The notes under the pieces are model-generated. The model had not been told where the DNA came from. It searched no databases and saw only the letters and a program-made list of their open reading frames with translations. From positions 14,780 to 78,779 of the forward strand of contig JAMCUI010000007.1 of assembly GCA_023379265.1 (NCBI GenBank): a stretch of 64,000 bases of DNA, read 5' to 3'. Numbering within the stretch: the first letter of the stretch is position 1; each line of letters starts with the position of its first letter. The stretch is from Patescibacteria group bacterium (GTDB lineage: Bacteria > Patescibacteriota > Microgenomatia > 2-02-FULL-39-11). A program made the position numbers and the translations under genes. Shown piece by piece: positions 1 to 64,000 of the stretch.

Positions 1-34
1 TCGGGGAATCACCCAATGGTATTTCCAGTATGGA

Positions 35-427
35 ATGGATAAAGTCATCGCTTTTACATCTGAAAATGAAAGGAAATATAAAAATATAATAATAGACAAT
101 ACTATCAATCAACCCTATATTTATGTCCTTTTTTACAAGAAAGTCGATCCAAAAACATTAACTGAGCAAGACTACAAGGATTTTTCCCACGTAGATCCTA
201 CAACCAACTGGTTAGCAGTCTCTAAATTCCGCAACTACGGCTTCCGGAAGATTACTAGTGAAAACATGCAAGGAGCAAAATTATTAAAAACAGTTTATAA
301 CAGCCCTTATTCCCAATACGGTATCTATACAAAAGGCGGAAATCTGATAGTCAGGTTTGAAGTAATAAATTCCAATGTGACTGTTTCAAACGCGTTGATT
401 TCTGAAGCCAATTCAGTTAAAATATGA
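35..427 (+). CDS. hypothetical protein (frame open to window start; may be 5'-partial)
   Basis: 130-aa ORF with no recognisable motifs. The reading frame has no stop between position 2 and the ATG at 35, so the true start may lie outside the window. Confidence 0.35.
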   Translation: MDKVIAFTSENERKYKNIIIDNTINQPYIYVLFYKKVDPKTLTEQDYKDFSHVDPTTNWLAVSKFRNYGFRKITSENMQGAKLLKTVYNSPYSQYGIYTKGGNLIVRFEVINSNVTVSNALISEANSVKI

Positions 428-439
428 TAACCAAATTAC

Positions 440-512
440 CGCGGGGTAGTGTACAGTTGCACAGGAGGCTCATAATCTCCTAGGCCGGGTGCGACTCCCG
501 GCTCCGCAACCA
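440..512 (+). tRNA. tRNA-like element, initiator tRNA-fMet-like (anticodon CAT, encoded CCA), non-canonical D-arm and T-loop
   Basis: The 5' end CGCGGGG and 3' end CTCCGCAACCA mirror the E. coli tRNA-fMet acceptor, including the C1xA72 mismatch and an encoded CCA. The anticodon stem GGAGG/TCTCC carries the loop CTCATAA (CAT at 471-473). The T-stem is CCGGG/CCCGG. The D-arm is shortened with a 3-4 bp stem and no GG, and the T-loop TGCGACT is atypical. Confidence 0.45.
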
Positions 513-522
513 ATAACTAAAT

Positions 523-547
523 AGCGCCTCACAAGGCGCTGTTTTGG
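523..547 (+). terminator. rho-independent terminator-like hairpin
   Basis: AGCGCC-TCACAA-GGCGCT stem-loop followed by GTTTTGG. It sits between convergent genes and just downstream of the tRNA-like element. Confidence 0.4.
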
Positions 548-569
548 TATTTCAATAAAAACAGTTATC

Positions 570-1493
570 CTATGAAACGATATTAACTGGTTTTCCTTGG
601 AGATAAGACTCAATATTTTTAGTCACACCATTTGCCAATCTCTCTTGAGATTGCCTAGTATTCCAAGCGATATGTGGTGTCACAACTACATTTGATAGTG
701 AAAAAAGTGGATTATTTTTATCCGGCGGTTCTTTTTCGAAAACATCAAGACCAGCTCCATACAAATGTCTATTCTTCAGGTATTTAATTAAAGCTTTTTC
801 ATCCACCACTTTCCCCCTTGAGGTATTAACCACAATTGCTCCGGCAGGAAGAAGTGACAGCTCTTTTTCACCTATTAATTTTTCTGTTTCTGGCGTCAGA
901 GGAATATTAATTGAAAGTACATTGCTTTGTCTGAGTAGATTTTCTAAATCAGATTGTGATGATTTAGAATTTATATAAACAGTCTTCATTCCGAAGGCAC
1001 GTGCCAACTTCCCTACTCTTCTACCGATATTGCCATACCCTAAAATACCCAAAGTCTTGCCTTTAAGTTCTTCTCCTGCATTACCTTTGGGATCAAATTT
1101 CCCTATCTTAATTGTATTTTGCGCCAAGTTCAGCTGACGGGAAACAGAGAGCATTAGAAGAATTGCGTGCTCGGCAACAGATTCAGAGGAAAATGCTGGC
1201 ACATTGGACACTCTCACTTTATATTTTCTTGCTGCCTTAATATCCGTCCAATTCTGATATCCTGTCATAGCCATCACTACATAATGCAAATTTTTGGCAT
1301 TTTGGAAAATTTTTTCCCCTATGTAAACCCATTTGCTGACTATAATTGTCGCGTCTTTTACTAGCTCCAACACTTCTTTCTCTTTGGGCCAGGAAGAATA
1401 CGGTAAAACAACATCAGCCTGTTTCTTAAGCTTATCAATAAGCTCTTCCGATATCTGCAATTTATCAAGGAATACTATCTTCTCCCTTTTCAT
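570..1493 (-). CDS. D-isomer-specific 2-hydroxyacid dehydrogenase (glycerate/phosphoglycerate dehydrogenase family)
   Basis: 307 aa. Rossmann NAD-binding motif GILGYGNIGRRVG, and a catalytic-domain arrangement typical of the D-2-hydroxyacid dehydrogenase family. Confidence 0.8.
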   Translation of the reverse strand: MKREKIVFLDKLQISEELIDKLKKQADVVLPYSSWPKEKEVLELVKDATIIVSKWVYIGEKIFQNAKNLHYVVMAMTGYQNWTDIKAARKYKVRVSNVPAFSSESVAEHAILLMLSVSRQLNLAQNTIKIGKFDPKGNAGEELKGKTLGILGYGNIGRRVGKLARAFGMKTVYINSKSSQSDLENLLRQSNVLSINIPLTPETEKLIGEKELSLLPAGAIVVNTSRGKVVDEKALIKYLKNRHLYGAGLDVFEKEPPDKNNPLFSLSNVVVTPHIAWNTRQSQERLANGVTKNIESYLQGKPVNIVS

Positions 1494-1656
1494 TTCGTAG
1501 AGTATATACCATCCGTACCAAAAAGTTAATAAACTTTTATAATATTAAATTTCTTAAATAACTTTGTTTTCTTTTTTTTCTAGCCGAATTCTTTATGCTA
1601 TAATTGGAAAATTGACGGATAGCAAGCCAGCTATCTCAAGAGAACATTATCAAACT

Positions 1657-1690
1657 TTGAATTAAATTTTGGGTAAAACTTTAGTAATAT
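1657..1690 (+). promoter_or_regulatory. candidate sigma70-type promoter for tRNA-Met
   Basis: TTAAAT (1662-1667), a 17-bp spacer, then TAATAT (1685-1690) ending 5 bp before the tRNA 5' end. The genome is AT-rich, so specificity is weak. Confidence 0.25.
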
Positions 1691-1695
1691 AGCTT

Positions 1696-1768
1696 GCCAG
1701 CGTAGCTCAGTGGTAGAGCAGCGTCTTCATAAGGCGTGGGTCACAGGTCCGAATCCTGTCGCTGGTAC
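1696..1768 (+). tRNA. tRNA-Met (anticodon CAT), elongator type
   Basis: Full cloverleaf. Acceptor GCCAGCG/CGCTGGT (G1-U72), D-arm GCTC-AGTGGTA-GAGC, anticodon stem GCGTC/GGCGT with loop TTCATAA, T-arm ACAGG-TCCGAAT-CCTGT, discriminator A. No CCA is encoded. It could alternatively be Ile2 (lysidine), but a separate tRNA-Ile(TAT) is present in the window. Confidence 0.85.
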
Positions 1769-2079
1769 TGTATCACAAATCTCCGGTCCGAATCCTGTCG
1801 CTGGTACTGTATCACAAATCTCCGGTCCGAATCCTGTCGCTGGTACTGTATCACAAATCTCCGGTCCGAATCCTGTCGCTGGTACTGTATCACAAATCTC
1901 CGGTCCGAATCCTGTCGCTGGTACTGTATCACAAATCTCCGGTCCGAATCCTGTCGCTGGTACTGTATCACAAATCTCCGGTCCGAATCCTGTCGCTGGT
2001 ACTGTATCACAAATCTCCGGTCCGAATCCTGTCGCTGGTACTGTATCACAAATCTCCGGTCCGAATCCTGTCGCTGGTA
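1746..2079. repeat. perfect 39-bp tandem repeat array; each unit is the 3' 22 nt of tRNA-Met plus a 17-nt spacer (9 copies of the tRNA segment)
   Basis: The unit CTGTATCACAAATCTCC+GGTCCGAATCCTGTCGCTGGTA repeats head-to-tail without mismatches. The first copy of the 22-mer is the T-arm and acceptor 3' end of the tRNA itself. Stop-free frames on both strands produce the artefactual repeat-peptide ORFs seen in the six-frame track. Confidence 0.95.
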
Positions 2080-2086
2080 CAATATT

Positions 2087-3133
2087 TTAATAGAAAATGA
2101 TTGAAGTCAGCATATAATTGTATATATAGGTGATGTCCGAAATGCTGACATTACTGGCTATTCCAAACGATCCGTTGAACCTCGGAAATATTGAAGCTAT
2201 ATAGCTTTGTCCCAAAGCTCCCTGCGTATATAGAGTTCCGTTTACCCCATCAACAACTATCGGTACAACGTATGGTGGATTATTGTTTACCTGGGGCATT
2301 GTGTAATTTGCCGCCACTCCAAGCCCTATATGAGGCGTATCAGGAGAATTTATGTCATATCCCGGAGGAAATACCGCTATCCCCTCATGATTGTTGGAAA
2401 TACTTTTTATCATCTGCCAGTTTGATGGATATTGGATCATATACCTATCCTGTGGATTATCATAGACTGCCCATGTCACTTGTACGGGAGGTGTGGAAGG
2501 CGGAGTATAGACTTGAGTTTGCCCATTAGTATCTTGAAAGATTATCTGCACGCTAGTGACTGGATTGGGTGTAGGATTTACAGAATTTCCATTATTGGAA
2601 TTGACAGAGGTTTGTGAATGTGATGTATTTACTAATCCTTCCGAAGTTGACATCCCTCCCTGTTTAGAACTATTTGAAGTACTATTTTGGGAAGTTTGAT
2701 TTGGTACATTCCCGCTTCCGGTCACAGATAAACTATTTTTTTTATCTTCATTTCCCACATTCACACCTGTAACTAGTGGGCTTTGTGGGCTAGTAGCATC
2801 TGTACCGGTTTTCCTGTTTGTGCCTGGAGTAATCTTTAGTAATATATCAATTAGCCAATTTGGGTTATCTTGGCTTGTTGTTGGTATCAAGTCTCCTAAT
2901 TTATGCTTGTAAATAAAATTACTTGAACTTTGGGGAGGTTTAGGCAAAAAAATCCTAATAATTATCAGTATTGCTGCTATGCTTAAGACGCTTATAATTC
3001 CGGGGATAAATAACTTATGTAAGTGTGAGGGCAAAACCATTTTCTTCTTTGATTTTTCCGTAATCATGCCCTTGCTGTCTATACTGTAAGCCATAACTAA
3101 TTTTAGAAAAAAAGTTTTACCCACTTTTGCCAA
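2087..3133 (-). CDS. hypothetical membrane-anchored/secreted protein with Ser/Thr/Asn-rich linker
   Basis: 348 aa. N-terminal TM (IISVLSIAAILIIIRIFL), a low-complexity S/T/N-rich stretch, and a C-terminal globular region with no recognisable motifs. Confidence 0.45.
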   Translation of the reverse strand: MAKVGKTFFLKLVMAYSIDSKGMITEKSKKKMVLPSHLHKLFIPGIISVLSIAAILIIIRIFLPKPPQSSSNFIYKHKLGDLIPTTSQDNPNWLIDILLKITPGTNRKTGTDATSPQSPLVTGVNVGNEDKKNSLSVTGSGNVPNQTSQNSTSNSSKQGGMSTSEGLVNTSHSQTSVNSNNGNSVNPTPNPVTSVQIIFQDTNGQTQVYTPPSTPPVQVTWAVYDNPQDRYMIQYPSNWQMIKSISNNHEGIAVFPPGYDINSPDTPHIGLGVAANYTMPQVNNNPPYVVPIVVDGVNGTLYTQGALGQSYIASIFPRFNGSFGIASNVSISDITYIYNYMLTSIIFY

Positions 3134-3456
3134 TTCAAACTTGCATCCTGAGGCGTAGGCGATGGTTCCGCTATTGGAGAAACCGTAGGAAGCAAAAGTA
3201 CCACCTCGTCTTCTTTACCTAGATTCAATTTATCCCGCGCCTCCTTTTCTATATATTGCTTACTTTCCACTTCAGCTAGTTTTCTTTTCAGCTGGTTATT
3301 GTTGTTTTGTGCGTCCTGAAGCTGATTTTGGGTACTCTGTATAATTTTTTCCCGTTGGGAAATCTTTACCCATGAACGGACTATTCCTACAACAAGCATA
3401 ACAAACACTATCAAAAGTATCCAATTTAGCAGTTTATATCGGTCCATAATTGACAA
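3103..3456 (-). CDS. septum formation initiator FtsB/DivIC-like protein
   Basis: 117 aa. N-terminal TM followed by a coiled coil, and the family-typical motif YIEKEARDKLNLGKEDEVVL. Confidence 0.6.
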   Translation of the reverse strand: MSIMDRYKLLNWILLIVFVMLVVGIVRSWVKISQREKIIQSTQNQLQDAQNNNNQLKRKLAEVESKQYIEKEARDKLNLGKEDEVVLLLPTVSPIAEPSPTPQDASLNWQKWVKLFF

Positions 3457-3485
3457 AAATCCCTTCTTGATGTATTATAGGCCCC

Positions 3486-4355
3486 ATGAATTCAGATAAA
3501 AACACTGATTTGTCTTCTGCTCGTGAACAATTTATCAGATATCTCACAGAAAACAGAAGGGCTCATGCTACTATTTTAGCATACAGCAAAGATATAGAGC
3601 AGCTGGTCGCCTTTCTTTCTGACATGGGCAAAAAGCAGATTATTGAAGTAGAAAAAATAGATCTTGATGGCTTTCTGAAAAAACTTTCCACAGATGGTTA
3701 TACTCTTAAATCCCTCTCCCGAAAAATAAACTCCATAAAAACATTCTATCGGTTTCTTAAAAACCAAAATCTTATTACAACCAATCCAGCAGCAGAGATT
3801 ACCCACCCAAAATATGAGACTAAACCCCCCAGAATACTATCAAAGATGGAATATAGAGCTTTAAGGGACGCTTGCAGATCAGATATAAGAACTTATGCCA
3901 TCGTGGAGCTCTTCCTTCAGACGGGCATAAGAATTGGAGAATTGGCTAATTTAAAACTGATAGATGCCAATGAAAGAGAATTAATAATTAGACCTCAAGA
4001 GAGTCATCCGCAACGCTCAATACCTTTGAATAAGGCAGCCAAAGCTGCACTGGATAAATGGCTAATTATAAGACCAAAAACCAATGGCGAAGCTCTTTTT
4101 GTCACCAAAACCGGCAGGCCGCTTTTAGTTCGTAATATTAGGACTACTATAGATAGATATTTTAAGATTGCCGGTATTGAAAACGCCAAAGTAAATGATC
4201 TCAGACATACTTTTATTGCACACCATCTAGCTGCAGGAACAGATCTTACCATGATCAGCCAGTTAGTAGGACACAAAAGACTGGCTACTACAGAAAAATA
4301 CCTAGACCTCATAAAGGACAAGGCCGTCTCCAACCTGAAACTGGAAGAGCTTTAA
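3486..4355 (+). CDS. tyrosine site-specific recombinase, XerC/XerD family
   Basis: 289 aa. N-terminal core-binding SAM-like domain. C-terminal catalytic signature LRHTFIAHHLAAGTDLTMISQLVGHKRLATTEKYLDL, i.e. the R...HxxR...Y tail. Confidence 0.8.
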   Translation: MNSDKNTDLSSAREQFIRYLTENRRAHATILAYSKDIEQLVAFLSDMGKKQIIEVEKIDLDGFLKKLSTDGYTLKSLSRKINSIKTFYRFLKNQNLITTNPAAEITHPKYETKPPRILSKMEYRALRDACRSDIRTYAIVELFLQTGIRIGELANLKLIDANERELIIRPQESHPQRSIPLNKAAKAALDKWLIIRPKTNGEALFVTKTGRPLLVRNIRTTIDRYFKIAGIENAKVNDLRHTFIAHHLAAGTDLTMISQLVGHKRLATTEKYLDLIKDKAVSNLKLEEL

Positions 4356-4568
4356 CTTGAACTGTTGAGCATTAACGTCTCTTCTTACCTTACTCTCCTT
4401 CCTTTTCCGATATTATTAATTTCATCACTTGTGAGTCCAGATAAGTTGATTTTATTGTGAAACGTGAGGGATAAAAGCACTGTTTTTTCTGTTGAAGTAT
4501 TTAGAACCGAAACTCTTAAGTTTTCCAGCAGTGCAAACAATGAACAAGTTTTTTAATTGGATTTTATG

Positions 4569-4640
4569 TGGAACCGGATGGAGTCGAACCATCTACATCG
4601 ACTTTATAAGAGTCGCGTTCTGCCGGTGAACTACGGTTCC
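4569..4640 (-). tRNA. tRNA-Ile (anticodon TAT/UAU)
   Basis: Reverse complement folds as acceptor GGAACCG/CGGTTCC, D-arm GTTC-ACCGGCA-GAAC, anticodon stem CGACT/AGTCG with loop CTTATAA (TAT), T-arm GATGG-TTCGACT-CCATC, discriminator A. No CCA. Confidence 0.8.
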
Positions 4641-4756
4641 ATGCAACCTGTCCCATAAATTTGCCTCGATTACAAATTATTCAGACAGTCGAAAATTAAA
4701 GGAACAAAGCGCTAACGTGTCTGAAATTATAGAATATACGGGGAGAAATGTAAATT

Positions 4757-7102
4757 TTATAGTTTAGCGCGCTGGGATATTTCTGCTTCTACTAATTCCC
4801 TAGGCCTTCCATACTTCAACCGTGAAAGAGAAAGTATCGCCTCTGCCACCTTGGGGTTTTCAATCTTCTTTTGCGCTGCCATATCTTTTCTCAAATCAAC
4901 AGAAAATGGTGGAACCGGTTTATTCCCTACTATGGTATTTACATAGGCATTATAAACGTCAACGTTAATAAGATCTCCTTCATTAAATACCGGAGTAAAC
5001 CAGTGTTGTAAATAATTAGCATCAGTTACGCCTACTCTAAATGTAATAAGTGTCCCAACGTTACCAAAGACGGCATTTTTTACCTCCTCCTCCATTTGTC
5101 CTATAAACTGGTTAGCCACACAAAGGTTTAGCCTGAATTTCCTGGCCTCAGAGAGTATTTGGGCAAAATCAGGTGTTGCAAAATTCTGAAATTCATCAAC
5201 ATAAAGAAAAAAGTCTTTTCTTTTATCTTCAGGAGTATCCACCCGACTCATGGCGGCTACCAGAATTTTTGGCACCAGGATTAAACCAAGGAAACTGGAA
5301 TTTTCTTCTCCCAGTTTTCCCTTGGCAAGATTGACAAGAAGAATCTTCCCTTCATCCATCACTTTTCTAAAATCAAACGCACTTTTACTTTGTCCGATTA
5401 TGTTTCTCATAAGTTTATTAGTGACAAAACGGCCGAATTTTGAAACAATATAATCCAATACTTCAGATTTATGAAAATCTGAAGTCTGCGCAATCTGGTC
5501 AGTCCAATAACGTCTTACAATCGGATCCTGAACTTTTGGAAGAAGCTCCTGAACATATGAAGAATCAGTCAGAACTCTAACAACCTCTACAAAAGAAGCA
5601 CCTGGCTCCACCATAACAGTCAACATTGCATTTCTTATGGCGTGCTCAAATCGTGGGCCAATAATACCTGTTTTCTGCGGATCATAAAGTTTGTACATTA
5701 ACCCTATGATTGAAGTGACTATAAAATGTTTCTGTTCCTCGGTATAGGCTTCAAGCATATTAAGTCCCATTGGTCTTTCTCCATCTGAAGGATCAAAATA
5801 GATGATATCCTCAGCTCTTTCTGGAGGAATAAGAGGTAAAAGTCCCTCAACTAAATCTCCGTGAGGATCAATAACTGCAACTCCTTTCCCTTCCTTTATA
5901 TCCTGCAAAACCATATCTTTCAGAAGTACAGATTTACCAACCCCTGTTTTCCCAATTATATAAACATGCCGCCTTCTGTCATCAAGTTGCATGTAAACAG
6001 GACGCATAATTCCACGGTAGACACTTTTACCTAAATACATTCCCGATGTTGGAGTTTCGGCAGGAGCTGGGGCTTTTTTGGATGTTACCCAGTTGATATG
6101 AGGCGTTTCAATAGTTTTATTGGGAAAATGGAATATTGTAGCCAACTCTTCACTGGAAAGGATAGAAAGTTGCCTATGTGGCCAGTTCACCATAGGAAAA
6201 TACCGATATATAAAATCCACCATAAATGAACTCTTCATTAGGTGCTTGGCACGGGTGAAGTGATTTAAGTCGGAAGCAAACTGTGCAAAGACCGCCTCAA
6301 TATTATGAAGATGCATGTTGGCTGACTCAAGCGTTGTCGAGGTTACTACTACCCTTATAACAGTCTTAAAACCAGGTTTTGAGGTCTTATTTTCAACCGC
6401 TTCAAGTACTTTAGGATCAACATTATACTTTGCTTTTTCAGGATTGGCTTCATTTTTCTTGATGCTGGAAACGTAACTTCTACCCTTTTTCTTCCACTTA
6501 CCATCAGCGGGAGTTATCAATATTTGTATAGAAGCACCTTCCCCAGTCTGCATTTTTCCTAGTGCAGAAGTAACTGCTGAAAGAGGATCGACAGGCAAGT
6601 CCTTATAAAAACGCATCGGGTAAAAATCCGCATGCTGTAGTATATAGGAGGCAAAAGCTACCTTTCCGTCTTCATTAAAAATATTATACTCATCCACCTC
6701 CTTAATTTCTGCCTCTGGATACATTCCGTAGATCTGCTTTTCTAACAGATCGCGCAAATGGTGATGAACAGATATATAAAACTTTATGTCTCCAGGGGTA
6801 CCGACTATCTCAAACGAAATATGATCTGAAGCTTTCAGGAATGACAAAAATCCTCCGTGAGAGAGTGAAGCGAGAGAGGAAAAAAACTGTTCAGCCGCAT
6901 CAATTTTTATTTCATTATTTTTGGGAACCATTACCTGCAATAACACAAACTCGAGACTTTTTTTCTCGCGTCCCCGGTGTTTCCACCAAAGAAAAAGAAA
7001 ATATGAAAGAAGCGACAATCCTACTAAAAGAATTACCAACGCTCCCATAACCAAAGCTAAGTCTTCAAGCCTAAAAACAATTTGTGAAGGATCAGTGTAC
7101 AT
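4757..7102 (-). CDS. membrane-anchored P-loop ATPase, VirD4/TraG/TraD-type type IV coupling protein-like (FtsK-HerA superfamily)
   Basis: 781 aa. N-terminal TM. Walker A GKTGVGKS followed by VIDPHGD (the DPKGE-like T4CP motif). IIYFDPSD...GLNML (NPL-like). Walker B YVDEFQNF. ARKFRLNLCVANQFIGQM resembles the T4CP RKxG...Q motif. The ~340-aa N-terminal domain before the P-loop is unusually long. Confidence 0.5.
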   Translation of the reverse strand: MYTDPSQIVFRLEDLALVMGALVILLVGLSLLSYFLFLWWKHRGREKKSLEFVLLQVMVPKNNEIKIDAAEQFFSSLASLSHGGFLSFLKASDHISFEIVGTPGDIKFYISVHHHLRDLLEKQIYGMYPEAEIKEVDEYNIFNEDGKVAFASYILQHADFYPMRFYKDLPVDPLSAVTSALGKMQTGEGASIQILITPADGKWKKKGRSYVSSIKKNEANPEKAKYNVDPKVLEAVENKTSKPGFKTVIRVVVTSTTLESANMHLHNIEAVFAQFASDLNHFTRAKHLMKSSFMVDFIYRYFPMVNWPHRQLSILSSEELATIFHFPNKTIETPHINWVTSKKAPAPAETPTSGMYLGKSVYRGIMRPVYMQLDDRRRHVYIIGKTGVGKSVLLKDMVLQDIKEGKGVAVIDPHGDLVEGLLPLIPPERAEDIIYFDPSDGERPMGLNMLEAYTEEQKHFIVTSIIGLMYKLYDPQKTGIIGPRFEHAIRNAMLTVMVEPGASFVEVVRVLTDSSYVQELLPKVQDPIVRRYWTDQIAQTSDFHKSEVLDYIVSKFGRFVTNKLMRNIIGQSKSAFDFRKVMDEGKILLVNLAKGKLGEENSSFLGLILVPKILVAAMSRVDTPEDKRKDFFLYVDEFQNFATPDFAQILSEARKFRLNLCVANQFIGQMEEEVKNAVFGNVGTLITFRVGVTDANYLQHWFTPVFNEGDLINVDVYNAYVNTIVGNKPVPPFSVDLRKDMAAQKKIENPKVAEAILSLSRLKYGRPRELVEAEISQRAKL

Positions 7103-7145
7103 GGAAACTTAAAGCTATATTTACTAGATAAATCATTCTATCTTT

Positions 7146-7628
7146 CTAATCAGATTTTACTCTGATTATTTTTCCGTGTATGACTTTGAGCATTACATGA
7201 GCCTTTTTTAGTTTTTTGACACACCATACGGCCATCCATCGCAAAGCACTGCTTATTTGACTATGAAGTCCCGCTACAACCTGCTGATCCGAGATGGGCA
7301 AAACTACATTTGGTAAGGGGGTAACTGAAGCAACTAAGGGAATCGAAGCCCCAGATTGAGTTACTCCCAACTTTTTGACATCAGGAGGTAATTCAATTGA
7401 CTCTTTTATTGCTGTCACCCCCACCTCTGATACTTCTTTTGGTATCTCAACCTCTTTGGAAATCATCTGAGGTGTCTCGGAAGATGCAATTTTTATCGCC
7501 TCATGTTCTTTCCCTATCGATACAGATACTGTCTGATTCTTTACTCCCTTGTCTGACTTTATCCCAGAATTGCTTTTTACGCTTTGAGAATAATTCTTCT
7601 GTTGGGAGTTGGCAGGTGTGGTGTTCAT
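7146..7628 (-). CDS. hypothetical protein (Ser/Lys-rich, C-terminal amphipathic/hydrophobic tail)
   Basis: 160-aa ORF packed between the S-component-like gene and the ATPase. No motifs recognised. Confidence 0.35.
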   Translation of the reverse strand: MNTTPANSQQKNYSQSVKSNSGIKSDKGVKNQTVSVSIGKEHEAIKIASSETPQMISKEVEIPKEVSEVGVTAIKESIELPPDVKKLGVTQSGASIPLVASVTPLPNVVLPISDQQVVAGLHSQISSALRWMAVWCVKKLKKAHVMLKVIHGKIIRVKSD

Positions 7629-7663
7629 AATTATTCTTTAACTTAATTTATGCGGATAAACAG

Positions 7664-8296
7664 TCAGTTTTCCCTTGCTTTGTGATTCAATTTTATTCCA
7701 GAAAAATTAAGTGAAGACAGAAAAGTTTTTATGGTTTCAGCTGTAAAGAAAGAGATAGGAACTAAAACTACATTGCCTATGAGGTTGTATTTGAAAAAAG
7801 GCAAACCTAAAATATAAGCATCAACTAATCCGGATAATGTTCTTGGATACATACCCCAATTATCCAAAAACCATACGCCGAAATTCGTCCAAAGATAAAA
7901 CCAAAAAGACGCAGCAATACCCACACCTCCTGCCGTTAAAAGCTTAAAAACTAAATTTCTTTCTCCGGCAGCTTTACTTTTGAAATTTAGTTTCAAAATT
8001 CCCATCAAACCAATCACAATATAACCGCTCCATGTGAACATAAATATATTTGTATTTCCAATCAACACATCCGTAACCGCCATAATAAAAAAAGGTACAA
8101 CCAAAGCGTATTTTTTGCCCAAGTATGCAGCTGAAAGAAGAGTTGCTGAGGTAACAAATTCCACATTATCTCCGATATGAAAAACCGTTCTAGAGAGAAT
8201 ACCTAAAATTACTAGGATAAAAGCGAGTAAATATTTTTCTTTATCTTTTCTTCCCATTTTCCTCAAATTAAAATTTAGAATAAATCCATTCGACAT
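7664..8296 (-). CDS. small polytopic membrane protein, ECF-transporter S-component-like (candidate cobalamin/corrinoid substrate-binding component)
   Basis: 210 aa with ~6 predicted TM helices and a short basic C-terminus. Size and topology resemble ECF S components. It overlaps the DUF4430 gene and lies in an operon headed by a cobalamin-riboswitch-like leader. Confidence 0.35.
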   Translation of the reverse strand: MSNGFILNFNLRKMGRKDKEKYLLAFILVILGILSRTVFHIGDNVEFVTSATLLSAAYLGKKYALVVPFFIMAVTDVLIGNTNIFMFTWSGYIVIGLMGILKLNFKSKAAGERNLVFKLLTAGGVGIAASFWFYLWTNFGVWFLDNWGMYPRTLSGLVDAYILGLPFFKYNLIGNVVLVPISFFTAETIKTFLSSLNFSGIKLNHKAREN

Positions 8297-8741
8297 GGTC
8301 TCCTGGATATATCACATATCTATCAGCAGCAATAGTACCCGTTTTCCCATTTACCTTATATATCCAGCCGTATTGTCCACCATTTGCCCTATCGCCAATC
8401 TTGGTCACCATTATTCCGTATTTATACTGTTTTATCTCTATATCTATTTTCTTGTCAGTAGCCAATTTTTTAAGCGCCTGATATACTGTCTGTACGTATA
8501 CCTCGCCTGTTTCATTTTTTCCATTACCAAAATCAATTGACACTATTTCCAAAGATGTTACACTCTGCGTGGGTGACGGCTGCTGTTGATTGCTTAGCTC
8601 TGTGGTTTGAATATTACGGTTTACGATATTTGGTAAATTAATAACCGATTGCTGTTTTTGCAACACATATTGCCCAAAGACAACCAAAATTACTACGATT
8701 AAACCGGTAAATATAAACAATTTTTTTGAATTTCTTTTCAT
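8268..8741 (-). CDS. DUF4430-family (transcobalamin/intrinsic-factor beta-domain-like) secreted protein
   Basis: 157 aa. N-terminal signal anchor. The C-terminal motif GWIYKVNG...YVIYPGDHVEWIYS matches the W-x-Y-x-V-N-G ... D-G-D-x-V-x-W-x-Y signature of DUF4430 proteins, which are found next to ECF/cobalamin transporters. Confidence 0.5.
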   Translation of the reverse strand: MKRNSKKLFIFTGLIVVILVVFGQYVLQKQQSVINLPNIVNRNIQTTELSNQQQPSPTQSVTSLEIVSIDFGNGKNETGEVYVQTVYQALKKLATDKKIDIEIKQYKYGIMVTKIGDRANGGQYGWIYKVNGKTGTIAADRYVIYPGDHVEWIYSKF

Positions 8742-8796
8742 ACTGTCCCCCTTCCTTTCTATTGTGTCATATATGCTCCAGCCTTGACAAGTGGCG

Positions 8797-11283
8797 TTAA
8801 TTTATTGCTGTTTCTGAAGTAGCAGTGTCGCTAAAACTGTAAATTACTCCAGATAGGAGTATATTTGTTCTAAATCTCTTGTCATTCACTTTTATATTTT
8901 TTGTGTTTGCATTTTTGCCTTGAAATTTTCCTGAAAATAACAGTTTTTCTATTGATTTTACCTGCTGATCTTTGCCTTTTTTATACCATCTCCGGCTATT
9001 TTGACATTGTATTATATGCTGCTTAAGTTTGATAAATAAAACAAGACAATAAATTATAAAAAGAATCTCCCAATATGCTTCCTTATACTTATCCATTTCA
9101 AGATTTGACACCCGGTCTTGCAGTAATAATAACGGTAATAACCCATCTTTTAAGTTTAGGTATTGCTCCTCAAATAAGCTGTCATAACTTTTAAGAAATT
9201 CTATTTTCTCCTGTAACTGGTCTAGATTTTCTTGTGTAAATCTGTCGGAATAATCAGATATAAGCCGTTTCAGCTGAATATAGATAATTGTTGAAACAAG
9301 AAATTTAATCTGTTCGGGCATTTTATCCACTCTAAACACCTCCGTAAGTACTGACAATGAGGTAACAATATCTGAAATATTTTTGAGAATGGAAGGGATC
9401 TCTGGCTTTAAGAATGTCTGATCTCTAGAATCTTTGAGTAAATCTATTATTTCCTCAGTTAGAAATATCAAATCCATATATATTTCTCTTCTACCATTAC
9501 GAGTCAAACTATCCCGTTTTCCTGGATACGTAGCATTATTTTCCCCACATGTAAGAAAAGATTCCAATCTAAAATCATCAAAATATCTGAAAATATGTAC
9601 AAATCTTTCTGTAAAATCTGCATCCCACATCGGTTGAAAAATAAAACCATCCTTTTGAAAAGATGTGCTTTGTGAAATATCAAATCTATATTTATGCGCA
9701 ATAAGGCTATGTAATTTCATAAAGTCTTGCTGCACTTCTTTAGTATTTTGTGATAAACTAAATTCTCCAAATTGTCTACCTAACTTATTGCTATGTTCAG
9801 CGCTAAATTCTTTCTCTTCACTTAACTCTAAAGGTTTATTAGGACTCATCTCGATAATTTGTTTTTCGCTTCGTTTATAGCTCCCGGTCGTGCTTGAAAG
9901 TAGGGTTTTGAGATGACTTCTAGACTGATCTGGATTATGAGAAATCAGAAGAAACTGTTCAAAATTCAGTAATTGTTCTTCTAGTAAATCAATCTCAGCC
10001 AAAGTGTCTTTGACATAATTCCACGGCAATATTTCCTTTCGTTCATTGCTCTTTTCTTCACCATCTAAGATTTCTTTTTCTTCTTTCCCCTCCACGCTCT
10101 TTAACCATTCTTTTTTATCTAAAACATCTACTGGAAACACTTTGGGCAAAACAGTAGCTCCTACTGTATCATCAATCAAACTCCTCATAAAAGCATAAGC
10201 AGCCAACACACGCATCCGGTCTAGAGTATCAATCTCTCTAACCTCCTTGGCAAATTCGGTTTGAGATTTATCAAAATCACTTTTATTATCAGCATAAAAA
10301 TCTATCTCTTTGAAGTTTTCTTCTTTTTTCCTTTCTCTACCGTTTATCCTTTGAGTGGACATTCCATCAGACTCTAGTCTTTTGATACCATTTGTTCCGT
10401 TACCTCTACCTTCTCTAACAAAATCTTCTTCCACCTGTAAAACCAAAGCTTGAGCCATCATCGCAAAAGCTGTCTTTATATTCTTGTCTTTCTCTGCCAT
10501 CTTTTCCATTTCCCCTGCATAAAATTGCTCCTTTGCCTTATTTTCTGACTCTCTTTGGAAATCAGAGATTAATGTTTCCTGCTTAAACTTATCTAAAACG
10601 CTTTTCTCGCTTTCCCTCTTTTCTGCTGAAAACGATTGGGAAAATGATTCAAATATTTCCGTATGGTCAATATTTTTCCCCCGGGATTCAACTAAAACCG
10701 TTTCTTCTTCAATCGTATCGTGACGATCATGTTTTTCTCCAGTTACTCTATCCAAAAAATTCCATAGCGTGTCGCTATCCCCACCTACAGTATATGAAGT
10801 CAATTTGACGGTATCACCTTTTTTCTCTGCCTTATAAATCCTGTTATTTCTTCCGTGAGTATCCTTCGTCTCTTTCCTACTACTCACCCACACTGCAGTT
10901 ATATCAGACTCATCAGAAGCTATCTTATGATATTTATCAATAAGCTGACGATAGGTCTGCCCCCCATTCTCCTTATCATCAATCCATACCTCTGCCGCTT
11001 CTCCTTCCTGTGAGAGCAAAGTGTCCACGAATTCCTCCTGTCCGGAAATTTTATTTCTCACTTTTACATTTTTGCCTATCCTCAATGTAACTTGATTTAT
11101 GACGCTTCCATCGGTACTAAATTCATCCTGATATGTCCTCATATCCCGCGCCATGGCTGATACTGCTTTTTTACCCTCACCCAACCGCTCCATCACGCTA
11201 AAGGCTCTGGCGCTTGATAAATCATGATCTCCAGCTGAACCATTTGTTCCGATTCCCATCGGTGCAATCGCTTCAACCATCAT
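8797..11283 (-). CDS. large uncharacterised protein (828 aa), acidic/charged, single TM near C-terminus; first gene downstream of cobalamin-riboswitch-like leader
   Basis: Long ORF with no signal peptide and one hydrophobic segment (WEILFIIYCLVLFIKL) about 90 aa from the C-terminus. No catalytic motif recognised. Confidence 0.45.
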   Translation of the reverse strand: MMVEAIAPMGIGTNGSAGDHDLSSARAFSVMERLGEGKKAVSAMARDMRTYQDEFSTDGSVINQVTLRIGKNVKVRNKISGQEEFVDTLLSQEGEAAEVWIDDKENGGQTYRQLIDKYHKIASDESDITAVWVSSRKETKDTHGRNNRIYKAEKKGDTVKLTSYTVGGDSDTLWNFLDRVTGEKHDRHDTIEEETVLVESRGKNIDHTEIFESFSQSFSAEKRESEKSVLDKFKQETLISDFQRESENKAKEQFYAGEMEKMAEKDKNIKTAFAMMAQALVLQVEEDFVREGRGNGTNGIKRLESDGMSTQRINGRERKKEENFKEIDFYADNKSDFDKSQTEFAKEVREIDTLDRMRVLAAYAFMRSLIDDTVGATVLPKVFPVDVLDKKEWLKSVEGKEEKEILDGEEKSNERKEILPWNYVKDTLAEIDLLEEQLLNFEQFLLISHNPDQSRSHLKTLLSSTTGSYKRSEKQIIEMSPNKPLELSEEKEFSAEHSNKLGRQFGEFSLSQNTKEVQQDFMKLHSLIAHKYRFDISQSTSFQKDGFIFQPMWDADFTERFVHIFRYFDDFRLESFLTCGENNATYPGKRDSLTRNGRREIYMDLIFLTEEIIDLLKDSRDQTFLKPEIPSILKNISDIVTSLSVLTEVFRVDKMPEQIKFLVSTIIYIQLKRLISDYSDRFTQENLDQLQEKIEFLKSYDSLFEEQYLNLKDGLLPLLLLQDRVSNLEMDKYKEAYWEILFIIYCLVLFIKLKQHIIQCQNSRRWYKKGKDQQVKSIEKLLFSGKFQGKNANTKNIKVNDKRFRTNILLSGVIYSFSDTATSETAIN

Positions 11284-11319
11284 AAGAACTTAGAGAAACT
11301 ACATTTTCATTTAAGCCAA

Positions 11320-11345
11320 TAAAAAACCCTCTATCTCAAGAGGGT
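11320..11345 (-). terminator. intrinsic terminator (riboswitch expression platform)
   Basis: On the minus strand: ACCCUCU-UGAGAUAG-AGGGU hairpin followed by UUUUUUAUU. It lies between the aptamer and the start codon at 11283. Confidence 0.5.
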
Positions 11346-11454
11346 CAAAATGATCAACGAATTCTCAAGTTACCCAATTTCAAACAAGCAAATTATGTGT
11401 ACTTATTGATTGATTGGATAATTGTATTGTTTGTTGATTTATTACTTTCCTGCT

Positions 11455-11575
11455 CGGGATAAACTTGAAGGGGAGTTCCCGGCTTATATCGCAGAAGGCG
11501 AAATTCACGGTTGCGGCACAGTCCCTGATTTTCACAGGGTTCCTCTTTTCCTTCAATAGAGTTGTTAATTTACTT
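11455..11575 (-). ncRNA. cobalamin (B12) riboswitch, short-type aptamer
   Basis: The minus-strand RNA reads GGAACCCUGUGAAAAUCAGGGACUGUGCCGCAACCGUGAA...AAGCCGGGAACUCCCC. This matches the cobalamin riboswitch core GGAA-nnn-GGUG-AAA-UCC...GC-C-CCGCAAC-UGUAA and a B12-box-like AAGCC-GGGA...CCCC. It is followed by a terminator and then a gene. Confidence 0.55.
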
Positions 11576-12154
11576 CGTACTCAACCAGACATTTTCTTTT
11601 ACTTTTGCCATCTTATTAAGATATCTGGCTGTCTCAAAAAAAAGATCCGACAATCTATTTAAGTACACCAAGACTAATCTGTCAACATTGCTTTCTGTAT
11701 TATAAAGTCGCACTACTTCCCTCTCAGCTCTACGGCAGACAGATCGAGCAAGATGGGAAAACGATGCGGCTTTTGTGCCTCCCGGCAATATAAAATTTTT
11801 CAAAGGCTCAAGCTTTTCATCTATACTATCAATTAGCACTTCCATCTCACTATCACGCCCCTTTATGTTAACCAAATCGGATTTTCCAAGCGCCAGATGC
11901 GAACCAATTGAGAGTAAATCAGACTGTATTTTATGGAAAAAATCGGAAAGTTTCTTCTCTTTTTCCAAATGGGAAATAAGAACTCCAACTACAGAATTGA
12001 GCTCGTCAACTGTACCAAAAGCAACAACCCGCAAATTATGCTTCTCGACCCTTGTACCACCGTATAAAGAGGTTTTCCCATCATCACCAGTACGTGTGTA
12101 TATCTTTACTCTATTACCGGTTTTAATACTTCGTTTGGAATTTTTGCTTTTCAC
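11570..12154 (-). CDS. pduO: ATP:cob(I)alamin adenosyltransferase, PduO type
   Basis: 194 aa. N-terminal IYTRTGDDGKTSLYGGTRVEKHNLRVVAFGTVDELNSVVGV matches the PduO/MMAB signature (IYTRTGDxGxTSL...R...YG..DEL). Confidence 0.8.
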   Translation of the reverse strand: MKSKNSKRSIKTGNRVKIYTRTGDDGKTSLYGGTRVEKHNLRVVAFGTVDELNSVVGVLISHLEKEKKLSDFFHKIQSDLLSIGSHLALGKSDLVNIKGRDSEMEVLIDSIDEKLEPLKNFILPGGTKAASFSHLARSVCRRAEREVVRLYNTESNVDRLVLVYLNRLSDLFFETARYLNKMAKVKENVWLSTK

Positions 12155-12184
12155 GGAACCGCCTGTTCTTGTGTATAAAGTGAC

Positions 12185-14515
12185 TTAACATTCACTATAC
12201 CCGCAGCTGTAACACTTTTTACAACCTTCCTCAAAAGCCAACGATGCTTCTCCACATGAAGGACATAAATCATAGTCTGACTTTTCGGCGAGTAACGGCT
12301 GCTGCGTCAGGACTGATATTGTCGTCATACCATTTTGTATCTGATTATGCGCTACGCCATTTCCGTTTTTTATCTTGTAACCAAAATGCATTGCTAGCAC
12401 TTTGGCAACAGCATCCGGTAGTGACCTTACTTTTTTATCACCAAACCCTAAAGATTTTGATCCGCCAATACCGATAAGCTGATTGAATATCTGTTTGGCT
12501 CTTTCACTAGATGGAACGTTGGACTGCATCCTCAGCGCCAATGAAGCCAACCTACCCATAGCTTCTGCCATGGCAGTGACGTCAGATCCGGCCTTTCCGA
12601 CATTAATAAAGATTTCCAACGGTTCATTACTTTCACCGGTATTTATGGTGACAAAGGCCGCTCCAACTGGTGTATCGATCTGATATGTAGCTCCGTTTAC
12701 CATCATCGGTCTTGATTTTATCTGAGCTTTTGCCTCTCCATTGTGTTTTTCTTCCTTCTTCTCTTCAGTTTTTTCCGTAACTCTCTCCAACACTCCCGGC
12801 CTGCTACCATCTCTCATATACGTCATCCCTTTACAACCCAGATCATAAGCCAGACGATAAAGTTTTTGGACGTCTGCTACGGTATGCGTTTTGGGAGCGT
12901 TTACAGTCTTAGAGATAGAAGCATCCACATATTTCTGGATGGCAGCCTGCACCTTTACATGATCCTCAGGAGACAAATCATTGGCTGAGACAAAATATGA
13001 GGGAACAGGATCATTGGGATTCTTCTTTTTCCATTCTTCAAACAGCGGATGATAAAGCCTATGCTCTCCCAACCTGTCACGTCTGATGAACGAAAACTCA
13101 TAAACAGGCTCTATTCCTGAGGATACTCCAGCCAGAAGCGATGTGGAACCTGTTGGTGCTTGCTGTAGAAGAACTGAATTCCTTATGCCCCATTTTTTTA
13201 TTCCGTCCCTAATTTTCTTGGGCAATTGCTTGATAAAATAGCCTTTAAGATGTTTCTTTGTATCAAGTTTGGGAAATGATCCTTTTTCTTTGGCTATTTC
13301 AATTGAAGACTCGTAAGCAGCATCCCTTATTATCCTGTAAATTTTATCTATTATTTTGAGTGACTCGTCAGATCCATATCTAATCTTCATTTTTATCAGG
13401 GCATCTCCCAACCCCATCGTGCCCAAGCCGATACGTCTTTCACCGTTTTGCTGCACTTCCCTTATCTGGGGAAATACGTAAGCATCAGCATCAATTATGT
13501 CATCCTGAAACCTGACGCCAACTTTGGCGATTTCTGCCATTTGCTTGAGATCTATCCTTCCTTCCTCATCAACCAGTGAAGCCAGATTTATTGAGCAAAG
13601 ATTGCAGACTCCCCAGGCGGGTAGACCTTCTTCACCACAAGGATTTACGCAGTTTATCTTATTGAAATACCAATTATTAAACCATTTATTATATCTCTCC
13701 ATAAATACCACACCCGGCTCTGCTGAAGCCCAAGCAGCCTCGGCTATCATATCCCAGATTTTTCTAGCCTTTACTGTCTTCACCACTCTCACTTTTTTCC
13801 CAAGTTTTAACCAATTATCTAGATAACCATCCCATTTGGTATCATATTCCTTATCATTTATATCGGGGAACACCAGATCCCAATCACCATCTTTTTTTAC
13901 CGCATCCATAAATTTATCAGAAACACAAACCGAAAGATTGGCGCCGTTTATTCTGGATAAATCTCTTTTGACGGTAATGAATTCCTCGATATCTGGATGC
14001 CAATCCCACAACATAAGCATGAGGGCTCCACGCCTTGTTCCTCCCTGCTGGATGATATCTTTTGTTGCTACCGAAAAAAGTTCAGCCCAATTGCATGGAC
14101 CCGAAGAAAATCCATTTACCTTCTTCACACGGGAACCACGCGGCCGCAGAGATGAAAGGTTTATACCCACCCCTCCTCCTCTAGCCATAATCTCAACCAT
14201 TTGCTTTAGTGTTTCCAGTATTCCATCACGTGAATCTTTTGGGGAAGGAATAACAAAACAGTTGTAATAAGTTACTTTATATCCTGTTCCTGCTCCTGAT
14301 AGTATCCTTCCTCCAGGAACAAGTTTGAAATTTTCCATAGCATCGTAAAACTTCTTCTCCCAAGATTTTCTTTCTTCAGGCTTTTCCATCTCTGCCACAC
14401 CTCTGGCCACTCTTTTCCATAATTCTTCCGGTGTTTTTTCCTGGGGATTACCTTTATCGTCTTTTAAGGAGTAACGATCTAAAAAGACCTGTTCGCGGAT
14501 GCCTGTTAATTTCAT
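12185..14515 (-). CDS. nrdJ: ribonucleoside-diphosphate/triphosphate reductase, adenosylcobalamin-dependent (class II)
   Basis: 776 aa. Class II active-site region NPCGEEGLPAWGVCNLCSINL, a glycyl-radical-free architecture, and a C-terminal Cys-rich zinc ribbon CPSCG...CKKCYSCGYSEC. Confidence 0.9.
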   Translation of the reverse strand: MKLTGIREQVFLDRYSLKDDKGNPQEKTPEELWKRVARGVAEMEKPEERKSWEKKFYDAMENFKLVPGGRILSGAGTGYKVTYYNCFVIPSPKDSRDGILETLKQMVEIMARGGGVGINLSSLRPRGSRVKKVNGFSSGPCNWAELFSVATKDIIQQGGTRRGALMLMLWDWHPDIEEFITVKRDLSRINGANLSVCVSDKFMDAVKKDGDWDLVFPDINDKEYDTKWDGYLDNWLKLGKKVRVVKTVKARKIWDMIAEAAWASAEPGVVFMERYNKWFNNWYFNKINCVNPCGEEGLPAWGVCNLCSINLASLVDEEGRIDLKQMAEIAKVGVRFQDDIIDADAYVFPQIREVQQNGERRIGLGTMGLGDALIKMKIRYGSDESLKIIDKIYRIIRDAAYESSIEIAKEKGSFPKLDTKKHLKGYFIKQLPKKIRDGIKKWGIRNSVLLQQAPTGSTSLLAGVSSGIEPVYEFSFIRRDRLGEHRLYHPLFEEWKKKNPNDPVPSYFVSANDLSPEDHVKVQAAIQKYVDASISKTVNAPKTHTVADVQKLYRLAYDLGCKGMTYMRDGSRPGVLERVTEKTEEKKEEKHNGEAKAQIKSRPMMVNGATYQIDTPVGAAFVTINTGESNEPLEIFINVGKAGSDVTAMAEAMGRLASLALRMQSNVPSSERAKQIFNQLIGIGGSKSLGFGDKKVRSLPDAVAKVLAMHFGYKIKNGNGVAHNQIQNGMTTISVLTQQPLLAEKSDYDLCPSCGEASLAFEEGCKKCYSCGYSEC

Positions 14516-14566
14516 ACTTTTAATATAAGCTAAATCTTAATAATGACTGACAAAACATGAGACTAT

Positions 14567-15013
14567 TTACAACAATTTATTCAACTCTCTCTCAAAATCT
14601 TCCAAATCTACAAATCTTCTGAAAACTGACGCAAACCTTATATATGCAATCTTGTCTACTTTCTTCAGTTTGTTTGCAACCAGCTGACCTATTTTTTTAC
14701 TGTCAACCTCTGTCGTATCCAAACCTCTCAGTTCTCTTTCTATCTCATCTGTAATCCGCTCTATATCTTCTATTCCAACAAGCGTCTTTTCGCAAGATTT
14801 TATAATCCCGTGTTTCAATTTATCTCTGTCAAACTGCTCTTTTCTCCCATCTTTTTTTATGACAATTATAGGAACACTTTCCACTCTTTCGTATGTGGTA
14901 AATCTTTTCGTACATTTACTACATTCCCTTCTCCTTCTGGTTGTACCCAGATCTTCACTATCTCTTGTTTCAACAACCTCTGTATCGCTATTACTACAAA
15001 ACGGGCATTTCAT
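14567..15013 (-). CDS. nrdR: transcriptional repressor NrdR
   Basis: 148 aa. N-terminal zinc ribbon MKCPFCSNSDTEVVETRDS...CSKC followed by an ATP-cone domain. Confidence 0.9.
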   Translation of the reverse strand: MKCPFCSNSDTEVVETRDSEDLGTTRRRRECSKCTKRFTTYERVESVPIIVIKKDGRKEQFDRDKLKHGIIKSCEKTLVGIEDIERITDEIERELRGLDTTEVDSKKIGQLVANKLKKVDKIAYIRFASVFRRFVDLEDFERELNKLL

Positions 15014-15176
15014 TTTTTATTTATTAATTTTCTTATCAAAAAAAACTGTCTTAAACTATATATTGAGCTTCTAATGGCTAGTTTATAGTATAAAATCCAG
15101 TATTTTCAGTAATATTTTGGCAATATTTAGTCGTTTTTGGCGCATAAAAAACACGCGTTTGCGTGAAAAACTTTCA

Positions 15177-15192
15177 ACCCTATCTATAGTGT
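15177..15192. promoter_or_regulatory. candidate NrdR box upstream of nrdR
   Basis: ACCCTATCTATAGTGT matches the NrdR-box consensus acaCwAtATaTwGtgt at about 14 of 16 positions. A weaker second site is at about 15053-15067 (AAACTATATATTGAG). The spacing is not canonical. Confidence 0.25.
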
Positions 15193-15380
15193 TCAAAACT
15201 ATACTATGACCCTAAATAGACACTGTCAAGAAGACAAATTATATCAAACGACATCAGTTTAAAAATCAGCCTCAGGAAAATTTTTTTTCTTATAATGGCC
15301 GTATTTTCTTTAGTCTTTCTTTTCGTTTGTGAAAACACTTTTTCAGTTGGAAAATTATTGTATCCAAAAAACAGCTAATA

Positions 15381-15965
15381 TCACCTTGAGGCAGCAATCT
15401 GTTGTATCGCCTGATGAGTAACACCTAAGGCATCTAACAACCTTTTACTGTAATTTTTATCGTTACTGTTAGCGTTAATTCCGTTTATTATTTCCTCATG
15501 TTTTTTTGCTGCCAAATCCAGCTTATCAGCCAATCCCGGGGGTAAATCTCCTGTCTTTTTTATATCGTTTAACTCTACAGCAGCAGTCAGGAGATATTTT
15601 TCTCCTTTGGTAATAGTATCGATACTCAAGTTGTACTCATTCTTATCCCATAATTGTTGACCCATAACCAGCCGTTTATCAGAAAAAAGAAGATTAAGTT
15701 GTACCTTTCTAACCGAATCTTTGGTGAAAAAAAGCAGTATATGATCTCTTAATACTTTAAGAAAGTATAAAGGACTATCAGGTAAGATTCCTGGATAAGG
15801 CAATGTATATTCTACAGAGGGTGTAGGGGTAAGCGTGATACTGGGAATGGACGCCTCTGTCGTCTTTGATAGAACAGCGTAAACAGAAACCTGGGGAAAA
15901 ATAAAGATAAAAAGCAGGCAGAATATGGCTATAAATAATCTGCGAATCATTCTTGGTAGTACCAA
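15381..15965 (-). CDS. secreted DUF5667-like protein
   Basis: 194 aa. Signal peptide, then the motif YTLPYPGILPDSPLYFLK typical of DUF5667 proteins, which are common in CPR genomes. Confidence 0.45.
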   Translation of the reverse strand: MVLPRMIRRLFIAIFCLLFIFIFPQVSVYAVLSKTTEASIPSITLTPTPSVEYTLPYPGILPDSPLYFLKVLRDHILLFFTKDSVRKVQLNLLFSDKRLVMGQQLWDKNEYNLSIDTITKGEKYLLTAAVELNDIKKTGDLPPGLADKLDLAAKKHEEIINGINANSNDKNYSKRLLDALGVTHQAIQQIAASR

Positions 15966-16045
15966 TTATATACCTTACAGGTAATAATGCAATTACAGTT
16001 TCGCCTTATGTAGCCGTCTAATAAACAAATATATTATGGTATTTA

Positions 16046-16646
16046 TCAACTTTTAAGCATTTTGTACGTATTTAAGGTTTTATAGATTGGCCCTGAAGAA
16101 GTCAATGTACTGTCAATAAGTGAAATTCCTCTTACTGAAAATTTTTCCGTAAGTTGGAATTTATGATTTAGAATAGTATATTTTAATTCTTCTTGCCTAT
16201 TACCTCCAATATGTCTTCCGCGTCCTAATGTAATATGTGAATTATATTTTCTTTTCTCTTTTTCAAAACCTAAAACCGCTAGATTATCATCAAGATTCTG
16301 CACCAACCTCAATAAATTATGGTTTGTGTTTGCACCCAACCAGACGATAAACTGTTCTTTGGAAAAATATCCAATCTTATTGAAAATAATATCAAACTGA
16401 TATACGTTTTCAACACATTTTTCAATTGCGGCGTTTATCCTTTTTAATAATTCTCTTGTGTCCTTTGATTTTATTTTGGCAACTCTCAAATCAGAATTTA
16501 TGTTGCCTAAAAATTTCAGTGTCAAATGTATATTTTCCCTTTTAGTCCAGGCAACCTCAGGGAATTTTTCTCTCAGTTCGGTAAAAAAGAGAAATTACGT
16601 TGTTTCTAAACACTTGGGGAAATTGAAAGGCGATAAATAACCTCAT
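16046..16646 (-). pseudogene. thpR: RNA 2',3'-cyclic phosphodiesterase (2H phosphoesterase LigT/ThpR), interrupted by a frameshift at an A6/T6 homopolymer
   Basis: The ATG at 16646 opens MRLFIAFQFPQVFRNNVISLF, which hits a stop after 28 codons. The neighbouring frame continues TELREKFPEVAWTKRENIHLTLKFLG... through the second H-x-T motif (HITLGRG). Deleting one T from the T6 run (forward A6 at 16583-16588) restores one continuous ~200-aa LigT. Confidence 0.6.
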
Positions 16647-16855
16647 ATATACATACGTATAAACAACTCGAGCCAGTCATTATTTAGAGATGCAACGTAT
16701 GGTAAATTTCAGAAGATCGCAGATGGAATGATTATTCCAGTTTTTTATATGTATATGAAATAGGTAATAATATACGTTCTACTCTCTAAACAACATACTA
16801 ACAAAATATTCTATCCTAGCAAGCTAGTAAATTTCCCTACAATAGAACTAGAGTA

Positions 16856-18424
16856 TTATTCCCACTCCATTGTTGCAGGAGGTTTGGTAGTGATATCGTA
16901 GACTACTCTTACTACTTCAAAAACTTCAGTGACAATCCTTTCTGAAATTCTTGCCAGAACTTCATACGGTAAACGTACCCAATCAGCAGTCATTGTATCT
17001 TTTGACTCTATTGCTCTAATGGCGATTGTTTCTCCGTATTTTCTTTCATCACCTGCAACACCCGTAGATTTTACTCCAGTCAGAATGGCAAAAGACATCC
17101 ATATATCTTCATAAAGTCCAGCTTTTTTTATCTCCTCCACTACAATCTTGTCCGCTTTTCTCAAAATTTCCAATTTTTCTTTTGTCACCTCACCAATAAC
17201 CCTAACTCCCAGACCGGGACCTGGAAAGACATGTCTGGAAATCATTTCTTTAGGAAATCTTAGTGTTTTTGCTATATCGCGAACTTCATCCTTATACAAT
17301 GTTCTTAGAGGTTCAACTATACGGAAACCGTGTTTTGCAGGAATCCCTCCTACATTGTGATGGGTTTTAATTTTCTGGGCATGCTTTGTACCCTTACTTT
17401 CGATCACGTCAGGATATATGGTCCCCTGAACTAATATTTTTGCGCCCGACTTTTTTGATTCTCTCTCAAACACTCTTATAAATGTCTCCCCTATTACCTT
17501 TCTTTTCTGCTCAGGATCAACAACTCCTCTTAATCTTTTCAAAAAATCTCCTTCAGCGTTTATAACTTTAACAGGCAACTTTAATTTATACTTAAAAGTA
17601 TTTTTTATCTCCTCCGTCTCCCCAAAACGCATAAGTCCGGTATCTACATAAAAACATGTCAGGTTTTTACCAATTGCCTGGTATGTAAGATACGCCGCCA
17701 CACTAGAATCAATACCTCCGGAAAGAGCACAAACTACTTTATTATTTCCGATTTGTTTCTTTAGTTCTGTGATTTTCTCCCCAATAAATTTTTGAAGTTT
17801 TTTCTCCTCAGGCCGTAATCCTGTTAAAGTCGACTTATCTCCTGAAGGATTTTCTTTACATATACGGATAACAAAATTTTCCAAAATGTCGGGACCGTAC
17901 TCTGTATGATGAACCTCGGGATGGAATTGAATTCCATAAAATTTTCTTTTTTCATCTGCAAATGCAGCCACTTCCACTGAAGGGGTAGAACCGGTAATAA
18001 AAGCTCCCTCCGGGGGTTTTAACACTTGATCAAAATGGCTCATCCAAACTGTAAAGTTTTTTTTCTTTTTTTCCCATCCAGCAAAAAGTGAATTATTTTT
18101 TGTGAGAGTAAAACTAGTTGGACCGTATTCTTTTTTCTTTCCCGGCATTACCTTTCCCTTAAGCTGCTGACCCATAATCTGCAAACCATAACAAATTCCC
18201 AATACGGGAATTTTAGCCTGGAAAATTTTTGGGTCCGGTAGAAGAGCATTCTTCCCATAAACTGATGAAGGTCCGCCTGAGAGGATTATCCCATTTGGTT
18301 TACATTCTTTTATTTTGGAAACAGCTCTCTTTGGTAGAACTATTTGCATTGCAACCCCCATCTCGCGGATACGTCTGCCTATAAGGTGACATGTCTGGGA
18401 CCCAAAATCGATTATGAGAATCAT
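16856..18424 (-). CDS. guaA: GMP synthase (glutamine-hydrolysing)
   Basis: 522 aa. N-terminal class I GATase (GICYGLQ), PP-loop SGGIDSSV, and the C-terminal dimerisation domain ending ...TKPPATMEWE. Confidence 0.9.
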   Translation of the reverse strand: MILIIDFGSQTCHLIGRRIREMGVAMQIVLPKRAVSKIKECKPNGIILSGGPSSVYGKNALLPDPKIFQAKIPVLGICYGLQIMGQQLKGKVMPGKKKEYGPTSFTLTKNNSLFAGWEKKKKNFTVWMSHFDQVLKPPEGAFITGSTPSVEVAAFADEKRKFYGIQFHPEVHHTEYGPDILENFVIRICKENPSGDKSTLTGLRPEEKKLQKFIGEKITELKKQIGNNKVVCALSGGIDSSVAAYLTYQAIGKNLTCFYVDTGLMRFGETEEIKNTFKYKLKLPVKVINAEGDFLKRLRGVVDPEQKRKVIGETFIRVFERESKKSGAKILVQGTIYPDVIESKGTKHAQKIKTHHNVGGIPAKHGFRIVEPLRTLYKDEVRDIAKTLRFPKEMISRHVFPGPGLGVRVIGEVTKEKLEILRKADKIVVEEIKKAGLYEDIWMSFAILTGVKSTGVAGDERKYGETIAIRAIESKDTMTADWVRLPYEVLARISERIVTEVFEVVRVVYDITTKPPATMEWE

Positions 18425-18439
18425 AATTTTTGCTCTTTG

Positions 18440-19522
18440 TTATTTGTTCTCTGTTATTTGAACAATATCATGCGGATGGCTCTCAATAAGAGAAGATTGG
18501 GTAATACGCATCAGTCTTGAATTCTCTTGAAGCTCAGAAATACTTTTTACCCCCGCATAATACATGCCGGAACGCAAACCTCCTACAAGTTGCGTCACAA
18601 CATCTTCAACGCCTCCTTTTATAGGTACTGCACCTTCTATACCTTCTGCAACTAGCTTTTTTTCCTGACCGCGCCTATATTCCTGTCCGTAACGGGAGCT
18701 ACTTCCCTCTTTCATCGCGGCTACAGACCCCATCCCTCTGTATTTTTTATATTTTTGTCCGTTTATTGTCATCACTTTTCCCGGTGATTCGGTACATCCG
18801 GCAAAAAGAGAACCGGCCATGACAGTTGAAGCTCCTGCTGCCAATGCTTTTACAATATCTCCTGAAAAGCGCAAGCCCCCGTCAGAAATAACAGGTATAT
18901 TAAACCTTTTTGCAATAGACACAGTTTCCAAAACTGCCGTAATCTGTGGCACTCCCATACCGGCTACGATTCTCGTGGTACAGATTGAACCCGGGCCCAT
19001 ACCTACTCGGATTGCCTGGGCTCCTGCTTCTATAAGAGCTTTTGCTCCAGCGGCTGTTGCTATACTTCCGGATATAAGAGCGATGTCTTTATATTCATTA
19101 GCAATAAAACTTGTCGCTTCAATTACCCACTTGGAAAAACCGTGTGCACTGTCAACTACTAAAACGTCAACCCCAGCGTCACTTAAACCCATAACTCTCT
19201 CTTTCAAATCGTCACCCACTCCAACGGCAGCCGCCGCAAAAAGACCTACATTCTTTACTATCTTTACCTCTTGTGCCTGTTTTTCAATTGACAGATTTCT
19301 ATGGATTACTCCAAGACCGCCTAGCTTCCCCATAGCTATGGCAAGTTTGGATGTGGTTACAGTATCCATTGGTGAAGAAATAATGGGAATATCAAGTCGT
19401 ACATTACCAGCCAATCTTGAAGAAATATCTATATCCCCTCTTTTCACCTGTGCGTAGTTTGGCAAAAGAAGAACATCGTCAAAAGTCAAACCTGTGTTTT
19501 CAACAATTTTTTGTTGGTCCAT
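18440..19522 (-). CDS. guaB: IMP dehydrogenase lacking the CBS subdomain
   Basis: 360 aa. Catalytic loop GMGPGSICTTRIVAGMGVPQ. Flap/finger region RYGQEYRRGQEKKLVAEGIEGAVPIKG, which is IMPDH-like rather than GuaC-like. There is no insertion where the CBS pair normally sits. Confidence 0.75.
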   Translation of the reverse strand: MDQQKIVENTGLTFDDVLLLPNYAQVKRGDIDISSRLAGNVRLDIPIISSPMDTVTTSKLAIAMGKLGGLGVIHRNLSIEKQAQEVKIVKNVGLFAAAAVGVGDDLKERVMGLSDAGVDVLVVDSAHGFSKWVIEATSFIANEYKDIALISGSIATAAGAKALIEAGAQAIRVGMGPGSICTTRIVAGMGVPQITAVLETVSIAKRFNIPVISDGGLRFSGDIVKALAAGASTVMAGSLFAGCTESPGKVMTINGQKYKKYRGMGSVAAMKEGSSSRYGQEYRRGQEKKLVAEGIEGAVPIKGGVEDVVTQLVGGLRSGMYYAGVKSISELQENSRLMRITQSSLIESHPHDIVQITENK

Positions 19523-19562
19523 AATTAGATTTTTCGGAATTAATAATCTAAAATATCTTTGG

Positions 19563-20567
19563 TTAAACCGATTTGCTTCTTATAAAACTAGCTTCCTTTG
19601 CTTTTTGCGATGCTTTATTCAAATCTTCTAAACTTAGTATATTATTGTCCAAAAGTGTCTGGTATTCATTAAGCAAATTTGTCCTCAACATCTCCGGACC
19701 ATCGGTGTTAACAGTAAATGCAACTCCTTGTTCTTTTAAAATAGCAAAAATATTTTTAAAATCGGACAGGTTTTTTACTACCCTTGTGTTTAGATTTGAT
19801 GTAGGACAAACCTCAAGAACAATATTTCTGTTTTTCAACTCTAAAAGCACATTTTTATCCTCTACTGCCCTAACACCATGACCGATTCTGTCCGGTTCTA
19901 GAAGTTTAATGGTGCGCATCATCTCATCAGCCCCTGTTGCTTCACCAGTATGGATTGTCACTCCGAGTCCTACCCTCTTACATGCTTTTATCGGCTCAAC
20001 CAAAGTTTCCATGCTAAACTGTGGATCAATTGGTCCGGCCAAATCTATTCCTATTACGCCCCGTCTCGCATACTTTACCGCTTTTTCGGCAATTATGGAA
20101 TTTAGTTTTTGGGAAAACCTGCGGTCACACATAAGAATCAGTCCTATCCTCATGGGATATGAAAGCATCGCTCTTTCCATACTGTGAATACTTGAAAGGA
20201 TAATATGGTCCAGATCTCTTTCCCCGCCGCGGTTTCTCAGCATAGGATTGAAACGAATTTCAAGAGTTGTAATACCGTTTTTGCGATAAGCTCCGGAAGC
20301 GATAGAATAAATGCTTTTTTCCATCGCTTCAGGCGAGGATTGAATAAGTTCCGTCCAGTGGAAAAGGTCAAGATATTTTTTGTAGTTGGTATCGTCAGAT
20401 ACAGTAATAAGTTTTTCAAAATCCCAGTAGTTTTTAGTTGGCAGTCTTATCCCCTGCTCCTGGGCTATTTCCCACATGATGGGTGGGTCTACAGCTGATC
20501 CTATATGAACATGCAGCTCCGTCAGTTCTCCGAATTTTTTCGCAGCTGTATCCATATTATTTTTCAT
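19563..20567 (-). CDS. add: adenosine deaminase family metal-dependent hydrolase
   Basis: 334 aa. N-terminal LTELHVHIGS (the HxH metal site), HTGEA motif, and a C-terminal D...D consistent with adenosine/adenine deaminase. Confidence 0.7.
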   Translation of the reverse strand: MKNNMDTAAKKFGELTELHVHIGSAVDPPIMWEIAQEQGIRLPTKNYWDFEKLITVSDDTNYKKYLDLFHWTELIQSSPEAMEKSIYSIASGAYRKNGITTLEIRFNPMLRNRGGERDLDHIILSSIHSMERAMLSYPMRIGLILMCDRRFSQKLNSIIAEKAVKYARRGVIGIDLAGPIDPQFSMETLVEPIKACKRVGLGVTIHTGEATGADEMMRTIKLLEPDRIGHGVRAVEDKNVLLELKNRNIVLEVCPTSNLNTRVVKNLSDFKNIFAILKEQGVAFTVNTDGPEMLRTNLLNEYQTLLDNNILSLEDLNKASQKAKEASFIRSKSV

Positions 20568-20967
20568 TCTCCAGATATTTTACTAAATTTTGGGGAGAAA
20601 CGACTGCTTTGACAAAATTAGTCACGGTAATATCCTTAATTTTTGCTCTGGCAAAAATGGGTTTTTCAAGAGCCAATGAATAACCGATCTCCACTGTAAC
20701 GGCAGGACCCAGATACGAACCCTGGTTGAATATATAGATAACATCACTTTTCCTGATATTCTCTAAATGCGAAAAAGCCCCCTCCCCTTCCCACTTTGTC
20801 AGAGTAGCTTTATCGTATTTCGTTTTCAACTCTTGCGGCTTGTGCCCGTGTCTGACATGTGAAGGCTGTGGAACTATTACCGTAAACCCTTTTCCCCGAA
20901 GTAATTTTGCCACATTCTCCATCTGGTTATAAAATTTAAAACTGCCGCAGAAACAGATTGTTTTCAT
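20557..20967 (-). CDS. nucleoside 2-deoxyribosyltransferase-like protein
   Basis: 136 aa. The C-terminal AVTVEIGYSLALEKPIF resembles the nucleophile-Glu motif (GTAFEIGYA..GKP) of N-deoxyribosyltransferase/DNPH1-like proteins. It sits next to purine salvage genes. Confidence 0.45.
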   Translation of the reverse strand: MKTICFCGSFKFYNQMENVAKLLRGKGFTVIVPQPSHVRHGHKPQELKTKYDKATLTKWEGEGAFSHLENIRKSDVIYIFNQGSYLGPAVTVEIGYSLALEKPIFARAKIKDITVTNFVKAVVSPQNLVKYLENEK

Positions 20968-21138
20968 GTATAAACTCCATCAAAAAACCCGGCCGCAGCC
21001 GAGTCGTAAAGAATTATTATTGTTTGTCTTAAATCAATTTGACCAACCATATTATATATTACCACAATTATACCCAACCTGTCAAAAAGAAATTAGCAAT
21101 CTCTTGTTGACATCCTAAAAAATTGATACACTGATTTT

Positions 21139-21885
21139 GTGGGGATATTTTTTACCGCTGTCATAGTCTTTCTTATTCTTCTTGTTCTATCTGGTCTAAA
21201 AGTAATCGACCAGTATGAAAGAGGTATTGTTTTGACTCTTGGTTCATATTCCTATACTCTTGACCCTGGTCTTAAAGTAGTTTTCCCTATTTTCCAAAGA
21301 CTGATTAAAGTAGATATTCGAATCACAACCTCTGATATTCCCCAACAGGAAGTCATCACTAAAGATAACGTGCCGGTGGGAATAAACGCAGTTGTTTACT
21401 TCCAAGTTAATAAACCCGAGGATGCGGTCCTCAAAATTCAGGATTATACTTATGCTGTCACCCAATATGCCCAGACAGCACTGCGTGACGTTATTGGAGG
21501 TGTGGAGCTAGATAGTCTTCTTGTGGACAGACAGAAAATTGCCGAAGAGATAAAAAAGATCGTTGACAGTGAAACTACCGAATGGGGAGTTGATGTCACA
21601 GCCATTAAAATCCAAGACATAGAGTTACCAGCAGATATGAAAAGAGCAATGGCTAAACAAGCCGAGGCGGAAAGGGAAAGAAGGGCGACAATCATCCGCT
21701 CACAGGGAGAATTATCTGCTTCAGCAAACCTTAAAAAAGCTATGGAACAAATGGCTACATCAGGGGCAATCTCTTTAAGAACTCTACAGACAATTGAAGC
21801 AACTACTGCCAATCCTTCAAATACAGTCGTCTTTGCTCTTCCCATCCAGGTTTTGGAAGGATTGAAAAAACTTGCTAACCAATAA
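21139..21885 (+). CDS. SPFH/band-7 (stomatin/prohibitin-like) membrane protein
   Basis: 248 aa with a GTG start. N-terminal TM, SPFH core, then a coiled-coil region DMKRAMAKQAEAERERRATII. Confidence 0.8.
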   Translation: MGIFFTAVIVFLILLVLSGLKVIDQYERGIVLTLGSYSYTLDPGLKVVFPIFQRLIKVDIRITTSDIPQQEVITKDNVPVGINAVVYFQVNKPEDAVLKIQDYTYAVTQYAQTALRDVIGGVELDSLLVDRQKIAEEIKKIVDSETTEWGVDVTAIKIQDIELPADMKRAMAKQAEAERERRATIIRSQGELSASANLKKAMEQMATSGAISLRTLQTIEATTANPSNTVVFALPIQVLEGLKKLANQ

Positions 21886-21897
21886 TTTCTTAAATAA

Positions 21898-22572
21898 TTA
21901 CTTAATAGCCTTCAAAAACTCTTCTGCCAGTTGACTGGTGTCAGCAGTTGACTGATAAAATTCTTTCCATACTACTACTATATCAGCGTCATTAAAAACT
22001 GCCCGCTGGACTTCCCTTATTGTATCCCCTCCGGCTATCGAGAGAAGAAGATTATAACTGGCATGAATCTTGTTTATCTGGATATAGGGAATGGGTTTGT
22101 CTCTGTTGAATTTTTCCTCATCTACCCCTCGGTGAAGAAGTACCACATCTGGAAGTTTTTTCAGCTTCCTTAACACCTTTACAGACTCCTCAACATTCAT
22201 CATATCAAGCATACTATCCAAGCCTTCTCTCTTACAGGATTCAATAAATGAATTAATCGTCTCAACTGGCGCCCAACCCAGACTGACTGCGGCAGACGCC
22301 CCGGCATTTTTGGCGATATTCACTTCTGTCTCTGCCCTATCCATTGTCTTTAAGTCTGCCACGATATAAGGACTAACATCCAATCCTTCCAGCCTTTCAC
22401 CCCACCACCGATAAAGACTGGCAATGGCCTCCATCCCATACCTTTTAATAAGAGGGGTACCAGCTTCGATAATAATTCTGTCGCTTGCAGGAAGTGATTG
22501 TATTATGTTGTATGCGTCATTTAGCGTACTATTTAGGGCAATCTGCAGGTAACGTTTTTTTCTATCCAACAT
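21898..22572 (-). CDS. 3-hexulose-6-phosphate synthase (HPS/HxlA) family, OMP-decarboxylase-like fold
   Basis: 224 aa. IIIEAGTPLIKRYG (compare ELGTPLIK in HPS) and DLKTMD (compare DMKTMD in HPS). Confidence 0.6.
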   Translation of the reverse strand: MLDRKKRYLQIALNSTLNDAYNIIQSLPASDRIIIEAGTPLIKRYGMEAIASLYRWWGERLEGLDVSPYIVADLKTMDRAETEVNIAKNAGASAAVSLGWAPVETINSFIESCKREGLDSMLDMMNVEESVKVLRKLKKLPDVVLLHRGVDEEKFNRDKPIPYIQINKIHASYNLLLSIAGGDTIREVQRAVFNDADIVVVWKEFYQSTADTSQLAEEFLKAIK

Positions 22573-22687
22573 ATTTTTATTCTATACCCATCTTATCCTG
22601 ATTGCAGTACCAAACAAAATAAAGCACTAAAAAACGGATTAGATATATACTGAAAAACAAGTGTAAATATGAGTTTTTGAAGTATAT

Positions 22688-23491
22688 CTATTTATCAATG
22701 AGATATAAATGATGGAGAGGCCCGTGTCCTTTTCCAATATTTAATCCAACGGAATATTTCAACGCTTCCGAGATATATCTTTTGGCTATTTTGACTGCTT
22801 GAGGTAAACTTTTACCTTTGGCGAGTTCTGCTGCGATAGCTGAAGAGAAAGTACATCCTGTACCGTGAGTATTTTTTGTTTCTATTCTTTTTTCATCAAA
22901 AATATGGAATGATTTTCCGTCATAAAGAATATCTATGGAATTTTTACTTTCTGGCAAATGCCCACCTTTAACAATTACATTTTTAGGGCCCATTTTTTTG
23001 AGAAACACAGCGGCTTTTTTCATTTCTGATATTTCCCTCACTTCAATTCCCAGCATAGCTTTGACTTCGTGAAGATTGGGAGTAATGACAAATGATAAAG
23101 GAAAAAGATATTTTATAAGTGTCGACTGAGCATCTTTTTTTAATAACCTATCCCCGCTTTTTGCGACCATGACAGGATCAACAACAATAGGGATTTCCTT
23201 ATATTTCTTCAGTCCAGAAGCGACTGTTTTTATTATTTGATTACTAGCTAACATACCGATTTTTATGACATCCGGCTTCAGATCTTCCATTACCGATTTT
23301 ATCTGCTCTGTCACAATAGATATTGGCAACTCAAAAACTCTCTGCACCCCAATAGTATTTTGGGCCGTAATGGCAGTAATAACACTCATTCCATAAACTC
23401 TTCTTGCGGCAAAAGTTTTCAAGTCCGCCTGGATACCTGCTCCCCCGCCGCTATCTGACCCTGCAATAGTCAATACTTTTTTTAGTTGCAT
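22688..23491 (-). CDS. thiD: hydroxymethylpyrimidine/phosphomethylpyrimidine kinase
   Basis: 267 aa. N-terminal LTIAGSDSGGGAGIQADLKTFAA signature of ThiD. Confidence 0.85.
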   Translation of the reverse strand: MQLKKVLTIAGSDSGGGAGIQADLKTFAARRVYGMSVITAITAQNTIGVQRVFELPISIVTEQIKSVMEDLKPDVIKIGMLASNQIIKTVASGLKKYKEIPIVVDPVMVAKSGDRLLKKDAQSTLIKYLFPLSFVITPNLHEVKAMLGIEVREISEMKKAAVFLKKMGPKNVIVKGGHLPESKNSIDILYDGKSFHIFDEKRIETKNTHGTGCTFSSAIAAELAKGKSLPQAVKIAKRYISEALKYSVGLNIGKGHGPLHHLYLIDK

Positions 23492-23536
23492 AAATTCTAA
23501 ATATCATGCCAAACTTGTTTCGGCATCTCGTTAATA

Positions 23537-24568
23537 TTAACTAGATTCTGAAACAAGTTTAGGAAGACTTAAAATATGATCCCAACTCTCCAATTTTAAT
23601 CGTATGCGTTTACCATCACTATTAACTAACCAACTTCCTTCTTTTTCTGGCAAAATTTTACCGATTATGTTCACATTTGTGTTTGTCTTTTTTTTAATTT
23701 TAGAAATTAAGAGTTCTGTATTCTTTTTACTAACGGTAAATAATAATTCGTAATCTTCTCCTCCGTTAAGAGCTAAATCATATGGATTCTTTTTAATAGA
23801 TTTAGCAAATTCCAACATGTCTTTGGCAACCGGAAGCTTATCCTCATATATCTCAACTCCGACTCTACTTCTCTCACAAATGTGACCTATGTCACCGCTT
23901 AATCCGTCACTTACATCAATCATTGCTGTTGCCATATGACTGGCGGCAATTAATTTTGACTCGCCAATTCTGGGATTTGGGGCCAGCTGTCTCTGCAATA
24001 ATCTTTTAGTTTTTACCAATAAAAATTTTCTATCTTTGGCTATAAAAAGACCCGCAGCAGCATCTCCCAACGTACCAGTTACTAAAACGTTATCTCCAAT
24101 ATTTGCGCCGGACCGTAAAAGCAGATCCCTCTTTTTTACTTTTCCCAGCATAAAAATATCAATTGCCCAATCTTTTCCCGAAGATATATTTCCTCCTGCC
24201 ACCTGTATATTGTATTTATTACAAGCTATATCTATTCCTCTATAAATTCTTTGAACAAAATCGGTAGAGATATTCTTGGGCAAAATCAGAGAAATCAGAC
24301 AGACGGTGGGTAACCCGCCCATTGCGGCAATATCGCTAATGTTTATTGCAATTGCTTTGTGGCCGATATTTTCCGGCTCCAAATTTTCCAAAACAAAATG
24401 TCTGCCCGCAACCTGTATATCACAAGTTACCAGCTCAAGATAATTTTTATCAAAAGACAAAACTGCACAGTCATCACCGATTCCCACAATTACATCACGA
24501 TTCTTTACTTTCAACTCTGACGTAAGCTTTTTAATTAACTCAAATTCACCAGGTAACTTAAGCGGCAT
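23537..24568 (-). CDS. thiL: thiamine-monophosphate kinase
   Basis: 343 aa. GEFELI...IGDDCAVL...HF motif of the AIR-synthase-related ThiL family. Confidence 0.8.
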   Translation of the reverse strand: MPLKLPGEFELIKKLTSELKVKNRDVIVGIGDDCAVLSFDKNYLELVTCDIQVAGRHFVLENLEPENIGHKAIAINISDIAAMGGLPTVCLISLILPKNISTDFVQRIYRGIDIACNKYNIQVAGGNISSGKDWAIDIFMLGKVKKRDLLLRSGANIGDNVLVTGTLGDAAAGLFIAKDRKFLLVKTKRLLQRQLAPNPRIGESKLIAASHMATAMIDVSDGLSGDIGHICERSRVGVEIYEDKLPVAKDMLEFAKSIKKNPYDLALNGGEDYELLFTVSKKNTELLISKIKKKTNTNVNIIGKILPEKEGSWLVNSDGKRIRLKLESWDHILSLPKLVSESS

Positions 24569-25367
24569 ATATTTTTGCTCCCTTTGCCAGTTGGCTCGGG
24601 CTCATATTATATAAAGTATCAAGAAGAGCGATTTTGAAACTAGCCGGGCCTTTTGCATTTTTAGCTGCGATTTCAGCAGCATAACCATAACATGCAAGCG
24701 CTGCAGAAGATGCAAAAGCATAATTCTTTTCTACTGCACAAAAAGCAGCCACCATGGTAGTAGACATACAACCTGTTCCGGTGTTCGTCGAAAGCCATTG
24801 GTCACCGTTATCAACAAAATATGTTTCTTTTCCAGAAGATACAATGTCGCGCTTTCCCGTAATAACCACAACTGTCTTATATTTTTTAGCTAGACTTTGT
24901 GCTACTTTCACTGGGTCCTTTATGCCTTCAACGCTTTCCACTCCTTTTACTTTACCTCCTGCACCAGCCACAGCACCTATCTCTCCGTGGTTTCCCCTCA
25001 ATACTGCTATTTCCAATTTACTTAATAGCTCAAGTGAAGTACTGGAACGCAATTTAGTAGCGCCTGCCCCAACTGGGTCAAGTATAATCGGAATCCTCAT
25101 GCTGTTTGCTTTTCTTCCAGCAATAAACATTGATTCAATCCATTCTTTTGATAATGTTCCAATATTTAAAACCAATGCGTTTGCAATACCTGTCATTTCC
25201 TTCATCTCTTCCCTTGCATGGGCCATGACTGGAAGAGCTCCCACATGCAGTGTGACATTTGCCGTATCATTCATCACGACAAAATTAGTAATATGGTGCA
25301 GAAGCGGTCTTTTTTCTCTCACTCTTTTTAATATTTCTCCTGCTCCTTGATTTAATTTTTTATCCAT
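24558..25367 (-). CDS. thiM: hydroxyethylthiazole kinase
   Basis: 269 aa. ITNFVVMNDTANVTLHVGALPVMAH and Gly-rich ATP-binding segments typical of ThiM. Confidence 0.8.
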   Translation of the reverse strand: MDKKLNQGAGEILKRVREKRPLLHHITNFVVMNDTANVTLHVGALPVMAHAREEMKEMTGIANALVLNIGTLSKEWIESMFIAGRKANSMRIPIILDPVGAGATKLRSSTSLELLSKLEIAVLRGNHGEIGAVAGAGGKVKGVESVEGIKDPVKVAQSLAKKYKTVVVITGKRDIVSSGKETYFVDNGDQWLSTNTGTGCMSTTMVAAFCAVEKNYAFASSAALACYGYAAEIAAKNAKGPASFKIALLDTLYNMSPSQLAKGAKIYAA

Positions 25368-25405
25368 AACTCTCCTAATAATTAAATTTAATAATTTATA
25401 TAAAA

Positions 25406-26038
25406 TTAACTTTTCGCTTCACTAACTATTTTTTTTAATTTTTCTGCAGCTAATTTCGGTTCATTTACCAGAAATACTGCAGATATTACGGCAATTCCAT
25501 CGGCTCTCGCCCGTATTACTTGATTTGCATTTTCCAAAGTTACTCCTCCTATTCCTACAATGGGAATTTTTACCACTTTTTTAATTTTTTTAAGCATGCC
25601 AATCCCGACAGGCTTACCTGTATCTGTTTTAGTTGTGGAGCCGAAAATGTCACTTACACCCAAATAGTCAGCCCCGTCTTTGACTGCTTTTTTTGCTTCT
25701 ACCACATTGCTCGCTGTAACCCCCAATATTTTTTCCCGTCCGATAATCTGTCGGACAATATTTGCTGGCATATCGCTTTGCCCCACATGTACTCCTTCAG
25801 CATCAATTGCCAATGCCACATCAATCCTGTCGTCAATGATAAGAGGAATACCCGCTTTCGTTGTAATTTTATGAAGAGCTCTACCTTCTTCAATCATCAG
25901 TCGTGTGGAAGCATTTTTTTCCCTATATTGCACAATTGTCACTCCACCTTCTATTGCTAATGCAACAATTGAAAGGACTGATTTTTTTCCGGCCAAATTC
26001 TTGTCAGTGACCAAATAAAGACTGTAGTCAATATTCAT
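25406..26038 (-). CDS. thiE: thiamine-phosphate synthase
   Basis: 210 aa. YLVTD...VQYREK...GADYLGV motifs of ThiE. Confidence 0.85.
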   Translation of the reverse strand: MNIDYSLYLVTDKNLAGKKSVLSIVALAIEGGVTIVQYREKNASTRLMIEEGRALHKITTKAGIPLIIDDRIDVALAIDAEGVHVGQSDMPANIVRQIIGREKILGVTASNVVEAKKAVKDGADYLGVSDIFGSTTKTDTGKPVGIGMLKKIKKVVKIPIVGIGGVTLENANQVIRARADGIAVISAVFLVNEPKLAAEKLKKIVSEAKS

Positions 26039-27353
26039 TGAAAATCACTCTCAGTTTCATAAAAAGTAAATATACAATAGACACGCAGACAAATGTCGGA
26101 AGGGATGCTCCCAGATCTGGCAGTTTTCTGGTAATAAACTGGTAGACTAAAATCCCAAAAACCCAAGATGACATTGCCAACCAATTAATTCCTTTTGAAA
26201 ACCAATACAGACCATGTCTGCTATAAAGCTCTTTTGTAGCTATATTTCCTTTATGTATAAAAAAATAGTCAGTAATAAGAATGGCAAAAAGAGGAATGAA
26301 TATTGACCCTATAAGATAAAGGAAATTCTCATACTGTGTAATATTCAGGAACATTGCGGAAATTAAAGAGAATATTCCCAAAAAAATAATAAGTGTCCGT
26401 TGCTTTATATGGGGAAAGATATTTTGTGTTGATACTGCTGAAGAGTATAAATCTGCCCAGGCTTCTTTTGTCTCGTCAACCAAAAGTATAAGAAGCGCCA
26501 GTGAACCGGCAGACAATAAAACCGCCTGAATGAATCCTATCGTCTCCTGGGTTATGGAAGTTGTCATAAGTATGACCGCGCCAACAGTATAAAGCCATAT
26601 ATTTGAGAGAAAATACCCCCAAAAAGACCCCCAAAAAGCATGCCTGTCGTTTTTTGCAAACCTATTAAAATCAGCAATCAAAGGCAACCAAGATATAGGC
26701 ATAGCAATCACTATATCCACCCCAGACCAGAAAGAGAGGCTACCATCTCCGGCTTTTCTCAAAAGTGTGGAAATATTGTTTCCGGCAAAAATATGATAAG
26801 TCAACCAAGCTGTAGTCAAAATCACAATCCACACGGCATACCTTTTGAGCCACTTTCTTACCACAGCCGTTACTCCCCCTATTCCCATTAGAATGACTAA
26901 AAAAGCAAATATAATGATACTTATGTAATAATTTCCAAATCCAAAGAGTGATTTTAGTATCGCCACTGCCGTCATGCCCATAACGACAAATTCAAAGATT
27001 GTCCAGCCAATAAGTTGTATCACATTAAAAAATGATGGTAACCATGATCCTCTTATGCCCAAAATCGATCTTAAAAGAACCATTGTTGGAGCATGAGTCC
27101 TGCTGCCCATAAGACCCACAGCTGCCAAAAGTATGCATCCGACAAAAGAACCTATGATAATTGCGGTAAATGCCTGAAAAAAACCAAGCCCCGGAGAAAG
27201 AAAACTGCCTGCCAAAAGAACAAGAAGACCCATACCCAAATCTCCCCACAGGACAAAATAATCAAAGAAACCAAGTATCTGATATTTTTGGGGTACAGGC
27301 TCAATCCCCCATTCCGGGAGGGACCTGACAATCTGAATTTTCTTTTTACTCAT
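26028..27353 (-). CDS. cytX: NCS1-family permease, candidate hydroxymethylpyrimidine transporter CytX
   Basis: 441 aa with about 12 TM helices. It is the first gene after the TPP riboswitch and is co-operonic with thiE/thiM/thiL/thiD, the classical CytX context. Confidence 0.55.
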   Translation of the reverse strand: MSKKKIQIVRSLPEWGIEPVPQKYQILGFFDYFVLWGDLGMGLLVLLAGSFLSPGLGFFQAFTAIIIGSFVGCILLAAVGLMGSRTHAPTMVLLRSILGIRGSWLPSFFNVIQLIGWTIFEFVVMGMTAVAILKSLFGFGNYYISIIIFAFLVILMGIGGVTAVVRKWLKRYAVWIVILTTAWLTYHIFAGNNISTLLRKAGDGSLSFWSGVDIVIAMPISWLPLIADFNRFAKNDRHAFWGSFWGYFLSNIWLYTVGAVILMTTSITQETIGFIQAVLLSAGSLALLILLVDETKEAWADLYSSAVSTQNIFPHIKQRTLIIFLGIFSLISAMFLNITQYENFLYLIGSIFIPLFAILITDYFFIHKGNIATKELYSRHGLYWFSKGINWLAMSSWVFGILVYQFITRKLPDLGASLPTFVCVSIVYLLFMKLRVIFNEY

Positions 27354-27380
27354 ATGGATTCGTCGCTTTGCTTCTCACAT

Positions 27381-27405
27381 AAAAAAACCATTCCGCAAGG
27401 AATGG
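27381..27405 (-). terminator. intrinsic terminator (TPP riboswitch expression platform)
   Basis: On the minus strand: CCAUUCC-UUGC-GGAAUGG followed by UUUUUUUAU, immediately 5' of the cytX start. Confidence 0.6.
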
Positions 27406-27520
27406 CTGTATATTTTCCCTGCGTTGGCATTATCCAAATCAGGTTATATGGGTCATCCCGATATATTTCGAGAACTCTCAGCCTGATTTCCATCAAGCTC
27501 CCCATTTAATAATTAATATT
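27405..27520 (-). ncRNA. TPP (THI-box) riboswitch
   Basis: Minus-strand RNA contains GGGGAGC...GGCUGAGA...GAUGACCC...AACCUGAUUUGGAUAAUGCCAACGCAGGGA. This is a near-consensus THI element (CUGAGA; ACCUGAUCUGGAUAAUGCCAGCGUAGGGA). Confidence 0.85.
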
Positions 27521-27603
27521 CTAATCCTCAAAAAAGACTAAGTCAACGTCTTAAAATAATTAAAAGTCTTGAGAAGAATAACCGTTTCCGCTAATATTAC
27601 TCT

Positions 27604-28161
27604 ATGAATACACCTATTACTATTCCCGAAGTAAGAAACATTACCGTCTCAGGACACGCAGCAAGTGGCGCCACCACCCTTTCCAAAGCGCTTGGTGAAA
27701 AACTTGGTTGGCAGGTGATAAACGGAGGAGAAATTTACCGCGAGTACGCCAGGAAAAACGGCATACCTCTGGAACAAACCGGTCAATCTTCTGATGAATA
27801 CCATCTACAACTGGACAATTTCATCAAAGAAAAATTAAAAAAGGAGAAAAACCTTATTGTAGAATCATGGCTTTCCGGTTTTGATGCCAAAAATATAGAA
27901 GGCGTCTTTAAAATATTCGTCACTTGCTCAGACGATTCACTCCGGGCAAAAAGAATTGTTAAGAGGGATAAAATGTCTCTTGAAAAAGCAATAATTCATC
28001 TGAAAACCCGAGAAGGGGAAAACCTGAAAAAATGGGATAAGCTGTATCACTCAAGAGAGTTCTGGAATCCTAAAATATACAACATTGTCATTGATACTTA
28101 TAAAACCAATCCTACTGAAACACTCAATCTCGCTTTAGTAGCACTTGGGGTAACCGGGTAA
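27604..28161 (+). CDS. cytidylate-kinase-like P-loop NTPase
   Basis: 185 aa. P-loop ITVSGHAASGATTLSKALGEKLG and a size typical of archaeal-type CMP kinase-like family proteins. Confidence 0.45.
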   Translation: MNTPITIPEVRNITVSGHAASGATTLSKALGEKLGWQVINGGEIYREYARKNGIPLEQTGQSSDEYHLQLDNFIKEKLKKEKNLIVESWLSGFDAKNIEGVFKIFVTCSDDSLRAKRIVKRDKMSLEKAIIHLKTREGENLKKWDKLYHSREFWNPKIYNIVIDTYKTNPTETLNLALVALGVTG

Positions 28162-28234
28162 AAAACGAGGAAGGTGAAAATTTTGTCTGAAAATTTCCAA
28201 TACAAGCTTTTGATGTAAAAGGATTGTTCAAAAT

Positions 28235-29719
28235 TTACTGAGGTTTGTTCAGAACTATGGGTTTGAGACGAGACATGGCTTCAAGCGTATAACGTATCCC
28301 CTGGACCCCTGAGCCGCTTCCCTTTATCCCAAGAAAAGGAAAATGGTCAGGACCTCTTTGAGGTTTACTGTTTATCTGAACTGTACCTACATCAACAATT
28401 TGGGCCAACTTTATACCAGCCCCCTCATCACTTGTAAAAACTGATGCCTGCAGACCGTAATTTGACTCTCTTATGATTTTTACCGCTTCATCTACTGAAT
28501 TTATTCTTATAAAAGAGACAACTGGCCCGAATGTTTCTGTCTGAATTATCTCCATTGACGATTTTACCATATCTAATATCGTAGGCTCTATATACCTACC
28601 ATCTCTTTTTCCACCTACCACAACCTTTGCACCATCGGCTTTGGCTTTCAATATTCTTTTTTCAATAGTCTGGGCAGAACTATCTGAAATGACCGGACCC
28701 ATGTTGAATTTTTCTTCCCTAGGATCACCCATTTTCATTATTTCTTTTGTTTTTACAACCACAAGCGGCAGGAGTTCATCAATCGTAGAAGACATCCCCA
28801 ATACATACTTTATGGCGGTACATCTTTGACCGGCAAAAGAAAAAGCGCCTTTGACTATTTCGGTTGCAGTAAACTGTAAGTCAGCATCAGGCAATACAAT
28901 TGCCGGATTATTTCCACCGCACTCAAAAAGTATTGGAATCATACCTATTTCTTCAGCAATTGATTTACCCACTTGTGAAGAACCGGTAAACGTAACCATG
29001 TCAATTCCCTGATGAACACAAAGATAATTGCCTGTATCTTCTCCTCTACCGGTTACAATCACTATCAATCCTTTAGGCAATCCTGCCTGATAAAAAATTT
29101 GGGCAAGGTGCAAACCGGATATACCACCTTGTGAAGGAGGCTTAAAGACGACCGCATTTCCCATTATAAGTGCTGGGGCAATCTTTGAAACGGCAAGATT
29201 TACCGGGTAGTTAAAAGGAGCAATTGCCAAAACGGTTCCCAAAGGCACGCGTTCCACTATCGCCATTTTCGTCTGATCATATCCCGGAAATACCTCGCCT
29301 GATAACTCCTCACCAGTCACATGTAATCCTTCATTGGCAAAGTAATCTATCATGTCTGCACTTCTTAAAATTTCATCCTTTGCTTCTGAAAAAGGTTTAC
29401 CTATTTCTCTTATAAGTGTTGTAGTAAGATAATGCTCATGCTGCCTTATCCAGTCAGCGGCAAGATGTAATATTTTTGCCCTTTTTATCATGGGAATGGA
29501 CTTCCACGAAAGTTGTGCTTCTTTCGCTCTGTCAATCGCCTGGTCAATCTCTGAATGGGAAACTTCTTGTATTTTCCCCATGACTTTGCCGTCAATCGGT
29601 GAAACAACGTCGATGGTTTTTCCTGAAAGCGAAACTGTCCATTTCTCTCCGTCAAAATAGTTGTATGTAGCCGGAGATTTGCCGTCAGCGATTTCCGAAA
29701 AATAATTATTGTATGCCAT
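28235..29719 (-). CDS. NAD(P)-dependent aldehyde dehydrogenase (GapN-like non-phosphorylating family)
   Basis: 494 aa. ALDH glutamate and cysteine active-site regions (ECGGNNP; GQRCTA) and the FTGSSQVGK NAD-binding segment. Confidence 0.7.
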   Translation of the reverse strand: MAYNNYFSEIADGKSPATYNYFDGEKWTVSLSGKTIDVVSPIDGKVMGKIQEVSHSEIDQAIDRAKEAQLSWKSIPMIKRAKILHLAADWIRQHEHYLTTTLIREIGKPFSEAKDEILRSADMIDYFANEGLHVTGEELSGEVFPGYDQTKMAIVERVPLGTVLAIAPFNYPVNLAVSKIAPALIMGNAVVFKPPSQGGISGLHLAQIFYQAGLPKGLIVIVTGRGEDTGNYLCVHQGIDMVTFTGSSQVGKSIAEEIGMIPILFECGGNNPAIVLPDADLQFTATEIVKGAFSFAGQRCTAIKYVLGMSSTIDELLPLVVVKTKEIMKMGDPREEKFNMGPVISDSSAQTIEKRILKAKADGAKVVVGGKRDGRYIEPTILDMVKSSMEIIQTETFGPVVSFIRINSVDEAVKIIRESNYGLQASVFTSDEGAGIKLAQIVDVGTVQINSKPQRGPDHFPFLGIKGSGSGVQGIRYTLEAMSRLKPIVLNKPQ

Positions 29720-29745
29720 ATTACACTACGATAGCAAAAAGGGTA

Positions 29746-30207
29746 TTATCGTACAACCTTAATCCCGCCTGATTCCAACATGATAGTCACCGGTCCGTCA
29801 TTAACCAAACTAATATTCATATAAGCCCCAAATTCGCCAGTTGCTACTTTCCGCACACCCAAATCTTTTAATTTTTTAATAAAAGACTCATAAAGAATTT
29901 TTGCTCTTTCCGGTTTGCCCGCTTTTATGAAAGAAGGTCTTCGACCCACACCAGTATCGGCATATAAAGTGAATTGCGATACCACCAATATCTCACCGTT
30001 TACATCCAAAATAGACAAATTCATCCTGTCTTCTGCATCACTCATAATCCGCAAATTTACAGTTTTTTCGGCTAATACATCTGAATCTCCTTCATAATCT
30101 CCCTCTTTTACTCCCAATAAAATTAGATAACCTTTTCCTATTTCTCCTACAATTTTATTGCCAATATAAACTTTTGCAGAGGTTACCCTTTGGATAAGTA
30201 CGCGCAT
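29746..30207 (-). CDS. dtd: D-aminoacyl-tRNA deacylase
   Basis: MRVLIQRVTSAKV...GYLILLGV... is the canonical Dtd N-terminus. The real start is most likely the internal Met (MRVLIQRV) rather than the longer ORF in the track. Confidence 0.8.
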   Translation of the reverse strand: MRVLIQRVTSAKVYIGNKIVGEIGKGYLILLGVKEGDYEGDSDVLAEKTVNLRIMSDAEDRMNLSILDVNGEILVVSQFTLYADTGVGRRPSFIKAGKPERAKILYESFIKKLKDLGVRKVATGEFGAYMNISLVNDGPVTIMLESGGIKVVR

Positions 30208-30208
30208 T

Positions 30209-31243
30209 TTAGTTGGTAAATTCCTGTACAAACATTTCCCCATAAATTCCGCCATCCATTACCCCTACGCCCACTTTATGGAATTCTGGAGAAAGTATGT
30301 TTGCACGGTGTCCGGGACTGTTCATAAGACCCTGAAAGGCTAAATCCACATTTGGCGCTAGCGCCAAATTTTCTCCTGCGGAAAGAAAACTTATTCCTGC
30401 TTTTTGCATCCGGTCAAAGGGAGATTGTCCTTCCGGATTGTAATGGGAGAAATATCCCCTAGCAAACATGTCTTTGGCGTACGCGCGAGCAAGATCCCGC
30501 AACCTATAATCAAGAGACAATCCCCTCAAACCGTTCTGCACCCGAGCCTGATTTACCAAATTCAGCATTGTAGTCTCAGCAGTTTCATCAACGGAAACAT
30601 TCTTTTGTGTAAAGTTTAGATTGACTTTTTCCTCTGATTGGGGATTTGGATTTATAGTGATGAAATTAAGAGTCTCGTTTACTGCCTGTCCAAAAACAAT
30701 ATTAAGAGTACTTTCGATACCTTGAGTTTTGGCAACCAGGATTCCACCAATCCTTGATGAGATAATATCTTTTTTTACACTTCCTTTTATGGGCAAAGCG
30801 ATCAGAAGAGTCAGTATAAAAGCTACAAATATGACCGCTTCCCCCATTGCAGGAATAAGTCCTAATGCTTTATTGACCAGGATGGAATATGAGTAAAGTT
30901 TCTGTTTTTTTAACCCGTCAATAAACTTGGGATATACTTTGCCGTATAAAAAATTTATTAGTGTGGAAAAAACCAGTTCAAATATAAACCCAACAAGTAA
31001 AAATCCTGCAGCATTGGCAATTCCACGGGATAGGGAAAAATTGCTCACAATAAGATCAGCAACAATATTGTAAAATTTCAAGGATCCGATAAATGAAAGC
31101 AAAAATCCTCCCAAATCCACCAATCCCAAAAGCAAACCTCTCCCCCATCCCTCAAGAAGATAAAAAATAAAAACTAGAATTATGATTAGGTCTACCCAAT
31201 TACCATGTAGAGAAAAATTTTGCATATAGACCGTAACAAACAA
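30209..31243 (-). CDS. CvpA-family membrane domain fused to a CAP/SCP (PR-1-like) domain
   Basis: 344 aa. The N-terminal four-TM region resembles colicin V production protein CvpA. The C-terminal GYFSHYNPEG...GENLA...GHRANIL matches CAP-domain (YkwD-like) motifs. Confidence 0.55.
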   Translation of the reverse strand: MFVTVYMQNFSLHGNWVDLIIILVFIFYLLEGWGRGLLLGLVDLGGFLLSFIGSLKFYNIVADLIVSNFSLSRGIANAAGFLLVGFIFELVFSTLINFLYGKVYPKFIDGLKKQKLYSYSILVNKALGLIPAMGEAVIFVAFILTLLIALPIKGSVKKDIISSRIGGILVAKTQGIESTLNIVFGQAVNETLNFITINPNPQSEEKVNLNFTQKNVSVDETAETTMLNLVNQARVQNGLRGLSLDYRLRDLARAYAKDMFARGYFSHYNPEGQSPFDRMQKAGISFLSAGENLALAPNVDLAFQGLMNSPGHRANILSPEFHKVGVGVMDGGIYGEMFVQEFTN

Positions 31244-31377
31244 ACCAATAGTTATCCATATACAACCTTGCTATTTCCATGGAGAAATCTGCTCTGTATA
31301 TTACATTAAGGAACTACACGTATTGATAACAAATCTAAAATCCGTCCGGATAATATTGTATAATAAAAAACCCTTTT

Positions 31378-33627
31378 ATGAAAAACGGAATTTTTGTGAA
31401 AGCCGGAAAACTGAAGTCAAAGCAGATATTCTACAAAAAGAAATTCATTTTTATTATTGTAGTGGCTATGTTATGCCTATCGTCGATTTATTACCTTTTT
31501 TCTATATTAAAGGATTTACCTTCTCCTACCAAACTTTCTCTTCGGGAAGTCCCTCAAACGACAAAAATTTTTGACAGAAACGGTACCCTTTTATACAACA
31601 TATATGCCAACCAGAATAGGACATTAGTAAAACTAGCAGTTATTCCAATCTCCCTCCGAGAGGCAACTATAGCTATTGAGGATAAAGATTTTTATAAACA
31701 TGGCGGCATAGATCCCATAGGTGGAATCATAAGAGCAGTACGTGACACTCTGTTACGCAGACAACTTCAAGGAGGTTCTACTATAACTCAACAACTGGTC
31801 AAAAATGCTCTTTTAACACCTGAACGAACCGTTACAAGAAAAATTAGAGAAATTATTCTCTCATACTGGACTGAAAAATTGTATTCCAAGGACCAAATTC
31901 TTGAAATGTATCTCAATCAGGTCCCCTATGGCGGTACAGCCTGGGGGATAGAAGCTGCCGCCCAAACTTATTTTGGCATACACGCTAAAGATCTTGATCT
32001 GGCACAATCTACTCTTCTTGCTGGCCTACCACAAGCTCCGACAATTTATTCTCCTTTCGGAGCTCATCCTGAATACGCTATCCAACGACAAAGGGAAGTA
32101 CTACAAAGAATGGTTGATGATGGATACATTGGAAAAGATCAGATGGAAAAAGCCGAAAACGAAATTTTACATTTCCGCCCCCAACAGACAGACATTAAAG
32201 CTCCACACTTTGTAATGTATATCAAAGAACAATTGGTGAATAAATATGGTGAAAAAATAGTCGAACAGGGAGGGTTGAAAGTCACAACCACACTTGACCT
32301 TCCTCTTCAAGAAATGGCCCAGGACACTGTTGCCAGTGAAGTAGCGAAACTGAAAGCCTTAAACGTCAGCAATGGAGCCGTTGTAATAACAAGACCTACA
32401 ACCGGGGAAATTCTGGCTATGGTAGGTTCAAAAGATTATTTTGCCTCTGATTCTGGAAATTTCAACGTCACGACTGCTCTTCGACAACCAGGATCTTCAA
32501 TCAAACCTATAAACTATGCCATCGGTCTGGAATCACATAAAGTCACTGCATCCACGGTTTTTCTTGACACTCCCACTTGTTTTGACGTAGCTGGACAAAA
32601 GCCGTATTGTCCGGTAAATTATGACGGTAAATTCCACGGACCAGTGCAACTCCGCTTTGCTCTGGGAAATTCCATAAATATACCTGCGGTAAAAATGATG
32701 GCCGTCAACAGTGTTAAAACCATGATAGCAACGGCCTCTGCCATGGGTATCACTACCTATAAAGACCCATCAAAATATGGACTGTCTTTGACTTTGGGGG
32801 GAGGAGATGTCACTATGCTTGATATGGCCCAAGCTTATGGAGTCTTTGCAAACACCGGTATTAGGCGCGATCTAATCTCAATTCTGAAAGTAGAGGATAA
32901 TAATGGAAAAACACTGGAAGAATATAAAGATCCTAATTTCGTCAAAGATGTGGAAAAACCGTTAAACTACCCTTCTTCTATACTTATTTCAGGTCCAAGA
33001 ATTTTTTCCATGGAAACGTCATTTCTTATTTCACACATTCTTCTTGATAATAACGCCCGCACTATGGAATTTGGCCCCGACTCTGCCCTTGTCATACCGA
33101 AACATGCCGTTTCCGTCAAAACCGGTACGACTGATGATAAACGTGACAACTGGACAATAGGCTATACTCCGAATTTTCTGGTAGCCACATGGGTAGGCAA
33201 TAATGACAATTCTCCGATGAATCCGTTTCTTGCATCGGGTATAACGGGAGCTGCTCCAATATGGAACAAAGTGATGACGTCCGTTTTAAAAAATCAGCCC
33301 GATATTTGGCCTCGACAACCGGACGGTATAGTCGGGGCGCAAATTTGCTCATTATCAGGACTGACACCTCCAAATTCCGATCCCAACGCTTCAGATAAAG
33401 GTTGTGCAACACGTTATGAGTATTTCATAAAAGGAACGGTCCCAACCGAACCAGAACATCTTGAGCAAACTATTGCCGTTGACAAAACTACGCATAAAAT
33501 GGCTTCGCCTAATCAGACAGATAACGTTTCCATGGAACAACACCAGGTCGTGTCTGATATGTTTGGTAAATATTGTCTTGACTGTTCTCATGATGGAGGC
33601 GATCCAATAACTAACATAAAACTTTGA
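31378..33627 (+). CDS. class A penicillin-binding protein (bifunctional glycosyltransferase/transpeptidase, PBP1A-like)
   Basis: 749 aa. GT51 motifs EDKDFYKHGGID and GGSTITQQL. Transpeptidase SSIKP (SxxK), SIN, KTGT. Confidence 0.85.
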   Translation: MKNGIFVKAGKLKSKQIFYKKKFIFIIVVAMLCLSSIYYLFSILKDLPSPTKLSLREVPQTTKIFDRNGTLLYNIYANQNRTLVKLAVIPISLREATIAIEDKDFYKHGGIDPIGGIIRAVRDTLLRRQLQGGSTITQQLVKNALLTPERTVTRKIREIILSYWTEKLYSKDQILEMYLNQVPYGGTAWGIEAAAQTYFGIHAKDLDLAQSTLLAGLPQAPTIYSPFGAHPEYAIQRQREVLQRMVDDGYIGKDQMEKAENEILHFRPQQTDIKAPHFVMYIKEQLVNKYGEKIVEQGGLKVTTTLDLPLQEMAQDTVASEVAKLKALNVSNGAVVITRPTTGEILAMVGSKDYFASDSGNFNVTTALRQPGSSIKPINYAIGLESHKVTASTVFLDTPTCFDVAGQKPYCPVNYDGKFHGPVQLRFALGNSINIPAVKMMAVNSVKTMIATASAMGITTYKDPSKYGLSLTLGGGDVTMLDMAQAYGVFANTGIRRDLISILKVEDNNGKTLEEYKDPNFVKDVEKPLNYPSSILISGPRIFSMETSFLISHILLDNNARTMEFGPDSALVIPKHAVSVKTGTTDDKRDNWTIGYTPNFLVATWVGNNDNSPMNPFLASGITGAAPIWNKVMTSVLKNQPDIWPRQPDGIVGAQICSLSGLTPPNSDPNASDKGCATRYEYFIKGTVPTEPEHLEQTIAVDKTTHKMASPNQTDNVSMEQHQVVSDMFGKYCLDCSHDGGDPITNIKL

Positions 33628-33734
33628 TCTCATACGCTAATAAACACCTCATCAACTGTTCTCACGAAATAGGAAATCTAGTAAATAATATTAGTCTTTA
33701 ACTTTCCCCTCACTCTTTACACACCCTATAATGT

Positions 33735-36110
33735 GTGATATATTTTCTCACCATGGTAAAAAGACCGTCACAACGTGATTATAAGACGAATAAAACAAAT
33801 GTTTTAGCCTTAATCTTTCTCTTACCGATATTATTCCTAAAATGGATCGGTGACCTCATTATTTTCCCATTCAAAAAAATACCATCACTTGTCTATAAGA
33901 CCTATATTATTTTGGGGGCATCAATAAGTAAAATACTGATCTTGCTCAAACTTTCCTTGGCAAAGATTAAATTCAAACCGCCAGCTATAAAAGTAAAACC
34001 ACAAACCAAACCCGTAATAATCTTTAGAAAAAGACATACTCTGGAAGACATAAGAGATAAAATCTCAATCTTACAGCAAAAAATTAACTCATTTCGTATT
34101 CCCTGGCCCTCCATGCAAAAATCCATAAAAATAAAAAGAGCGATAAAACTGCTGATTATTAAAATTAAATATTTTTTCCTTGGAGCGTTAGCGGTTGCCA
34201 TCATCGCAACCGCTTTAGAACTAAACAGTGAAATCCAGTCGCTGCCGAATCCTATTTTTCTTTCCAACCGTGCCGTACCCACTACCACAAAAATTTATGA
34301 TAGAAACGGAAAACTTTTATACGAAATTTATGCTGATGAAAACCGCACACCTGTCAAGCTGTCAGAAGTCCCGTTGATAGTTAAGGAAGCTACTGTTGCA
34401 GTAGAAGATAAAGGCTTTTATAACCACGGAGGTTTTTCTATCCCGGGAATTGTCAGGGCCGCTCTTCATGATATAAATTCATCCAATCTAGAAGGAGGTT
34501 CCACAATTACACAACAACTTGTCAGAAGCGCCCTTCTTACACCTGAAAAAACTTTTGAGAGAAAACTGAAAGAGATTGTTCTTTCTGTATGGGCAGAACA
34601 AATTTATTCCAAAGACCAGATTCTAGAAATGTATCTCAACCAGGTCCCTTACGGCGGGACTGCATGGGGAATAGAAGCTGCTTCAGAAACATATTTCGGT
34701 AAAAAGGTCCAAAATCTGACACTACCTCAAGCCGCACTTATAGCAGGGCTACCTGCAGCGCCAACGCTTTACTCCCCTTTTGGAACACGCCCTGAGCTTG
34801 CGAAAGTAAGACAGGAGGAAGTATTAGATGAAATGGTAAAAAGTGGTTACATTTCAGCTCAAGAAGCACAACAGGCAAAAAATGAACCTCTAAATCTACG
34901 AAAACCCTCAGTACCTATTGCAGCTCCACATTTTGTCATGTACGTCAAGGATTTACTGGAAGAACAATACGGACCCAGATTGGTAGAAATGGGAGGCCTG
35001 CGTGTCACAACAACACTTGACCTTTCCATACAGGAAATGGCGCAAAAAATCGTCACTAACAACATAGAAAATCTGAAATCGCTGAATGTAGGTAATGGAG
35101 CGGTGCTTATCACTGATCCAAAAAATGGGCAAATATTAGCTATGGTTGGATCAGCCAATTATTTTGATAAAAATTCCGACGGAAATGTAAATCTTACCAC
35201 AGCACTTCGTCAACCTGGTTCGTCAATAAAAGTTGTCAATTACGCTAAAGCTCTAAGCATGGGTTATACAGCTGCAACTATTATCAATGATTCACCGGTT
35301 ACATTCACTTCGCCAGGTGCGCCTTCTTACTCACCTGTAAACTACGATGGTAAATTCCATGGAAATGTACCTTTAAGGGTGGCATTGGCATCATCCTTTA
35401 ACATTCCAGCGGTTAAAGTTTTGACGGCAATTGGTGTAAAAAATATGATTGAACAGGGAAAACTTATGGGGATTACCACCTGGAACAATGACAGTCTTTA
35501 TGGTCTATCACTGACTCTTGGAGCAGCTGATGTCACAATGATTGACATGACCAAAGTCTATGGAACTTTGGCTGACAATGGAATAAAACATGATCTGACG
35601 CCTTTTTTGAAAATCGAAAACTACAGGGGAGAAATTCTTCCTTCTCCGATCACTGATAATGAGACACAGGCAGTATCACCTGGTATAAGCTTTATTCTTT
35701 CAAGTATATTATCCGACAACAACGCTCGAATCCCGGCTTTCGGCCCCAACTCGTCACTTGTCATCCCCGGTAAAACCGTAGCCGTCAAAACAGGCACCAG
35801 TGACAATAAAAGAGACAATTGGACAATAGGCTATACGCCCGATTATGTTGTTGCCGCATGGGTAGGCAATAATGACAATTCTCCGATGAATCCACTTCTC
35901 ACTTCGGGAATCACTGGCGCAGCTCCAATCTGGCACGACATCATGGTTAACCTGCTTTCAAATACCCCTGATAAACCATTCTCGCCACCGTCAGATATCA
36001 TTTCTATACCATGTTATGGACATATTGAATATTTTATCCAGGGCACAGAACCAAAAGGTGGCTGTATTCTACCTCCTACAAACATTCCCAAACCTACAGA
36101 TAAACAATAA
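33735..36110 (+). CDS. class A penicillin-binding protein paralogue with extended N-terminal region
   Basis: 791 aa. GT51 (EDKGFYNHGGFS, GGSTITQQL) and TP (SSIKV, SFN, KTGT) motifs. The core is about 55-60% identical by eye to the upstream PBP. It has a ~150-aa basic, hydrophobic N-terminal extension before the TM. Confidence 0.85.
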   Translation: MIYFLTMVKRPSQRDYKTNKTNVLALIFLLPILFLKWIGDLIIFPFKKIPSLVYKTYIILGASISKILILLKLSLAKIKFKPPAIKVKPQTKPVIIFRKRHTLEDIRDKISILQQKINSFRIPWPSMQKSIKIKRAIKLLIIKIKYFFLGALAVAIIATALELNSEIQSLPNPIFLSNRAVPTTTKIYDRNGKLLYEIYADENRTPVKLSEVPLIVKEATVAVEDKGFYNHGGFSIPGIVRAALHDINSSNLEGGSTITQQLVRSALLTPEKTFERKLKEIVLSVWAEQIYSKDQILEMYLNQVPYGGTAWGIEAASETYFGKKVQNLTLPQAALIAGLPAAPTLYSPFGTRPELAKVRQEEVLDEMVKSGYISAQEAQQAKNEPLNLRKPSVPIAAPHFVMYVKDLLEEQYGPRLVEMGGLRVTTTLDLSIQEMAQKIVTNNIENLKSLNVGNGAVLITDPKNGQILAMVGSANYFDKNSDGNVNLTTALRQPGSSIKVVNYAKALSMGYTAATIINDSPVTFTSPGAPSYSPVNYDGKFHGNVPLRVALASSFNIPAVKVLTAIGVKNMIEQGKLMGITTWNNDSLYGLSLTLGAADVTMIDMTKVYGTLADNGIKHDLTPFLKIENYRGEILPSPITDNETQAVSPGISFILSSILSDNNARIPAFGPNSSLVIPGKTVAVKTGTSDNKRDNWTIGYTPDYVVAAWVGNNDNSPMNPLLTSGITGAAPIWHDIMVNLLSNTPDKPFSPPSDIISIPCYGHIEYFIQGTEPKGGCILPPTNIPKPTDKQ

Positions 36111-36125
36111 AACTACAAATCGAGT

Positions 36126-36650
36126 TTATTGTGTCACTTTCACCACACCAGTGTCTGACGGTAACATATGATTGTGATATCCCCAGTTTCCGACTTTTTC
36201 AAAAGTATAAGTATACGTTCCATCTTTCCCAATGCTGCTTAATTGATCAAATCCCGGCAAATCGGTATGAACCGGATGTGGATTTGAGGCTACCCACATC
36301 AGTGAACCGGTCTTATTTATCCAAGTAACTGATGTACCTATCTTTATATTAATGATATTTGGCACAAAACCATTATCAGTATAATCAACCGATTCTTTTA
36401 CCATAGATTGCCCTCTTTCTGAAGCCGAAGAAGAACCAGCAGCTGAACTTGAAGCGACAACGTTCTCGTTTTTTATAGTACTTGATGATCCTGAAGCGGT
36501 ATTTCGCATTACGTTTTGGACTCTTTCGGTCTCGTTTGTTGTACTAACGCTCATTTCGCTTTTTGACTGTTTACCTTTTACTGCAAAATATCCTGCAGCA
36601 ACCGCAAGTATCACCACTATCAACGCGATTACATAACTTTTAGAATTCAA
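36126..36650 (-). CDS. hypothetical secreted protein (signal anchor, Ser-rich linker, C-terminal beta-rich domain)
   Basis: 174 aa. N-terminal TM IALIVVILAVAAGYFAV, then an S-rich linker. The C-terminal domain has several His but no Cys. Confidence 0.35.
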   Translation of the reverse strand: MNSKSYVIALIVVILAVAAGYFAVKGKQSKSEMSVSTTNETERVQNVMRNTASGSSSTIKNENVVASSSAAGSSSASERGQSMVKESVDYTDNGFVPNIINIKIGTSVTWINKTGSLMWVASNPHPVHTDLPGFDQLSSIGKDGTYTYTFEKVGNWGYHNHMLPSDTGVVKVTQ

Positions 36651-36683
36651 GGTCTATCACCTCCCTCCGAAATAAATAGAGTT

Positions 36684-37163
36684 TCACGTGTGTCTATCTG
36701 CCACTTTTGACGCTCCGTAAGACTCAGGCTTTGTCTTTACCCTAAAACCTGAACCTCTTATCATTCCAACAATTTCAGTTATCATTTCTTTAGTCTCTCC
36801 CCTGTTACCAATATCAACATGTATCTCTACATCATACTTTGTAATCCCATCTTTCTCAAAAACATTCAGAAACTCGTCTGCAGCAACTAGAGATAAGGTT
36901 GCTTCTTTATAAATTCGGCTGCGCAAAACCATGTTTTTTACTTCAACAATCCTCTTCCAGAAATATATCCCTCCCGTTCCAATACGGTGTACCACAATTG
37001 CTGTAACAAAATCTATTCCTGACCCGTTTTTAGGCTGTGAATCTGTCCCTATTACAATCTGGTATTTTTCCTGAGGCAATTTTTCCATAAACTGGAGTAT
37101 TCTTTCACGAACTTCAGAGAGGTTTAACAGACCATATGTGACACTATTATACTGATTATTCAT
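36684..37163 (-). CDS. YkuK/DUF458-family RNase H-like protein
   Basis: 159 aa. IVIGTDSQ...FVTAIVVHRIGTGG...IHVDIG... matches the conserved GTDSQ / ...VVH..G.GG / HvD pattern of the YkuK family. Confidence 0.5.
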   Translation of the reverse strand: MNNQYNSVTYGLLNLSEVRERILQFMEKLPQEKYQIVIGTDSQPKNGSGIDFVTAIVVHRIGTGGIYFWKRIVEVKNMVLRSRIYKEATLSLVAADEFLNVFEKDGITKYDVEIHVDIGNRGETKEMITEIVGMIRGSGFRVKTKPESYGASKVADRHT

Positions 37164-37336
37164 TTTTCTAATTTTCTCAAAGAGGTAGATAGCAAAACGT
37201 TTCCTATTCTACCACACAAATATAATTCATTGACAATTTTAGGTTCAGACTTTTATATCAAGCCAAAACTTGACAAACTGACCATATTAGTATATTATAG
37301 GCCGAATTTCCGCATTATTGCGGATTATATTTATAT

Positions 37337-37702
37337 ATGACTTCAAGCAGATTCATTCTTATATTTTTAGGATTTATTATCCTTATTATTGTTATACTTT
37401 CAAGTAGCCGAATAGCATCAACCCTAAGAGATAAGTTTGGCAACTTTATTCCTCCATCCTTAAGGCTGGCCCAAATTTCTCCTTCGCCTACACCGGTATT
37501 AACTCAAAAAACACCAACGCCTTCTGTCTATATGAAAGTTATATCGGGGGGCAATAATTCTTCAAACAATACTTTTTCCCGAAGCCGTACATCCTCACCT
37601 GAACAAATTCCGGCTACAGGCCCAGAAGATATAGCCTGGCTAATTTTGGGAGGCAGCTTTATTGCTGGAATCTCCCTTAAAAGAATTACTGCAAAGGTTT
37701 AA
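37337..37702 (+). CDS. small secreted protein with C-terminal sortase-like sorting signal (IPATG + hydrophobic + basic tail)
   Basis: 121 aa. N-terminal signal/TM. C-terminal IPATGPEDIAWLILGGSFIAGISLKRITAKV, i.e. an LPxTG-like motif, a hydrophobic stretch and a KR-rich tail. Confidence 0.3.
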   Translation: MTSSRFILIFLGFIILIIVILSSSRIASTLRDKFGNFIPPSLRLAQISPSPTPVLTQKTPTPSVYMKVISGGNNSSNNTFSRSRTSSPEQIPATGPEDIAWLILGGSFIAGISLKRITAKV

Positions 37703-37726
37703 TTTCTCCACACAAAGTCTAACTTC

Positions 37727-38332
37727 TCAATTAATCAATCTCAAAAATGTCAACAACATATAACCAGCAGGATATGACGAAGTTGTTGCTAAATGGGAAG
37801 ATGTTGAGGCGGGAATTACAGGAATTACTATTGATGAATTAGTTGCAATTGGTACGGATAATATCGGAGGAGAAGTCAATACTGGAGTTTCCTCTAAAGA
37901 GATTGTGGGCGTCACTTTCTGTAAAGTATTAACAAATCCTGGCAAATGCATATCAGTATTAACCTTAAAAAACGTAGTAAATAGAAGTGTGGTTACAGCA
38001 ATAAACAAAAAAAAAGTAAGAAGAAATATAAAATAAAACCATATAGGAATACCATCCCCTTTTGCATGAAGAAGTATTTTGGGATTCCTTTCGGGTGATT
38101 GCGAAAATACCGGAATTTGACTAGACGTTGTATTTTCACCAGCATACCACCTCGTCTGATCTGACTCAGTTGAAAAACTAGAGGCAATATCCTTACTTTC
38201 AGATTGATTATTGAGTTTAAAGTTGTCCACAATCACCGACTTATTTGTTAACTTATTTATTTCATTTTGATTTATTATCCTTTTTACGTCAAGCGATAAC
38301 CAATGCAATAAATCCATCCGTAACCTTGCCAA
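37727..38332 (-). CDS. hypothetical membrane protein
   Basis: 201 aa with one central TM (IWFYFIFLLTFFLFIAVTTLLF). No motifs recognised. Confidence 0.3.
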   Translation of the reverse strand: MARLRMDLLHWLSLDVKRIINQNEINKLTNKSVIVDNFKLNNQSESKDIASSFSTESDQTRWYAGENTTSSQIPVFSQSPERNPKILLHAKGDGIPIWFYFIFLLTFFLFIAVTTLLFTTFFKVNTDMHLPGFVNTLQKVTPTISLEETPVLTSPPILSVPIATNSSIVIPVIPASTSSHLATTSSYPAGYMLLTFLRLIN

Positions 38333-38377
38333 TTATCATATTTCCGAATATAATAATTTTGCCTCTGAAAAATTTTT

Positions 38378-39052
38378 ATGCTAAAAATGACTACACCCCT
38401 TTCACTTACGTCACTTAAGAAACAATTCCCGCATATTACCCGCATAATTGCCGCACCGCTTCAAATATTCAGTTTTAGAAATATATTCCTATCCGTAGTT
38501 CTATTATTTTTATCTATCAATACTATCCTTCCCATAACTAACCCAAAAAATCACATCAAGAAAATAAAACAAGAGATTTTAGCCACTCCCTTTACATCAG
38601 CACTTCATGAAGAACTCGGCCAGTCTTATCTGAATATAAACAAAGACGCTTCATATCATGAATATATATTGGCCCAGGAATATTTCAATAACTTAGAGGA
38701 AGCAAATATTCCTGCAAGTAGTGAAAAAGGGAGTAAAGTTTTAGGAAGCCAATCGCAAAACTCAAATATTTTATCAGTATGGGATAAAAATAAAACTTAC
38801 AATACTACATCACCTATGGATAAATTGGGTAACATATTGACGGCTAAAGAAAGGCTTGATCAGGAAAAAGCATACTGGCAATCAGTAAACCTCACACATC
38901 CAAATTATCTGTATGCCTATATGAGATTAGCCGTAATTAGCCTCGAAGAAGAAGATAAAAACAGTGCCTCCAATTATATCAAAATACTCAATCAAAACGC
39001 CCCGTTTGACCCAACAGTTATTGAACTTACCAGGAAATTAAAAGAGGAATAA
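38378..39052 (+). CDS. hypothetical membrane-anchored protein
   Basis: 224 aa with an N-terminal TM. The C-terminal region has helical repeat-like content. No motifs recognised. Confidence 0.3.
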   Translation: MLKMTTPLSLTSLKKQFPHITRIIAAPLQIFSFRNIFLSVVLLFLSINTILPITNPKNHIKKIKQEILATPFTSALHEELGQSYLNINKDASYHEYILAQEYFNNLEEANIPASSEKGSKVLGSQSQNSNILSVWDKNKTYNTTSPMDKLGNILTAKERLDQEKAYWQSVNLTHPNYLYAYMRLAVISLEEEDKNSASNYIKILNQNAPFDPTVIELTRKLKEE

Positions 39053-39073
39053 ATTATACTGTACCAGAAATTA

Positions 39074-39832
39074 TTACTTACCAGCTTCTTTTGCAGATCC
39101 ACTTGTAGCCGCAGCTCCAACAGAAGCTCCTTGTTGTGCAGCTTTTGTTTCATTTCCGCTCGTTGATGCAGTTCCTCCAGCTTCTTGCACTGCGCCTTCA
39201 CCGCTAGCTGCGGGTGCAGCTGTTGCTGCAGCGGCTGCAGCTGCAGCTTCTTCTGCGGCCATCTTCTCTGCTTCTTTTGAAACCAATGGAGCTACTTTAA
39301 CCATTTCAAGCGCTTGGTCGGTTAGTATTTTTACTTTATCAGAAATCTTCAGATCAGCCACTTTTATGGCTTGGTCAATCGAGGCAAGACCTGACACATC
39401 AACCTTTATCTTCTCAGGCAAATCAGCAGGAAGCGCTTCAACTTCTACCTCCGACATGATGTTTAGAAGCACACCTACTTTATCCTTTACCGCAGGAGAC
39501 TCTCCAACCATCTCCAAAGGCACTTTCGTAGTCACTTTCTCTTTAAGATCAACCTGATGGAAATCAACGTGAAGAGGTCGGCTGCTGACTGGATCCATCT
39601 GAATATTATGTATTAAAACCGGCCTAACTTCTCCGTCAACAATTAACTCTACAAGCCCTGTCTCCCCTACTTTGGCATATACTGAAAGCAGTTCTTTTTC
39701 CGAAAGTTGCACTGCATGAGATTTTATTTTCTTACCATATATATTACCAGGGATATTGCCTTCCTGCCTCAGTTTTTTGACTTTGCGGCCGGATATGGTT
39801 CTTTTAGTTGCTTTTAAGGTATGTTTTTCCAT
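39074..39832 (-). CDS. rplY: 50S ribosomal protein L25 / general stress protein Ctc, with Ala-rich C-terminal extension
   Basis: 252 aa. The N-terminus KATKRTISGRKVKKLRQEGNIPGNIYGK is canonical bL25. The C-terminal ~60 aa is an Ala/Gly/Ser-rich low-complexity tail. Confidence 0.8.
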   Translation of the reverse strand: MEKHTLKATKRTISGRKVKKLRQEGNIPGNIYGKKIKSHAVQLSEKELLSVYAKVGETGLVELIVDGEVRPVLIHNIQMDPVSSRPLHVDFHQVDLKEKVTTKVPLEMVGESPAVKDKVGVLLNIMSEVEVEALPADLPEKIKVDVSGLASIDQAIKVADLKISDKVKILTDQALEMVKVAPLVSKEAEKMAAEEAAAAAAAATAAPAASGEGAVQEAGGTASTSGNETKAAQQGASVGAAATSGSAKEAGK

Positions 39833-39937
39833 AATGACAGGACATTATTTTATCTATTAGAAAGGCGAAAGTCAACGGTTATTATAAAATTATGACGCTT
39901 CTTTCTATTCCGTCATTTGTGTTTATAATAAACTAAG

Positions 39938-41104
39938 ATGAAGAAACTGCCCAAAATTTCCCTTTTCCTAACAACTCTTTTTTTTGCTGTCATTTTCTCT
40001 CTTACTTATTCTTATGCTTCCCACCCCAAAGAAACAGTGTTTCTTAGTCCTCTACCGACGGAAAACAAAAGTAAAAGTAATATGATACTAATAAAATCAA
40101 TTAATACCAATAACTTCCAAACATTGCCGGAAAAGACTAATATACTTCTCCTTGGACTAGACGCACGAAAAGGAGATGCAAGTCCTAGATGTGACGCAAT
40201 CCATATGATAACGATTGATAATACTCAAGGAATAATCACAATTACTTCAGTTCCGAGAGGCACAATTGTCAACACGCCTGGAGTAGACAAAGAAAGTGAC
40301 TACATCTCAAATGCATGCCACTATATGGGGATAAAATATGCAGTAGATCTCATCAGTAAAATCACAGGAATAACTCCTGACTATACCGTCAAAGTAGGTT
40401 TTTCTCAAACTCTGGGAATTCTGCGAATGTTGGAATTACCCACTACGCCCGCATTGGAATTTTTGAGAAACCGAAGCCTGCCGTATGGAGACAACCAAAG
40501 AAGTCATGACCAAGCACTTTTTATAAAAGACATTATAGCCAAACATGCGTCCGACATATCATCTTTACCCCAACCGCTTCGCTATATATTGTACCAAATG
40601 GTGGATACTGATATGCCATACAATACCGCCGAGACTATTTTTGATAATTTGGCAAAAGAGGGAACTTTTAAAAATCCAGGTTTAATCACTTTAGTGACTA
40701 AACCGGACAATTCCTATAATCTGCAAAACCTGCATTTTGACCCTGACATTTATGCAAGCGGAGACTGGATGAAAAATACAGATTATGAAAATTACCAGAA
40801 AGATCTGGAAACTTATTTGGATAATTTACTTCTAAAATCCGAAGATTATATCGCAAGTGGAAATGTTCAAGATTCATTTAAGTTATTAAATGTACCGTTT
40901 TCCCAACAATTGTGGCTGCAAATAGATGCGACCGGTAAAAGAAATGATTATCACTATCGTCTTCTCACCGATTATGTTTTGAGTAATCCTGATAAAACTC
41001 AAAATTCTTTCTTAGTAGAGGATTTTGTAAAAGAAATGAAAACAGAAAAACAATTCGATTTTGAAACAAAAGGAGAGAATCTTCTAAAAACGTTACATGT
41101 TTAA
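39938..41104 (+). CDS. LytR-CpsA-Psr (LCP) family cell-envelope phosphotransferase
   Basis: 388 aa. N-terminal TM, then NILLLGLDARKGDASPRCDAIHMITID, the LCP core motif (LGxDxR...R.DT/AI). Confidence 0.7.
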   Translation: MKKLPKISLFLTTLFFAVIFSLTYSYASHPKETVFLSPLPTENKSKSNMILIKSINTNNFQTLPEKTNILLLGLDARKGDASPRCDAIHMITIDNTQGIITITSVPRGTIVNTPGVDKESDYISNACHYMGIKYAVDLISKITGITPDYTVKVGFSQTLGILRMLELPTTPALEFLRNRSLPYGDNQRSHDQALFIKDIIAKHASDISSLPQPLRYILYQMVDTDMPYNTAETIFDNLAKEGTFKNPGLITLVTKPDNSYNLQNLHFDPDIYASGDWMKNTDYENYQKDLETYLDNLLLKSEDYIASGNVQDSFKLLNVPFSQQLWLQIDATGKRNDYHYRLLTDYVLSNPDKTQNSFLVEDFVKEMKTEKQFDFETKGENLLKTLHV

Positions 41105-41116
41105 GTAAAAACTTCC

Positions 41117-42016
41117 ATGCTGACACTAAAACCAATTCCAGAAGACAAAGCTGATGCCCAAACACAAAAAATCTACCACTCTATAAAAAATGCTTTATCT
41201 ACTGATTCTGTACCCTTGATATTCCAGTATTTGGCCAACTTTCATTCATATTTTTTTTATCTTTGGGAACAGGCAAGAAAAAATCTGGCTGATAATAACT
41301 TCCGAAGACAGTCTGACGAGATTAAAAACTTCAGCCAAACTGCCATGGATCAGATATATAAACCGTCGGAATCGACCAAAATCTTTTTAGAAGGTATTGA
41401 GGGGACGGGGGAGAATCATGAACTGTCAAAATTTACAAATTCTGCTCTTCATCTTTACTCTTCGCTTTATCTACTCAGCCTTGCCATAAGAGAAAGCATA
41501 AAGGGTATCTATCTTGGCATAAAACAGATAGGGGAGAGAATGAATGAAAGTGACAAATCTGTATTTGACGATCTATCTGAAGGATTTACCTCTGAAATAA
41601 ATTCAAAATATGATTATCCTGAAAAAACCGTAGGTAATGAATTACTAAAACATGAAACTTCAATAACTAAAATGCCGGGCGGGGGACTGACCAAAAATGT
41701 TTACAGTGAGTTTTTCCGCCTTATGGACATGGAGATGAAAAATCTTATAAAAGAGGAGGCTTATCTGGTACGGCGGGTGGAACTGGAACGCTTTACATTG
41801 TCTCAGCTTCATTTCCTGCCTCATCCTTTAGAATCATCATTCCCCACGGTTATCAGACAAACTTCACATCTACCCGGATTCCCTGAACTAGTTTATCTTG
41901 TCGCCGACCTTTTCCCCACCCAGGCTCCCTACAAACTTCTGGCAACATCAGTGATGCAAAAAGCCCTAAACAGGAGTGTCGGAAATTATTCCCAGACTCT
42001 ATTAAATAAGACTTAA
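41117..42016 (+). CDS. hypothetical protein
   Basis: 299-aa ORF tightly following the LCP gene. No motifs recognised. Confidence 0.3.
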   Translation: MLTLKPIPEDKADAQTQKIYHSIKNALSTDSVPLIFQYLANFHSYFFYLWEQARKNLADNNFRRQSDEIKNFSQTAMDQIYKPSESTKIFLEGIEGTGENHELSKFTNSALHLYSSLYLLSLAIRESIKGIYLGIKQIGERMNESDKSVFDDLSEGFTSEINSKYDYPEKTVGNELLKHETSITKMPGGGLTKNVYSEFFRLMDMEMKNLIKEEAYLVRRVELERFTLSQLHFLPHPLESSFPTVIRQTSHLPGFPELVYLVADLFPTQAPYKLLATSVMQKALNRSVGNYSQTLLNKT

Positions 42017-43099
42017 ATCCAGCTTCGGAAAGCCTAACCTAACTAACGAATTGGTGAATTCTTCTATATTATTTTCTTGCACTTCACCTCTAACCAACCG
42101 CATGAGTAATTTTATCCTATCCCAAAATTCATTCGCTGCACCTTCTCCTTCATTACTACGCAATTCTTCCCTATAATCTACTAGTGCTTTCATATAAGTA
42201 CGTTCATTACCATGCAATACATCCAATGCCATTTCGCTGATTGGAAAGTTAACTAAATTCTTGGCTAACTTTTTCCCTATTGAGCCTCTTTTATTTAAGA
42301 CATCAATTATTCTTCTTTTCATACGAGCTACATTCTCAGCCGCTTTTGCCTTAGGCAATTCATATAAAGCTGCGGCTACCCAACCATTTAACGCCTCCGG
42401 CAATTCATCACTTTTAGGAAATTGAGTCAATTGTTCTTTTGCATCTGGAACATCAACGACCAAGGCAAAGTCTTTCCATAATATAGAAGCACCATATCTT
42501 CCTACCCAATTCTTCTTTTCTTCCAATTTTTTTCTATCAATCAGACCTGCATCTAACAAATATCCTGCCCCTTCACTTGGCTTAAATAAGACGGCGGCAA
42601 TATCGCTTTCTTTATCCACTACCATAACCTCTCGCAAGCGTAAATATGGAATATTTTCTTTCCCATCCATAAATTTACCATCTCTTACTGCTTCGTAATA
42701 AATCTCCCGATTCCATGGTGGCGATGAGTAATCAAAAATAGACAATAAAGTTAACCCGCCTTCCATTTCTTCCTCAACCAGAATGGTGTCTGCAACGTCT
42801 TTATAATTTGGCGTTTCCTTAGGAAGATCACGCCTCAAAAGTACGCAATATTTTCTCTTTTTCTGTGCATCAAAATAAGGCTTAATATCATCTGCATCTG
42901 GAACACTTTCTTGCGCTTTACCCTCATAATTATCTTTAACAGTTGCATGGAGATCTCTTCCAGAAATTCTGCTAAAAGGTTCTAAAGCTTGGCCTAGAGG
43001 AATAAATCCGAATCTTTCAAAATCTTTTCTCACCTCAGTTTTATTTCTTGGTGTAGGTTGCACTACTCTTCCAACATCACTATTACCCTCAATTACCAT
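42002..43099 (-). CDS. hypothetical protein
   Basis: 365-aa ORF, charged, with no TM. No motifs recognised. Confidence 0.3.
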   Translation of the reverse strand: MVIEGNSDVGRVVQPTPRNKTEVRKDFERFGFIPLGQALEPFSRISGRDLHATVKDNYEGKAQESVPDADDIKPYFDAQKKRKYCVLLRRDLPKETPNYKDVADTILVEEEMEGGLTLLSIFDYSSPPWNREIYYEAVRDGKFMDGKENIPYLRLREVMVVDKESDIAAVLFKPSEGAGYLLDAGLIDRKKLEEKKNWVGRYGASILWKDFALVVDVPDAKEQLTQFPKSDELPEALNGWVAAALYELPKAKAAENVARMKRRIIDVLNKRGSIGKKLAKNLVNFPISEMALDVLHGNERTYMKALVDYREELRSNEGEGAANEFWDRIKLLMRLVRGEVQENNIEEFTNSLVRLGFPKLDLSLI

Positions 43100-43104
43100 A
43101 TCTT

Positions 43105-45573
43105 CTATTGTATTGAATTATTAAATGCAAAAATCCTGTCAACCGAAGTGTCTGTAGAATAATATACTTCGCCAGTATTCCCCCCAGAAGTAGATTTGAA
43201 ATTTGCAGGAGAAAAGGAAAACTGGGGGGGGTAGGTAAATGATAATACAAAAGGCGCCACCTTATCACCCCCCTGTTTCTGGAAAAAAAGCTGATATTCT
43301 GAAACAGCTGTTGTAACAGGTCTGGGTAATGTATAAGTAACCTTCACAATTCCTTTATTTTCCGGAGCTATTTTTATAAGGAAGCCAAACGACATTTTAT
43401 CCAACTCATAATTTTGCAGGTCAACGTCATTGGCTGACATTGGAACGTCATTTAGCGTTACGCTATCCAGATGACTTCCCACCGGCACAAAGACACGGAT
43501 ATAATTAGTATATGTATCATTGCTGTAAATCTCTGGCGTGCTGGAGTTTTGATATGAAAGAGTTAAAACAGTAACAATCCTGCCATCTGCCCCTATCTTT
43601 TTTTCAACAGCCTCGGACTTGCTGACAAAATAGTTTGCTTTGTTCACGCCAAGATTTGCTTCGATGATTGAAAGATAATCGGGGTAACACTTATCGGGAT
43701 TTGACAAGTCATTAACCTCTCTGGTTGTAGAGTTAGACAGACATTTTACCTCCACTGTCCTTCCACCCCAACCCTGTTTCTCTATCAAATCCTGTGTTTG
43801 ACCGTCGTTGGAATACAAAAGTAGATTTTTTTCATCAAGCGACTGCTTAATAACGGGCAATAGATCCACCATGGTAAAACCTTTGTTAGAACTCAATCTA
43901 TCTATAAGGACATTTGTCATCGCCGTAAGAAAATCCCTCTTTTGTGTTGAACCCGGAAAAAACTTATTTTGTGAATAGTACTGGGCTTTGAAGAAAAAAT
44001 TCTCTGCGTTTATCTCGTCATTGTTAAAATCAGGCAACTTAACAGGACCAACTGTCTGCAGAATTTTTTGCACGACAAAGAGATTGAAACCAATCACGCC
44101 ATCAGCGCTTTTACCCAATTCTTTATTTAGAAAAAACTCTGCTTGAATACTTGATGCGGCAAAATCTGGATCAAAATTGCTGTCCCTCAGGAAAAAATTT
44201 GGCTGAGACATATATTTCCTAATAGGCAGGGGAGGATCAACGTGCCCTTTAAGCTGACCGTCAGCAGTGTAAACATCTTCTATCTTGAAATCCAAAATTT
44301 TACCATGATCAACTGCCAATAGGCCAAAAGACCCGATGAACCCTCCCGTTGGCCTAAGTTCCATACTATTTTGGAATAGAACCAAGTAAAGCTTGGGTTT
44401 GTCAGAAAGAAACAATTTTTCCATTACCGGCAACATATCCGACACTGATGATAAACGTTGGGAAATAGAGGTAAGAAATGAGAGGTAATCATCCTTGGGA
44501 AAGTATGGCAAATCCACTTCGTCCATCTGTTGTTTTGCTAGAACCATAGATTTTTGCAAAGATATAATTTTCTGATTGAGAGTGTCAAGATCACTTTGAG
44601 TTAAGCTTGAACTCTGGTTAATGAATCCTGAATTTTTTTTCTGAAACTCTATAGTAAATGCAAAAGCATCTTGTCCTGCTGTAAGTAAATCATCAGTTGC
44701 CGAAAGAACATCCCCAATACTTCTCATAAAAGTTGTTGAGCGCAAAGGAAAAAGTAGAGTATCCGAAACCCCGTAGATCTTCTTGGCTAGAAACAATTTA
44801 TTTTTTGCCTCATTCAAATCGATTAAAAGCGCCGTAGGATTGGAGGCTGCCATATCTTTTTGGAAACGGCCGGTAAGATCTTTTACTGAGGAGACATAAA
44901 ATAACATCGCTGAAAAACCAACAATAATTATCAATAAAATAAATAATCCGAAAACAGCAAAACTTTTTTTGGATACTAAGTGTCTTTTTTTTACAAGCAA
45001 AACTTTTTGTTTTTCTTTTGGAAAAACCTCATTGGTAGAAGTCAAAAAATTCTTTTTAACTTCAGGAACAAAATTGTGATTTTCAACAATTGGTTTTTTT
45101 TCTTCAAATGATCGGCTAAATGGTACAGTCTCTTTGGTAAATTTTCGGTAAATATCTTTTTTTAGTGACGATATTTTCCTGACATTTACTATTTCATAAT
45201 TGCTAGAAAATATAGTTTTCAGGAGTATATTAACCAACCTATCTGGATTCCAAAGGCTGATGTCGCCGATACGGACGATTTTTATGCCCCCGGGTTTTTC
45301 CGGTAGTACTTCTTTTTCCGTTTCTATAAAGAGGATTTTCCCGGTTGTCTTGAGATAATTTTTTTGGGCTATCTCAACTGCAGAAAAATTACCGAATTGG
45401 AAGATATAATCGAACTTTCCTAAAGCCGGATAGTATGAATCAGTTTTTGTCACATGGCAACTTAACTCTTCCAATTTTTGCGTAAGAAGATCTGCAATAA
45501 TTGCACCACCAATGATAAGCGTCTGAGGTAATTCTTTTTCCTCAACCAACTCCACAACTTTCCGTCTTTGCAT
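43105..45573 (-). CDS. DUF4012-domain membrane protein
   Basis: 822 aa. A ~200-aa N-terminal cytoplasmic region, a TM (FAVFGLFILLIIIVGF), then YLVLFQNSMELRPTGGFIGSFGLLAVDHGKI...DVYTADG, the hallmark of DUF4012. This family typically neighbours LCP genes. Confidence 0.6.
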   Translation of the reverse strand: MQRRKVVELVEEKELPQTLIIGGAIIADLLTQKLEELSCHVTKTDSYYPALGKFDYIFQFGNFSAVEIAQKNYLKTTGKILFIETEKEVLPEKPGGIKIVRIGDISLWNPDRLVNILLKTIFSSNYEIVNVRKISSLKKDIYRKFTKETVPFSRSFEEKKPIVENHNFVPEVKKNFLTSTNEVFPKEKQKVLLVKKRHLVSKKSFAVFGLFILLIIIVGFSAMLFYVSSVKDLTGRFQKDMAASNPTALLIDLNEAKNKLFLAKKIYGVSDTLLFPLRSTTFMRSIGDVLSATDDLLTAGQDAFAFTIEFQKKNSGFINQSSSLTQSDLDTLNQKIISLQKSMVLAKQQMDEVDLPYFPKDDYLSFLTSISQRLSSVSDMLPVMEKLFLSDKPKLYLVLFQNSMELRPTGGFIGSFGLLAVDHGKILDFKIEDVYTADGQLKGHVDPPLPIRKYMSQPNFFLRDSNFDPDFAASSIQAEFFLNKELGKSADGVIGFNLFVVQKILQTVGPVKLPDFNNDEINAENFFFKAQYYSQNKFFPGSTQKRDFLTAMTNVLIDRLSSNKGFTMVDLLPVIKQSLDEKNLLLYSNDGQTQDLIEKQGWGGRTVEVKCLSNSTTREVNDLSNPDKCYPDYLSIIEANLGVNKANYFVSKSEAVEKKIGADGRIVTVLTLSYQNSSTPEIYSNDTYTNYIRVFVPVGSHLDSVTLNDVPMSANDVDLQNYELDKMSFGFLIKIAPENKGIVKVTYTLPRPVTTAVSEYQLFFQKQGGDKVAPFVLSFTYPPQFSFSPANFKSTSGGNTGEVYYSTDTSVDRIFAFNNSIQ

Positions 45574-45667
45574 ATTGAATTTATTTTACTATACTTCTTG
45601 TTTATGGAAATACAACTTAAATAAGAATATGACCTAAGGGAATAAATATTTGGATAAGGGGAACGGA

Positions 45668-46096
45668 CTAATCCCGACTGTCCAATGCTTTATTTACCAG
45701 ATAATCTGCTCTTTGGTTTTTTTCCCTGGGGATATATGCGTATGAAATATTCCCTTTAACTTCTTGCTCTAACCGTCTTACCTGAAACATCAATTCCCTA
45801 AGATGTGCTTCCTTTACCTTAAAAAGCCCGTTTAATTGGTTTACTACTAATGTCGAATCGAGGAAAAAATGGATCTCTATTTGGTCACTTTGACCCTTTG
45901 TCGCCTTATCACTTTTTAACCATTTCAGTGCCTCAATTACTGCTGCATACTCAGCAACATTATTGGTCGTTTGCCCGATGTTTCGGGACAACTCCGCAAG
46001 AACTTGCCCGTTTTCGGTTTTTATGACTACACCAATGGCTGAAGGTCCCGGATTTCCCCTTGCACCCCCATCAGTATTGATCAATATAGAATCCAT
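45668..46096 (-). CDS. rnhA: ribonuclease HI family protein
   Basis: 142 aa. TDGGARGNPGPSAIGVV...NNVAEYAAVIEAL carries the RNase H1 DEDD-fold signature (DGG.RGNPGP; E in AEY). Confidence 0.75.
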   Translation of the reverse strand: MDSILINTDGGARGNPGPSAIGVVIKTENGQVLAELSRNIGQTTNNVAEYAAVIEALKWLKSDKATKGQSDQIEIHFFLDSTLVVNQLNGLFKVKEAHLRELMFQVRRLEQEVKGNISYAYIPREKNQRADYLVNKALDSRD

Positions 46097-46335
46097 ATGA
46101 TTTTTTACAGAATCGAAACTTAGGGATAACTACTAATATTCCGTTCGTTCTTGATTATTAATAATTTATATTATTTTCCCAAAAACAACAACAGGTCCGT
46201 GCAATGAAAAATTCAGATGAGGATCAGAAAATCCCAAACTTTCTATGTTTTCGTATTTTATATTACTAACAACTCTAACATTTACCGAAAGCAATAAAGT
46301 TATCCTGACTAAAATGATGAAATTTGTAGATAATA

Positions 46336-49300
46336 TTGCTTGACTTTCATCTGAAGCTGCTTTACGCTGAAATTATGGTTCATCTAGGCGAAAATCTACC
46401 AACACCGGCCGACGCAATTATCCGAGCAAAAACGACTTACGATATGGTAAGAAAACGTCTTGGTGGAACTGTTAATACAACATTAACGCCAATTGAAATA
46501 ATCCGGAATTATAACGCAAATATTACACAAGGCCAACCAACATTTAATGAAAATCATCCTGAAAATATAGAAGCTGTCCGAAATGCACAACGGTATCAGC
46601 GTGATATAAACATGATGGGTTTACAGCCCGATGATGAATCCAGCGTAGTACAGCAAAAAATTAGAGATTTGGGAACGCTGGTAGGAAGCCTGGCGACAGA
46701 ACCTGAAAACATACTTTCGCACCTCAGACAATTTCAAGAACATGGAGCAAGACTTGGGCTGACCGGATCAACAATTGAGGAAATGGCTGCAAGTGTAGAT
46801 ACGATCTTGGCATCTGATGCTCCACTTGTCGGACTAGATTTAAATCATGATTCTCTTTTGGATATTGCTACATCTGTTTATGACACCCGCCATGATGCTG
46901 AACTTTCGGGTATGGGGAATGCCTTTACCGCACCAATGGATGAAGCGCTTCATGCTGTGGACGATTTCCGGCAACATGCTGATCGGTTGGGCATTGTAAA
47001 TGCAATAGGAAGGAATCAGCGGCCTATGAATGAACTTTTGGGAGACTTGGCAGACAGGGCACAAAGAGCAGGAGCGGGGGGCGGTACAACAGTAGCTGAA
47101 CAATTTGCTGCCGTTGATAGATTTGGAACGTTTAGAACACAAGCCACAAGAAATATCCGCATGGGGAATATTGACGCTCTCACCCGACACCAGATAGAAA
47201 ACAGGTTGAGAGATTATGCAGAAAACCTGGAACTAAGTAGAGATGGCAATGTGGACGAGGTTATCGGAAGAATTGAGAATTTTCTTACTACACAGATACA
47301 AACAGCAGGGTACGACATCACACAAAACATACCAGATTTGGTACGAACCATAAGAGCAGACCAGGATATCCTTTTCCGAGACAATCAACAACAGGGGGCA
47401 AGACGTCAACAACAACAACATCGGATACAAGAAATCGTCAACCGCGCAATTGGACTACGTAATATGGTTGACGCCGCTCTAATCACTGATCGGACTAATA
47501 CTATGCCTCTTAGGGAATTGGGCAGCCATGTCATAAACGACGCACAAATTGCAGGTGGTATTAATATTCAACAAAACCAACGGCCGCGCCTGGCATATGA
47601 AATTGCCCAAGATATTAGAAACCTCAGAAATAGCGTAAGGGCTGCACATTTTGGAAACCTTGCCAATCGTAGGATGGAGGAAATGGCACGGCAACTACGA
47701 ATACAAGGTCCTGCGCTCAGAGTAAAAGACTCAGCCAACCAACCGTTAGCAGTTATCGTCAGTGCTGCTGATAAAGTAATCAAGGAGGAAATTGGGGCGG
47801 GTGTTGAAAACGCAGATGATCTTGCTAATTCATTGCGCACGATACAAACCGACGTACAAAAATTCAGAGTAGCTGCCAAAAATGCTGGAATCGATGATGC
47901 TGATAATGCCCAGACTCCTACTGAATCGATTACCATGGAATTGCAAGCACGCGCAGGAGTCGCTCAACTGGAAAATATTGACAATTTATCTCCAACTGAG
48001 ATCGCTCAAAAACTTGTCGAGTTCAATAAGAAAATAAAGACTGCAAAAGTAGAAGTTGTTGCGGGGGATTTTAGCACAACAGTTGATAACATCTATAATA
48101 CTGCGGGGTTACTCCAAATCCCGGATCATCTAGACCAAACTCCTGAGGAACTTCTCGGACAGATCACTACAATTCTTCAAAATACCAGAACAGCCGGGTT
48201 TGCCGAAGTTCAGGCCGGGCATGTTGGAGACCTTATTGATGAGATGAGACATACAACCGGAGCATTGAGACTGACACAGGATGCACCACTTACTGACATC
48301 ATCACTTCTGCCACACAATATCGCACTGATGCGCAAACAATGGGATATGACAGAAATGCAGATATTCAGACGGTTGCCGATAATGTCAGAGGATTCAGAA
48401 CTCTAATAACGAAAAATAATATTGCCGGAGCAAGTCTTACAGAACAGGTTGCTACACTTGAAACACATCGTGCCACACTTGGTCTACCAGACCATACTGC
48501 TGCCTACCAAATACTAAATACAGTGGAAACTACCAGACAGGATGCCATAAGGATTCAAACAGGTTTTGACGCATACAATCAAAACGTCGGCGAATCACTC
48601 CGAGTAGTCAATGAGTTTCGTGACCACGCGCAAGCCTCAGGAGTCGCAGACGCAAGGGGAGAACATCAGGTTGATATAACCCATCTCATGACAAATATCA
48701 ACACAGATGCCAGAGCTGCAGGAATTGACGCGACAGATACTTGGCAAAATAAATTCGACGCAATTACGGCTTTACGCCATGATGCAGAAACCATAGCCGG
48801 AATCCAAAACGTAAATAACACATCAATGGACAATATCAAAAGACAGCTTCGCGGCATTGCAGAAGCAATAGGTTTTACCTTCAACGACAGCACATCAATC
48901 AGAAATTTTCTCACAGGTATTGACCGGTTCAACAATCTGGCAGCTGGGGCAGGTTACCAAAGAGCTCCCGGCACATCTTATACAGATATCGCTTCCCAAA
49001 TAAGACAGGACGCCCAACAATATTTTAATATTAATCAAAACGACAATGGGGTTTCCCTGGAGACTAGATTGGCACGGGTGAAGACTTTGCGTGATCATGC
49101 AGAAAAAGCTAAATATACCGGGGATGTCAGGGCAGATCAATTGTCAAGCGTGGTTGCCTTTATAAACACCGAGGCACAGGCAGCTGGACTTGATAATGCG
49201 TTAACTTTGGAAGTCAAGGCGGATACTTTGGTTAAATTAAGACAAAGAGCGATAGCAAGAGGGATAACCGATGCAAATACTGCACTTATGTCCACTTTAG

Positions 49301-51210
49301 CAGTAAATATCAAAACCGCAGGTACTGCAATCGGAAAAACTGGAAGTCTTGATGAAATATTAATAGCACTTGAGGAAACAAGCAGTCAAAGCGCTAGAGC
49401 AACCAGCGCTGTAGTTCCTCCTGCCGCCGACGCTCTTAGAATACAGGCTGAAAGAGTTACTAACTTAAGGCAGTTATTATCCACAGCGCTTCCCGGCGTT
49501 GACACTACTGGTAATTTGGATCCACTAATCGTTACGCTTCGAAATGATGCTACAGCAGCCCAAATAACCATAAATAACGCCGAGCTTCCTGAAACCATTG
49601 CTCAAAGACTGATAGATTTCAGAAGAAATGCTGAAGATGCCAGAGTTTTTGGGGCCATGACCCAAAGAGATATAAATGTCGTCGTAAGTCAAATCAGACA
49701 AGATGCCACAGTCCTTAATGTCGCAAACGCAAATGCTGACACACCGGCTAATCTTACTGCAGTGATCCACGGAATAATTCAAAGAGCCAGAGCTGCCGGC
49801 TTTCCGGATATTACACCGACAGCTGATTCGGCCAGAAACTTCAGAAATACTTTGACAGCTGCTGGCAACATACTTCACGCTGCTGCCAATGCGACACCGG
49901 ATGAGATCATAAATCTGGCCCGTACATACAGAGATAACGCCTTGGCAATCGGTATTGCCACGGCAAACACTGACATGCTTGAAGGTGATACCGGAGTAGT
50001 CAGAAGAGTTGACAATTTCGTGACTCTTGCTAATAATTACGGCTTTGCCGGTGCCAGATATGCCGATATAGAACCACAGATAAATACCATCAATCGTGCA
50101 TCACTAGGCCTCACCGCTGCAGCCACACGGGAAACAGTACTCAATGCAGTTGTTGAGAGAAAAACCCTAACAGGAAATATCGGAATGGCCAATGCCAGGG
50201 GAGCTGATATTGCCAACGTCATAAATGCTATTGACCAGTTTTGGACCAACGTGCAACACACCAACATTCCCGAGTTTACTCAAGCACACGCAGCAAGAAA
50301 TCTTGAACAACTACGACCCCTGCTTCGCACTCAAGCGGATATTGTAAACGCCTCTCCTACCGCAACACCCAGAGAAATGATTGTGACTATCGGAAATTTT
50401 AGAACAGACGGCGGGTTGATAGCGGTACCCAACGCCAATAACTGCCCTCTTGCCACAATAAGAACTGCTATAGATTCCTTTATAGGTGAAGCCGAAAAAG
50501 TTGGAGCGCCTAGAATAAATCCTGCCACTGGAGCAATAAATGATGTACAAACAATTGTGAATGACGTGAGGACAATTGCTCAAAATCTGGGAGTAGCAAA
50601 TGCCATGGCAGATTCAATACCAACAATTCTTCCACAAATTTTATTCTTTCAGGAAAGAGTCCGTCAAGAAACATCTCTTATCCATGATGCCGGACCCGGT
50701 AGGGCACGAATTGATATTGCCAGAGTAGATTGGTTAAACACTCAAACCAATGACGCAGCGGCTCAAATCATGCTACTACATAATATAGCTATATTGACTG
50801 GAACAGATATTCGTCGCAACGGCCACAATGCAAGACCTGACAATGGAGGAATCATCGCGGTTCAGCGAAACAGAATCGTTGCTACAAGAGCAGGAGCCAA
50901 CCCAGCGGTTACTGCTGATTTAGATATAGAAGATCAAAATATGAGAGAGGTGCAAGCCTATTTGGCTGGTTTCAATCGAATGAATATATCAAATCTTCTT
51001 GGGCTTATTACAACACGCCAGATTATGACTGACCCCACCGTACCAGCAGGTCTTCGTCAGGCATTTAAGACTATACCAAGCGAGGTATGGACACGACTTC
51101 CTCAGGCCGGACCTCTTCGTGGAATGAACCCAAATCGTTTATACACAATCAAAGTTGCCAGAATACTTGCTGGATTGCCGGTAGAACAGATAAATGGAGC
51201 AATTATTTAG
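46336..51210 (+). CDS. giant (about 1610-1624 aa) Ala/Arg/Gln/Thr/Asn-rich protein built from ~35 degenerate ~45-aa repeats; function unknown
   Basis: The long ORF starts at TTG 46336 or ATG 46374. It has no TM and no signal peptide. A recurring motif (F/L/I)R-x-(D/H/N)A-x-x-x-G-(I/L/F/Y)-x-x-A appears about every 40-50 residues. Examples are FRQHADRLGI, FRDHAQASGVADA, LRQRAIARGITDA and YRDNALAIGIATA. G+C is markedly higher than the flanks. Confidence 0.55.
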   Translation: MLDFHLKLLYAEIMVHLGENLPTPADAIIRAKTTYDMVRKRLGGTVNTTLTPIEIIRNYNANITQGQPTFNENHPENIEAVRNAQRYQRDINMMGLQPDDESSVVQQKIRDLGTLVGSLATEPENILSHLRQFQEHGARLGLTGSTIEEMAASVDTILASDAPLVGLDLNHDSLLDIATSVYDTRHDAELSGMGNAFTAPMDEALHAVDDFRQHADRLGIVNAIGRNQRPMNELLGDLADRAQRAGAGGGTTVAEQFAAVDRFGTFRTQATRNIRMGNIDALTRHQIENRLRDYAENLELSRDGNVDEVIGRIENFLTTQIQTAGYDITQNIPDLVRTIRADQDILFRDNQQQGARRQQQQHRIQEIVNRAIGLRNMVDAALITDRTNTMPLRELGSHVINDAQIAGGINIQQNQRPRLAYEIAQDIRNLRNSVRAAHFGNLANRRMEEMARQLRIQGPALRVKDSANQPLAVIVSAADKVIKEEIGAGVENADDLANSLRTIQTDVQKFRVAAKNAGIDDADNAQTPTESITMELQARAGVAQLENIDNLSPTEIAQKLVEFNKKIKTAKVEVVAGDFSTTVDNIYNTAGLLQIPDHLDQTPEELLGQITTILQNTRTAGFAEVQAGHVGDLIDEMRHTTGALRLTQDAPLTDIITSATQYRTDAQTMGYDRNADIQTVADNVRGFRTLITKNNIAGASLTEQVATLETHRATLGLPDHTAAYQILNTVETTRQDAIRIQTGFDAYNQNVGESLRVVNEFRDHAQASGVADARGEHQVDITHLMTNINTDARAAGIDATDTWQNKFDAITALRHDAETIAGIQNVNNTSMDNIKRQLRGIAEAIGFTFNDSTSIRNFLTGIDRFNNLAAGAGYQRAPGTSYTDIASQIRQDAQQYFNINQNDNGVSLETRLARVKTLRDHAEKAKYTGDVRADQLSSVVAFINTEAQAAGLDNALTLEVKADTLVKLRQRAIARGITDANTALMSTLAVNIKTAGTAIGKTGSLDEILIALEETSSQSARATSAVVPPAADALRIQAERVTNLRQLLSTALPGVDTTGNLDPLIVTLRNDATAAQITINNAELPETIAQRLIDFRRNAEDARVFGAMTQRDINVVVSQIRQDATVLNVANANADTPANLTAVIHGIIQRARAAGFPDITPTADSARNFRNTLTAAGNILHAAANATPDEIINLARTYRDNALAIGIATANTDMLEGDTGVVRRVDNFVTLANNYGFAGARYADIEPQINTINRASLGLTAAATRETVLNAVVERKTLTGNIGMANARGADIANVINAIDQFWTNVQHTNIPEFTQAHAARNLEQLRPLLRTQADIVNASPTATPREMIVTIGNFRTDGGLIAVPNANNCPLATIRTAIDSFIGEAEKVGAPRINPATGAINDVQTIVNDVRTIAQNLGVANAMADSIPTILPQILFFQERVRQETSLIHDAGPGRARIDIARVDWLNTQTNDAAAQIMLLHNIAILTGTDIRRNGHNARPDNGGIIAVQRNRIVATRAGANPAVTADLDIEDQNMREVQAYLAGFNRMNISNLLGLITTRQIMTDPTVPAGLRQAFKTIPSEVWTRLPQAGPLRGMNPNRLYTIKVARILAGLPVEQINGAII

Positions 51211-51592
51211 TAGAAGAAGAACCTGGTAAAGCCTTTCCATTCACTTCAACTTTCGAAGAAATCATTTGTTTGAATTCATCTCTTAACTGCGTAATCGTCT
51301 CGCTCTCTTGTTGTTCACGCAAATCACGCATAAATTTTTGATATACCTGATCTTCTATTTTCCTATATAAACTCTTATCCATTGATCTTTTTCCTTCTTG
51401 TACATCCAGAAGCGCTCTTTCAAATTCATATTGGATGTTGGCCTTTAGATAGTCATAGTATGCTGACCATAAGATTTTCTCTAGCATCAGTTTCTGGTCG
51501 GGAGTATATGACCCGATTTTAGCAAGAGTATCCTGCCTGACTTTTTCATCAATCGGCAGGAATTTAAGAAGCTGCTGCGTCGTTACAACCAT
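51203..51592 (-). CDS. hypothetical protein
   Basis: 129-aa charged helical ORF, convergent with the giant gene. No motifs recognised. Confidence 0.35.
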   Translation of the reverse strand: MVVTTQQLLKFLPIDEKVRQDTLAKIGSYTPDQKLMLEKILWSAYYDYLKANIQYEFERALLDVQEGKRSMDKSLYRKIEDQVYQKFMRDLREQQESETITQLRDEFKQMISSKVEVNGKALPGSSSTK

Positions 51593-51607
51593 ATTTACCT
51601 TAAAAAT

Positions 51608-53761
51608 TTAGACAGGATAATTTTCAATTCTATTCTCTACCACTTTCATCATATCAAATATTGCCAATTGTAAATCTACACGAGATAAGCTTCCCCCTTC
51701 ATAAAGAGTTCTTAAGGCTGAAAGCGCTTGTTCCAACCTGTCGCCAGGATTTAAGGTCAACTCAAACCGCTCAACTAGAATATCTGCCACTGCTTCCGGA
51801 GGTAAAAGCTCAGAAGCCCATCTGGCATGGTCAACCGCCTGAACGCCACCCGGAACTCTTCCAAAAACAAGTCTCTGTATCATGCTATAACCGTGAAGAA
51901 GCGTCACGTTGGTTCTTGTAGCATCACCCGGTGGCGCTACAATCGTCTCTTGAGATATATCAGTCAAACTTTGCATGGAAAACTCCTGTTGATTATCAGG
52001 ATCATTAAGTTCTCCATGAATCTGTCCGTATCTAAGAAGTGCAGCCTTTGCAGTGTCGATTATGTGTATAACATCTTCTGATGCCGATATAGGCTTTTCC
52101 GCATCTTTAACCACTTCACTTAGTCTCAAAATTTCAGTTTCTAAATTGGTTATCTCACCCGTCAACTGAGTGACCTCCTGATCTTTTACCTGCCGTTCTC
52201 GCTCTTTTGTCGGAATACTGGCTAAATCTCTTTTCACTTCAGTTAATCTCGTTTGTTTTGCAGCCAATCCTCTTTCAGTATTTCGCCTATCAACTTCAGC
52301 CAGCCTTGAATTAAATTCCGCTTCATCTTCCTGCCACTCGGTTTTATATTGCCGAGCCAGTCCTATATTATTATGAACCATTGCATCATTATAAAGTCTT
52401 CTATTTTCACGACGAGCCTCCTCTTTTTCCCTTTCGATAGTACTTCTTGCCTCGGTCATTTCTCTTATTTCCCCCTCCAAATTTCCCTGTTCCTGCTGTA
52501 AACTTGCCTGGTTGTTTCTTAAACCCTGCAACTCTCCCTCAAGTCTTGTAACTGCTTCCCTTGCAGTTTGCAATTGAGATCTTTTTTCTGTTCTTCTGGC
52601 CTTTGCATCCTCTAACTCCTCACCCCGCATCTGTTTTTGAGCTTCTGTCATTCTCGGTTTTGCTGCTGCAGCCCTTTTAGAATCAAGTTGCTCGATTACA
52701 GGTCTAAATACCTTTCCAGGCTCAGTATTAAGTAATTCCAACGCCCTCTCGGTAAAATGCACTACAGTCTCTCTCTGAGCCTTATCCCATATTTCCACCC
52801 TCCGCTGTTGAGATAAAGGACCAACAAACATACCTCCCTCTCTTGCTCTTCTCATCCTATAACCATTCCACCGACTTGCAACGTTATATCCCAAAGCATC
52901 TGGATTTACCTGTGCATTTCCCGCTGCAGTTAAGGCAAAGGAATCCCAACTGGTAAAATTACCCATCATATTTAGCTTTACCCCCAATAGATGATAAAGA
53001 TCGGCGTGCGCCCGACCTGTCTCCATTAATTCAGTCACCACCCTATCATCTGTTGCCAAAGAATTATCTCTCATATATTCCAAATAGGCTCTCTCCTCAG
53101 CTGGTAAAAAATTCCAGCTGATTGCTCCCGCACCTCTGTTTAATACGAGCCTGCCTTGAGCATCTATTAATCCAAAAGCATCAACAAGCTGATTTATCGC
53201 TTGCCTCACACCCTCACTTAATCTTTGTATTTGACCGGCATACGCATCCAAAACCACTTCTCTATCGGCAGGCCGGGGGACATCCCCTCTTGCACCTGTC
53301 ATCGCTTCCTGTCTAACCATAAGTTTGCGGAACAATTCAGTTTCAGACATGACGTGAATAGCGATTATTCCTGCCTCTGATTTTACTAGTTCGCTAAAAT
53401 CACCGTTCGCCCTTTTATAGAGTTCAAGAAATGTCTTCTGATCTGCTAACAAAACTCCTCCCGCATCCTGATATTGTTCAAGTTGAGCTCCAATATTCTC
53501 TCCCATCTTTTGGTATTCCTTCATTACTCTTGGATCAGCAATTATTTCATGGAGAGCTGGCCTACCAAATTCTCTTCCTTTCCATTTTGTTACATTTGGT
53601 TGAGATGGAGTACGTTCGTGAGGCGCATTCCTTTGCTGAGGCTCAGGAGTATCCACATGAGGGCGAGGCGTGTTTGCCGCCGGAGCCATAGCAGCAGGTT
53701 CTATAGTTGTATGAGCCGGTGGCATCGCTTGCGGTAATGTATCTGGAGTCGCTTGTGCCAT
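51608..53761 (-). CDS. coiled-coil protein with Pro/Ala-rich N-terminus (717 aa)
   Basis: The N-terminal ~60 aa are P/A/T-rich. The central ~250 aa have strong heptad, coiled-coil character (RLEGELQGLRNNQASLQQEQGNLEGEIREMTEARSTIEREKEEARREN...). There is no TM. G+C is elevated. Confidence 0.45.
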   Translation of the reverse strand: MAQATPDTLPQAMPPAHTTIEPAAMAPAANTPRPHVDTPEPQQRNAPHERTPSQPNVTKWKGREFGRPALHEIIADPRVMKEYQKMGENIGAQLEQYQDAGGVLLADQKTFLELYKRANGDFSELVKSEAGIIAIHVMSETELFRKLMVRQEAMTGARGDVPRPADREVVLDAYAGQIQRLSEGVRQAINQLVDAFGLIDAQGRLVLNRGAGAISWNFLPAEERAYLEYMRDNSLATDDRVVTELMETGRAHADLYHLLGVKLNMMGNFTSWDSFALTAAGNAQVNPDALGYNVASRWNGYRMRRAREGGMFVGPLSQQRRVEIWDKAQRETVVHFTERALELLNTEPGKVFRPVIEQLDSKRAAAAKPRMTEAQKQMRGEELEDAKARRTEKRSQLQTAREAVTRLEGELQGLRNNQASLQQEQGNLEGEIREMTEARSTIEREKEEARRENRRLYNDAMVHNNIGLARQYKTEWQEDEAEFNSRLAEVDRRNTERGLAAKQTRLTEVKRDLASIPTKERERQVKDQEVTQLTGEITNLETEILRLSEVVKDAEKPISASEDVIHIIDTAKAALLRYGQIHGELNDPDNQQEFSMQSLTDISQETIVAPPGDATRTNVTLLHGYSMIQRLVFGRVPGGVQAVDHARWASELLPPEAVADILVERFELTLNPGDRLEQALSALRTLYEGGSLSRVDLQLAIFDMMKVVENRIENYPV

Positions 53762-53834
53762 AATTTCAGCCTAGCAAATGAGGTAGGGAAATGCAACTGC
53801 CGGCAAAATATCTTTCGAACAAATACTGGAAAAT

Positions 53835-55781
53835 GTGTCAGCCGCTATGTATGATAGAAGCATGGTACTAGCTGAAGCACCGGTCACACCACCAGTTGTA
53901 GAAGCACCACACGCTCCCGCGCCTTATGTGGAACCTAAACTCCCCGGTGAAGCACCTGAACAAGCGGCTCCCGGAGAGGATGCACGACTCCATAAAGATT
54001 TCAAACAACTTATTCAGATTGACGGGACAGCCAACGGTAACAGGGCATTGGTTGATAGGGGATACGCCAAAAAAGAGACAGTTACCGCGGAATTTAAGGC
54101 AGCGGGGAAAAATGTAGGGGATGCTGCAGTACAGCAGGAAATTGATACTGAAGTGCAAAGAAGAGAAACGGAACAGCAGGATGCTAGAAAACCCAAAAAA
54201 GAAGACGCGTCAGAGGAAATGATTGCGGCTGAGGCAAAAAAGATGGCGGCAGAGGACGGACCATGGAAAGGAAAAGACGCGAATGACCCTGCATTGAGGG
54301 AAGAAGCTGCCCTTAGAGCGGCACAAAAAAGGATTGACGGATTGACAGGCGCTTATGACATTCTTTATACCGCACAGGACGCTGTAGCCTCCTACAATGC
54401 TGCTGTAGAAAGCGCCATCCAAGGGGAGGGCAACCGGCTTATCCAAGAGGAAATTGCAAAAAGGAATGCCCAGGCTCATCTTAAAACTCCTCCCGATCCT
54501 GATATTACTGATTTACCTGATGGGGAAAAAGAACAAATTAGAGCTGGAATTAATAGAAGTGAAGTCGGGAAAAGAGTCAAAAGAGAAGATTATTATGATC
54601 CGGACAATCGCAAATATCACAAAGTTGGCGCAGACGGAAAACCGACTGCAGACGTAGTCTCCTACGACGACGCGTACGAAGCCATGTATGAAGAACTCAT
54701 CAGAGTCTCTGGCTTACCACCTGCTGCTGACGGTACACCCAATCCTGATGCTGAAAGAGCCCAACAACTGTTAAAGTCACTTCACTACAATAGGGATGAA
54801 AATGCCTTCCAGGTATATACTCCGGAGCAAAAAATGCTCAAAGAGCGTGAAGCAGGACAGGAACTCCTTATCCAGACAGCCGAAAATGTCTTTAACTCCA
54901 TTTGCGACCAGGGAGTACCGCCAGCAAAAGAAGCGTCTTCGCTTGTTTCCTCACTCGGACTCTTTCTTGACCGCTTAAAAACAACCAACCCCCCGCTTAA
55001 TCCTTTACAACGCAACATGGTTCTGGCAGCTATAAATGAGAGACTGATGGGTCTTGCCAATGCCCAAACAGCAGTCATTGTCTCCGCAGAAGACGCCCGA
55101 ATGCTTGATATGCTGAAGAAAAAACCAGGCGCTATAAGACAGCTAAACGCTTTCAAAAACAACCAGGCGCTTAAAGGCATGATGAGTGACATACACAGTT
55201 CTATAAAACAAGGTTATGTGGATATCATAATGGGCACCACCCAGCACGACGTAAACATGGAACATTTCTTCCAGTCAGTTAGCCTTGCTGCGCTTTGCCG
55301 GGAACAGGGATTGACTAAACCGTCGGAAGTAAAACGGATACTGGTAAAATTCAAGATAGCCCTGACAGCTGGAGATCAACAATTGATAACTTTCCTTGCA
55401 GGGGAAGACACAGGGGGAATACGCACAAAACTTCCGGGGGGTAAAAAAGAAAATACCAACCTTGACCAAATGCTCGATCTTATAGGCATGAACGCTAAAG
55501 ATATAGGCGATTTCCCCAAATATATAGCTGCCAACGCTAAACGGATTGTGGAAAACGCGGCCATGCCTGGAGAAACCAGCCAGGCAAACTGGGCAGAAGT
55601 TGCCAAAAACAGGGAAGCCGCGCTTCGCGGTCATGCAGTGATAGCAGAAAAGTTCGTCAAAGATCCAAAGTTTAAGCTTGATGCAGGAAAAATTCTTATG
55701 CTTATTATGGGCGGTGGAACAGTCATGGGATTAGTACAACCAATACTCGAAACAAACCCCGAAGAGAAACAACAAACATGA
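53835..55781 (+). CDS. Pro/Ala-rich protein with C-terminal tail-anchor TM (648 aa)
   Basis: The N-terminus is PVTPPVVEAPHAPAPYVEPKLPGEAPEQAAPGEDA. There is a single C-terminal hydrophobic segment ILMLIMGGGTVMGLVQPIL followed by an acidic tail. It is divergent from the 717-aa gene across a 73-bp spacer. Confidence 0.45.
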   Translation: MSAAMYDRSMVLAEAPVTPPVVEAPHAPAPYVEPKLPGEAPEQAAPGEDARLHKDFKQLIQIDGTANGNRALVDRGYAKKETVTAEFKAAGKNVGDAAVQQEIDTEVQRRETEQQDARKPKKEDASEEMIAAEAKKMAAEDGPWKGKDANDPALREEAALRAAQKRIDGLTGAYDILYTAQDAVASYNAAVESAIQGEGNRLIQEEIAKRNAQAHLKTPPDPDITDLPDGEKEQIRAGINRSEVGKRVKREDYYDPDNRKYHKVGADGKPTADVVSYDDAYEAMYEELIRVSGLPPAADGTPNPDAERAQQLLKSLHYNRDENAFQVYTPEQKMLKEREAGQELLIQTAENVFNSICDQGVPPAKEASSLVSSLGLFLDRLKTTNPPLNPLQRNMVLAAINERLMGLANAQTAVIVSAEDARMLDMLKKKPGAIRQLNAFKNNQALKGMMSDIHSSIKQGYVDIIMGTTQHDVNMEHFFQSVSLAALCREQGLTKPSEVKRILVKFKIALTAGDQQLITFLAGEDTGGIRTKLPGGKKENTNLDQMLDLIGMNAKDIGDFPKYIAANAKRIVENAAMPGETSQANWAEVAKNREAALRGHAVIAEKFVKDPKFKLDAGKILMLIMGGGTVMGLVQPILETNPEEKQQT

Positions 55782-55796
55782 AGTCTGAACTAAATT

Positions 55797-56507
55797 ATGA
55801 TCATCCAGATTTTGCTATTCCTCATATTACTTATCCTTCTCTATTTTATTAGCAAAAAAATCTCTTCTGCAATTTATACTATATTTCTTCTAATATCGAA
55901 AAACAAACATTTTACAAACATTCTATTGGCGCTTATATTCTTACCCGGAACCATTCTTCATGAGATGTCCCATTTCCTTGTCGCAACGGTACTTAGAGTA
56001 CCCACAGGAAATCTGTCGGTTCTTCCAGAGCAGGAAAAAGAGGGGGAAATAAAGGCTGGGAAATTGGAACTTGGCAAAGCTGATCCTTTCCGATATTCCT
56101 TAATAGGCCTTGCGCCAATTTTGACCGGCCTAACTGTTATCTTTATTTTAGGCAAAAACTATGGTTTAGAGCTTAATTTTTTGCTTAACTTCAAAATAAC
56201 AGTCATACAACTTGCAGTATTTTTCGTTTCTATAATTATCTCAGTCACTATGTTTTCCAGCAGAAAAGACGCAGAAAGCTTGATCATTTCAGGTCCGATT
56301 ATTTTACTAATATCCATATCTTTATACCTGATAGGAGTAAGGGTCATCCTCAATCAAAATCTGGCAGAAGCAATTACGGCCTTTTTTACAGACATCAATA
56401 AGTATCTATTGTTCATTCTTATACTAGACTGGCTTCTACTGATAATATTGCAACTAATGGTAAATCTTTTGAGTAAAATATTGGGAAGAAAATTTATTGA
56501 AAGATAG
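55797..56507 (+). CDS. polytopic membrane protein with intramembrane HExxH (HEMSH) motif, putative zinc metalloprotease
   Basis: 236 aa with about 6 TM helices. HEMSHFLVA lies at the end of TM2. Composition is host-like and AT-rich, starting 16 bp after the GC-rich block. Confidence 0.4.
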   Translation: MIIQILLFLILLILLYFISKKISSAIYTIFLLISKNKHFTNILLALIFLPGTILHEMSHFLVATVLRVPTGNLSVLPEQEKEGEIKAGKLELGKADPFRYSLIGLAPILTGLTVIFILGKNYGLELNFLLNFKITVIQLAVFFVSIIISVTMFSSRKDAESLIISGPIILLISISLYLIGVRVILNQNLAEAITAFFTDINKYLLFILILDWLLLIILQLMVNLLSKILGRKFIER

Positions 56508-56511
56508 AAAT

Positions 56512-59500
56512 TTAAGTTGTGGAGGCTGATGTTTTAGAATCCGCAGCACCTTCTTTTACCCCCGTATCTTCCGTAGGTAAAACTGGCCCTGTATCTGCGG
56601 CGGGAGACTGACTTTGATCTAAAGAGGTATTTTGTTGAAAATAATCACTCAAGGGATTCTGACTTTGAGCTTCTTGTACCGGTGAATTATTCTCCTGTGG
56701 AGACACGCTAACGGTTTTATCCTTACCCTCCTCACTTGATACCTCCTGCATGCTGAAATCCTTTACTTGGGTTTCCGGATTTCCTGTATTTGGTTTATCT
56801 TTTTGACCTGCCGCTTCAACTGACGTCCCAGATGGTTTCTGTTCCATTTCCTTTACTAATTCACTGGCGCATTTGGGACAGGAAAGGGGAGAAGCATCAT
56901 CTGTTTTCCTCTGCCAGATATTGGAACAGTTAAGACACTGGTATGATTTGGAGTCTTCTTGAGGTTTGTTTCCCCCAGGCACTTCTTCTACCTGTGGATT
57001 TTTTGTCTTATCATCTACCACAGCTGGCTTTTTAAGCTCCATCTTCTTTACGTTAAAAGCTAGTTGCTGCCCGTCATAATCCACCATTACCGTATCACCC
57101 GCAGCTAATTCTCTTTTTATAAGAAGAGAGGAAATTTCATTCTCTATAAGACGTTGCATTGTCCTGCGCAAAGGCCTGGCGCCAAATACGGGATCATAAC
57201 CCACCTCGGCTAGATACGTCTTTGCATCATGACTGATATCTATAGCAATATCCTGTTCCTCAAGCAGTTTAGAAAGAGCTTTCACCTGAAGTCCTACTAT
57301 TTCCACCATATGTTTTCTGGTCAACGGTCTAAAAACTACCACCTCGTCAAAACGATTAAGAAGTTCCGGACGGAAAAACTTGCGCAACTCTTCCATCAGG
57401 CGATCCGCCAATCGAGCAAACATCTCATCTTCTCCACTATCGGATTTTTCCTCGTCTTTATTCTCCAAACCCAAAGGAATAATATCTTCAGGCTTTTTAG
57501 TCTGTGCCTCTACTGTACTAAACAATTTCACCATCTTTCCAGAAATCCATTCGGTTGAATCCGTATTTGCTCTCTGGAAATAACGTCCGACAGCAACGAT
57601 TAATTCCTCACCAGTAGGCTTAAAAACGTGTTGATCCCATTTTTCAATAGGAAACTCAATCTTTTCCTCGTCTTTAGGATTAATCTCAACTCCTGTTTTA
57701 TCCTCTGACTGTTGTGCATTATCAATTCTTTTCTCACTTGTATTTACCTCAACCTGATTGGTGCCGCCATTATCTGTTTTATTGTTTACGGTTTTTAATT
57801 CGTCTGTCTTTATATCTCCACCTGAAATATCCGAACCGTCTGTTTTTTCTTTCCCTTCCGGTGTTTTTCCTATAGAAACAACGTCTGCGCCCTTCAACGT
57901 ACATCCCGTAAAATACTCAGCTAGCGTACCCGTAGTCCAATCTGTTGTCTGCAAATTCTCCCTTAGCCAAAACCTGTCTCCGAAAGAAACCACTTCAGTA
58001 TTGGTAGGGGATACAGCATGTGTATCAATCCTCGCAGTAGGCAACTGTTCTTGAGGCCGGTCAGGAAGAGCATTCACCACTACACCTCCTTTTACATAAT
58101 CCAAAAGAGATTTTTGTGTCCATTCTTTGGTCGTTGTTGAGGTACGCTGCCACAACCTATCGTCAAAAGTTATAATTTCCGAGCCGTCAGGAGCGATAAG
58201 ATGAGTATCTATACCGTCCTGAGGGAAATCTTTTTCTCCCTCTGTTACCGTGGAACCGGCAAAATAGTCTAAGAGTGAAGAAACTGTCCAGAACTTATCG
58301 CTTCCTTCCTTCTCCCACAGTTTTCCCTTAAAACTCACAAGTTCCCGTCCAGTTGGCGAAATAGTATAAGTACTAAAAATTTCCTTTTCTTTAGTTTCAT
58401 GACTTTCTTCATTATTTTTTGACTTATCACTCCAACCCAACATTTCATCCTGGATGATACCGCTACCTAGATTGGAAGTACAAATAACAATGGTATTCTT
58501 GAAAGAAATGGTATGTCCTTTATTATCAGTCAACCTACCATCATCTAGAAGCTGTATAAGAATATTAAAAACATCTGGATGGGCTTTTTCTATTTCATCA
58601 AATAAAACTACTGAATATGGTCTTCTTCTCACCGCTTCAGTTAATTGCCCTCCCTCTTCATAACCAACATATCCAGGAGGCGCACCAATTAATTTTGCGA
58701 CCTCGTGCTTTTCCATATACTCGGTCATGTCAAGCCGGACGATCATCTCCTCGCTTCCAAAAAGTATCTCAGCTAAAGCTTTCGCCAACTCTGTTTTCCC
58801 TACTCCGGTTGGTCCCATAAAGATAAAACTACCAATCGGCCTCTTGTTTGATTTAAGTCCTGCCCGGCCGCGTCTGACTGCTTCGGCTACCGCCAATACC
58901 GCATCTTCCTGATCTATAAGCCTCTTATGGATAATATCCTCCAGACTCATCAACTTTGTCGATTCGCTTTCAGTCAACCTGCTTATTGGAATATTTGTCC
59001 AGCGGGAAACAATATCGGCAATTATATCCGGCCCGACAATATTGGTCGTAGTCGATTTCTTTACCTGATATTGCTCTTTAAGTTCTGTTTGGGCCTGCTC
59101 CAATTCCTGAATGTCTTTTTTTATAGTCTGGAGGTGAACTTCATCTCCTAATTTTTCCGCTTCTTTTGCTTCACTATCCAACTTTTTCAATTTATCTTCG
59201 CCTTTTTTTATTTCCTCCGGTAAGGAAATTGCGGGCAATCTTACAGAAGCCGCAGCTTCATCAATTAGATCAACTGCTTTATCAGGCAAAAACCTGTCAC
59301 CAATATAACGCTGTGATAGTTTTACAGCTGCATCCAAAGCCTCGTCTGATATTTTTACACGGTGAAAAGCTTCGTATTTATCACGAAGAGCAGAAAGCAT
59401 TTCAACGGCCACATCAGCTGTAGGCTCCAAAACATATACTGGCTGAAATCTTCTTTCAAGTGCTGGATCCTTCTCCACATATTTTCTGTATTCAGTCACT

Positions 59501-60843
59501 GTTGTCGTCCCTATCACCTGCAATTCACCACGGGCAAGGGATGGTTTAAGAATATTTGACGCGTCCATGGTTCCTTCACCACCAGAACCCGCTCCCACCA
59601 TATTATGCAACTCATCAATAAAGAGAATAATTGCTCCACTTGCGGCCTTGACTTCTTTAATAAGGTTTTTCAACCTCTCTTCAAACTCCCCCCTATGCTT
59701 TGCTCCGGCGATAAGAGACATCAAGTCAAGCAATAACACTCTTTTATGAAGAAGGGTTTCCGGAACATCTCCATGAGCAATGCGAAGAGCCAAACCCTCT
59801 ACAATTGCAGTCTTACCCACGCCCGCATCTCCGATTAACACAGGATTATTTTTAGTTCTTCGTGAGAGTATGTGAATGATACGTTCAATCTCAGTACTTC
59901 GGCCAACCACCGGATCAAGCTGTCCCTGGGCTGCTTTAGCGGTTAAGTCTTCAGTGTATTCCTCAAGGGCAGAACTGGTCTTTTTCTCCTCTTCTTTCTC
60001 TAATTCTTTCTTTCCTGTTATCTTTTTATTCAACACCTCAGGCTTCAAATTGTATTTAACTAAAGTTCTTGCAGCTAGGCCTTCCCCTTCATGCGAAAGA
60101 GCCAATAATATATGCTCTGGAGAAACAAACTCGTACCCTAAAGATCTTGCAGCAGACAACGACAACTCAAGCACCCGCTTCACTCGGGGGGAAAACTGCG
60201 GTTGCCCGGAAAAATTGCCTTGTTTGAAACTTTTCTCCAATTCCGTTTGTATCTCTGATGGAGTAGCCTTACATTCGGAAATAATCTGGTAAATACTGCT
60301 ATCTCGAAGAAGCCCCCAAAGCACATGTTCTGTATCTATGTACTGGATTTTCAACTCTTTTGCTTTTCCCACAGCACTCATTAGAGCAGTATTCGCTCTT
60401 TGGGTAAGTCGAGAAAGAACGTCCATTCCAGCTCTCTTTTTCATATCTATATTCGTCTGACCATCACTTGAAGTGTCTTTTTTTTGTGGGGTATTTTTAT
60501 CTTTTTGCTGTTGTTCTGTCTTTCCTTTTGATTGGTCTGGTTTTTGAGAAACACTATTCTGCTGCTGTCCGACAACAGGCGGCTTGCCTATTCCAGAAAA
60601 AGCTTTACCACCAGGAGGATTACCAATTCCCGAATAACTTGTGCCTGATGGGGAATTACCTATCCCTGAATAAGAAGTGTTTGTATCTTGCACGGTATCC
60701 GAAGCCGCTTGGGTTGAGTTTTTTGTAATGGTAACTACCCGTTGGTCTACATCTTGACCACCCGTAGCATCATTTTGCTGACTCTTGCCACCTGAAGCGT
60801 CTTTTTTCAAGTATCTGCTGAAATTAAAAAGTCCTGCGGGCAT
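56512..60843 (-). CDS. ClpB/ClpC-like two-ring AAA+ chaperone with GS-rich N-terminal leader, large D2 insertion of four novel repeats, and C-terminal zinc ribbon
   Basis: 1443 aa. Clp-N repeats. D1 Walker [16 protein letters not shown] short M-domain coiled coil. D2 Walker [15 protein letters not shown] and TSNLGS. The '[15 protein letters not shown]' sensor motif (standard spacing from TSNLGS ~45 aa) is then delayed by about 340 aa, a stretch carrying four copies of H-x-x-x-P-x-G-x-E-(I/V)-x-x-F-...-W-...-W-T-...-L-x-x-Y-F. There is a CxxC...CxxC zinc ribbon near the C-terminus. The true start may be the internal Met near 60444. Confidence 0.75.
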
Positions 60844-61140
60844 AAATTATTTCGGAATGCAATTATAATTTTCAGTCATATGCTCCATAAATTGCCTACC
60901 ATTTACCATAGATTTCCTAGAGCAAAAATTCTAGAACACAGTTCTAGTTAAACATGGCTGATAAAATCTGTCAATACTAAATAAAATGGGTAAAAAAAAC
61001 TTTTCACGGAAAATTAATCTATTTAGGTCATAATATGACCTGGAAAGCCTTACTTGCAAGATAATTTTTCACATTTTACGCTAGAAACAGTTATTGTTTT
61101 GTAGTCCGTATAAGAATTGTACACTAACTGACAACGACTT

Positions 61141-62634
61141 ATGGAACAACATCCAGTCCCAAGAAATATTAGCGGTTTCCAGTTCCACCTTATCGGAGAT
61201 ATGACGCTGCGCCAATTTGGTTATTTAGCTGTAGGAATTGGAGGAGCTTATTTCATTTTTAAGCTTGCGCCGTTCCCGTCTATAATCAGTTTTCCGCTTG
61301 CGGGAATAGTAGGATTGGCAGGTTTTGCTTTTGCCTTTTTACCGATTCAGGAAAGACCTTTGGATAAATGGTTAGTAGCGTTTATAAAAAGCGTCACTTC
61401 TCCCACGCAATATTTATGGATAAAAAACAACCCTCCACCTGATGTACTAACAAGACCAATTGTAATTGGACAACGGGTGATATCACAATCAACACCCCAT
61501 ATAGTTGCGCATAGAGAAGCGCAACAAAAATTAGCTTCATATCTAGCATCGCTTCCTCAATCACCCCATGAAACCTTAAATCTAAGGGAGAAAAAATATA
61601 TCAACTCCACGCTGTCACTTTTTCAAACATCGGGTGTATATATAGGAAACAACCCGACAACATATGTCGCCTCAAAACCGTCTTACGCACAACATGTCGA
61701 GCCCTTAAGATATACCCCTCTTTCCAAACAATCCACACCCATTAACGCTTCTTTTACCAGCCATGTAGTAAAATCGCCACAAACCGATGCAGCGACTCAA
61801 CCTAAATCTGATAAAGTTGCTGCGGGTTTTAAGCAAATAACTATAAGCCAACCGTCAAACATAAAGTCAAATACACAAATAACCTCTACACCTACTATTC
61901 ACGACGCGCCAACACAGCAAGCAACTGAAAAAAATGCTACGCAAAAAAATGTCCAGCAGCAGACTAAAAAACCTGCTATTTTGCCTTCAAACCTAAAACC
62001 AATAACACAATCAATAAACCCACCCACTTCGCAAAAATCAATCGCCCAAGCTGATAAGGTTAAAGATCAAAATATTCCAGAAACTCAAAACGAAACAAAT
62101 AGCCTCCAAAAACAACTAACAGACTTGGCCGCGGAAAAAAAGAGGCTTGAAGACGAATTGAACAAACTTAAAAATGAAAGAGTGAATTTGGAAAAACCAG
62201 AGATTGTAAAACCTGTTGCCATGGAGGAAAAACCCTCAAAAGAACCAACGATAAAAACTATACCAGCAAAATCTGTTGCTTTAGAAATGGGCATTACAAA
62301 TATAAACCAAAACCCCAATATTATTGCGGGTGTTTTTAAGGATCCTCAACATAAAATTTTACCAAACATTATTCTCACAATAAAAGATAAAAACAATAAC
62401 CCCTTAAGAGCAATGAAAACTAACAAACTTGGTCAATTTGCTACTGCCACACCTTTACCAAATGGGGTATATCTACTAGAAGCCGAAGATCCGCTGAAAA
62501 GGTATGTCTTTGATATTGCCGAAATCACGCTTGCCGGTAAAGTATTTTCTCCAGTAGAAATAATAGCCAAAGGTGAAAAAGAACTTATGAGGGAAAAACT
62601 TAACAAAGCGGTTTTTGGCAATGCTACAATATAG
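61141..62634 (+). CDS. membrane protein with N-terminal double-TM domain and Thr/Pro/Gln-rich extracellular region plus coiled coil; possible T4SS-associated (VirB3-like N-terminus)
   Basis: 497 aa. Two N-terminal TMs (FGYLAVGIGGAYFIFKL / SFPLAGIVGLAGFAFAFLPI) followed by ERPLDKWL, a low-complexity T/P/Q/K-rich region and the coiled coil LQKQLTDLAAEKKRLEDELNKLKNE. It sits directly upstream of a VirB4-like gene. Confidence 0.35.
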   Translation: MEQHPVPRNISGFQFHLIGDMTLRQFGYLAVGIGGAYFIFKLAPFPSIISFPLAGIVGLAGFAFAFLPIQERPLDKWLVAFIKSVTSPTQYLWIKNNPPPDVLTRPIVIGQRVISQSTPHIVAHREAQQKLASYLASLPQSPHETLNLREKKYINSTLSLFQTSGVYIGNNPTTYVASKPSYAQHVEPLRYTPLSKQSTPINASFTSHVVKSPQTDAATQPKSDKVAAGFKQITISQPSNIKSNTQITSTPTIHDAPTQQATEKNATQKNVQQQTKKPAILPSNLKPITQSINPPTSQKSIAQADKVKDQNIPETQNETNSLQKQLTDLAAEKKRLEDELNKLKNERVNLEKPEIVKPVAMEEKPSKEPTIKTIPAKSVALEMGITNINQNPNIIAGVFKDPQHKILPNIILTIKDKNNNPLRAMKTNKLGQFATATPLPNGVYLLEAEDPLKRYVFDIAEITLAGKVFSPVEIIAKGEKELMREKLNKAVFGNATI

Positions 62635-62668
62635 TAGTAAGTGAATTTAATAAGGCTTAATTTATTAT

Positions 62669-63349
62669 ATGTCACAACCGACATCCGCCCCCATAAGGGC
62701 AACAACTCAAGAATTTTTAGATATTGAAGATATTAAGGAGGATATTATTATTCTTCGGGATGGTTCAGCCGCCCTGGTTATAGAAACAACTGCGGTAAAT
62801 TTTGGCCTTTTATCTGAAGAGGAACAAGACGCTCTAATTTATGCTTACGCTTCACTAATTAACTCCCTTTCATTTTCTCTCCAAGTAGCCATCTTATCCA
62901 AACGGATGGACATTTCCTCATATATCGAAACTATCACCCAGGAAGAAGAAAAACAGAATAATCCTGTTGTGAGAAGCCGTTTACACACCTATAAGGAATT
63001 TATTATGTCTATTGTAAAAGAAAATCGGGTTTTGGAAAAGAAGTTTTATCTAGCAATTCCTTTCTCAGCGTTAGAATTGGGGGTAAAAGGAGCTGTTGGT
63101 GGAAATAAAAAAAGATTGCCATTTTCCATAGATTATATAGTTTCAAGAGCTAAAACATCGCTTTTACCCAAACGAGACCATCTTTTAAGACAGTTAGGAA
63201 GAATCGGATTAAAAGGCAGACAACTACCAACGCAGGAATTGGTAGAAATTTTTTATAACATTTACAATCCCACATTGACCGGTGAAAAGCTCGGTGAAAT
63301 CGCGGGATACACCAAACCTTTAGTCGAAGGGTTAGGAAAGAACCTATGA
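62669..63349 (+). CDS. VirB4/TraC-family conjugative ATPase, N-terminal segment encoded as a separate ORF
   Basis: 226 aa. QEFLDIEDIKEDIIILRDGSAALVIETTAVNFGLLSEEEQDALIYAYASLINSLSFSLQVAILSKRMDISSYIE follows the N-terminal pattern of Gram-positive-type VirB4 proteins (QEFLPI..I.DGII..KDG....IEV.PINF.L.SE.E). Its stop overlaps the next ATG (ATGA). Confidence 0.45.
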   Translation: MSQPTSAPIRATTQEFLDIEDIKEDIIILRDGSAALVIETTAVNFGLLSEEEQDALIYAYASLINSLSFSLQVAILSKRMDISSYIETITQEEEKQNNPVVRSRLHTYKEFIMSIVKENRVLEKKFYLAIPFSALELGVKGAVGGNKKRLPFSIDYIVSRAKTSLLPKRDHLLRQLGRIGLKGRQLPTQELVEIFYNIYNPTLTGEKLGEIAGYTKPLVEGLGKNL

Positions 63350-64000
63350 CATTCTCGTTATTTGCTAAAAAAAATAATGTGGCTAATCAAAATCAAATCC
63401 CAATTCCTCAACAGACTACACAAACAACTGGATTTGCTAAAACTGCAGTAGCTACCCAAAATATAAAAAACATAAGCGCAGAAAGCAAAGTCGCCGCCTC
63501 CGCTTATATTCCATCAACAAAACTTGCAACACAAACTCAAAAATTAGCCCAAGGCATGGTAACCGTGAAAGACATCATTGCTCCTTCGCTTGTTGAAGTT
63601 GATTTCGACCATGTACGAGTAAATAACAGTTACTACAGAACTCTTTTTGTAGCAGGTTATCCGAGATTTGTATCAGCAAACTGGCTGCACCCACTTCTCT
63701 CTTTTGACCATTCTCTTTTTATATCCATGTATATTTACCCCACTGAGTCAAAAGTGATTTTGGAAGACCTCAAAAGAAAAATTGCGGAAATGGAAGCGAC
63801 TATTCAAGCTGACATGAAAAGAGGAAAAGTTGTAGATCCGTCAGTCCAAGTGGCTCTTGATGACGCACTCGCTCTCCAAGCACAATTGGCAAAAGGAGCG
63901 GAAAGATTTTTCCAATTTAGTCTGTACATTACCATTCCCTCTGAATCTGTTGAGGAATTAAACCGGATATCAAAAGAGGTAGAATCAACCATTGGTTCAC
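63346..64000 (+). CDS. VirB4/TraC-family conjugative ATPase, continuation (3'-partial at window end)
   Basis: Open to the window end. DIIAPSLVEVDFDHVRVNNSYYRTLFVAGYPRFVSANWLHPLLSFDHSLFISMYIYP matches the VirB4 segment IAP..IEF..DY.KIGDKY.RTLFI..YP......GWL..L....D.SIHI.P. Confidence 0.5.
   Translation, partial: MTFSLFAKKNNVANQNQIPIPQQTTQTTGFAKTAVATQNIKNISAESKVAASAYIPSTKLATQTQKLAQGMVTVKDIIAPSLVEVDFDHVRVNNSYYRTLFVAGYPRFVSANWLHPLLSFDHSLFISMYIYPTESKVILEDLKRKIAEMEATIQADMKRGKVVDPSVQVALDDALALQAQLAKGAERFFQFSLYITIPSESVEELNRISKEVESTIGS

Follow-up and report, generated by a model that had tools for sequence, protein, structure and literature searches.

What do two long, divergently transcribed genes without a family assignment contribute to a Patescibacteria genome, and do they act together? 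The question arises from a 64,000-nucleotide stretch of DNA from a Patescibacteria group bacterium (the window, abbreviated W), in which an earlier note had described open reading frames of 717 and 648 aa with Pro/Ala-rich N-termini, separated by a 73-bp control region. The answer developed here, held tentatively and at somewhat less than an even chance, is that the pair forms the core of a lineage-restricted module of three to four genes, whose products would form a helical complex anchored to the cytoplasmic membrane.

The gene pair and its control region

51608..53761, minus strand: p717, 717 aa, predicted coiled-coil hairpin protein (ORF call)
53835..55781, plus strand: p648, 648 aa from a GTG start, putative tail-anchored partner (ORF call)
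53762..53861, between the genes: control region holding a pair of back-to-back sigma70-like promoters
53791-53796 and 53768-53773, minus strand: p717 promoter, -35 TTGCAT and -10 TAGGCT
53827-53832 and 53850-53855, plus strand: p648 promoter, -35 TGGAAA and -10 TATGAT

Both ORFs are real genes under purifying selection (dN/dS 0.135 for p717 and 0.067 for p648), and their coordinates are confirmed. Close orthologues exist for p717 (P0002, 73% identical) and p648 (P0003, 99%; P0004, 83%), while searches of Pfam, NCBIfam, PHROG, PADLOC and PDB assigned neither protein to a family. The intergenic gap measures the described 73 bp if p648 starts at GTG 53835, 85 bp if it starts at ATG 53847 (the NCBI annotation, 644 aa) and 100 bp if it starts at ATG 53862 (639 aa); the last best matches the conserved -10 geometry and is the start favoured by the promoter layout.

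Promoter elements are conserved among the nine loci that carry a p717 relative. The pattern TTGCAW-N17/18-TAnnnT precedes the p717-family gene in seven of the nine, and in L006 and L008 a single palindromic TTGCAA -35 element serves both directions; these elements are kept although the intergenic DNA is otherwise unalignable. In the window, both -10 boxes are 6 nt away from an ATG, suggesting leaderless or near-leaderless mRNAs. Two operons fired by back-to-back promoters would have their components made together.

Architecture of the two proteins

53588..53761, minus strand: p717 residues 1-58, Pro/Ala/Thr-rich N-terminus, poorly conserved, predicted disordered
52646..53587, minus strand: p717 residues 59-372, conserved helical N-domain (dN/dS 0.062)
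52097..52645, minus strand: p717 residues 373-555, coiled coil that probably folds into an antiparallel hairpin (two ~90-residue arms, tip at 463-465)
51611..52096, minus strand: p717 residues 556-717, conserved helical C-domain with family motifs GY... and LLP..LA.IL
55692..55778, plus strand: p648 C-terminal hydrophobic helix ILMLIMGGGTVMGLVQPIL and 10-aa acidic tail ETNPEEKQQT

Proline enrichment bears out the description of both N-termini, with 13 Pro in the first 58 aa of p717 versus 3.0% in the remainder (binomial P=1.6e-8) and 10 in the first 46 aa of p648 versus 4.5% (binomial P=3e-5). The p717 segment evolves under weak constraint (dN/dS 0.32) and has no secondary structure in the AlphaFold2 (AF2) model (pLDDT about 25-30); similar P/A/G-rich N-termini occur in seven of eight remote relatives. 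These relatives were found using the N-domain as the query. An exhaustive HMMER search recovered only nine, about 20-25% identical and alignable over the full length (E 9e-9 to 3e-4; pairwise tblastn E 1e-12 to 3e-25), and on this sequence evidence p717 is the founding member of an unannotated family of ~600-790 aa. Invariant N-domain positions are L104, Q108, F111, L112, G131, E142, L219, G260, W272, W298 and A328. Neither Walker A nor any other catalytic motif was found in this domain, and p717 shows no invariant catalytic-type residue or NTPase motif, which fits a structural or binding role. The C-domain is conserved (dN/dS 0.15) and its AF2 model is of low confidence; AF2 confidence is lacking for the globular domains in general.

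The central region had been described as an uninterrupted coiled coil of ~250 aa. A helical region with coiled-coil periodicity is present, but it spans ~183 aa (373-555) and is centrally broken in the AF2 model, where helices at 373-416, 418-462, 466-496 and 499-555 (pLDDT about 85-92) are separated by breaks at 417, 463-465 and 497-498. In the family alignment, both arms show a significant 3.5-residue hydrophobic periodicity: a value as strong as that of arm 1 was reached in 0 of 2000 shuffles, and the corresponding value for arm 2 was 0.006. Here and for p648, coiled-coil and transmembrane calls are based on hydropathy, periodicity and AF2. The central break, a Pro or Gly at the mid-point in 6-7 of 10 relatives, and the restriction of large indels to the centre together make an antiparallel hairpin with ~90-residue arms the most likely fold of the coiled coil. 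Foldseek likewise gave its top probabilities to the antiparallel arms of SMC proteins and chemoreceptors, all at E>0.01.

The sole database matches of the p717 family are the arms of SMC/Rad50/JetC/LmuB-type proteins, which it resembles in that a coiled coil, turned back on itself, lies between its N- and C-domains. It differs from them in lacking Walker A, Walker B and the ABC signature, in scoring far below family cut-offs (18.9 bits versus 567), in having arms of ~90 residues rather than hundreds, and in the absence of kleisin or nuclease partners.

The earlier note had p648 ending in a single transmembrane segment and an acidic tail, and one C-terminal hydrophobic helix with such a tail is confirmed: ILMLIMGGGTVMGLVQPIL, 29 aa from the C-terminal end, is its sole hydrophobic stretch (Kyte-Doolittle 19-aa mean, KD19, 1.86) and is followed by ETNPEEKQQT. 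The C-terminal region is under the strongest constraint within the protein (dN/dS 0.022). The AF2 model of p648 is poor (pLDDT 41) and helical for the most part. In all nine loci, the most hydrophobic 15-aa window of the partner lies 24-37 aa from its C-terminal end, a placement with a probability of 1.4e-9 under a uniform null for eight independent partners. These helices are moderately hydrophobic (KD19 0.9-2.1) and could instead be protein-binding or peripheral. Homology between p648 and the partners in distant loci was not detected by blastp or hhalign (probability 0.2), so 'conserved partner' here denotes conservation of position, orientation and C-terminal helix only.

Six of 10 p717 relatives also carry a hydrophobic Gly/Ala-rich insert of 19-49 aa in the N-domain, and the three longest (42-49 aa) have two lobes with a Pro turn between them. 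The conserved C-terminal helix (nine of nine loci) and these inserts make a membrane-tethered helical scaffold reasonable, as the earlier note had proposed alongside a filament. The p717 of the window itself lacks the insert, which counts against tethering.

Conserved linkage and the other module members

51203..51592, minus strand: p129, small helical protein, following p717 after a 15-nt gap; AAGGT lies 6 nt ahead of its ATG
55797..56507, plus strand: p236, predicted polytopic membrane protein with invariant PGT..HE..H and MFSS.KD motifs, 15 nt beyond the end of p648

Two further conserved members of the module, p129 and p236, were absent from the earlier note. A p129 relative (~130 aa, 27-50% identity) directly follows the p717 relative in all nine loci, with junction gaps of -29 to +32 nt. 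The p129 family has no match besides a weak, below-threshold similarity of one of seven members to DUF5663 (E 0.02), a Pfam family of small proteins restricted to CPR bacteria. To our knowledge, DUF5663 has no known function. Homologues of p236 (30-50% identity) adjoin the module in seven of nine loci and are missing from L006 and L008. In three of four p236 members, the Peptidase_M50 model matches the HExxH region below cut-off (E 0.027-0.19), and p236 is a candidate M50-like intramembrane metalloprotease. As in site-2 protease systems of regulated intramembrane proteolysis (RseP/RseA, RasP/RsiW), p236 has HExxH with a conserved downstream Asp, and the co-transcribed p648 would be largely cytoplasmic, crossing the membrane once and leaving a very short tail outside. 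Unlike in those systems, the M50 model covers only the HExxH helix, p236 has no PDZ domain, no sigma factor lies nearby and the gene is missing from two of nine loci.

The search for homologous gene pairs recovered a divergent partner beside the p717 relative in every contig obtained (nine loci, seven of them independent and distant), always with a 57-100-bp gap and a p129 relative. The pairing remains intact in distant loci where neighbouring housekeeping proteins have fallen to 61-74% identity and the flanks are rearranged or invaded by toxin-antitoxin genes. Such persistence supports the functional link between the two genes that had been suggested from their pairing. All loci come from one narrow clade, and part of the synteny may therefore be inherited rather than selected. 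Could these simply be unrelated, fast-evolving hypothetical genes left adjacent by inherited synteny? The clade does have wide conserved synteny (RNase H-DUF4012-L25; ClpB-PrgI-TrsD-VirB4), and the partner proteins are not demonstrably homologous. However, the trio of p717, partner and p129 relatives is intact beside insertions and where flanks differ (L006; L008, where dnaA/dnaN flank it; and L010, where p236 has shifted to the opposite end of the module). With the compact shared promoters, the tight or overlapping p717-p129 junctions and the kept position of the C-terminal helix, this makes chance adjacency highly improbable.

In L003, L006 and L010, the module is directly bordered by toxin-antitoxin and Abi genes (DUF433/DUF5615, HicAB, MNT/HepT twice, AbiEii), which never interrupt the trio. 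They recall a defence or abortive-infection module in a variable island, comprising a coiled-coil sensor, membrane-acting partners and a protease, as do the hyper-divergence of the block between close genomes (see below) and the PADLOC LmuB and JetC models that match the p717 family (best E 4e-9, P0007). Those matches are confined to the coiled coil for the window protein, P0005 and P0010; the best LmuB stretch of P0007 (59-455) also covers the N-domain, at only 34 bits. No family member has an ATPase or nuclease motif. The module occurs once per locus in the same chromosomal slot, neither patchy nor mobile, its GC3 equals that of its neighbours, and searches found no phage, plasmid or viral-contig matches. 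A defence role is quite unlikely on this balance.

Sequence divergence, secretion genes and the role of the module

46336..51210, plus strand: p1624, giant degenerate-repeat protein, a neighbour rather than part of the core module
45500..55800, both genes and surroundings: hyper-divergent block of ~10 kb (RNase H, p1624, p129, p717, p648)
61141-62634, plus strand: PrgI/VirB3-like gene (Pfam PrgI, 36.8 bits versus a cut-off of 27)
62669-63349, plus strand: TrsD/TraC-like gene (NCBIfam TrsD/VirB4 N-terminal matches)
63511-63999, plus strand: matched part of VirB4 (tblastn with L008 VirB4, 61% identity), start inferred near 63346, running off the window

Between two ~93%-identical genomes, nucleotide identity falls to 65-83% inside the hyper-divergent block versus 92-95% in its flanks, and dS rises to about 0.74-1.45 versus 0.22-0.36, with dN/dS at 0.07-0.15 throughout; p236 lies outside the block. 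The giant repeat protein p1624 (weak ~26-27-aa periodicity; Lys 1.7%, Arg 7.9%) had been suggested as part of the same cytoskeletal or host-interaction apparatus, in a wider filament system. Both the coiled coil and the putative membrane anchor exist, and p1624 lies within the divergent block and shares an Ala/Arg-rich, Lys-poor composition with p717. Its gene, however, occurs only in the window and a close relative (L001), at an insertion hot spot where other loci carry HicAB or nothing, and none of the seven distant loci that retain the module carries it (L003, L006, L009 and L011 among them). A hairpin with ~90-residue arms joining N- and C-domains is also unlike filament-forming coiled coils. 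The inclusion of p1624 is not upheld, and a filament of this kind is very improbable.

A further possibility, rather unlikely, is that p717 (with a hydrophobic hairpin in most lineages) and its tail-anchored partner are substrates of the neighbouring type IV secretion system (T4SS), exported to insert into the membrane of a host bacterium, with p129 as a cytoplasmic chaperone or adaptor. Moderate hydrophobicity of the C-terminal and hairpin segments, disorder at the termini and co-transcription with a small protein recall effector-plus-chaperone pairs, by an analogy based on Inc and Dot/Icm effectors. The bilobed, Pro-turned hydrophobic segment of 42-49 aa in three p717 relatives, the coiled coil, the fast divergence and the nearby secretion system extend this likeness to Chlamydia Inc proteins and T3SS translocators, although the window p717 has no hairpin of this hydrophobic kind and sequence similarity amounts to coiled-coil noise (IncA, E 0.075). 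In W, L003 and L008, the three loci in which that side is visible, a distance of 4-6 kb separates the module from PrgI, TrsD and VirB4. Genes for T4SS components and accessory functions are usually found no more than 20 CDS away from virB4, and Patescibacteria T4SS have no known substrates (PMC12102498; PMC11665869). Export could also suit the deep allelic divergence between near-identical genomes and the extreme divergence across loci, where p717 is 23% identical and the partner unrecognisable versus 61-74% for neighbours. Against it, no sequence or fold similarity to effectors, translocators or chaperones was found, dN/dS is low rather than diversifying, the resident polytopic p236 is co-transcribed with the partner, the module is single-copy at a fixed position, and T4SS proximity may merely reflect shared origin-proximal synteny.

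The preferred reading, a membrane-tethered helical complex, has its own difficulty, in that the extreme divergence is not readily accounted for by a scaffold confined to the cytoplasm. Its closest organisational analogy is with SPFH (flotillin/stomatin)-NfeD operons, in which neighbouring genes encode a coiled-coil scaffold anchored by a membrane hairpin and a membrane protease-like protein. The likeness is in module organisation only; no Band_7/SPFH or NfeD domain was detected in the module, its hydrophobic hairpin is internal rather than N-terminal, and it has an additional tail-anchored partner and small protein.

We infer the membrane topology, physical interactions, protease role and biological function of such a complex as follows. 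The N- and C-domains of p717 would meet at the foot of a stalk, an antiparallel coiled coil whose arms each have ~90 residues (about 13 nm). Lacking a signal peptide and carrying just one hydrophobic helix, at its C-terminus, p648 would enter the membrane post-translationally as a tail anchor, leaving most of the protein in the cytoplasm. Produced from the same mRNA as p717, p129 is likely its binding partner or stabiliser, and p236, with its HExxH...D signature and co-transcription with p648, could process or turn over the tail anchor. Judged from the genomes searched, the module is rare and is kept together in related genomes. Its origin-proximal position near T4SS genes, in a strain-variable block, suggests that it may serve the cell envelope or host interface rather than core metabolism.

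Conservation of the divergent gene pair and its neighbours

The window belongs to a metagenome-assembled genome of Patescibacteria (CPR). The pair consists of p717, a coiled-coil protein recorded by NCBI as 'hypothetical protein M1271_01690 [Patescibacteria group bacterium]', and p648, a divergently encoded protein with a predicted tail anchor. Both open reading frames described in the earlier note are present, with the positions, strands and lengths that it assigned. They are accompanied by p129 (a small ORF following the p717 gene), p236 (a membrane protein with an HExxH motif) and p1624 (a giant repeat protein). The larger ORFs are:

51608-53761, minus strand: p717, 717 aa
53835-55781, plus strand: p648, 648 aa counted from a GTG start
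55797-56507: p236
46336-51210, plus strand: p1624, 1624 aa, located at a hot spot for insertions that separates p129 from an RNase H gene

The p717 N-domain served as query in an exhaustive phmmer search, run on 1.84 billion representatives, which returned nine remote relatives (E 9e-9 to 3e-4), eight of 606-791 aa and one a 191-aa fragment. The family is narrow, comprising ten matches at E<=0.001 among the 1.84 billion cluster representatives when the window protein is counted. These relatives align with p717 from end to end (~20-25% identity) and have the same architecture, with pairwise tblastn E-values in the family of 1e-12 to 3e-25. Word-indexed protein searches yielded close orthologues only, even with the family alignment (one each for p717, at 73% identity, and p648, at 83%), probably because candidates were saturated by coiled-coil words. 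Back-translated motifs, scanned against contigs of genomes, metagenomes and viruses, recovered one already known relative and nothing further.

Nine loci were compared, drawn from the contigs of seven remote relatives (among L003-L012), the window and the window's close relative (L001). In every one, the p717 relative is divergent from a 315-645-aa protein across a gap of 57-100 bp, and a p129 homologue (27-50% identity) is the next gene after it, at a spacing of -29 to +32 nt. The search for homologous gene pairs thus found divergent pairing throughout rather than singletons. A p236-type protein (~235 aa, polytopic, with invariant PGT..HE..H and MFSS.KD motifs) is adjacent in seven loci, usually directly 3' of the partner gene. 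The trio of p717 relative, partner and p129 relative remains unbroken despite changed flanks, including dnaA/dnaN alongside it in L008 and p236 at its opposite end in L010. That the pair is adjacent by mere coincidence is extremely unlikely, as the linkage survives such rearrangement. In the window, an AAGGT motif lies 6 nt ahead of the p129 ATG, and the ORFs of p1624 and p129, which converge, share 8 nt at their 3' ends (51203-51210). The p129-family domain of L010 (5408-6451) is fused to a ~230-residue disordered C-terminal extension rich in Pro, Ser and Glu, giving a protein of 347 aa.

No homology was detectable between p648 and the partners at distant loci, to which p717 is likewise unrelated; the partners of L003, L009 and L011 are significantly similar to one another. 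Since p648 is not detectably homologous to its distant counterparts, conservation of the partner rests on position, orientation, a C-terminal helix and, in most loci, a Pro-rich N-terminus. Comparison of p717 with p648 ruled out that the two are paralogues.

The earlier note also suggested that the giant repeat protein could be part of a cytoskeletal or host-interaction apparatus. However, p1624 is found only in the window and its close relative; in its place between p129 and RNase H, L003 has HicAB together with small ORFs, and L009 and L011 have nothing. The repeat protein is therefore not a core component. An apparatus of filament plus giant repeat protein accordingly fails on this lack of conservation and is highly improbable. 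The composition of p1624 is extreme (1.7% Lys and 7.9% Arg, against window medians of 7.9% and 3.9%), with a weak periodicity of ~26-27 residues and no homologue beyond the one in the close relative.

The control region was described as 73 bp long, which holds for the GTG start of p648; from the NCBI start (ATG 53847, 644 aa) the distance is 85 bp, and from ATG 53862 it is 100 bp. Two promoters are predicted within it:

53796-53791, minus strand: p717 -35 box, TTGCAT
53773-53768, minus strand: p717 -10 box, TAGGCT
53827-53832, plus strand: p648 -35 box, TGGAAA
53850-53855, plus strand: p648 -10 box, TATGAT

Both -10 boxes are 6 nt away from an ATG, an arrangement that suggests leaderless mRNAs and translation of p648 from ATG 53862. 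The pattern TTGCA[AT]-N17/18-TAnnnT occurs upstream of the p717-family gene in 7/9 loci, where the intergenic DNA is otherwise unalignable, and in L006 and L008 one palindromic TTGCAA acts as the -35 box of the predicted promoters in both directions. It is not enriched across the window (6 found versus 5.2 expected), so that it carries evidential weight only in its conserved position. No inverted or direct repeats were found in the control region.

Predicted architecture and comparison with known families

Pro-rich N-termini are borne out for both proteins, with 13 Pro in 58 residues of p717 (P=1.6e-8) and 10 in 46 of p648 (P=3e-5). The '250-aa uninterrupted' coiled coil attributed to p717 is indeed helical with heptad periodicity, but in the AlphaFold2 model it spans about 183 residues and is broken exactly mid-way. 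With two-sequence alignments, AlphaFold2 is confident solely for p717 residues ~373-555 (pLDDT about 85-92; helices 373-416, 418-462, 466-496 and 499-555); the rest of p717, including its globular domains, and the whole of p648 (pLDDT 41) are of low confidence. Hydrophobic periodicity of 3.5 residues is present in the long helices: in the family-averaged profile it was reached by 0/2000 shuffles for arm 1 and by a fraction of 0.006 for arm 2, and in the window sequence alone by fractions of 0.0015 and 0.107, respectively. The mid-point carries Pro or Gly in 6-7 of the ten family members, and where family members differ strongly in length (three cases: +17, -25 and -31 residues), the difference falls at the centre of the coiled coil. 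Foldseek gave top probabilities of 0.9-0.97 to SMC arms, and matched antiparallel chemoreceptor arms as well, though every E-value was non-significant and no PDB match reached E<0.01. The central break, two-half periodicity, mid-point Pro/Gly, central indels and Foldseek probabilities together suggest that the coiled coil folds back as an antiparallel hairpin, each arm being about 90 residues long, which would bring an N-domain (59-372) next to a C-domain (556-717).

Any resemblance to SMC, Rad50, JetC and LmuB ATPases would be confined to the coiled coil. Walker A (GxxxxGK[ST], by regular-expression scan), which those proteins carry in the N-terminal head half, and Walker B and the ABC signature (LSGG), which they carry in the C-terminal half, are absent from all ten p717-family members; p717 scores 18.9 bits against the SMC profile TIGR02168 (cut-off 567), within the coiled coil only, and its PADLOC matches to JetC and LmuB also lie inside it. 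Apart from one Gln and one Glu, every invariant residue of the family is Gly, Trp or hydrophobic, which suggests a structural role. In six of the ten members the N-domain holds a hydrophobic insert, 19-49 residues long and rich in Gly and Ala, which is bilobed about a Pro-containing turn in the three longest cases (P0005, P0011 and P0012); the window p717 is without it.

The predicted tail anchor of p648 is upheld by hydropathy. Its sole hydrophobic stretch, ILMLIMGGGTVMGLVQPIL (Kyte-Doolittle mean 1.86, residues 616-634 of 644), is followed by the short tail ETNPEEKQQT; no other 15-aa window attains a hydropathy of 1.8, and the polar, Pro-rich N-terminus carries no signal peptide. The same pattern of one hydrophobic helix within ~40 residues of the C-terminus is predicted for the partners at all nine loci, in which the most hydrophobic 15-residue window is 24-37 residues from the C-end and the only hydrophobic segment, with weaker hydrophobicity in L010 and L012.

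For p236, an HExxH motif in a membrane helix (H55-E56-x-x-H59, invariant within PGT..HE..H) recalls peptidase family M50. Its similarity to PF02163 (Peptidase_M50) is weak (best E 0.027; window protein 11.5 bits, below the cut-off of 27.2) and extends over profile positions 3-34 only; the canonical second metal-ligand motif (NxxPxxxLDG type) is absent, with the conserved MFSS.KD supplying an Asp. Nothing significant was found for p236 in Pfam, NCBIfam or PADLOC.

Searches of Pfam, PHROGs, NCBIfam and PADLOC returned only coiled-coil noise for p717, p648, p129 and p1624, and PDB sequence and profile searches gave coiled-coil matches only. A MakA match of p648 (E 0.006; 15.6 bits against a cut-off of 320) and a DUF4407 match of the p717 relative P0007, confined to the coiled coil, were dismissed. 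By sequence comparison, the four proteins all fall outside described families; their building blocks, a coiled-coil scaffold, a tail anchor and an intramembrane metalloprotease-like protein, are familiar.

A defence-island module would account for the toxin-antitoxin (TA) genes found beside the trio, and never within it, in three loci. These cassettes are of DUF433/DUF5615, HicAB, MNT/HepT (twice) and AbiEii type:

L003, 7403-7995 and 12658-13168: TA/Abi cassettes adjoining the module
L006, 5710-7554: TA/Abi cassettes adjoining the module
L010, 927-1755: TA/Abi cassette adjoining the module

This reading is very unlikely, being weakened by the module's constant position in the chromosome and by the lack of an enzymatic domain in its proteins. 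PADLOC-DB defence models did not match p648, p129, p236, p1624 or two distant partners, and PADLOC matches of the p717 family are mostly confined to the coiled coil and do not supply the match outside low-complexity or coiled-coil regions by which a defence system is recognized.

Divergence of the block and the type IV secretion neighbourhood

Window and close relative share 92-95% nucleotide identity in the flanks and only 65-83% in a 10-kb block (45500-55800) that holds RNase H, p1624, p129, p717 and p648. A mosaic patch of 88-93% identity inside p1624 (47000-48500) suggests recombination. Within the block dS is 0.74-1.45, versus 0.22-0.36 outside, while dN/dS is 0.07-0.15 throughout (0.062 for the p717 N-domain and 0.022 for the p648 tail); the block thus reads as an old or recombined allele under purifying selection rather than a decaying region. 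Against L003, the neighbouring ClpB-like, L25, RNase H and TrsD-like proteins are 61-74% identical, compared with 50% for p236, 41% for p129 and 23% for p717, the partner being unrecognisable. The four genes have the same GC3 as the genes around them (0.33-0.41), so the locally higher G+C reflects proteins rich in Ala, Arg, Pro and Gly rather than foreign DNA; a mobile-element origin was rejected on this ground and because tblastn of phages and plasmids gave no match. The conserved module and the hyper-divergent block are both real and new. The contig of the close relative, CAZFNL010000079.1 (GCA_964520615.1; L001/L002), is titled 'uncultured Gammaproteobacteria bacterium' yet is collinear with and ~93% identical to the window, and is probably mis-binned.

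Type IV secretion system (T4SS) genes begin 5.4 kb downstream of the pair and continue to the window end, and in L003 and L008, too, PrgI/TrsD/VirB4 genes are found at a distance of 4-6 kb from the module. Further features of the window are:

56512-60843, minus strand: ClpB/ClpC-like AAA+ protein, 1443 aa, 61% conserved in L003
61141-64000: PrgI-like (VirB3-like) protein, 497 aa; TrsD/TraC-like protein, 226 aa; VirB4, running past the window end
440-512, 1696-1768, 4568-4640, 11453-11569 and 27398-27514: two tRNA-Met genes, one tRNA-Ile gene (anticodon TAT) and two riboswitches, one for cobalamin (just above threshold) and one for TPP

Typical origin genes (rnpA, yidC, jag, dnaA and dnaN) are found beside the module in L006 and L008. 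The T4SS of Patescibacteria is widespread, origin-proximal and without relaxase, and is essential for epibiotic growth in the sole species tested, its role and substrates being unknown (PMC12102498, PMC11665869). Profiles of T4SS components (VirB1/2/3/4/6/8, TrsD and T4CP; Pfam and NCBIfam) did not match p717, p648, p129 or p236.

The ClpB-like gene also sits between module and T4SS genes in L003. Its product begins with an extended N-terminus of low complexity and ends in a zinc ribbon; four ~45-aa repeats in tandem (..P.G.E...F....W.......W...L..Y..) are inserted behind its second ATPase domain. The gene is divergent from the PrgI-T4SS operon (61030-61082) with one palindromic TTGCAA -35 in common, the same back-to-back promoter design as the module in L006 and L008. 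The PrgI-like protein carries a long coiled-coil, Thr/Gln-rich extension.

Possible roles of the module

The reading that we tentatively favour is a lineage-restricted, membrane-tethered helical complex of four parts. It would combine the coiled-coil hairpin protein, its tail-anchored partner and p129 as a small co-translated binding protein with, in most loci, the intramembrane protease-like p236 as a possible processing factor for the anchor, and back-to-back promoters would drive expression of all four. As the proteins have no signal peptides and their anchors are of hairpin or tail type, most of the protein mass would be expected at the cytoplasmic side of the membrane. From location and divergence pattern only, we infer a function at the envelope or host interface.

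In the main rival reading, the T4SS would export the proteins as cargo for insertion into the host membrane, and p129 would act as their chaperone. This reading accounts better than a membrane-tethered complex for the divergence and the moderately hydrophobic segments, but has no direct support, sits awkwardly with a co-transcribed resident membrane protein and with low dN/dS, and is judged unlikely. Decidedly unlikely is a specific proposal in which p129 keeps the hairpin-bearing coiled-coil protein and tail-anchored partner soluble as Patescibacteria T4SS cargo, and the two are put into the membrane of the host bacterium to build or anchor an epibiont-host conduit; strain-level hyper-divergence would then reflect host specificity.

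Three unannotated families have been defined in HMM-ready form by alignments A3 (p717), A5 (p129) and A6 (p236). Should the module be only a resident scaffold, its significance would be modest, adding one more group of hypothetical proteins specific to a lineage. Patescibacteria rely on host cells. Because the module is conserved, near T4SS genes, predicted to be membrane-associated, diverging far faster than the genome and strain-variable, it is, for one lineage, a concrete candidate for a part in the biology of the envelope or the host interface.

Follow-up and report, generated by a model that had tools for sequence, protein, structure and literature searches.

The window, the whole 64,000-nucleotide stretch of DNA analysed here, comes from an ultra-small Patescibacteria bacterium of a Microgenomates-type lineage, whose closest homologue sources are Gottesman- and Roizmanbacteria and their relatives. 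At positions 56512-60843 it carries, on the minus strand like every feature of the gene given below, a single uninterrupted open reading frame with an ATG start that encodes a 1443-residue class-I Hsp100, ClpC-like and with a propeller insert. These coordinates, and the assignment to ClpB/ClpC-like AAA+ unfoldases, had been put forward in a preliminary description made from the sequence alone, and both stand: Clp_N, AAA, AAA_lid_9, AAA_2 and ClpB_D2-small all score above their Pfam cut-offs, and Pfam and motif positions locate a Clp_N repeat domain and two AAA+ modules with Walker A and B, sensor-1, sensor-2 (GARPLRR) and D2-small, with alignments in agreement. Judged from sequence, the protein is a ClpB/ClpC-like two-ring AAA+ unfoldase.

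The N terminus consists of a 14-residue motif (aa 1-14, 60802-60843; family consensus MPGxLFNFSRYFKK), a regular expression for which also matches five of seven propeller-less orthologues described below, and a low-complexity leader reaching aa 142 (60418-60801; delimited by composition and motif positions) with YSGIG at aa 58 and aa 70 and FSGIG at aa 82. The leader had been called Gly/Ser-rich; this is correct for G (13%) and S (12%) but incomplete, as it is also rich in Q (11%) and K (11%) and carries conserved short motifs. Its length among homologues ranges from 8 to 327 aa, and a YSGIG-type motif ([YFW]SG[IVLM]G) is found in 80 of 120. At the other end lie a zinc ribbon (CLNC-x15-CPKC, aa 1303-1325, 56869-56937; a weak Pfam Zn_ribbon_8 match at E = 3e-4, below the gathering score) and a tail of low-complexity composition (aa 1326-1443, 56515-56868) that had no match in Pfam. 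The ribbon is thus present as described, although its spacing is x15 and not x17, and its CxxC...CxxC motif recurs in 71 of 120 homologues; leader and ribbon, at first taken to be atypical, are both conserved features of the family.

The Clp N-terminal repeat domain (aa 143-285, 59989-60417; two stretches of PF02861) is collinear with B. subtilis ClpC from residue 4 on. It is followed by the D1 AAA+ module (about aa 300-540, 59224-59946; Walker A GDAGVGKT at aa 338, Walker B ILFIDE at aa 406) and by a short M-domain (about aa 541-600, 59044-59223) placed by alignment to the ClpC coiled coil. ClpC (B. subtilis 3j3s, S. aureus 6em8/6em9) shares the two-ring class-I architecture, and residues 4-567 of the B. 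subtilis protein align end to end at 549 bits with no large gaps through the M-domain; ClpB alignments end at query residues 451-457, the start of the M-domain. On these alignments we class the front half, comprising N-domain, D1 and short M-domain, as ClpC-type. The canonical M-domain of the preliminary description does not hold in the ClpB sense, as the long four-helix M-domain of ClpB, with its motifs 1 and 2, is missing, making DnaK coupling through motif 2 unlikely; scores against the ClpB model TIGR03346 (964.7) and against NF008118 (792) fall below the cut-offs of 1232.1 and 1417. Nor are all canonical motifs intact: in the ten-residue D1 pore loop His replaces the Tyr of ClpC, and this position is H in 104 family members, Q in 3, A in 2 and Y in none, while the D2 pore-loop Tyr is retained in 120 of 120 homologues. 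The aromatic Tyr pore loop expected in both rings of class-I Hsp100s is present in D2 only, and the D1 His raises the possibility of altered threading.

D2 itself is marginally closest to that of ClpB (T. thermophilus 1qvr, E. coli; 407 bits) and highly similar to that of ClpC (389 bits). Its large subdomain (aa 601-804, 58432-59043) contains Walker A GPTGVGKT at aa 677, the pore loop GAPPGYVGY, a further Walker motif, and sensor-1 TSN at aa 789; the chain resumes with a return helix and the small subdomain, including sensor-2 GARPLRR (aa 1142-1262, 57058-57420; Pfam ClpB_D2-small at aa 1174-1254, aligning with ClpB 725-848). Between the two, at the tip of the D2 helix-loop-helix, lie 337 additional residues (aa 805-1141, 57421-58431), so that TSNLGS (aa 789) and FRPELLNRF (aa 1157) are 368 residues apart where about 45 is normal. 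The enlarged spacing had been recognised earlier, and the bounds then proposed, 57424-58437, coincide almost exactly with those given by the 1qvr alignment.

To our knowledge, all natural elements that occupy this loop of D2 in Clp ATPases are ClpP-docking peptides. The BAP chimera, ClpB carrying ClpA's ClpP-binding region, holds a foreign element in the same D2 segment, reportedly a docking helix-loop-helix of roughly 27 residues, whereas the natural insert is a whole four-bladed propeller with no ClpP motif. The loop is permissive to grafts, as BAP shows. With phmmer, residues 723 and 725 of ClpB 1qvr pair with aa 804 and aa 1142, leaving a one-residue turn at the insert site, and residues 679 and 680 of S. 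aureus ClpC 6em9 pair with aa 811 and aa 1140; both alignments break exactly at the helix-loop-helix tip, and the ClpC 'AGF' loop pairs with the residues immediately preceding the insert. The alignment to BAP (5ofo) reaches the same junction, and in BAP ClpP is stacked beneath the AAA-2 ring (PMC4023160). Alignment to solved ClpB, ClpC and BAP structures bears out the earlier placement of the insert between sensor-1 and the FRPE segment at the base of D2, and puts it at the predicted ClpP-facing base of the ring, where ClpC and ClpA carry their ClpP-docking loop. Our picture of the hexamer combines such alignments with a monomer model in which the stalk reaches a pLDDT of only 50-80.

The insert contains four repeat copies (aa 821-863, 877-919, 939-981 and 1067-1109), as first described; Smith-Waterman scores between pairs are 49-109 against a shuffle mean of about 21 (z = 6.8-19.1), and for every pair none of 500 shuffles reached the observed score. 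In an AF2 model built from 96 sequences (pTM 0.72, blade pLDDT 95-98) the repeats close into a four-bladed beta-propeller whose blades are each a meander of four strands with a short helix after it. Blade 1 (aa 821-866, 58246-58383) shows the four strands and short helix at pLDDT 95-97; blade 2 (aa 873-919, 58087-58227) carries the invariant R-x-S...W of 'WxRTSTTxKEW' (R85, S87 and W93 in the numbering of alignment A3); and the 18-residue linker between blades 2 and 3 (aa 920-937, 58033-58086; pLDDT 96-98) has invariant V107, N109, A110, D113, Q118 and P120. Blades 3 (aa 938-985, 57889-58032) and 4 (aa 1063-1112, 57508-57657), delimited by repeat statistics, model and alignment, are separated by a disordered K/E/D/G/T-rich loop (aa 986-1062, 57658-57888; pLDDT < 50) which in homologues is anywhere from 0 to about 150 aa long. 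The whole propeller is held between two extended helices on tethers of about 10-25 residues.

Foldseek matched the model to the PEX domain of MMP-2 (1rtg; target-normalised TM 0.70, E = 5e-7). PEX domains, non-catalytic binding modules that occur in MMP-2/9/12/14, hemopexin, vitronectin and plant PA2-type albumins and lectins (3s18), share the four blades of four strands and a short helix, and their blade motif 'ID-x-x...G...I..GD.(Y/F)W.R' is in register with 'IDAA...G..FFKG..YW' of the Clp blades, although identity is only 8-17% and the third position of the innermost strand, Ala in PEX, is His or Tyr here. A disulfide typically joins blades I and IV in the PEX domains of MMPs and hemopexin; the Clp propeller alignment has no conserved Cys, hence no such disulfide, and closure may instead come from both ends returning to D2. 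Direct searches miss the likeness, so that the repeat does not trivially match a known domain, which the preliminary description had named as a refutation: Pfam Hemopexin PF00045 had no match in the window protein and matched two of 26 family members at E = 1.4, and the propeller profile found no PDB sequence with HMMER. Among 1.84 billion representatives, however, this profile reached secreted non-AAA proteins with E down to 7e-18. One secreted protein, P0150, matches it at E = 5e-9 and scores 24.0 bits against Pfam Hemopexin (gathering score 21.3); five further intermediates match PF00045 weakly, and a profile of the secreted blades had the PEX domain of MMP-14 as its top PDB match, in register, at E = 0.02. 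The closest relatives of the Clp blades occur within secreted carbohydrate-active proteins of Patescibacteria. On the model and these intermediates, the four repeats are best described as divergent hemopexin-like blades that together form one closed predicted propeller; the hemopexin-like fold is known mainly from extracellular proteins, where PEX domains are appended to enzymes, whereas the Clp propeller is cytoplasmic and lies inside an AAA+ domain.

Given the single open reading frame, the propeller fold, the many homologues and an identical protein on two contigs, of which one belongs to NCBI assembly GCA_023487465.1, we reject chimeric assembly, frameshift artefact and intein as readings with virtually no credence; we looked for a compositional break across the insert in base composition and found none, and the sequence has no intein-type junction residues. 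The architecture is shared by over 100 homologous clusters drawn from NCBI, JGI, ENA and Logan. Proteins of the propeller-bearing family at present carry no label other than 'AAA family ATPase' or 'ClpC', and we found no published description of a propeller-in-Clp design. The same insert recurs: 112 of the 120 closest homologues have blades at this site, four or, in one subclade in which the propeller has been duplicated, seven to eight. The domain sequences are 33-55% identical to one another and have 23 invariant columns, some in the inter-blade linker, which indicates clear purifying selection on the blades. This retention, conservation and duplication argue against a lineage-specific ornament that is tolerated but serves no particular function, a reading we hold to be highly improbable, even though Patescibacteria often carry large insertions in conserved proteins, the site accepts grafts (BAP), and the blade 3-4 loop, leader and tail are of low complexity and variable length. 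The propeller has also been lost in several close lineages: it is missing from seven very close orthologues whose cores are about 82% identical, among them P0068 in the same synteny, and is therefore dispensable in some lineages.

The YSGIG motif, the zinc ribbon and the propeller tend to disappear together. YSGIG is kept in one of seven propeller-less and 85 of 112 propeller-bearing homologues (Fisher p = 0.002) and the ribbon in none of seven and 71 of 112 (p = 0.001), values that become 0.05 and 0.02 when collapsed to about four lineages. Such joint losses, together with a leader long enough to span the hexamer, are what would be expected if the propeller bound the protein's own YSGIGxPP leader repeats and/or its zinc ribbon, leading to autoinhibition or head-to-tail assemblies of hexamers. 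We consider this very unlikely: independent losses are very few, and YSGIG is missing from 27, and the ribbon from 41, of the 112 members that bear a propeller.

ClpC, a partner of ClpP and of the adaptors MecA and McsB, has a VGF/AGF ClpP-docking tripeptide, whereas in the propeller family [LIVM]G[FLM] stands at the canonical docking place in only four of 106 members. The window protein has no ClpC-type [LIV]-G-[FL] loop, and its 'LGW' aligns with 'KGW' of ClpB, which likewise has a 'GW' turn and no ClpP loop; neither the window nor 740 kb of neighbourhoods contains a ClpP gene. Relative to ClpC, the protein additionally has the 337-residue insert at the docking loop, the leader, the zinc ribbon and the tail, and like ClpB it is probably independent of ClpP. 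ClpG/ClpK and ClpL, too, are class-I Hsp100s that function independently of ClpP, and they combine a short M-domain with additional domains; the NCBIfam models for ClpK (786 bits) and ClpG (773 bits) score high, yet far below their cut-offs of 1900. The extra domains of these proteins are N-terminal or C-terminal and are not known to lie in D2.

In the mechanism we propose, six propellers per hexamer would hang on short flexible tethers at the ClpP-facing, substrate-exit rim of D2, and the protein, with no canonical ClpP docking, would unfold or disaggregate proteins on its own. The propeller would be a non-catalytic binding module, as suggested by its match to hemopexin-fold domains elsewhere and by the nearest blades being in secreted carbohydrate-active proteins, and would couple the exit face either to a partner downstream that takes over the threaded chain or to an anchor that the motor pulls against. 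We regard it as an even call that the propeller-bearing Hsp100 is a ClpP-independent unfoldase whose exit face, with six partner-binding propellers, is coupled to a non-ClpP partner; the propeller probably alters what the motor couples to at the exit side.

The preliminary description favoured a substrate or adaptor docking platform, and an exosite of this kind feeding the entry pore would accord with the hemopexin-like domains of MMPs and vitronectin, which are hubs for binding substrates and partners, and with the degenerate D1 pore loop and long disordered leader, which may mean that substrate selection needs extra modules. The geometry argues otherwise: the insertion is on the exit side of D2, tethers of this length are too short to reach the D1 entrance, which in Hsp100 hexamers is roughly 90-100 Å, or about one hexamer height, away, and the known substrate and adaptor sites of Hsp100s are the N-domain and M-domain. 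Recruitment to the entry pore is thus decidedly unlikely, and docking of a downstream partner or anchor fits better.

Next to the 3' end of the clp gene, at 55797-56507 on the plus strand, a gene encodes a 236-residue polytopic membrane protein, a candidate M50/site-2-protease-like metalloprotease with LPGT..HExxH and MFSSxxD motifs. Site-2 proteases combine a transmembrane-helix HExxH with a conserved Asp ligand farther downstream; here both the HExxH in its LPGT..HExxH context and MFSSxxD are invariant in 14 of 14 members (alignment A4). The commonest weak Pfam matches, in nine of the 14, are to Peptidase_M50 or M50B, with best E-values of 0.005-0.02 that are below threshold (PF02163 in seven, best E = 0.021; PF13398 in two, best E = 0.005; all below gathering scores), and a profile of the membrane protein had no match in the PDB. 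In a set of 54 loci drawn by one blade-1 peptide pattern with redundant loci left in, 40 have the gene beside the clp 3' end, which is 40 of the 49 with sufficient downstream DNA; nine loci with several kilobases of flank lack it. Most loci have the two genes convergent. In L053-L058 both point the same way, with the membrane-protein gene 168 bp downstream, and L007, L020 and L021, which have lost other synteny, likewise have the pair co-directional.

One version of exit-side coupling would have the propellers dock the unfoldase on this protein, which would substitute for ClpP as peptidase or clipping partner in a two-component membrane-anchored AAA+ protease or dislocase; FtsH and RHBDL4-p97 follow an analogous logic. 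Pairing that persists through a change of orientation and loss of other synteny, the invariant motifs, a propeller in the exact place of the peptidase-docking loop of ClpC, ClpA and ClpX, and a ClpP tripeptide that is not conserved all speak for this version. Weighing on the other side are the mostly convergent transcription, the sub-threshold M50 scores and empty PDB search, the well-flanked loci that lack the gene in a redundant, single-pattern set, and P0068, which keeps the pairing with no propeller, showing that adjacency is independent of the propeller. Docking of this kind we rate as fairly unlikely; that propellers have supplanted ClpP-docking loops to dock the hexamer on a candidate intramembrane M50-like protease, to which the unfoldase feeds chains or from which it extracts them in a previously unknown system, we think unlikely.

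In a whole clade, then, a ClpP-docking peptide loop has been exchanged for a folded 20-kDa putative binding domain, which would define a new sequence family for annotation and extend hemopexin-like repeats to a cytoplasmic, intradomain bacterial context. If the propeller recruits a non-ClpP partner, for which the neighbouring candidate intramembrane metalloprotease is the sole candidate offered by our data, the choice of partner at the Hsp100 exit face would be rewirable by domain insertion. The family would offer a handle on proteostasis in the ultra-small, host-dependent Patescibacteria, whose biochemistry is essentially unstudied.

The protein encoded by the open reading frame at 56512-60843 (minus strand, 1443 aa) is a ClpC-like Hsp100 with a conserved hemopexin-like propeller at the position of the ClpP-docking loop, and belongs to a family without the ClpP tripeptide. 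Pfam matched Clp_N, two AAA modules, AAA_lid_9 and ClpB_D2-small; the top NCBIfam models were ClpB, ClpK, ClpG, ClpA and ClpV, all under their curated cut-offs. The N-domain, D1 and M-domain are collinear with those of B. subtilis ClpC (549 bits), whereas alignments to ClpB end at the start of ClpB's long M-domain. An identical protein is found on two contigs; the copy in the NCBI MAG GCA_023487465.1 carries the label 'AAA family ATPase [Patescibacteria group bacterium]'. Regions of the window are split over two contigs of that MAG, JAMDBJ010000001.1 and JAMDBJ010000021.1; because the window joins them, it derives from an assembly of this organism that is less fragmented.

A preliminary description had flagged a four-repeat insertion in D2, and its reading frame holds up; sensor-1 ('TSNLGS') is at aa 789 and 'FRPELLNRF' at aa 1157. 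We placed the insert by the alignment to ClpB and ClpC structures proposed there, searching all PDB sequences by phmmer with aa 600-1290 as query; the alignment splits in two stretches. Residues 723 and 725 of T. thermophilus ClpB (1qvr) pair with aa 804 and aa 1142, meaning that 337 residues (aa 805-1141; window 57421-58431, minus strand) replace a one-residue turn. With S. aureus ClpC (6em9), the two stretches part immediately behind 'RFAGFGGSSDG', which includes the AGF of the ClpP-docking loop; the alignment to the engineered BAP chimera (5ofo) runs up to the same junction. BAP is ClpB with one segment swapped for ClpA's ClpP-binding region, and ClpP stacks beneath its AAA-2 ring (PMC4023160). 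Judged from these three alignment breaks, the insert stands, in structural terms, where the peptidase-docking loop would be, at the exit side of D2; the geometry inferred for the hexamer disfavours recruitment to the entry pore as a reading of the docking platform proposed earlier. Base composition is continuous across the insert, and this, with the occurrence on two contigs, disposes of the assembly chimera named earlier as an alternative; an intein is also ruled out.

The four repeats (aa 821-863, 877-919, 939-981 and 1067-1109), first noticed in the sequence as copies of one module, are upheld by pairwise Smith-Waterman comparison (z = 6.8-19.1; observed score reached by 0 of 500 shuffles). 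An AlphaFold2 model of the insert, built from a 96-sequence alignment, has a pLDDT of 95-98 over all four repeats and a pTM of 0.72; each repeat is modelled as four strands and a short helix, and the loop between blades 3 and 4 (aa 986-1062) is disordered. In Foldseek searches of the PDB, hemopexin-like domains rank first, with the PEX domain of MMP-2 (1rtg) spanning all four blades (E = 5e-7, target-normalised TM 0.70). A model of D2 plus insert (pLDDT 83.6) has the propeller flanked by long helices at aa 794-812 and 1127-1156; the lower model confidence at the junctions suggests a flexible stalk. A His/His/His/Tyr ring is predicted at the propeller channel, where it may be a metal site, and blades 2 and 3 share an invariant patch. 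The propeller alignment contains 23 invariant columns, and the inter-blade linker V-x-N-A-x-x-D-x-x-x-x-Q-x-P is invariant.

Direct sequence comparison does not connect the insert to hemopexin. Pfam holds no model covering the insert, and a Pfam search of the insert alone, the kind of check suggested at the outset, returned no trivial known domain and indeed no match at E <= 10; member-by-member searches of 26 propellers gave noise only (two of the 26 matched Hemopexin, at E = 1.4), and a HMMER profile of the propellers had 0 matches among PDB sequences. PF20030, listed for some homologues, is a MoxR-type AAA match outside the insert. An exhaustive search of 1.84 billion representatives with the Clp-propeller profile found only 45 proteins at E <= 1e-3: the strong matches were Clp fragments, and the weaker ones (E = 7e-18 to 6e-4) were without Walker A and matched solely in the blades. 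These non-Clp blade proteins (P0138-P0163) form an unannotated family, mostly without an organism name; the closest, P0139, is annotated Ca. Beckwithbacteria / Patescibacteria. Most of six examined as full sequences have a hydrophobic, signal-peptide-like N-terminus, and the family looks secreted; its other modules include DUF2961, GH39/GH42-like, dockerin and peptidase C39.

The blade consensus of these secreted-type proteins is 'vP...IDaAYfD..G.yTvIKGDrYWYR......W.tnTL.sAy', and hhalign pairs these blades with the Clp blades at 99.1% probability, a value that is partly circular because the secreted-type blades were chosen with the Clp-blade HMM. One member, P0150, matches the Clp profile at E = 5e-9 and Pfam Hemopexin (PF00045) at 24.0 bits, against a gathering score of 21.3; five further non-Clp blade proteins match PF00045 weakly at blade positions, and the Pfam model misses most blades of the family. 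Run against the PDB, the secreted-blade profile scores best with the hemopexin domain of MMP-14, in an in-register alignment at E = 0.02. A distant hemopexin-like origin is our best reading of the predicted fold and this chain of intermediate sequences, and the propeller was probably recruited from secreted proteins of the same radiation.

The insert is clade-wide: at least three blades were detected at the same site in 112 of the 120 top-ranking full-length homologues, which share 48-65% identity, answering the suggestion to look for Clp homologues carrying it. A word-indexed search had returned a single fragment (P0001) that matched no contig, an appearance of extreme rarity overturned by the full-length search and HMM scan. 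Named sources are Gottesmanbacteria, Roizmanbacteria, Microgenomates, 'Patescibacteria group' and one 'Parcubacteria'; two MAG records (L009, L012) are labelled 'uncultured Gammaproteobacteria', and their closest matches are Patescibacteria sequences. Eight homologues (P0054, P0057, P0060, P0061, P0074, P0100, P0105 and P0111; for example L008:8001-12833), all of one subclade, have 7-8 blades at this D2 position, where the insert reaches 540-580 aa; this is a tandem double propeller that recalls the two-domain architecture of hemopexin itself. Seven very close relatives with ~82% core identity (P0058, P0062, P0068, P0069, P0070, P0082 and P0084) have no propeller and carry 59-123 low-complexity residues at the site. 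The gene for one of them, P0068 (L005:8001-10922), lies in the same dnaA-dnaN-VirB4-TraC-PrgI / Clp / membrane-protein neighbourhood as the gene described here; given this synteny, P0068 is an orthologue that has secondarily lost the propeller.

The D1 ring also departs from the Hsp100 pattern. In the D1 pore loop, [10 protein letters not shown], His replaces the Hsp100 Tyr (aa 383, window 59695-59697); among the 109 relatives in which the motif was found the residue is His in 104, is H, Q or A in all, and is Tyr in none. The D2 pore-loop Tyr is retained in 120/120 homologues. Only 4 of 106 family members have a ClpP-type tripeptide at the canonical position; 'LGW' after sensor-1, considered as a variant, is unconserved in the family and pairs with 'KGW' of ClpB, and was rejected. 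A search with an approximate E. coli ClpP sequence gave no hit, either in the window or across the 740 kb of DNA surrounding the Clp loci. We propose that the hexamer would carry six propellers on its D2 exit rim, that the enzyme would work without canonical ClpP docking, and that the propeller may serve to bind a downstream partner or an anchor.

The most specific hypothesis for such a partner, with real but indirect genomic support, is that the propeller docks onto a neighbouring candidate M50-like intramembrane metalloprotease. Just downstream of the Clp gene lies a gene for a 236-aa polytopic membrane protein (55797-56507, plus strand) with invariant 'LPGT..HExxH' and 'MFSSxxD' motifs and a predicted cytosolic loop at aa 67-101; its commonest Pfam matches, M50 or M50B, are below threshold. 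Among 54 loci from genome and metagenome scans, retrieved by one blade-1 peptide pattern and with close duplicates counted separately, this gene is next to the 3' end of Clp in 40, and 49 of the 54 have flanks long enough to judge. The adjacency holds across orientation changes: most loci show a convergent pair, L007, L020 and L021 a co-directional one, and in a single lineage (L053-L058) the gene follows Clp in the same direction after 168 bp. Against propeller docking, the pairing persists in propeller-less orthologues.

An alternative is that the propeller binds the protein's own YSGIG and ribbon motifs. The N-terminal leader (8-327 aa among homologues) opens family-wide with 'MPGxLFNFSRYFKK' (window 60802-60843) and here has YSGIG/FSGIG(x)PP repeats at aa 58, 70 and 82 (window about 60586-60672); for this leader a role in membrane targeting or self-binding is conceivable. 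YSGIG-type motifs occur in 80 of 120 homologues and the C-terminal CxxC-x15-CxxC zinc ribbon in 71 of 120. In the propeller-less orthologues, YSGIG is gone in 6/7 and the ribbon in 7/7 (Fisher p about 0.002 and 0.001 raw; 0.05 and 0.02 when collapsed to about four lineages), while the N-terminal motif is mostly kept, as is the putative protease neighbour in L005.

Divergently upstream of the Clp gene are T4SS-like genes (61141-64000, plus strand), in the order PrgI/VirB3-like (497 aa), TraC-like (226 aa) and, past the window end, a VirB4-like ATPase, with dnaN and dnaA beyond it. They adjoin Clp in close relatives only and are absent beside it in distant members, and we rejected PrgI, TraC-like and VirB4-like proteins as functional partners on this ground; a paper on Patescibacteria T4SS mentions no Clp protein. 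Elsewhere in the window, the putative membrane protease is followed downstream by three large ORFs (1624, 717 and 648 aa; 46336-55781), none with a Pfam match on record; genes of the 717-aa and 648-aa types recur in related loci. Two tandem class-A penicillin-binding proteins (31378-36110, plus strand; Transgly plus Transpeptidase) measure 749 aa and, in the L002 call, 785 aa; for the second, the window's ORF is 791 aa long. Further downstream is a LytR_cpsA_psr gene (39938-41104).

Both components, the Hsp100 and the hemopexin-like propeller, are of known kinds; in full-text literature searches we met no account of an Hsp100 with a propeller or hemopexin domain, and nothing relevant on ClpP in Microgenomates. 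With its insertion site, its clade-wide conservation, a degenerate D1 pore loop and a conserved neighbour that is a candidate protease, this Clp-propeller protein is a worthwhile target for experiments.

Follow-up and report, generated by a model that had tools for sequence, protein, structure and literature searches.

A probable Patescibacteria-type type IV secretion gene cluster with a two-piece VirB4 in a Gottesmanbacteria-like genome

VirB4 is encoded by two adjacent genes, one for a TrsD-like protein and one for an N-terminally shortened ATPase, at the end of the DNA analysed here, a stretch of 64,000 nt from a Patescibacteria group bacterium (GCA_023379265.1 JAMCUI010000007.1:14780-78779). 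This stretch is called the window, and its parent contig was consulted beyond the window end. The two genes belong to a four-gene chromosomal operon that we read, with a probability of about 0.85, as the core of a Patescibacteria-type monoderm (MPF_FATA-related) type IV secretion system (T4SS) with a two-piece VirB4 in a Gottesmanbacteria-like genome. The observation is real but already known: TrsD, PrgI, VirB4 and their proximity to dnaA in Patescibacteria are described in the survey of Quiñonero-Coronel et al. 2025 (PMC12102498). The additions made here are modest and concern the exact complementarity of the TrsD-like and ATPase halves, the variation at the junction of their genes, and a lineage-specific long PrgI with a predicted terminal transthyretin/CnaB-like domain.

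An ORF scan of the window recovered all three ORFs described by the first-pass annotation, including their coordinates and the ATGA overlap: one of 497 aa at 61141-62634 (+), one of 226 aa at 62669-63349 (+), and a third with its ATG at 63346 (+) that stays open to the window end. Between the gene for the 497-aa, PrgI-like protein and the downstream pair of TrsD-like gene and virB4 there are 34 nt. Extension of the contig had also been called for; on the parent contig the complete VirB4 ORF has 652 aa (L001:10678-12636), and a single further gene, for a 500-aa protein, is situated between virB4 and dnaN/dnaA. The order in the cluster is long PrgI/VirB3, TrsD-like protein, VirB4 and 500-aa C-terminally anchored protein, of which the window holds the 5' two-thirds. 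It is followed by dnaN, dnaA, rpmH, rnpA and yidC, dnaN overlapping the last cluster gene by ~40 nt on the opposite strand. The suggestion that the window catches the edge of a T4SS-like locus did not hold, as there are four genes only and the cluster ends at dnaN/dnaA. A promoter scan of the cluster remained at chance level, so that the operon structure is deduced from spacing only. The genome is Candidatus Gottesmanbacteria-like; the label of a CPR-like bacterium was correct.

The ORF at 62669-63349 (+) had been regarded as the extreme N-terminal domain of VirB4, and this was confirmed by matches to the N-terminal ends of NCBIfam VirB4 models: it covers profile positions 5-118 of 752 of the CD1110 model and 103-280 of 894 of VirB4_plasma (E = 1e-8). 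In hhalign comparisons, the TrsD family profile aligned to residues 23-199 of the 797-aa VirB4 of C. botulinum (90.6% probability) and to residues 36-241 of a 973-aa VirB4 (98.9% probability). With residues 6-199 of a fused VirB4 from a CPR bacterium (P0155) the 226-aa protein shares 50% identity. Its AlphaFold model has a pLDDT of 82, and the ten best Foldseek matches to it in the PDB were all TrwK/VirB4 chains; these matches are modest (TM ~0.42, E ~1e-3, identity ~11-15%) and assign the model to the chain, not to a region of TrwK. The protein corresponds to approximately the first 200 residues of VirB4 as a polypeptide of its own. Against the NCBIfam TrsD/TraD model NF041427 it scored 26.8 bits over residues 12-103 only (E = 3.8e-6), far below the curated cut-off of 200 bits. 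It does share two traits with that family: it is homologous to the N-terminal part of VirB4 and, in the window and parent contig, its gene stands on its own directly before that of an N-terminally short VirB4/TrsE. Remote homology and gene position make the protein TrsD-like, and by NCBI's threshold it is not a member. Its homologs number 1648; in the 120 of them that were listed, the protein always stands alone, with a length of 219-240 aa and 71-100% identity.

The third ORF continues VirB4, as had been proposed. Its part in the window (63346-64000, +; 218 codons) matches NF045971, the CD1110 family, at positions 118-336 (64.6 bits, E = 5.6e-18), and the peptide quoted in the first-pass annotation, RTLFVAGYPRFVSANWLHPLLSFDHSLFISMYIYP, is located in it. 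The complete 652-aa ORF scored 416 bits (E = 2.9e-124, positions 118-734 of 752), above the curated cut-off of 325 bits that defines membership; the designation Gram-positive-type VirB4 was justified. The HMM search that had been advised gave matches to AAA_10 (Pfam) and to the NCBIfam VirB4 models; P-loop_TraG and DUF87 of Pfam were matched as well. Comparison with the VirB4 C-terminal domain in the PDB (4ag5) gave E = 4.8e-48. The RecA-like C-terminal ATPase domain carries a Walker A motif (GKSGGGKS) at residue 301 and a Walker B motif (VLVVDE) at residue 507, and it lies entirely downstream of the window end. The N-terminal domain of the 652-aa polypeptide is incomplete, NF045971 profile positions 1-117 being absent from it. 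Its residues ~1-75 (63346-63570, +) form a low-complexity stretch rich in Q, T, N and A, which is without counterpart in fused VirB4 proteins: BLASTP alignments with fused or full-length VirB4 proteins start only at residues 60-78. The nearest relatives of this VirB4 are from Gottesmanbacteria, WWE3 and Saccharibacteria (36-83% identity), whereas plasmid VirB4 proteins reach at most 39%; the closest relatives outside the CPR are conjugative-plasmid VirB4 proteins of Bacillota.

When the 226-aa protein (TrsD226) and the 652-aa ATPase (VirB4_652) were placed on full-length VirB4 proteins, they occupied adjacent segments. On the C. botulinum VirB4 (797 aa) the TrsD profile maps to 23-199 and VirB4_652 to 201-788; on a fused protein of Ktedonobacteraceae TrsD226 maps to 32-237 and VirB4_652 to 345-923; on P0155 the respective positions are 6-199 and 213-772. 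P0155, which comes from an equivalent CPR locus, is 50% identical to the TrsD half and 67% to the ATPase half. Likewise, on the NF045971 profile the 226-aa ORF covers 5-118 and the complete ATPase 118-734. The size of plasmid proteins follows the same division: VirB4/TrsE proteins with a TrsD-like gene upstream are short (621-661 aa), and a plasmid VirB4 without such a gene has 797 aa. The two proteins are adjacent, non-overlapping parts of a full-length VirB4, the 226-aa protein being the first half of the N-terminal domain and the 652-aa protein its second half plus the RecA-like ATPase domain.

At the junction the start codon of virB4 and the stop codon of the TrsD-like gene share ATGA (63346-63349, +). 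An AGGA resembling a Shine-Dalgarno sequence lies within the 3' terminus of the TrsD-like gene (63334-63337, +), 8 nt upstream of the virB4 ATG, and may serve as ribosome-binding site; the motif is weak in the window, and most Saccharibacteria loci have a stronger AGGAG or AGGAGG in the corresponding position. Of the 35 CPR genome loci with the small gene, 34 have it as a separate gene adjacent to virB4, among them loci of Gottesmanbacteria, WWE3 and Saccharibacteria; the 35th, from a Peregrinibacteria genome (L015), has a TrsD gene without an adjacent virB4. The 35 non-redundant CPR junctions comprised 20 ATGA overlaps, 3 TAATG overlaps, 1 longer overlap and 11 gaps of 1-38 nt, with relative frames 0, 1 and 2 all represented. 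Each of the two genes has its own ATG, often after AGGAG or AGGAGG. Because the genes are adjacent and mostly overlap or nearly touch, their translation is very probably coupled. Fused versions of TrsD and VirB4 also exist, one of them in an equivalent CPR locus.

The protein encoded upstream at 61141-62634 (+) is a long-form member of the PrgI/VirB3 family by Pfam match, homologs and gene position. The first-pass annotation had called it VirB3/PrgI-like with a two-TM N-terminus, which agrees with the Pfam, hydropathy and AlphaFold results. PF12666 (PrgI) was matched with 36.8 bits (gathering threshold 27; E = 5.7e-9) by residues 5-91, covering profile positions 1-89 of 91, and the protein combines two transmembrane helices with a gene beside virB4, as expected of PrgI. 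A transmembrane hairpin is predicted at residues 23-65 (61207-61335, +), with helices at 23-42 and 47-65 (pLDDT above 90), and the hydropathy peak falls at residues 39-66. PrgI/VirB3-like proteins are small, about 10-15 kDa, with short cytoplasmic extensions only (PMC12857230), and Saccharibacteria orthologs have 140-180 aa. In contrast, the 497-aa protein extends ~330 residues past the last conserved helix (~430 past the hairpin) with a linker, a coiled coil and a beta-sandwich. The long T/P/Q-rich region with a coiled coil that had been noted was upheld, as a disordered region and a long helix, by hydropathy and the AlphaFold model. The linker, at residues ~165-314 (61633-62082, +), is predicted to be disordered (pLDDT ~40 throughout); T, P, Q, S and N account for 24-30 of every 50 residues between ~151 and 300, and homolog alignment showed weak conservation. 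The predicted long helix at residues 317-350 (62089-62190, +) is a probable coiled coil, with several weak coiled-coil family matches at 306-360 and with L336, L340 and L343 nearly invariant. The C-terminal domain at residues ~390-480 (62308-62580, +) is modelled with a pLDDT of ~90 as a beta-sandwich of the transthyretin-like/CarboxypepD_reg/CnaB fold and is strongly conserved. Its Foldseek matches in the PDB were transthyretin-like domains of carboxypeptidases N, D and M, a CnaB2 domain, and chains of SdrD (A2-A3-B1-B2 construct), UafA and the BcpA pilin (E ~1e-4, ~90 aligned columns, rmsd ~2.8 Å). PF13620 was matched weakly in the window copy and is precomputed in some homologs. The protein is named 'PrgI family protein' at the source, homologs of 376-570 aa occur throughout Gottesmanbacteria, and in Gottesmanbacteria and WWE3 loci the gene is directly upstream of the TrsD-like gene.

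The last gene of the cluster encodes the fast-evolving 500-aa protein, which has one C-terminal transmembrane helix; it gave no Pfam or NCBIfam match, and its only homologs are positional orthologs in Gottesmanbacteria. Profile searches recognised no VirB6-, VirB8-, VirB1-like or pilin gene in the cluster or the window. The first-pass annotation had advised looking for VirB6- and VirB8-like genes downstream, where only the 500-aa gene was found before dnaN/dnaA. No relaxase was present among the scanned ORFs of the 64-kb window or the called genes within 10 kb downstream. The only T4CP-like protein, an ATPase encoded on the minus strand at 4757-7102, adjoins a tyrosine recombinase gene (3486-4355) ~55 kb from the cluster and scored far below the cut-offs (SXT_TraD 58.8 bits versus 366; CD1115 31.6 versus 250). 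The cluster accordingly differs from a conjugative MPF_FATA T4SS, in which a relaxase and a T4CP are associated with virB4 and VirB6-, VirB8- and VirB1-like subunits are recognisable. In all Gottesmanbacteria loci examined it is situated between a Clp ATPase gene and dnaN-dnaA, and its gene order is conserved.

In a single sequence, two ORFs that follow each other in order along VirB4 profiles and share 4 nt read in different frames look like one virB4 broken by a sequencing or assembly error or by a real frameshift, the more so as fused versions of the protein exist. However, four independent assemblies encode a 226-aa protein without any difference and have the ATGA junction in common, the 120 homologs listed of 1648 all stand alone, and no single indel can explain a split that recurs in 34 CPR loci with gaps of 1-38 nt and three relative frames. 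Each gene moreover has its own start codon, often behind AGGAG or AGGAGG, and in Gottesmanbacteria-type loci both proteins are strongly conserved (64-78% identity for TrsD, 77-83% for VirB4). Artefact or decay is thus negligibly probable, and the assemblies, homologs and varied junctions in practice refute the reading as frameshift or pseudogene. The other possibility raised at the outset, a VirB4 genuinely made as two polypeptides, was borne out by the conserved split, the four assemblies and the adjacent, non-overlapping mapping on VirB4. Programmed -1 ribosomal frameshifting late in the TrsD-like gene could also produce a full-length fused VirB4, beside or in place of the separate proteins. 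This is geometrically possible, since no stop codon interrupts the virB4 frame over the 48 nt before its ATG, and this frame is -1 relative to that of the TrsD-like gene. Yet 63290-63349 contains no slippery heptamer of the XXXYYYZ type, and the geometry is not conserved: relatives have stop-containing gaps, TAATG overlaps, or the same frame after a stop. The product would also differ from the known fused proteins, which are without the ~75-residue ATPase N-terminus and the TrsD tail. Such frameshifting is considered highly improbable.

The 226-aa protein might instead be a paralogous extra copy of the VirB4 N-terminus with a function of its own, and not the piece missing from the adjacent ATPase. 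In the published survey TrsD is described only as a 'remote homologue of the N-terminal portion of VirB4' and is given no function, and TrsD without an adjacent virB4 is reported for Gracilibacteria (PMC12102498), as seen here in Peregrinibacteria. Nevertheless, the ATPase lacks precisely the segment matched by TrsD, the coordinates abut without overlap on three full-length VirB4 proteins, an equivalent CPR locus has one fused protein 50% and 67% identical to the halves, and plasmid VirB4/TrsE proteins have 621-661 aa after a TrsD-like gene as against 797 aa without one. A paralogue is therefore unlikely. Its relatedness to Bacillota conjugative-plasmid VirB4 proteins, and the recombinase beside the T4CP-like ATPase, could suggest that an integrated conjugative element, be it an ICE or a plasmid fragment, left the cluster behind and that the host does not maintain it. 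This pair is ~55 kb away, though, and no relaxase was detected among the window ORFs scanned or the genes called within 10 kb downstream. In every Gottesmanbacteria locus examined the cluster occupies the same site between the Clp ATPase gene and dnaN-dnaA with 64-83% protein identity, which implies vertical inheritance under purifying selection. The published survey concludes likewise (PMC12102498), and a remnant is very doubtful.

For the core of a T4SS with a two-piece VirB4, the TrsD-like and ATPase polypeptides would come together again as one VirB4-like unit. VirB3 of the R388 system wraps the N-terminal domain of VirB4, and this domain mediates VirB4 dimerisation (PMC9259494, PMC12857230). 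By analogy, TrsD may act as the docking module between the ATPase hexamer and the membrane hairpin of PrgI. The machine is probably not a conjugation apparatus, because the scanned ORFs include no relaxase and the genes belong to a vertically inherited core. Most likely it would serve a host-dependent lifestyle, by export to or uptake from the host cell, as genetic work on a Saccharibacterium has shown: T4SS genes are essential in Ca. Southlakia epibionticum, according to the survey (PMC12102498; ML1 genetics of Wang et al. 2023 as cited there).

Among systems of known structure, R388 TrwM/VirB3-TrwK/VirB4 (PDB 7O41, 7O42, 7O43, 8RTB, 8RTD) shares the two-TM hairpin of VirB3/PrgI as predicted here, and TrwK gave the best matches to the TrsD model. 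R388 is, however, a diderm MPF_T system with a single-chain VirB4 of 823 aa, a small VirB3 and outer-membrane components, which are lacking here. The full-length monoderm VirB4 of the NF045971 type (C. botulinum pCDC3875, 797 aa) is 31% identical to the ATPase over 201-788 and also has PrgI upstream, but carries in the same polypeptide the first ~200 residues that form a separate protein here. A like layout is found in the TrsC-TrsD-TrsE genes of pGO1/pSK41 type (MPF_FATA, pGO1 subclass), with a small membrane protein, then a TrsD-like protein, then a short VirB4 of 621-661 aa. Such a layout is common to plasmids of Bacillota and Actinomycetota: B. cereus pH308197_73 has separate genes for annotated TrsD (345 aa) and TrsE (627 aa), a Miltoncostaea plasmid encodes PrgI, a TrsD-like protein and VirB4, and a Pontibacillus plasmid is arranged likewise. 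The Pontibacillus TrsD-like protein is 28% identical to the window protein over 207 aligned positions (E = 6e-27), whereas annotated Bacillus TrsD shows 23-27% identity over partial length only (E ~4e-4). The pGO1-type systems are plasmid-borne conjugation machines (PMC4027160), and pH308197_73 is typed as conjugative with a MOBQ relaxase; the present cluster differs in that it sits on the chromosome beside the origin and that no relaxase was detected.

A close counterpart is the chromosomal T4SS of Patescibacteria, of which, according to the survey, TrsD is the most abundant component, usually beside virB4, together with PrgI, proximity to dnaA and absence of a relaxase (PMC12102498). The Southlakia locus has a VirB2-like pilin array and a VirB1-like hydrolase, neither of which is in this window; in the available portion of the survey there is no mention of a 497-aa PrgI with a linker, coiled coil and transthyretin/CnaB-like domain or of a 500-aa C-terminally anchored protein after virB4. 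The cluster has the TrsD and PrgI/VirB3 homologues beside virB4 that are given there, no associated relaxase, and the chromosomal position near dnaA/dnaN given for Microgenomatia and Paceibacteria. It agrees with that description in its PrgI/VirB3, TrsD and VirB4 components and their order, in having no recognisable VirB6 and in the remote location of any T4CP, and in its site by dnaA, dnaN, rnpA and rpmH as reported for Microgenomatia. A split VirB4 is not unusual: it is the TrsD plus TrsE/VirB4 architecture of pGO1-type monoderm plasmids and the commonest arrangement in Patescibacteria.

Three plus-strand ORFs at the end of the window were analysed: one at 61141-62634 encoding a PrgI-like protein of 497 aa, one at 62669-63349 encoding a TrsD-like protein of 226 aa, and a virB4 ATPase ORF that starts with the ATG at 63346 and runs past the window end. 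The ATGA at 63346-63349 combines the start codon of the third ORF with the TGA stop of the second. These positions and the overlap agree with the first-pass annotation, which had read them from the sequence. The 497-aa protein is a PrgI member by Pfam, scoring 36.8 bits over residues 5-91 where the cut-off is 27, and a two-TM hairpin in its structural model likewise bears out the membrane protein of PrgI/VirB3 type that had been placed upstream. The 226-aa product matched N-terminal positions 5-118 of the 752 in the NCBIfam VirB4 profile CD1110, positions 103-280 of the 894 in NCBIfam VirB4_plasma, and also NCBIfam TrsD/TraD (E = 3.8e-6). The in-window part of the third ORF, in which the VirB4-like peptide quoted earlier was found, matched CD1110 positions 118-336 (E = 5.6e-18). 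The earlier assignment of the VirB4 N-terminus to one ORF and of the following segment to the next is therefore upheld by adjoining stretches of a single profile. A promoter and terminator scan of 60700-64000 stayed at chance level (12 found, 8.8 ± 3.1 expected).

The ORFs had been taken for the edge of a T4SS-like locus. An identical 226-aa protein was present on contigs of four independent assemblies (GCA_023487465.1 and three Logan SRA assemblies), and in all four the gene order was PrgI (497 aa), the 226-aa protein, an ATPase (652 aa) and a 500-aa protein, after which came dnaN and dnaA on the opposite strand and then rpmH, rnpA, yidD and yidC. Since the extended contigs show four genes and then dnaN/dnaA, the cluster lies beside the chromosomal origin region and does not mark the border of a large T4SS island. 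The 652-aa ATPase is the complete product of the third ORF, for which extension of the contig had been proposed, and the HMM search proposed for it gave Pfam matches to P-loop_TraG, AAA_10 and DUF87 and 416 bits against a curated cut-off of 325 for NF045971 (VirB4-like ATPase, CD1110 family). It spans only positions 118-734 of that profile. The protein also matched the solved VirB4 C-terminal domain 4ag5 (E = 4.8e-48) and carries a Walker A motif, GKSGGGKS, at residue 301 and a Walker B motif, VLVVDE, at 507; a weak precomputed PF26593 'TraC-like' hit was not reproduced by a local Pfam scan. Downstream, where a look for VirB6- and VirB8-like genes had been proposed, the sole further cluster gene encodes the 500-aa protein (12658-14160 of L001, the parent contig, just past the window end), for which no Pfam or NCBIfam family was matched. 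This protein has an acidic N-terminus, an amphipathic K-rich helical region and a single C-terminal TM helix. A homolog search returned only one near-copy (91% identical). Its homologs are fast-evolving positional orthologs, about 25% identical and confined to Gottesmanbacteria, and a profile built from them matched nothing in other CPR or plasmid loci.

The rest of the window is ordinary chromosome, with ribonucleotide reductase and NrdR, purine and thiamine genes, two class A PBPs and ribosomal protein L25. No relaxase was found among the window ORFs scanned, nor were VirB2-like pilin arrays found among its small ORFs. A distant VirD4/TraD/TrwB-like ATPase of 780 aa is encoded at 4757-7102 on the minus strand, adjoining a plus-strand tyrosine recombinase at 3486-4355. 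The ATPase matched TrwB_AAD_bind and DUF87 in Pfam, SXT_TraD (E = 3e-16) and CD1115 (E = 8e-8) in NCBIfam, well under the cut-offs, and TrwB in the PDB (E = 8e-6). It may represent the coupling protein (T4CP), whose gene in Patescibacteria is often remote from virB4, or else belong to an integrated element. A perfect tandem repeat at 1746-2080 (39-bp unit, 8.6 copies, 100% identity), open in three frames, lies just upstream of the 5' end of the minus-strand ORF 2087-3133. The PrgI gene has as its divergent neighbour, conserved in all Gottesmanbacteria loci, a minus-strand gene at 56512-60843 for a Clp/ClpC-like double-AAA+ ATPase of 1443 aa, whose large insertions include four copies of a motif of about 35 residues (…SPTGxELVSF….W……W….L.DYF) and which ends in a C-terminal CxxC…CxxC ribbon. 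Large ORFs without a Pfam match occur at 46336-51210 (+, 1624 aa), 51608-53761 (-, 717 aa), 53835-55781 (+, 648 aa) and 55797-56507 (+, 236 aa). The last of these encodes a hydrophobic protein with an HEMSH (HExxH) motif, and the 644/648-aa and 236-aa genes were called on the parent contig too.

The 226-aa protein had 1648 database homologs, and the 120 listed were all stand-alone proteins of 219-240 aa with 71-100% identity; the named ones among these 120 came from Candidatus Gottesmanbacteria. Five TPA MAG records titled 'uncultured Gammaproteobacteria bacterium' (L005, L008, L010, L012 and L013) contain PrgI-TrsD-VirB4-dnaN-dnaA loci of the Gottesmanbacteria type, with 64-100% identity to the TrsD-like protein of the window, and their labels are probably wrong. 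A species-level genome scan yielded 36 loci, 35 from CPR (Gottesmanbacteria, WWE3, Peregrinibacteria, Saccharibacteria and unclassified Patescibacteria) and one from Ktedonobacteraceae. In 35 of the 36, virB4 directly followed the TrsD-like sequence on the same strand; the two were separate ORFs in 34 of those 35, all CPR, and one fused ORF in Ktedonobacteraceae. The other CPR locus, L015 from Peregrinibacteria, had TrsD alone (93-689), with no virB4 within its 5-kb contig, which fits an exception published for Gracilibacteria-class genomes (PMC12102498).

Could the split be an artefact or a decaying gene, as the first-pass annotation allowed? A sequencing error or pseudogene would be expected neither in 34 CPR loci nor identically in four assemblies. 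The 35 non-redundant junctions (the 34 CPR split loci and L001) comprised 20 ATGA overlaps, three TAATG, one longer overlap and 11 gaps of 1-38 nt, and all three relative frames of the two genes were found among the loci. Conservation of the split together with this diversity rules out a frameshift or pseudogene. A programmed -1 frameshift, which would join both ORFs in translation, is ruled out as well, because the geometry varies among relatives and no slippery heptamer occurs near the window junction. In most loci AGGAG or AGGAGG is present within the 3' end of the upstream gene; at the window junction, a weak AGGA stands 8 nt ahead of the virB4 ATG.

The 226-aa protein could still have been an extra, paralogous copy of part of VirB4 instead of a product of fission. 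This was decided by mapping on three full-length VirB4 proteins. On the 797-aa VirB4 of C. botulinum pCDC3875 the TrsD-like family covered residues 23-199 (family profile, 90.6% probability) and the 652-aa ATPase 201-788; on the 973-aa Ktedonobacteraceae ORF the ranges were 32-237 and 345-923, and on P0155, a fused CPR VirB4 of 787 aa, 6-199 (50% identity) and 213-772 (67% identity). A duplicate was rejected on these complementary coordinates. For the VirB4 comparison the TrsD family profile was built without P0155. The relationship to the C. botulinum protein is detectable by this profile only, direct BLASTP with the 226-aa protein being not significant (E = 0.47); a PDB sequence search with that protein likewise gave no significant match. 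The ten best PDB matches of its AlphaFold model (pLDDT 82) were all TrwK/VirB4 chains of the R388 T4SS (probability 0.99-1.00, TM about 0.4). From the mapping and these matches it follows that the 226-aa protein is the first half of the VirB4 N-terminal domain made as its own polypeptide, and that the adjacent 652-aa ATPase lacks exactly this half. The genuine two-polypeptide VirB4 with a PrgI/VirB3 partner, one of the options first proposed for this CPR bacterium, is thus supported by split conservation, junction diversity and complementary coordinates.

P0155 is a genuine gene, present on three or more contigs that come from independent samples. It occupies L045:6001-8364 between genes at L045:5183-6004 and L045:8370-12037, in an origin-proximal order of PrgI (273 aa), fused VirB4, a Peptidase_M23 protein (890 aa), a 332-aa protein, dnaN and dnaA; split and fused forms occupy equivalent loci. 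Many TrsD-like homologs are longer, 300-715 aa (P0146, P0167, P0180, P0225, P0236 and P0247), and in them a very long low-complexity tail rich in P/Q/T/S/N comes after the TrsD domain and terminates in a conserved motif (LPPLPEI, LPPIAEIE/T or LPPISEIT), which could be a docking peptide. The window protein has neither tail nor motif.

The PrgI-like protein was modelled with a TM hairpin of high confidence (residues 23-42 and 47-65) and with conserved helices reaching residue ~160. Residues 165-314 are disordered and T/P/Q-rich, in keeping with the region of that composition noticed at first; a long helix follows at 317-350, and the C-terminal part forms a confident beta-sandwich at about 390-480. 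Structurally, this sandwich came closest to carboxypeptidase transthyretin-like domains, a CnaB2 domain and chains of the Gram-positive surface proteins SdrD, UafA and BcpA pilin. Gottesmanbacteria and WWE3 share the long PrgI (376-611 aa) as a conserved form; that of Saccharibacteria is short (140-180 aa, two TM helices). Microgenomates and WWE3 carry on PrgI an unexpected domain of surface-protein type; canonical VirB3 topology would place the entire extension in the cytoplasm, which would be odd for such a domain.

In R388, the N-terminal domain of VirB4 (residues 15-400) has VirB3 wrapped around it and lies at the membrane, and the interface of the inner/outer VirB4 dimer is made up of N-terminal domains alone (PMC9259494; PMC12857230). 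In the cluster, complementary VirB4 parts come from two adjacent, mostly overlapping genes with a PrgI/VirB3 homologue just upstream. By analogy, the TrsD-like protein would be a module docking the ATPase onto the PrgI hairpin, and might also serve VirB4 dimerisation; the 4-nt overlap would hold both halves at matched amounts. As TrsD corresponds exactly to what the short VirB4 beside it lacks, a role in PrgI/VirB3 binding and VirB4 dimerisation can be proposed for it in testable form. Conjugation is made less likely by the lack of a relaxase and by vertical inheritance beside the origin; signal exchange or the uptake of host molecules is a speculation of the review literature. A bolder and rather improbable reading concerns Microgenomatia, which have no recognisable VirB6 or VirB8: their inner-membrane platform would have been rebuilt from lineage-specific parts, namely split VirB4, a long PrgI arm and the 500-aa protein. 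VirB4 may then be kept as two polypeptides so that TrsD is an exchangeable adaptor. The PrgI arm of ~330 residues (proline-rich linker, coiled coil, transthyretin/CnaB-like domain) may span the envelope by a non-canonical topology, substituting for the missing VirB8/VirB6 stalk, or may form a cytoplasmic substrate-receptor ring replacing the coupling protein; the fast-evolving, tail-anchored 500-aa protein may be a further lineage-specific subunit or a substrate.

The T4SS is among the few machines kept by the genome-reduced, host-dependent Patescibacteria and is essential for growth on the host in the sole species tested, so its build bears on host exploitation. According to the 2025 survey (Quiñonero-Coronel et al., 2025; PMC12102498), TrsD is the most abundant of the T4SS components of Patescibacteria and mostly adjoins virB4, PrgI/VirB3 homologues are common in these bacteria, relaxases are absent from those surveyed, VirB6 is scarce in Microgenomatia, T4CP genes are mostly distant from virB4, virB4 lies near dnaA, dnaN, rnpA and rpmH in Microgenomatia and Paceibacteria, and TrsD, PrgI, VirB6 and VirB4 homologues are essential for epibiotic growth of Ca. 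Southlakia epibionticum. The survey assigns no function to TrsD, and no mention of a long PrgI with a beta-sandwich was found in the parts of it covered here; the statement relating TrsD to the VirB4 N-terminus comes from it, the main text of Guglielmini et al. (2014; PMC4027160) being silent on TrsD. All main elements are thus already published; the window adds one more instance and no new kind of system, being a clear-cut Gottesmanbacteria case of the PrgI-TrsD-VirB4 core next to the replication origin. Incremental are that the halves are complementary, that split and fused forms coexist at equivalent loci, and that PrgI is long and bears a transthyretin/CnaB-like domain. The closest plasmid VirB4, from Pontibacillus (621 aa, 39% identity), is preceded by an overlapping gene for a 274-aa protein related to the window 226-aa protein (E = 6e-27). 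B. cereus pH308197_73 has annotated separate TrsD (345 aa) and TrsE (627 aa), as in the window layout, and an actinobacterial Miltoncostaea plasmid encodes PrgI (122 aa), a TrsD-like protein (337 aa) and VirB4 (661 aa). Both for Patescibacteria T4SS and for pGO1-type plasmid systems, a two-polypeptide VirB4 with PrgI is the published standard architecture.
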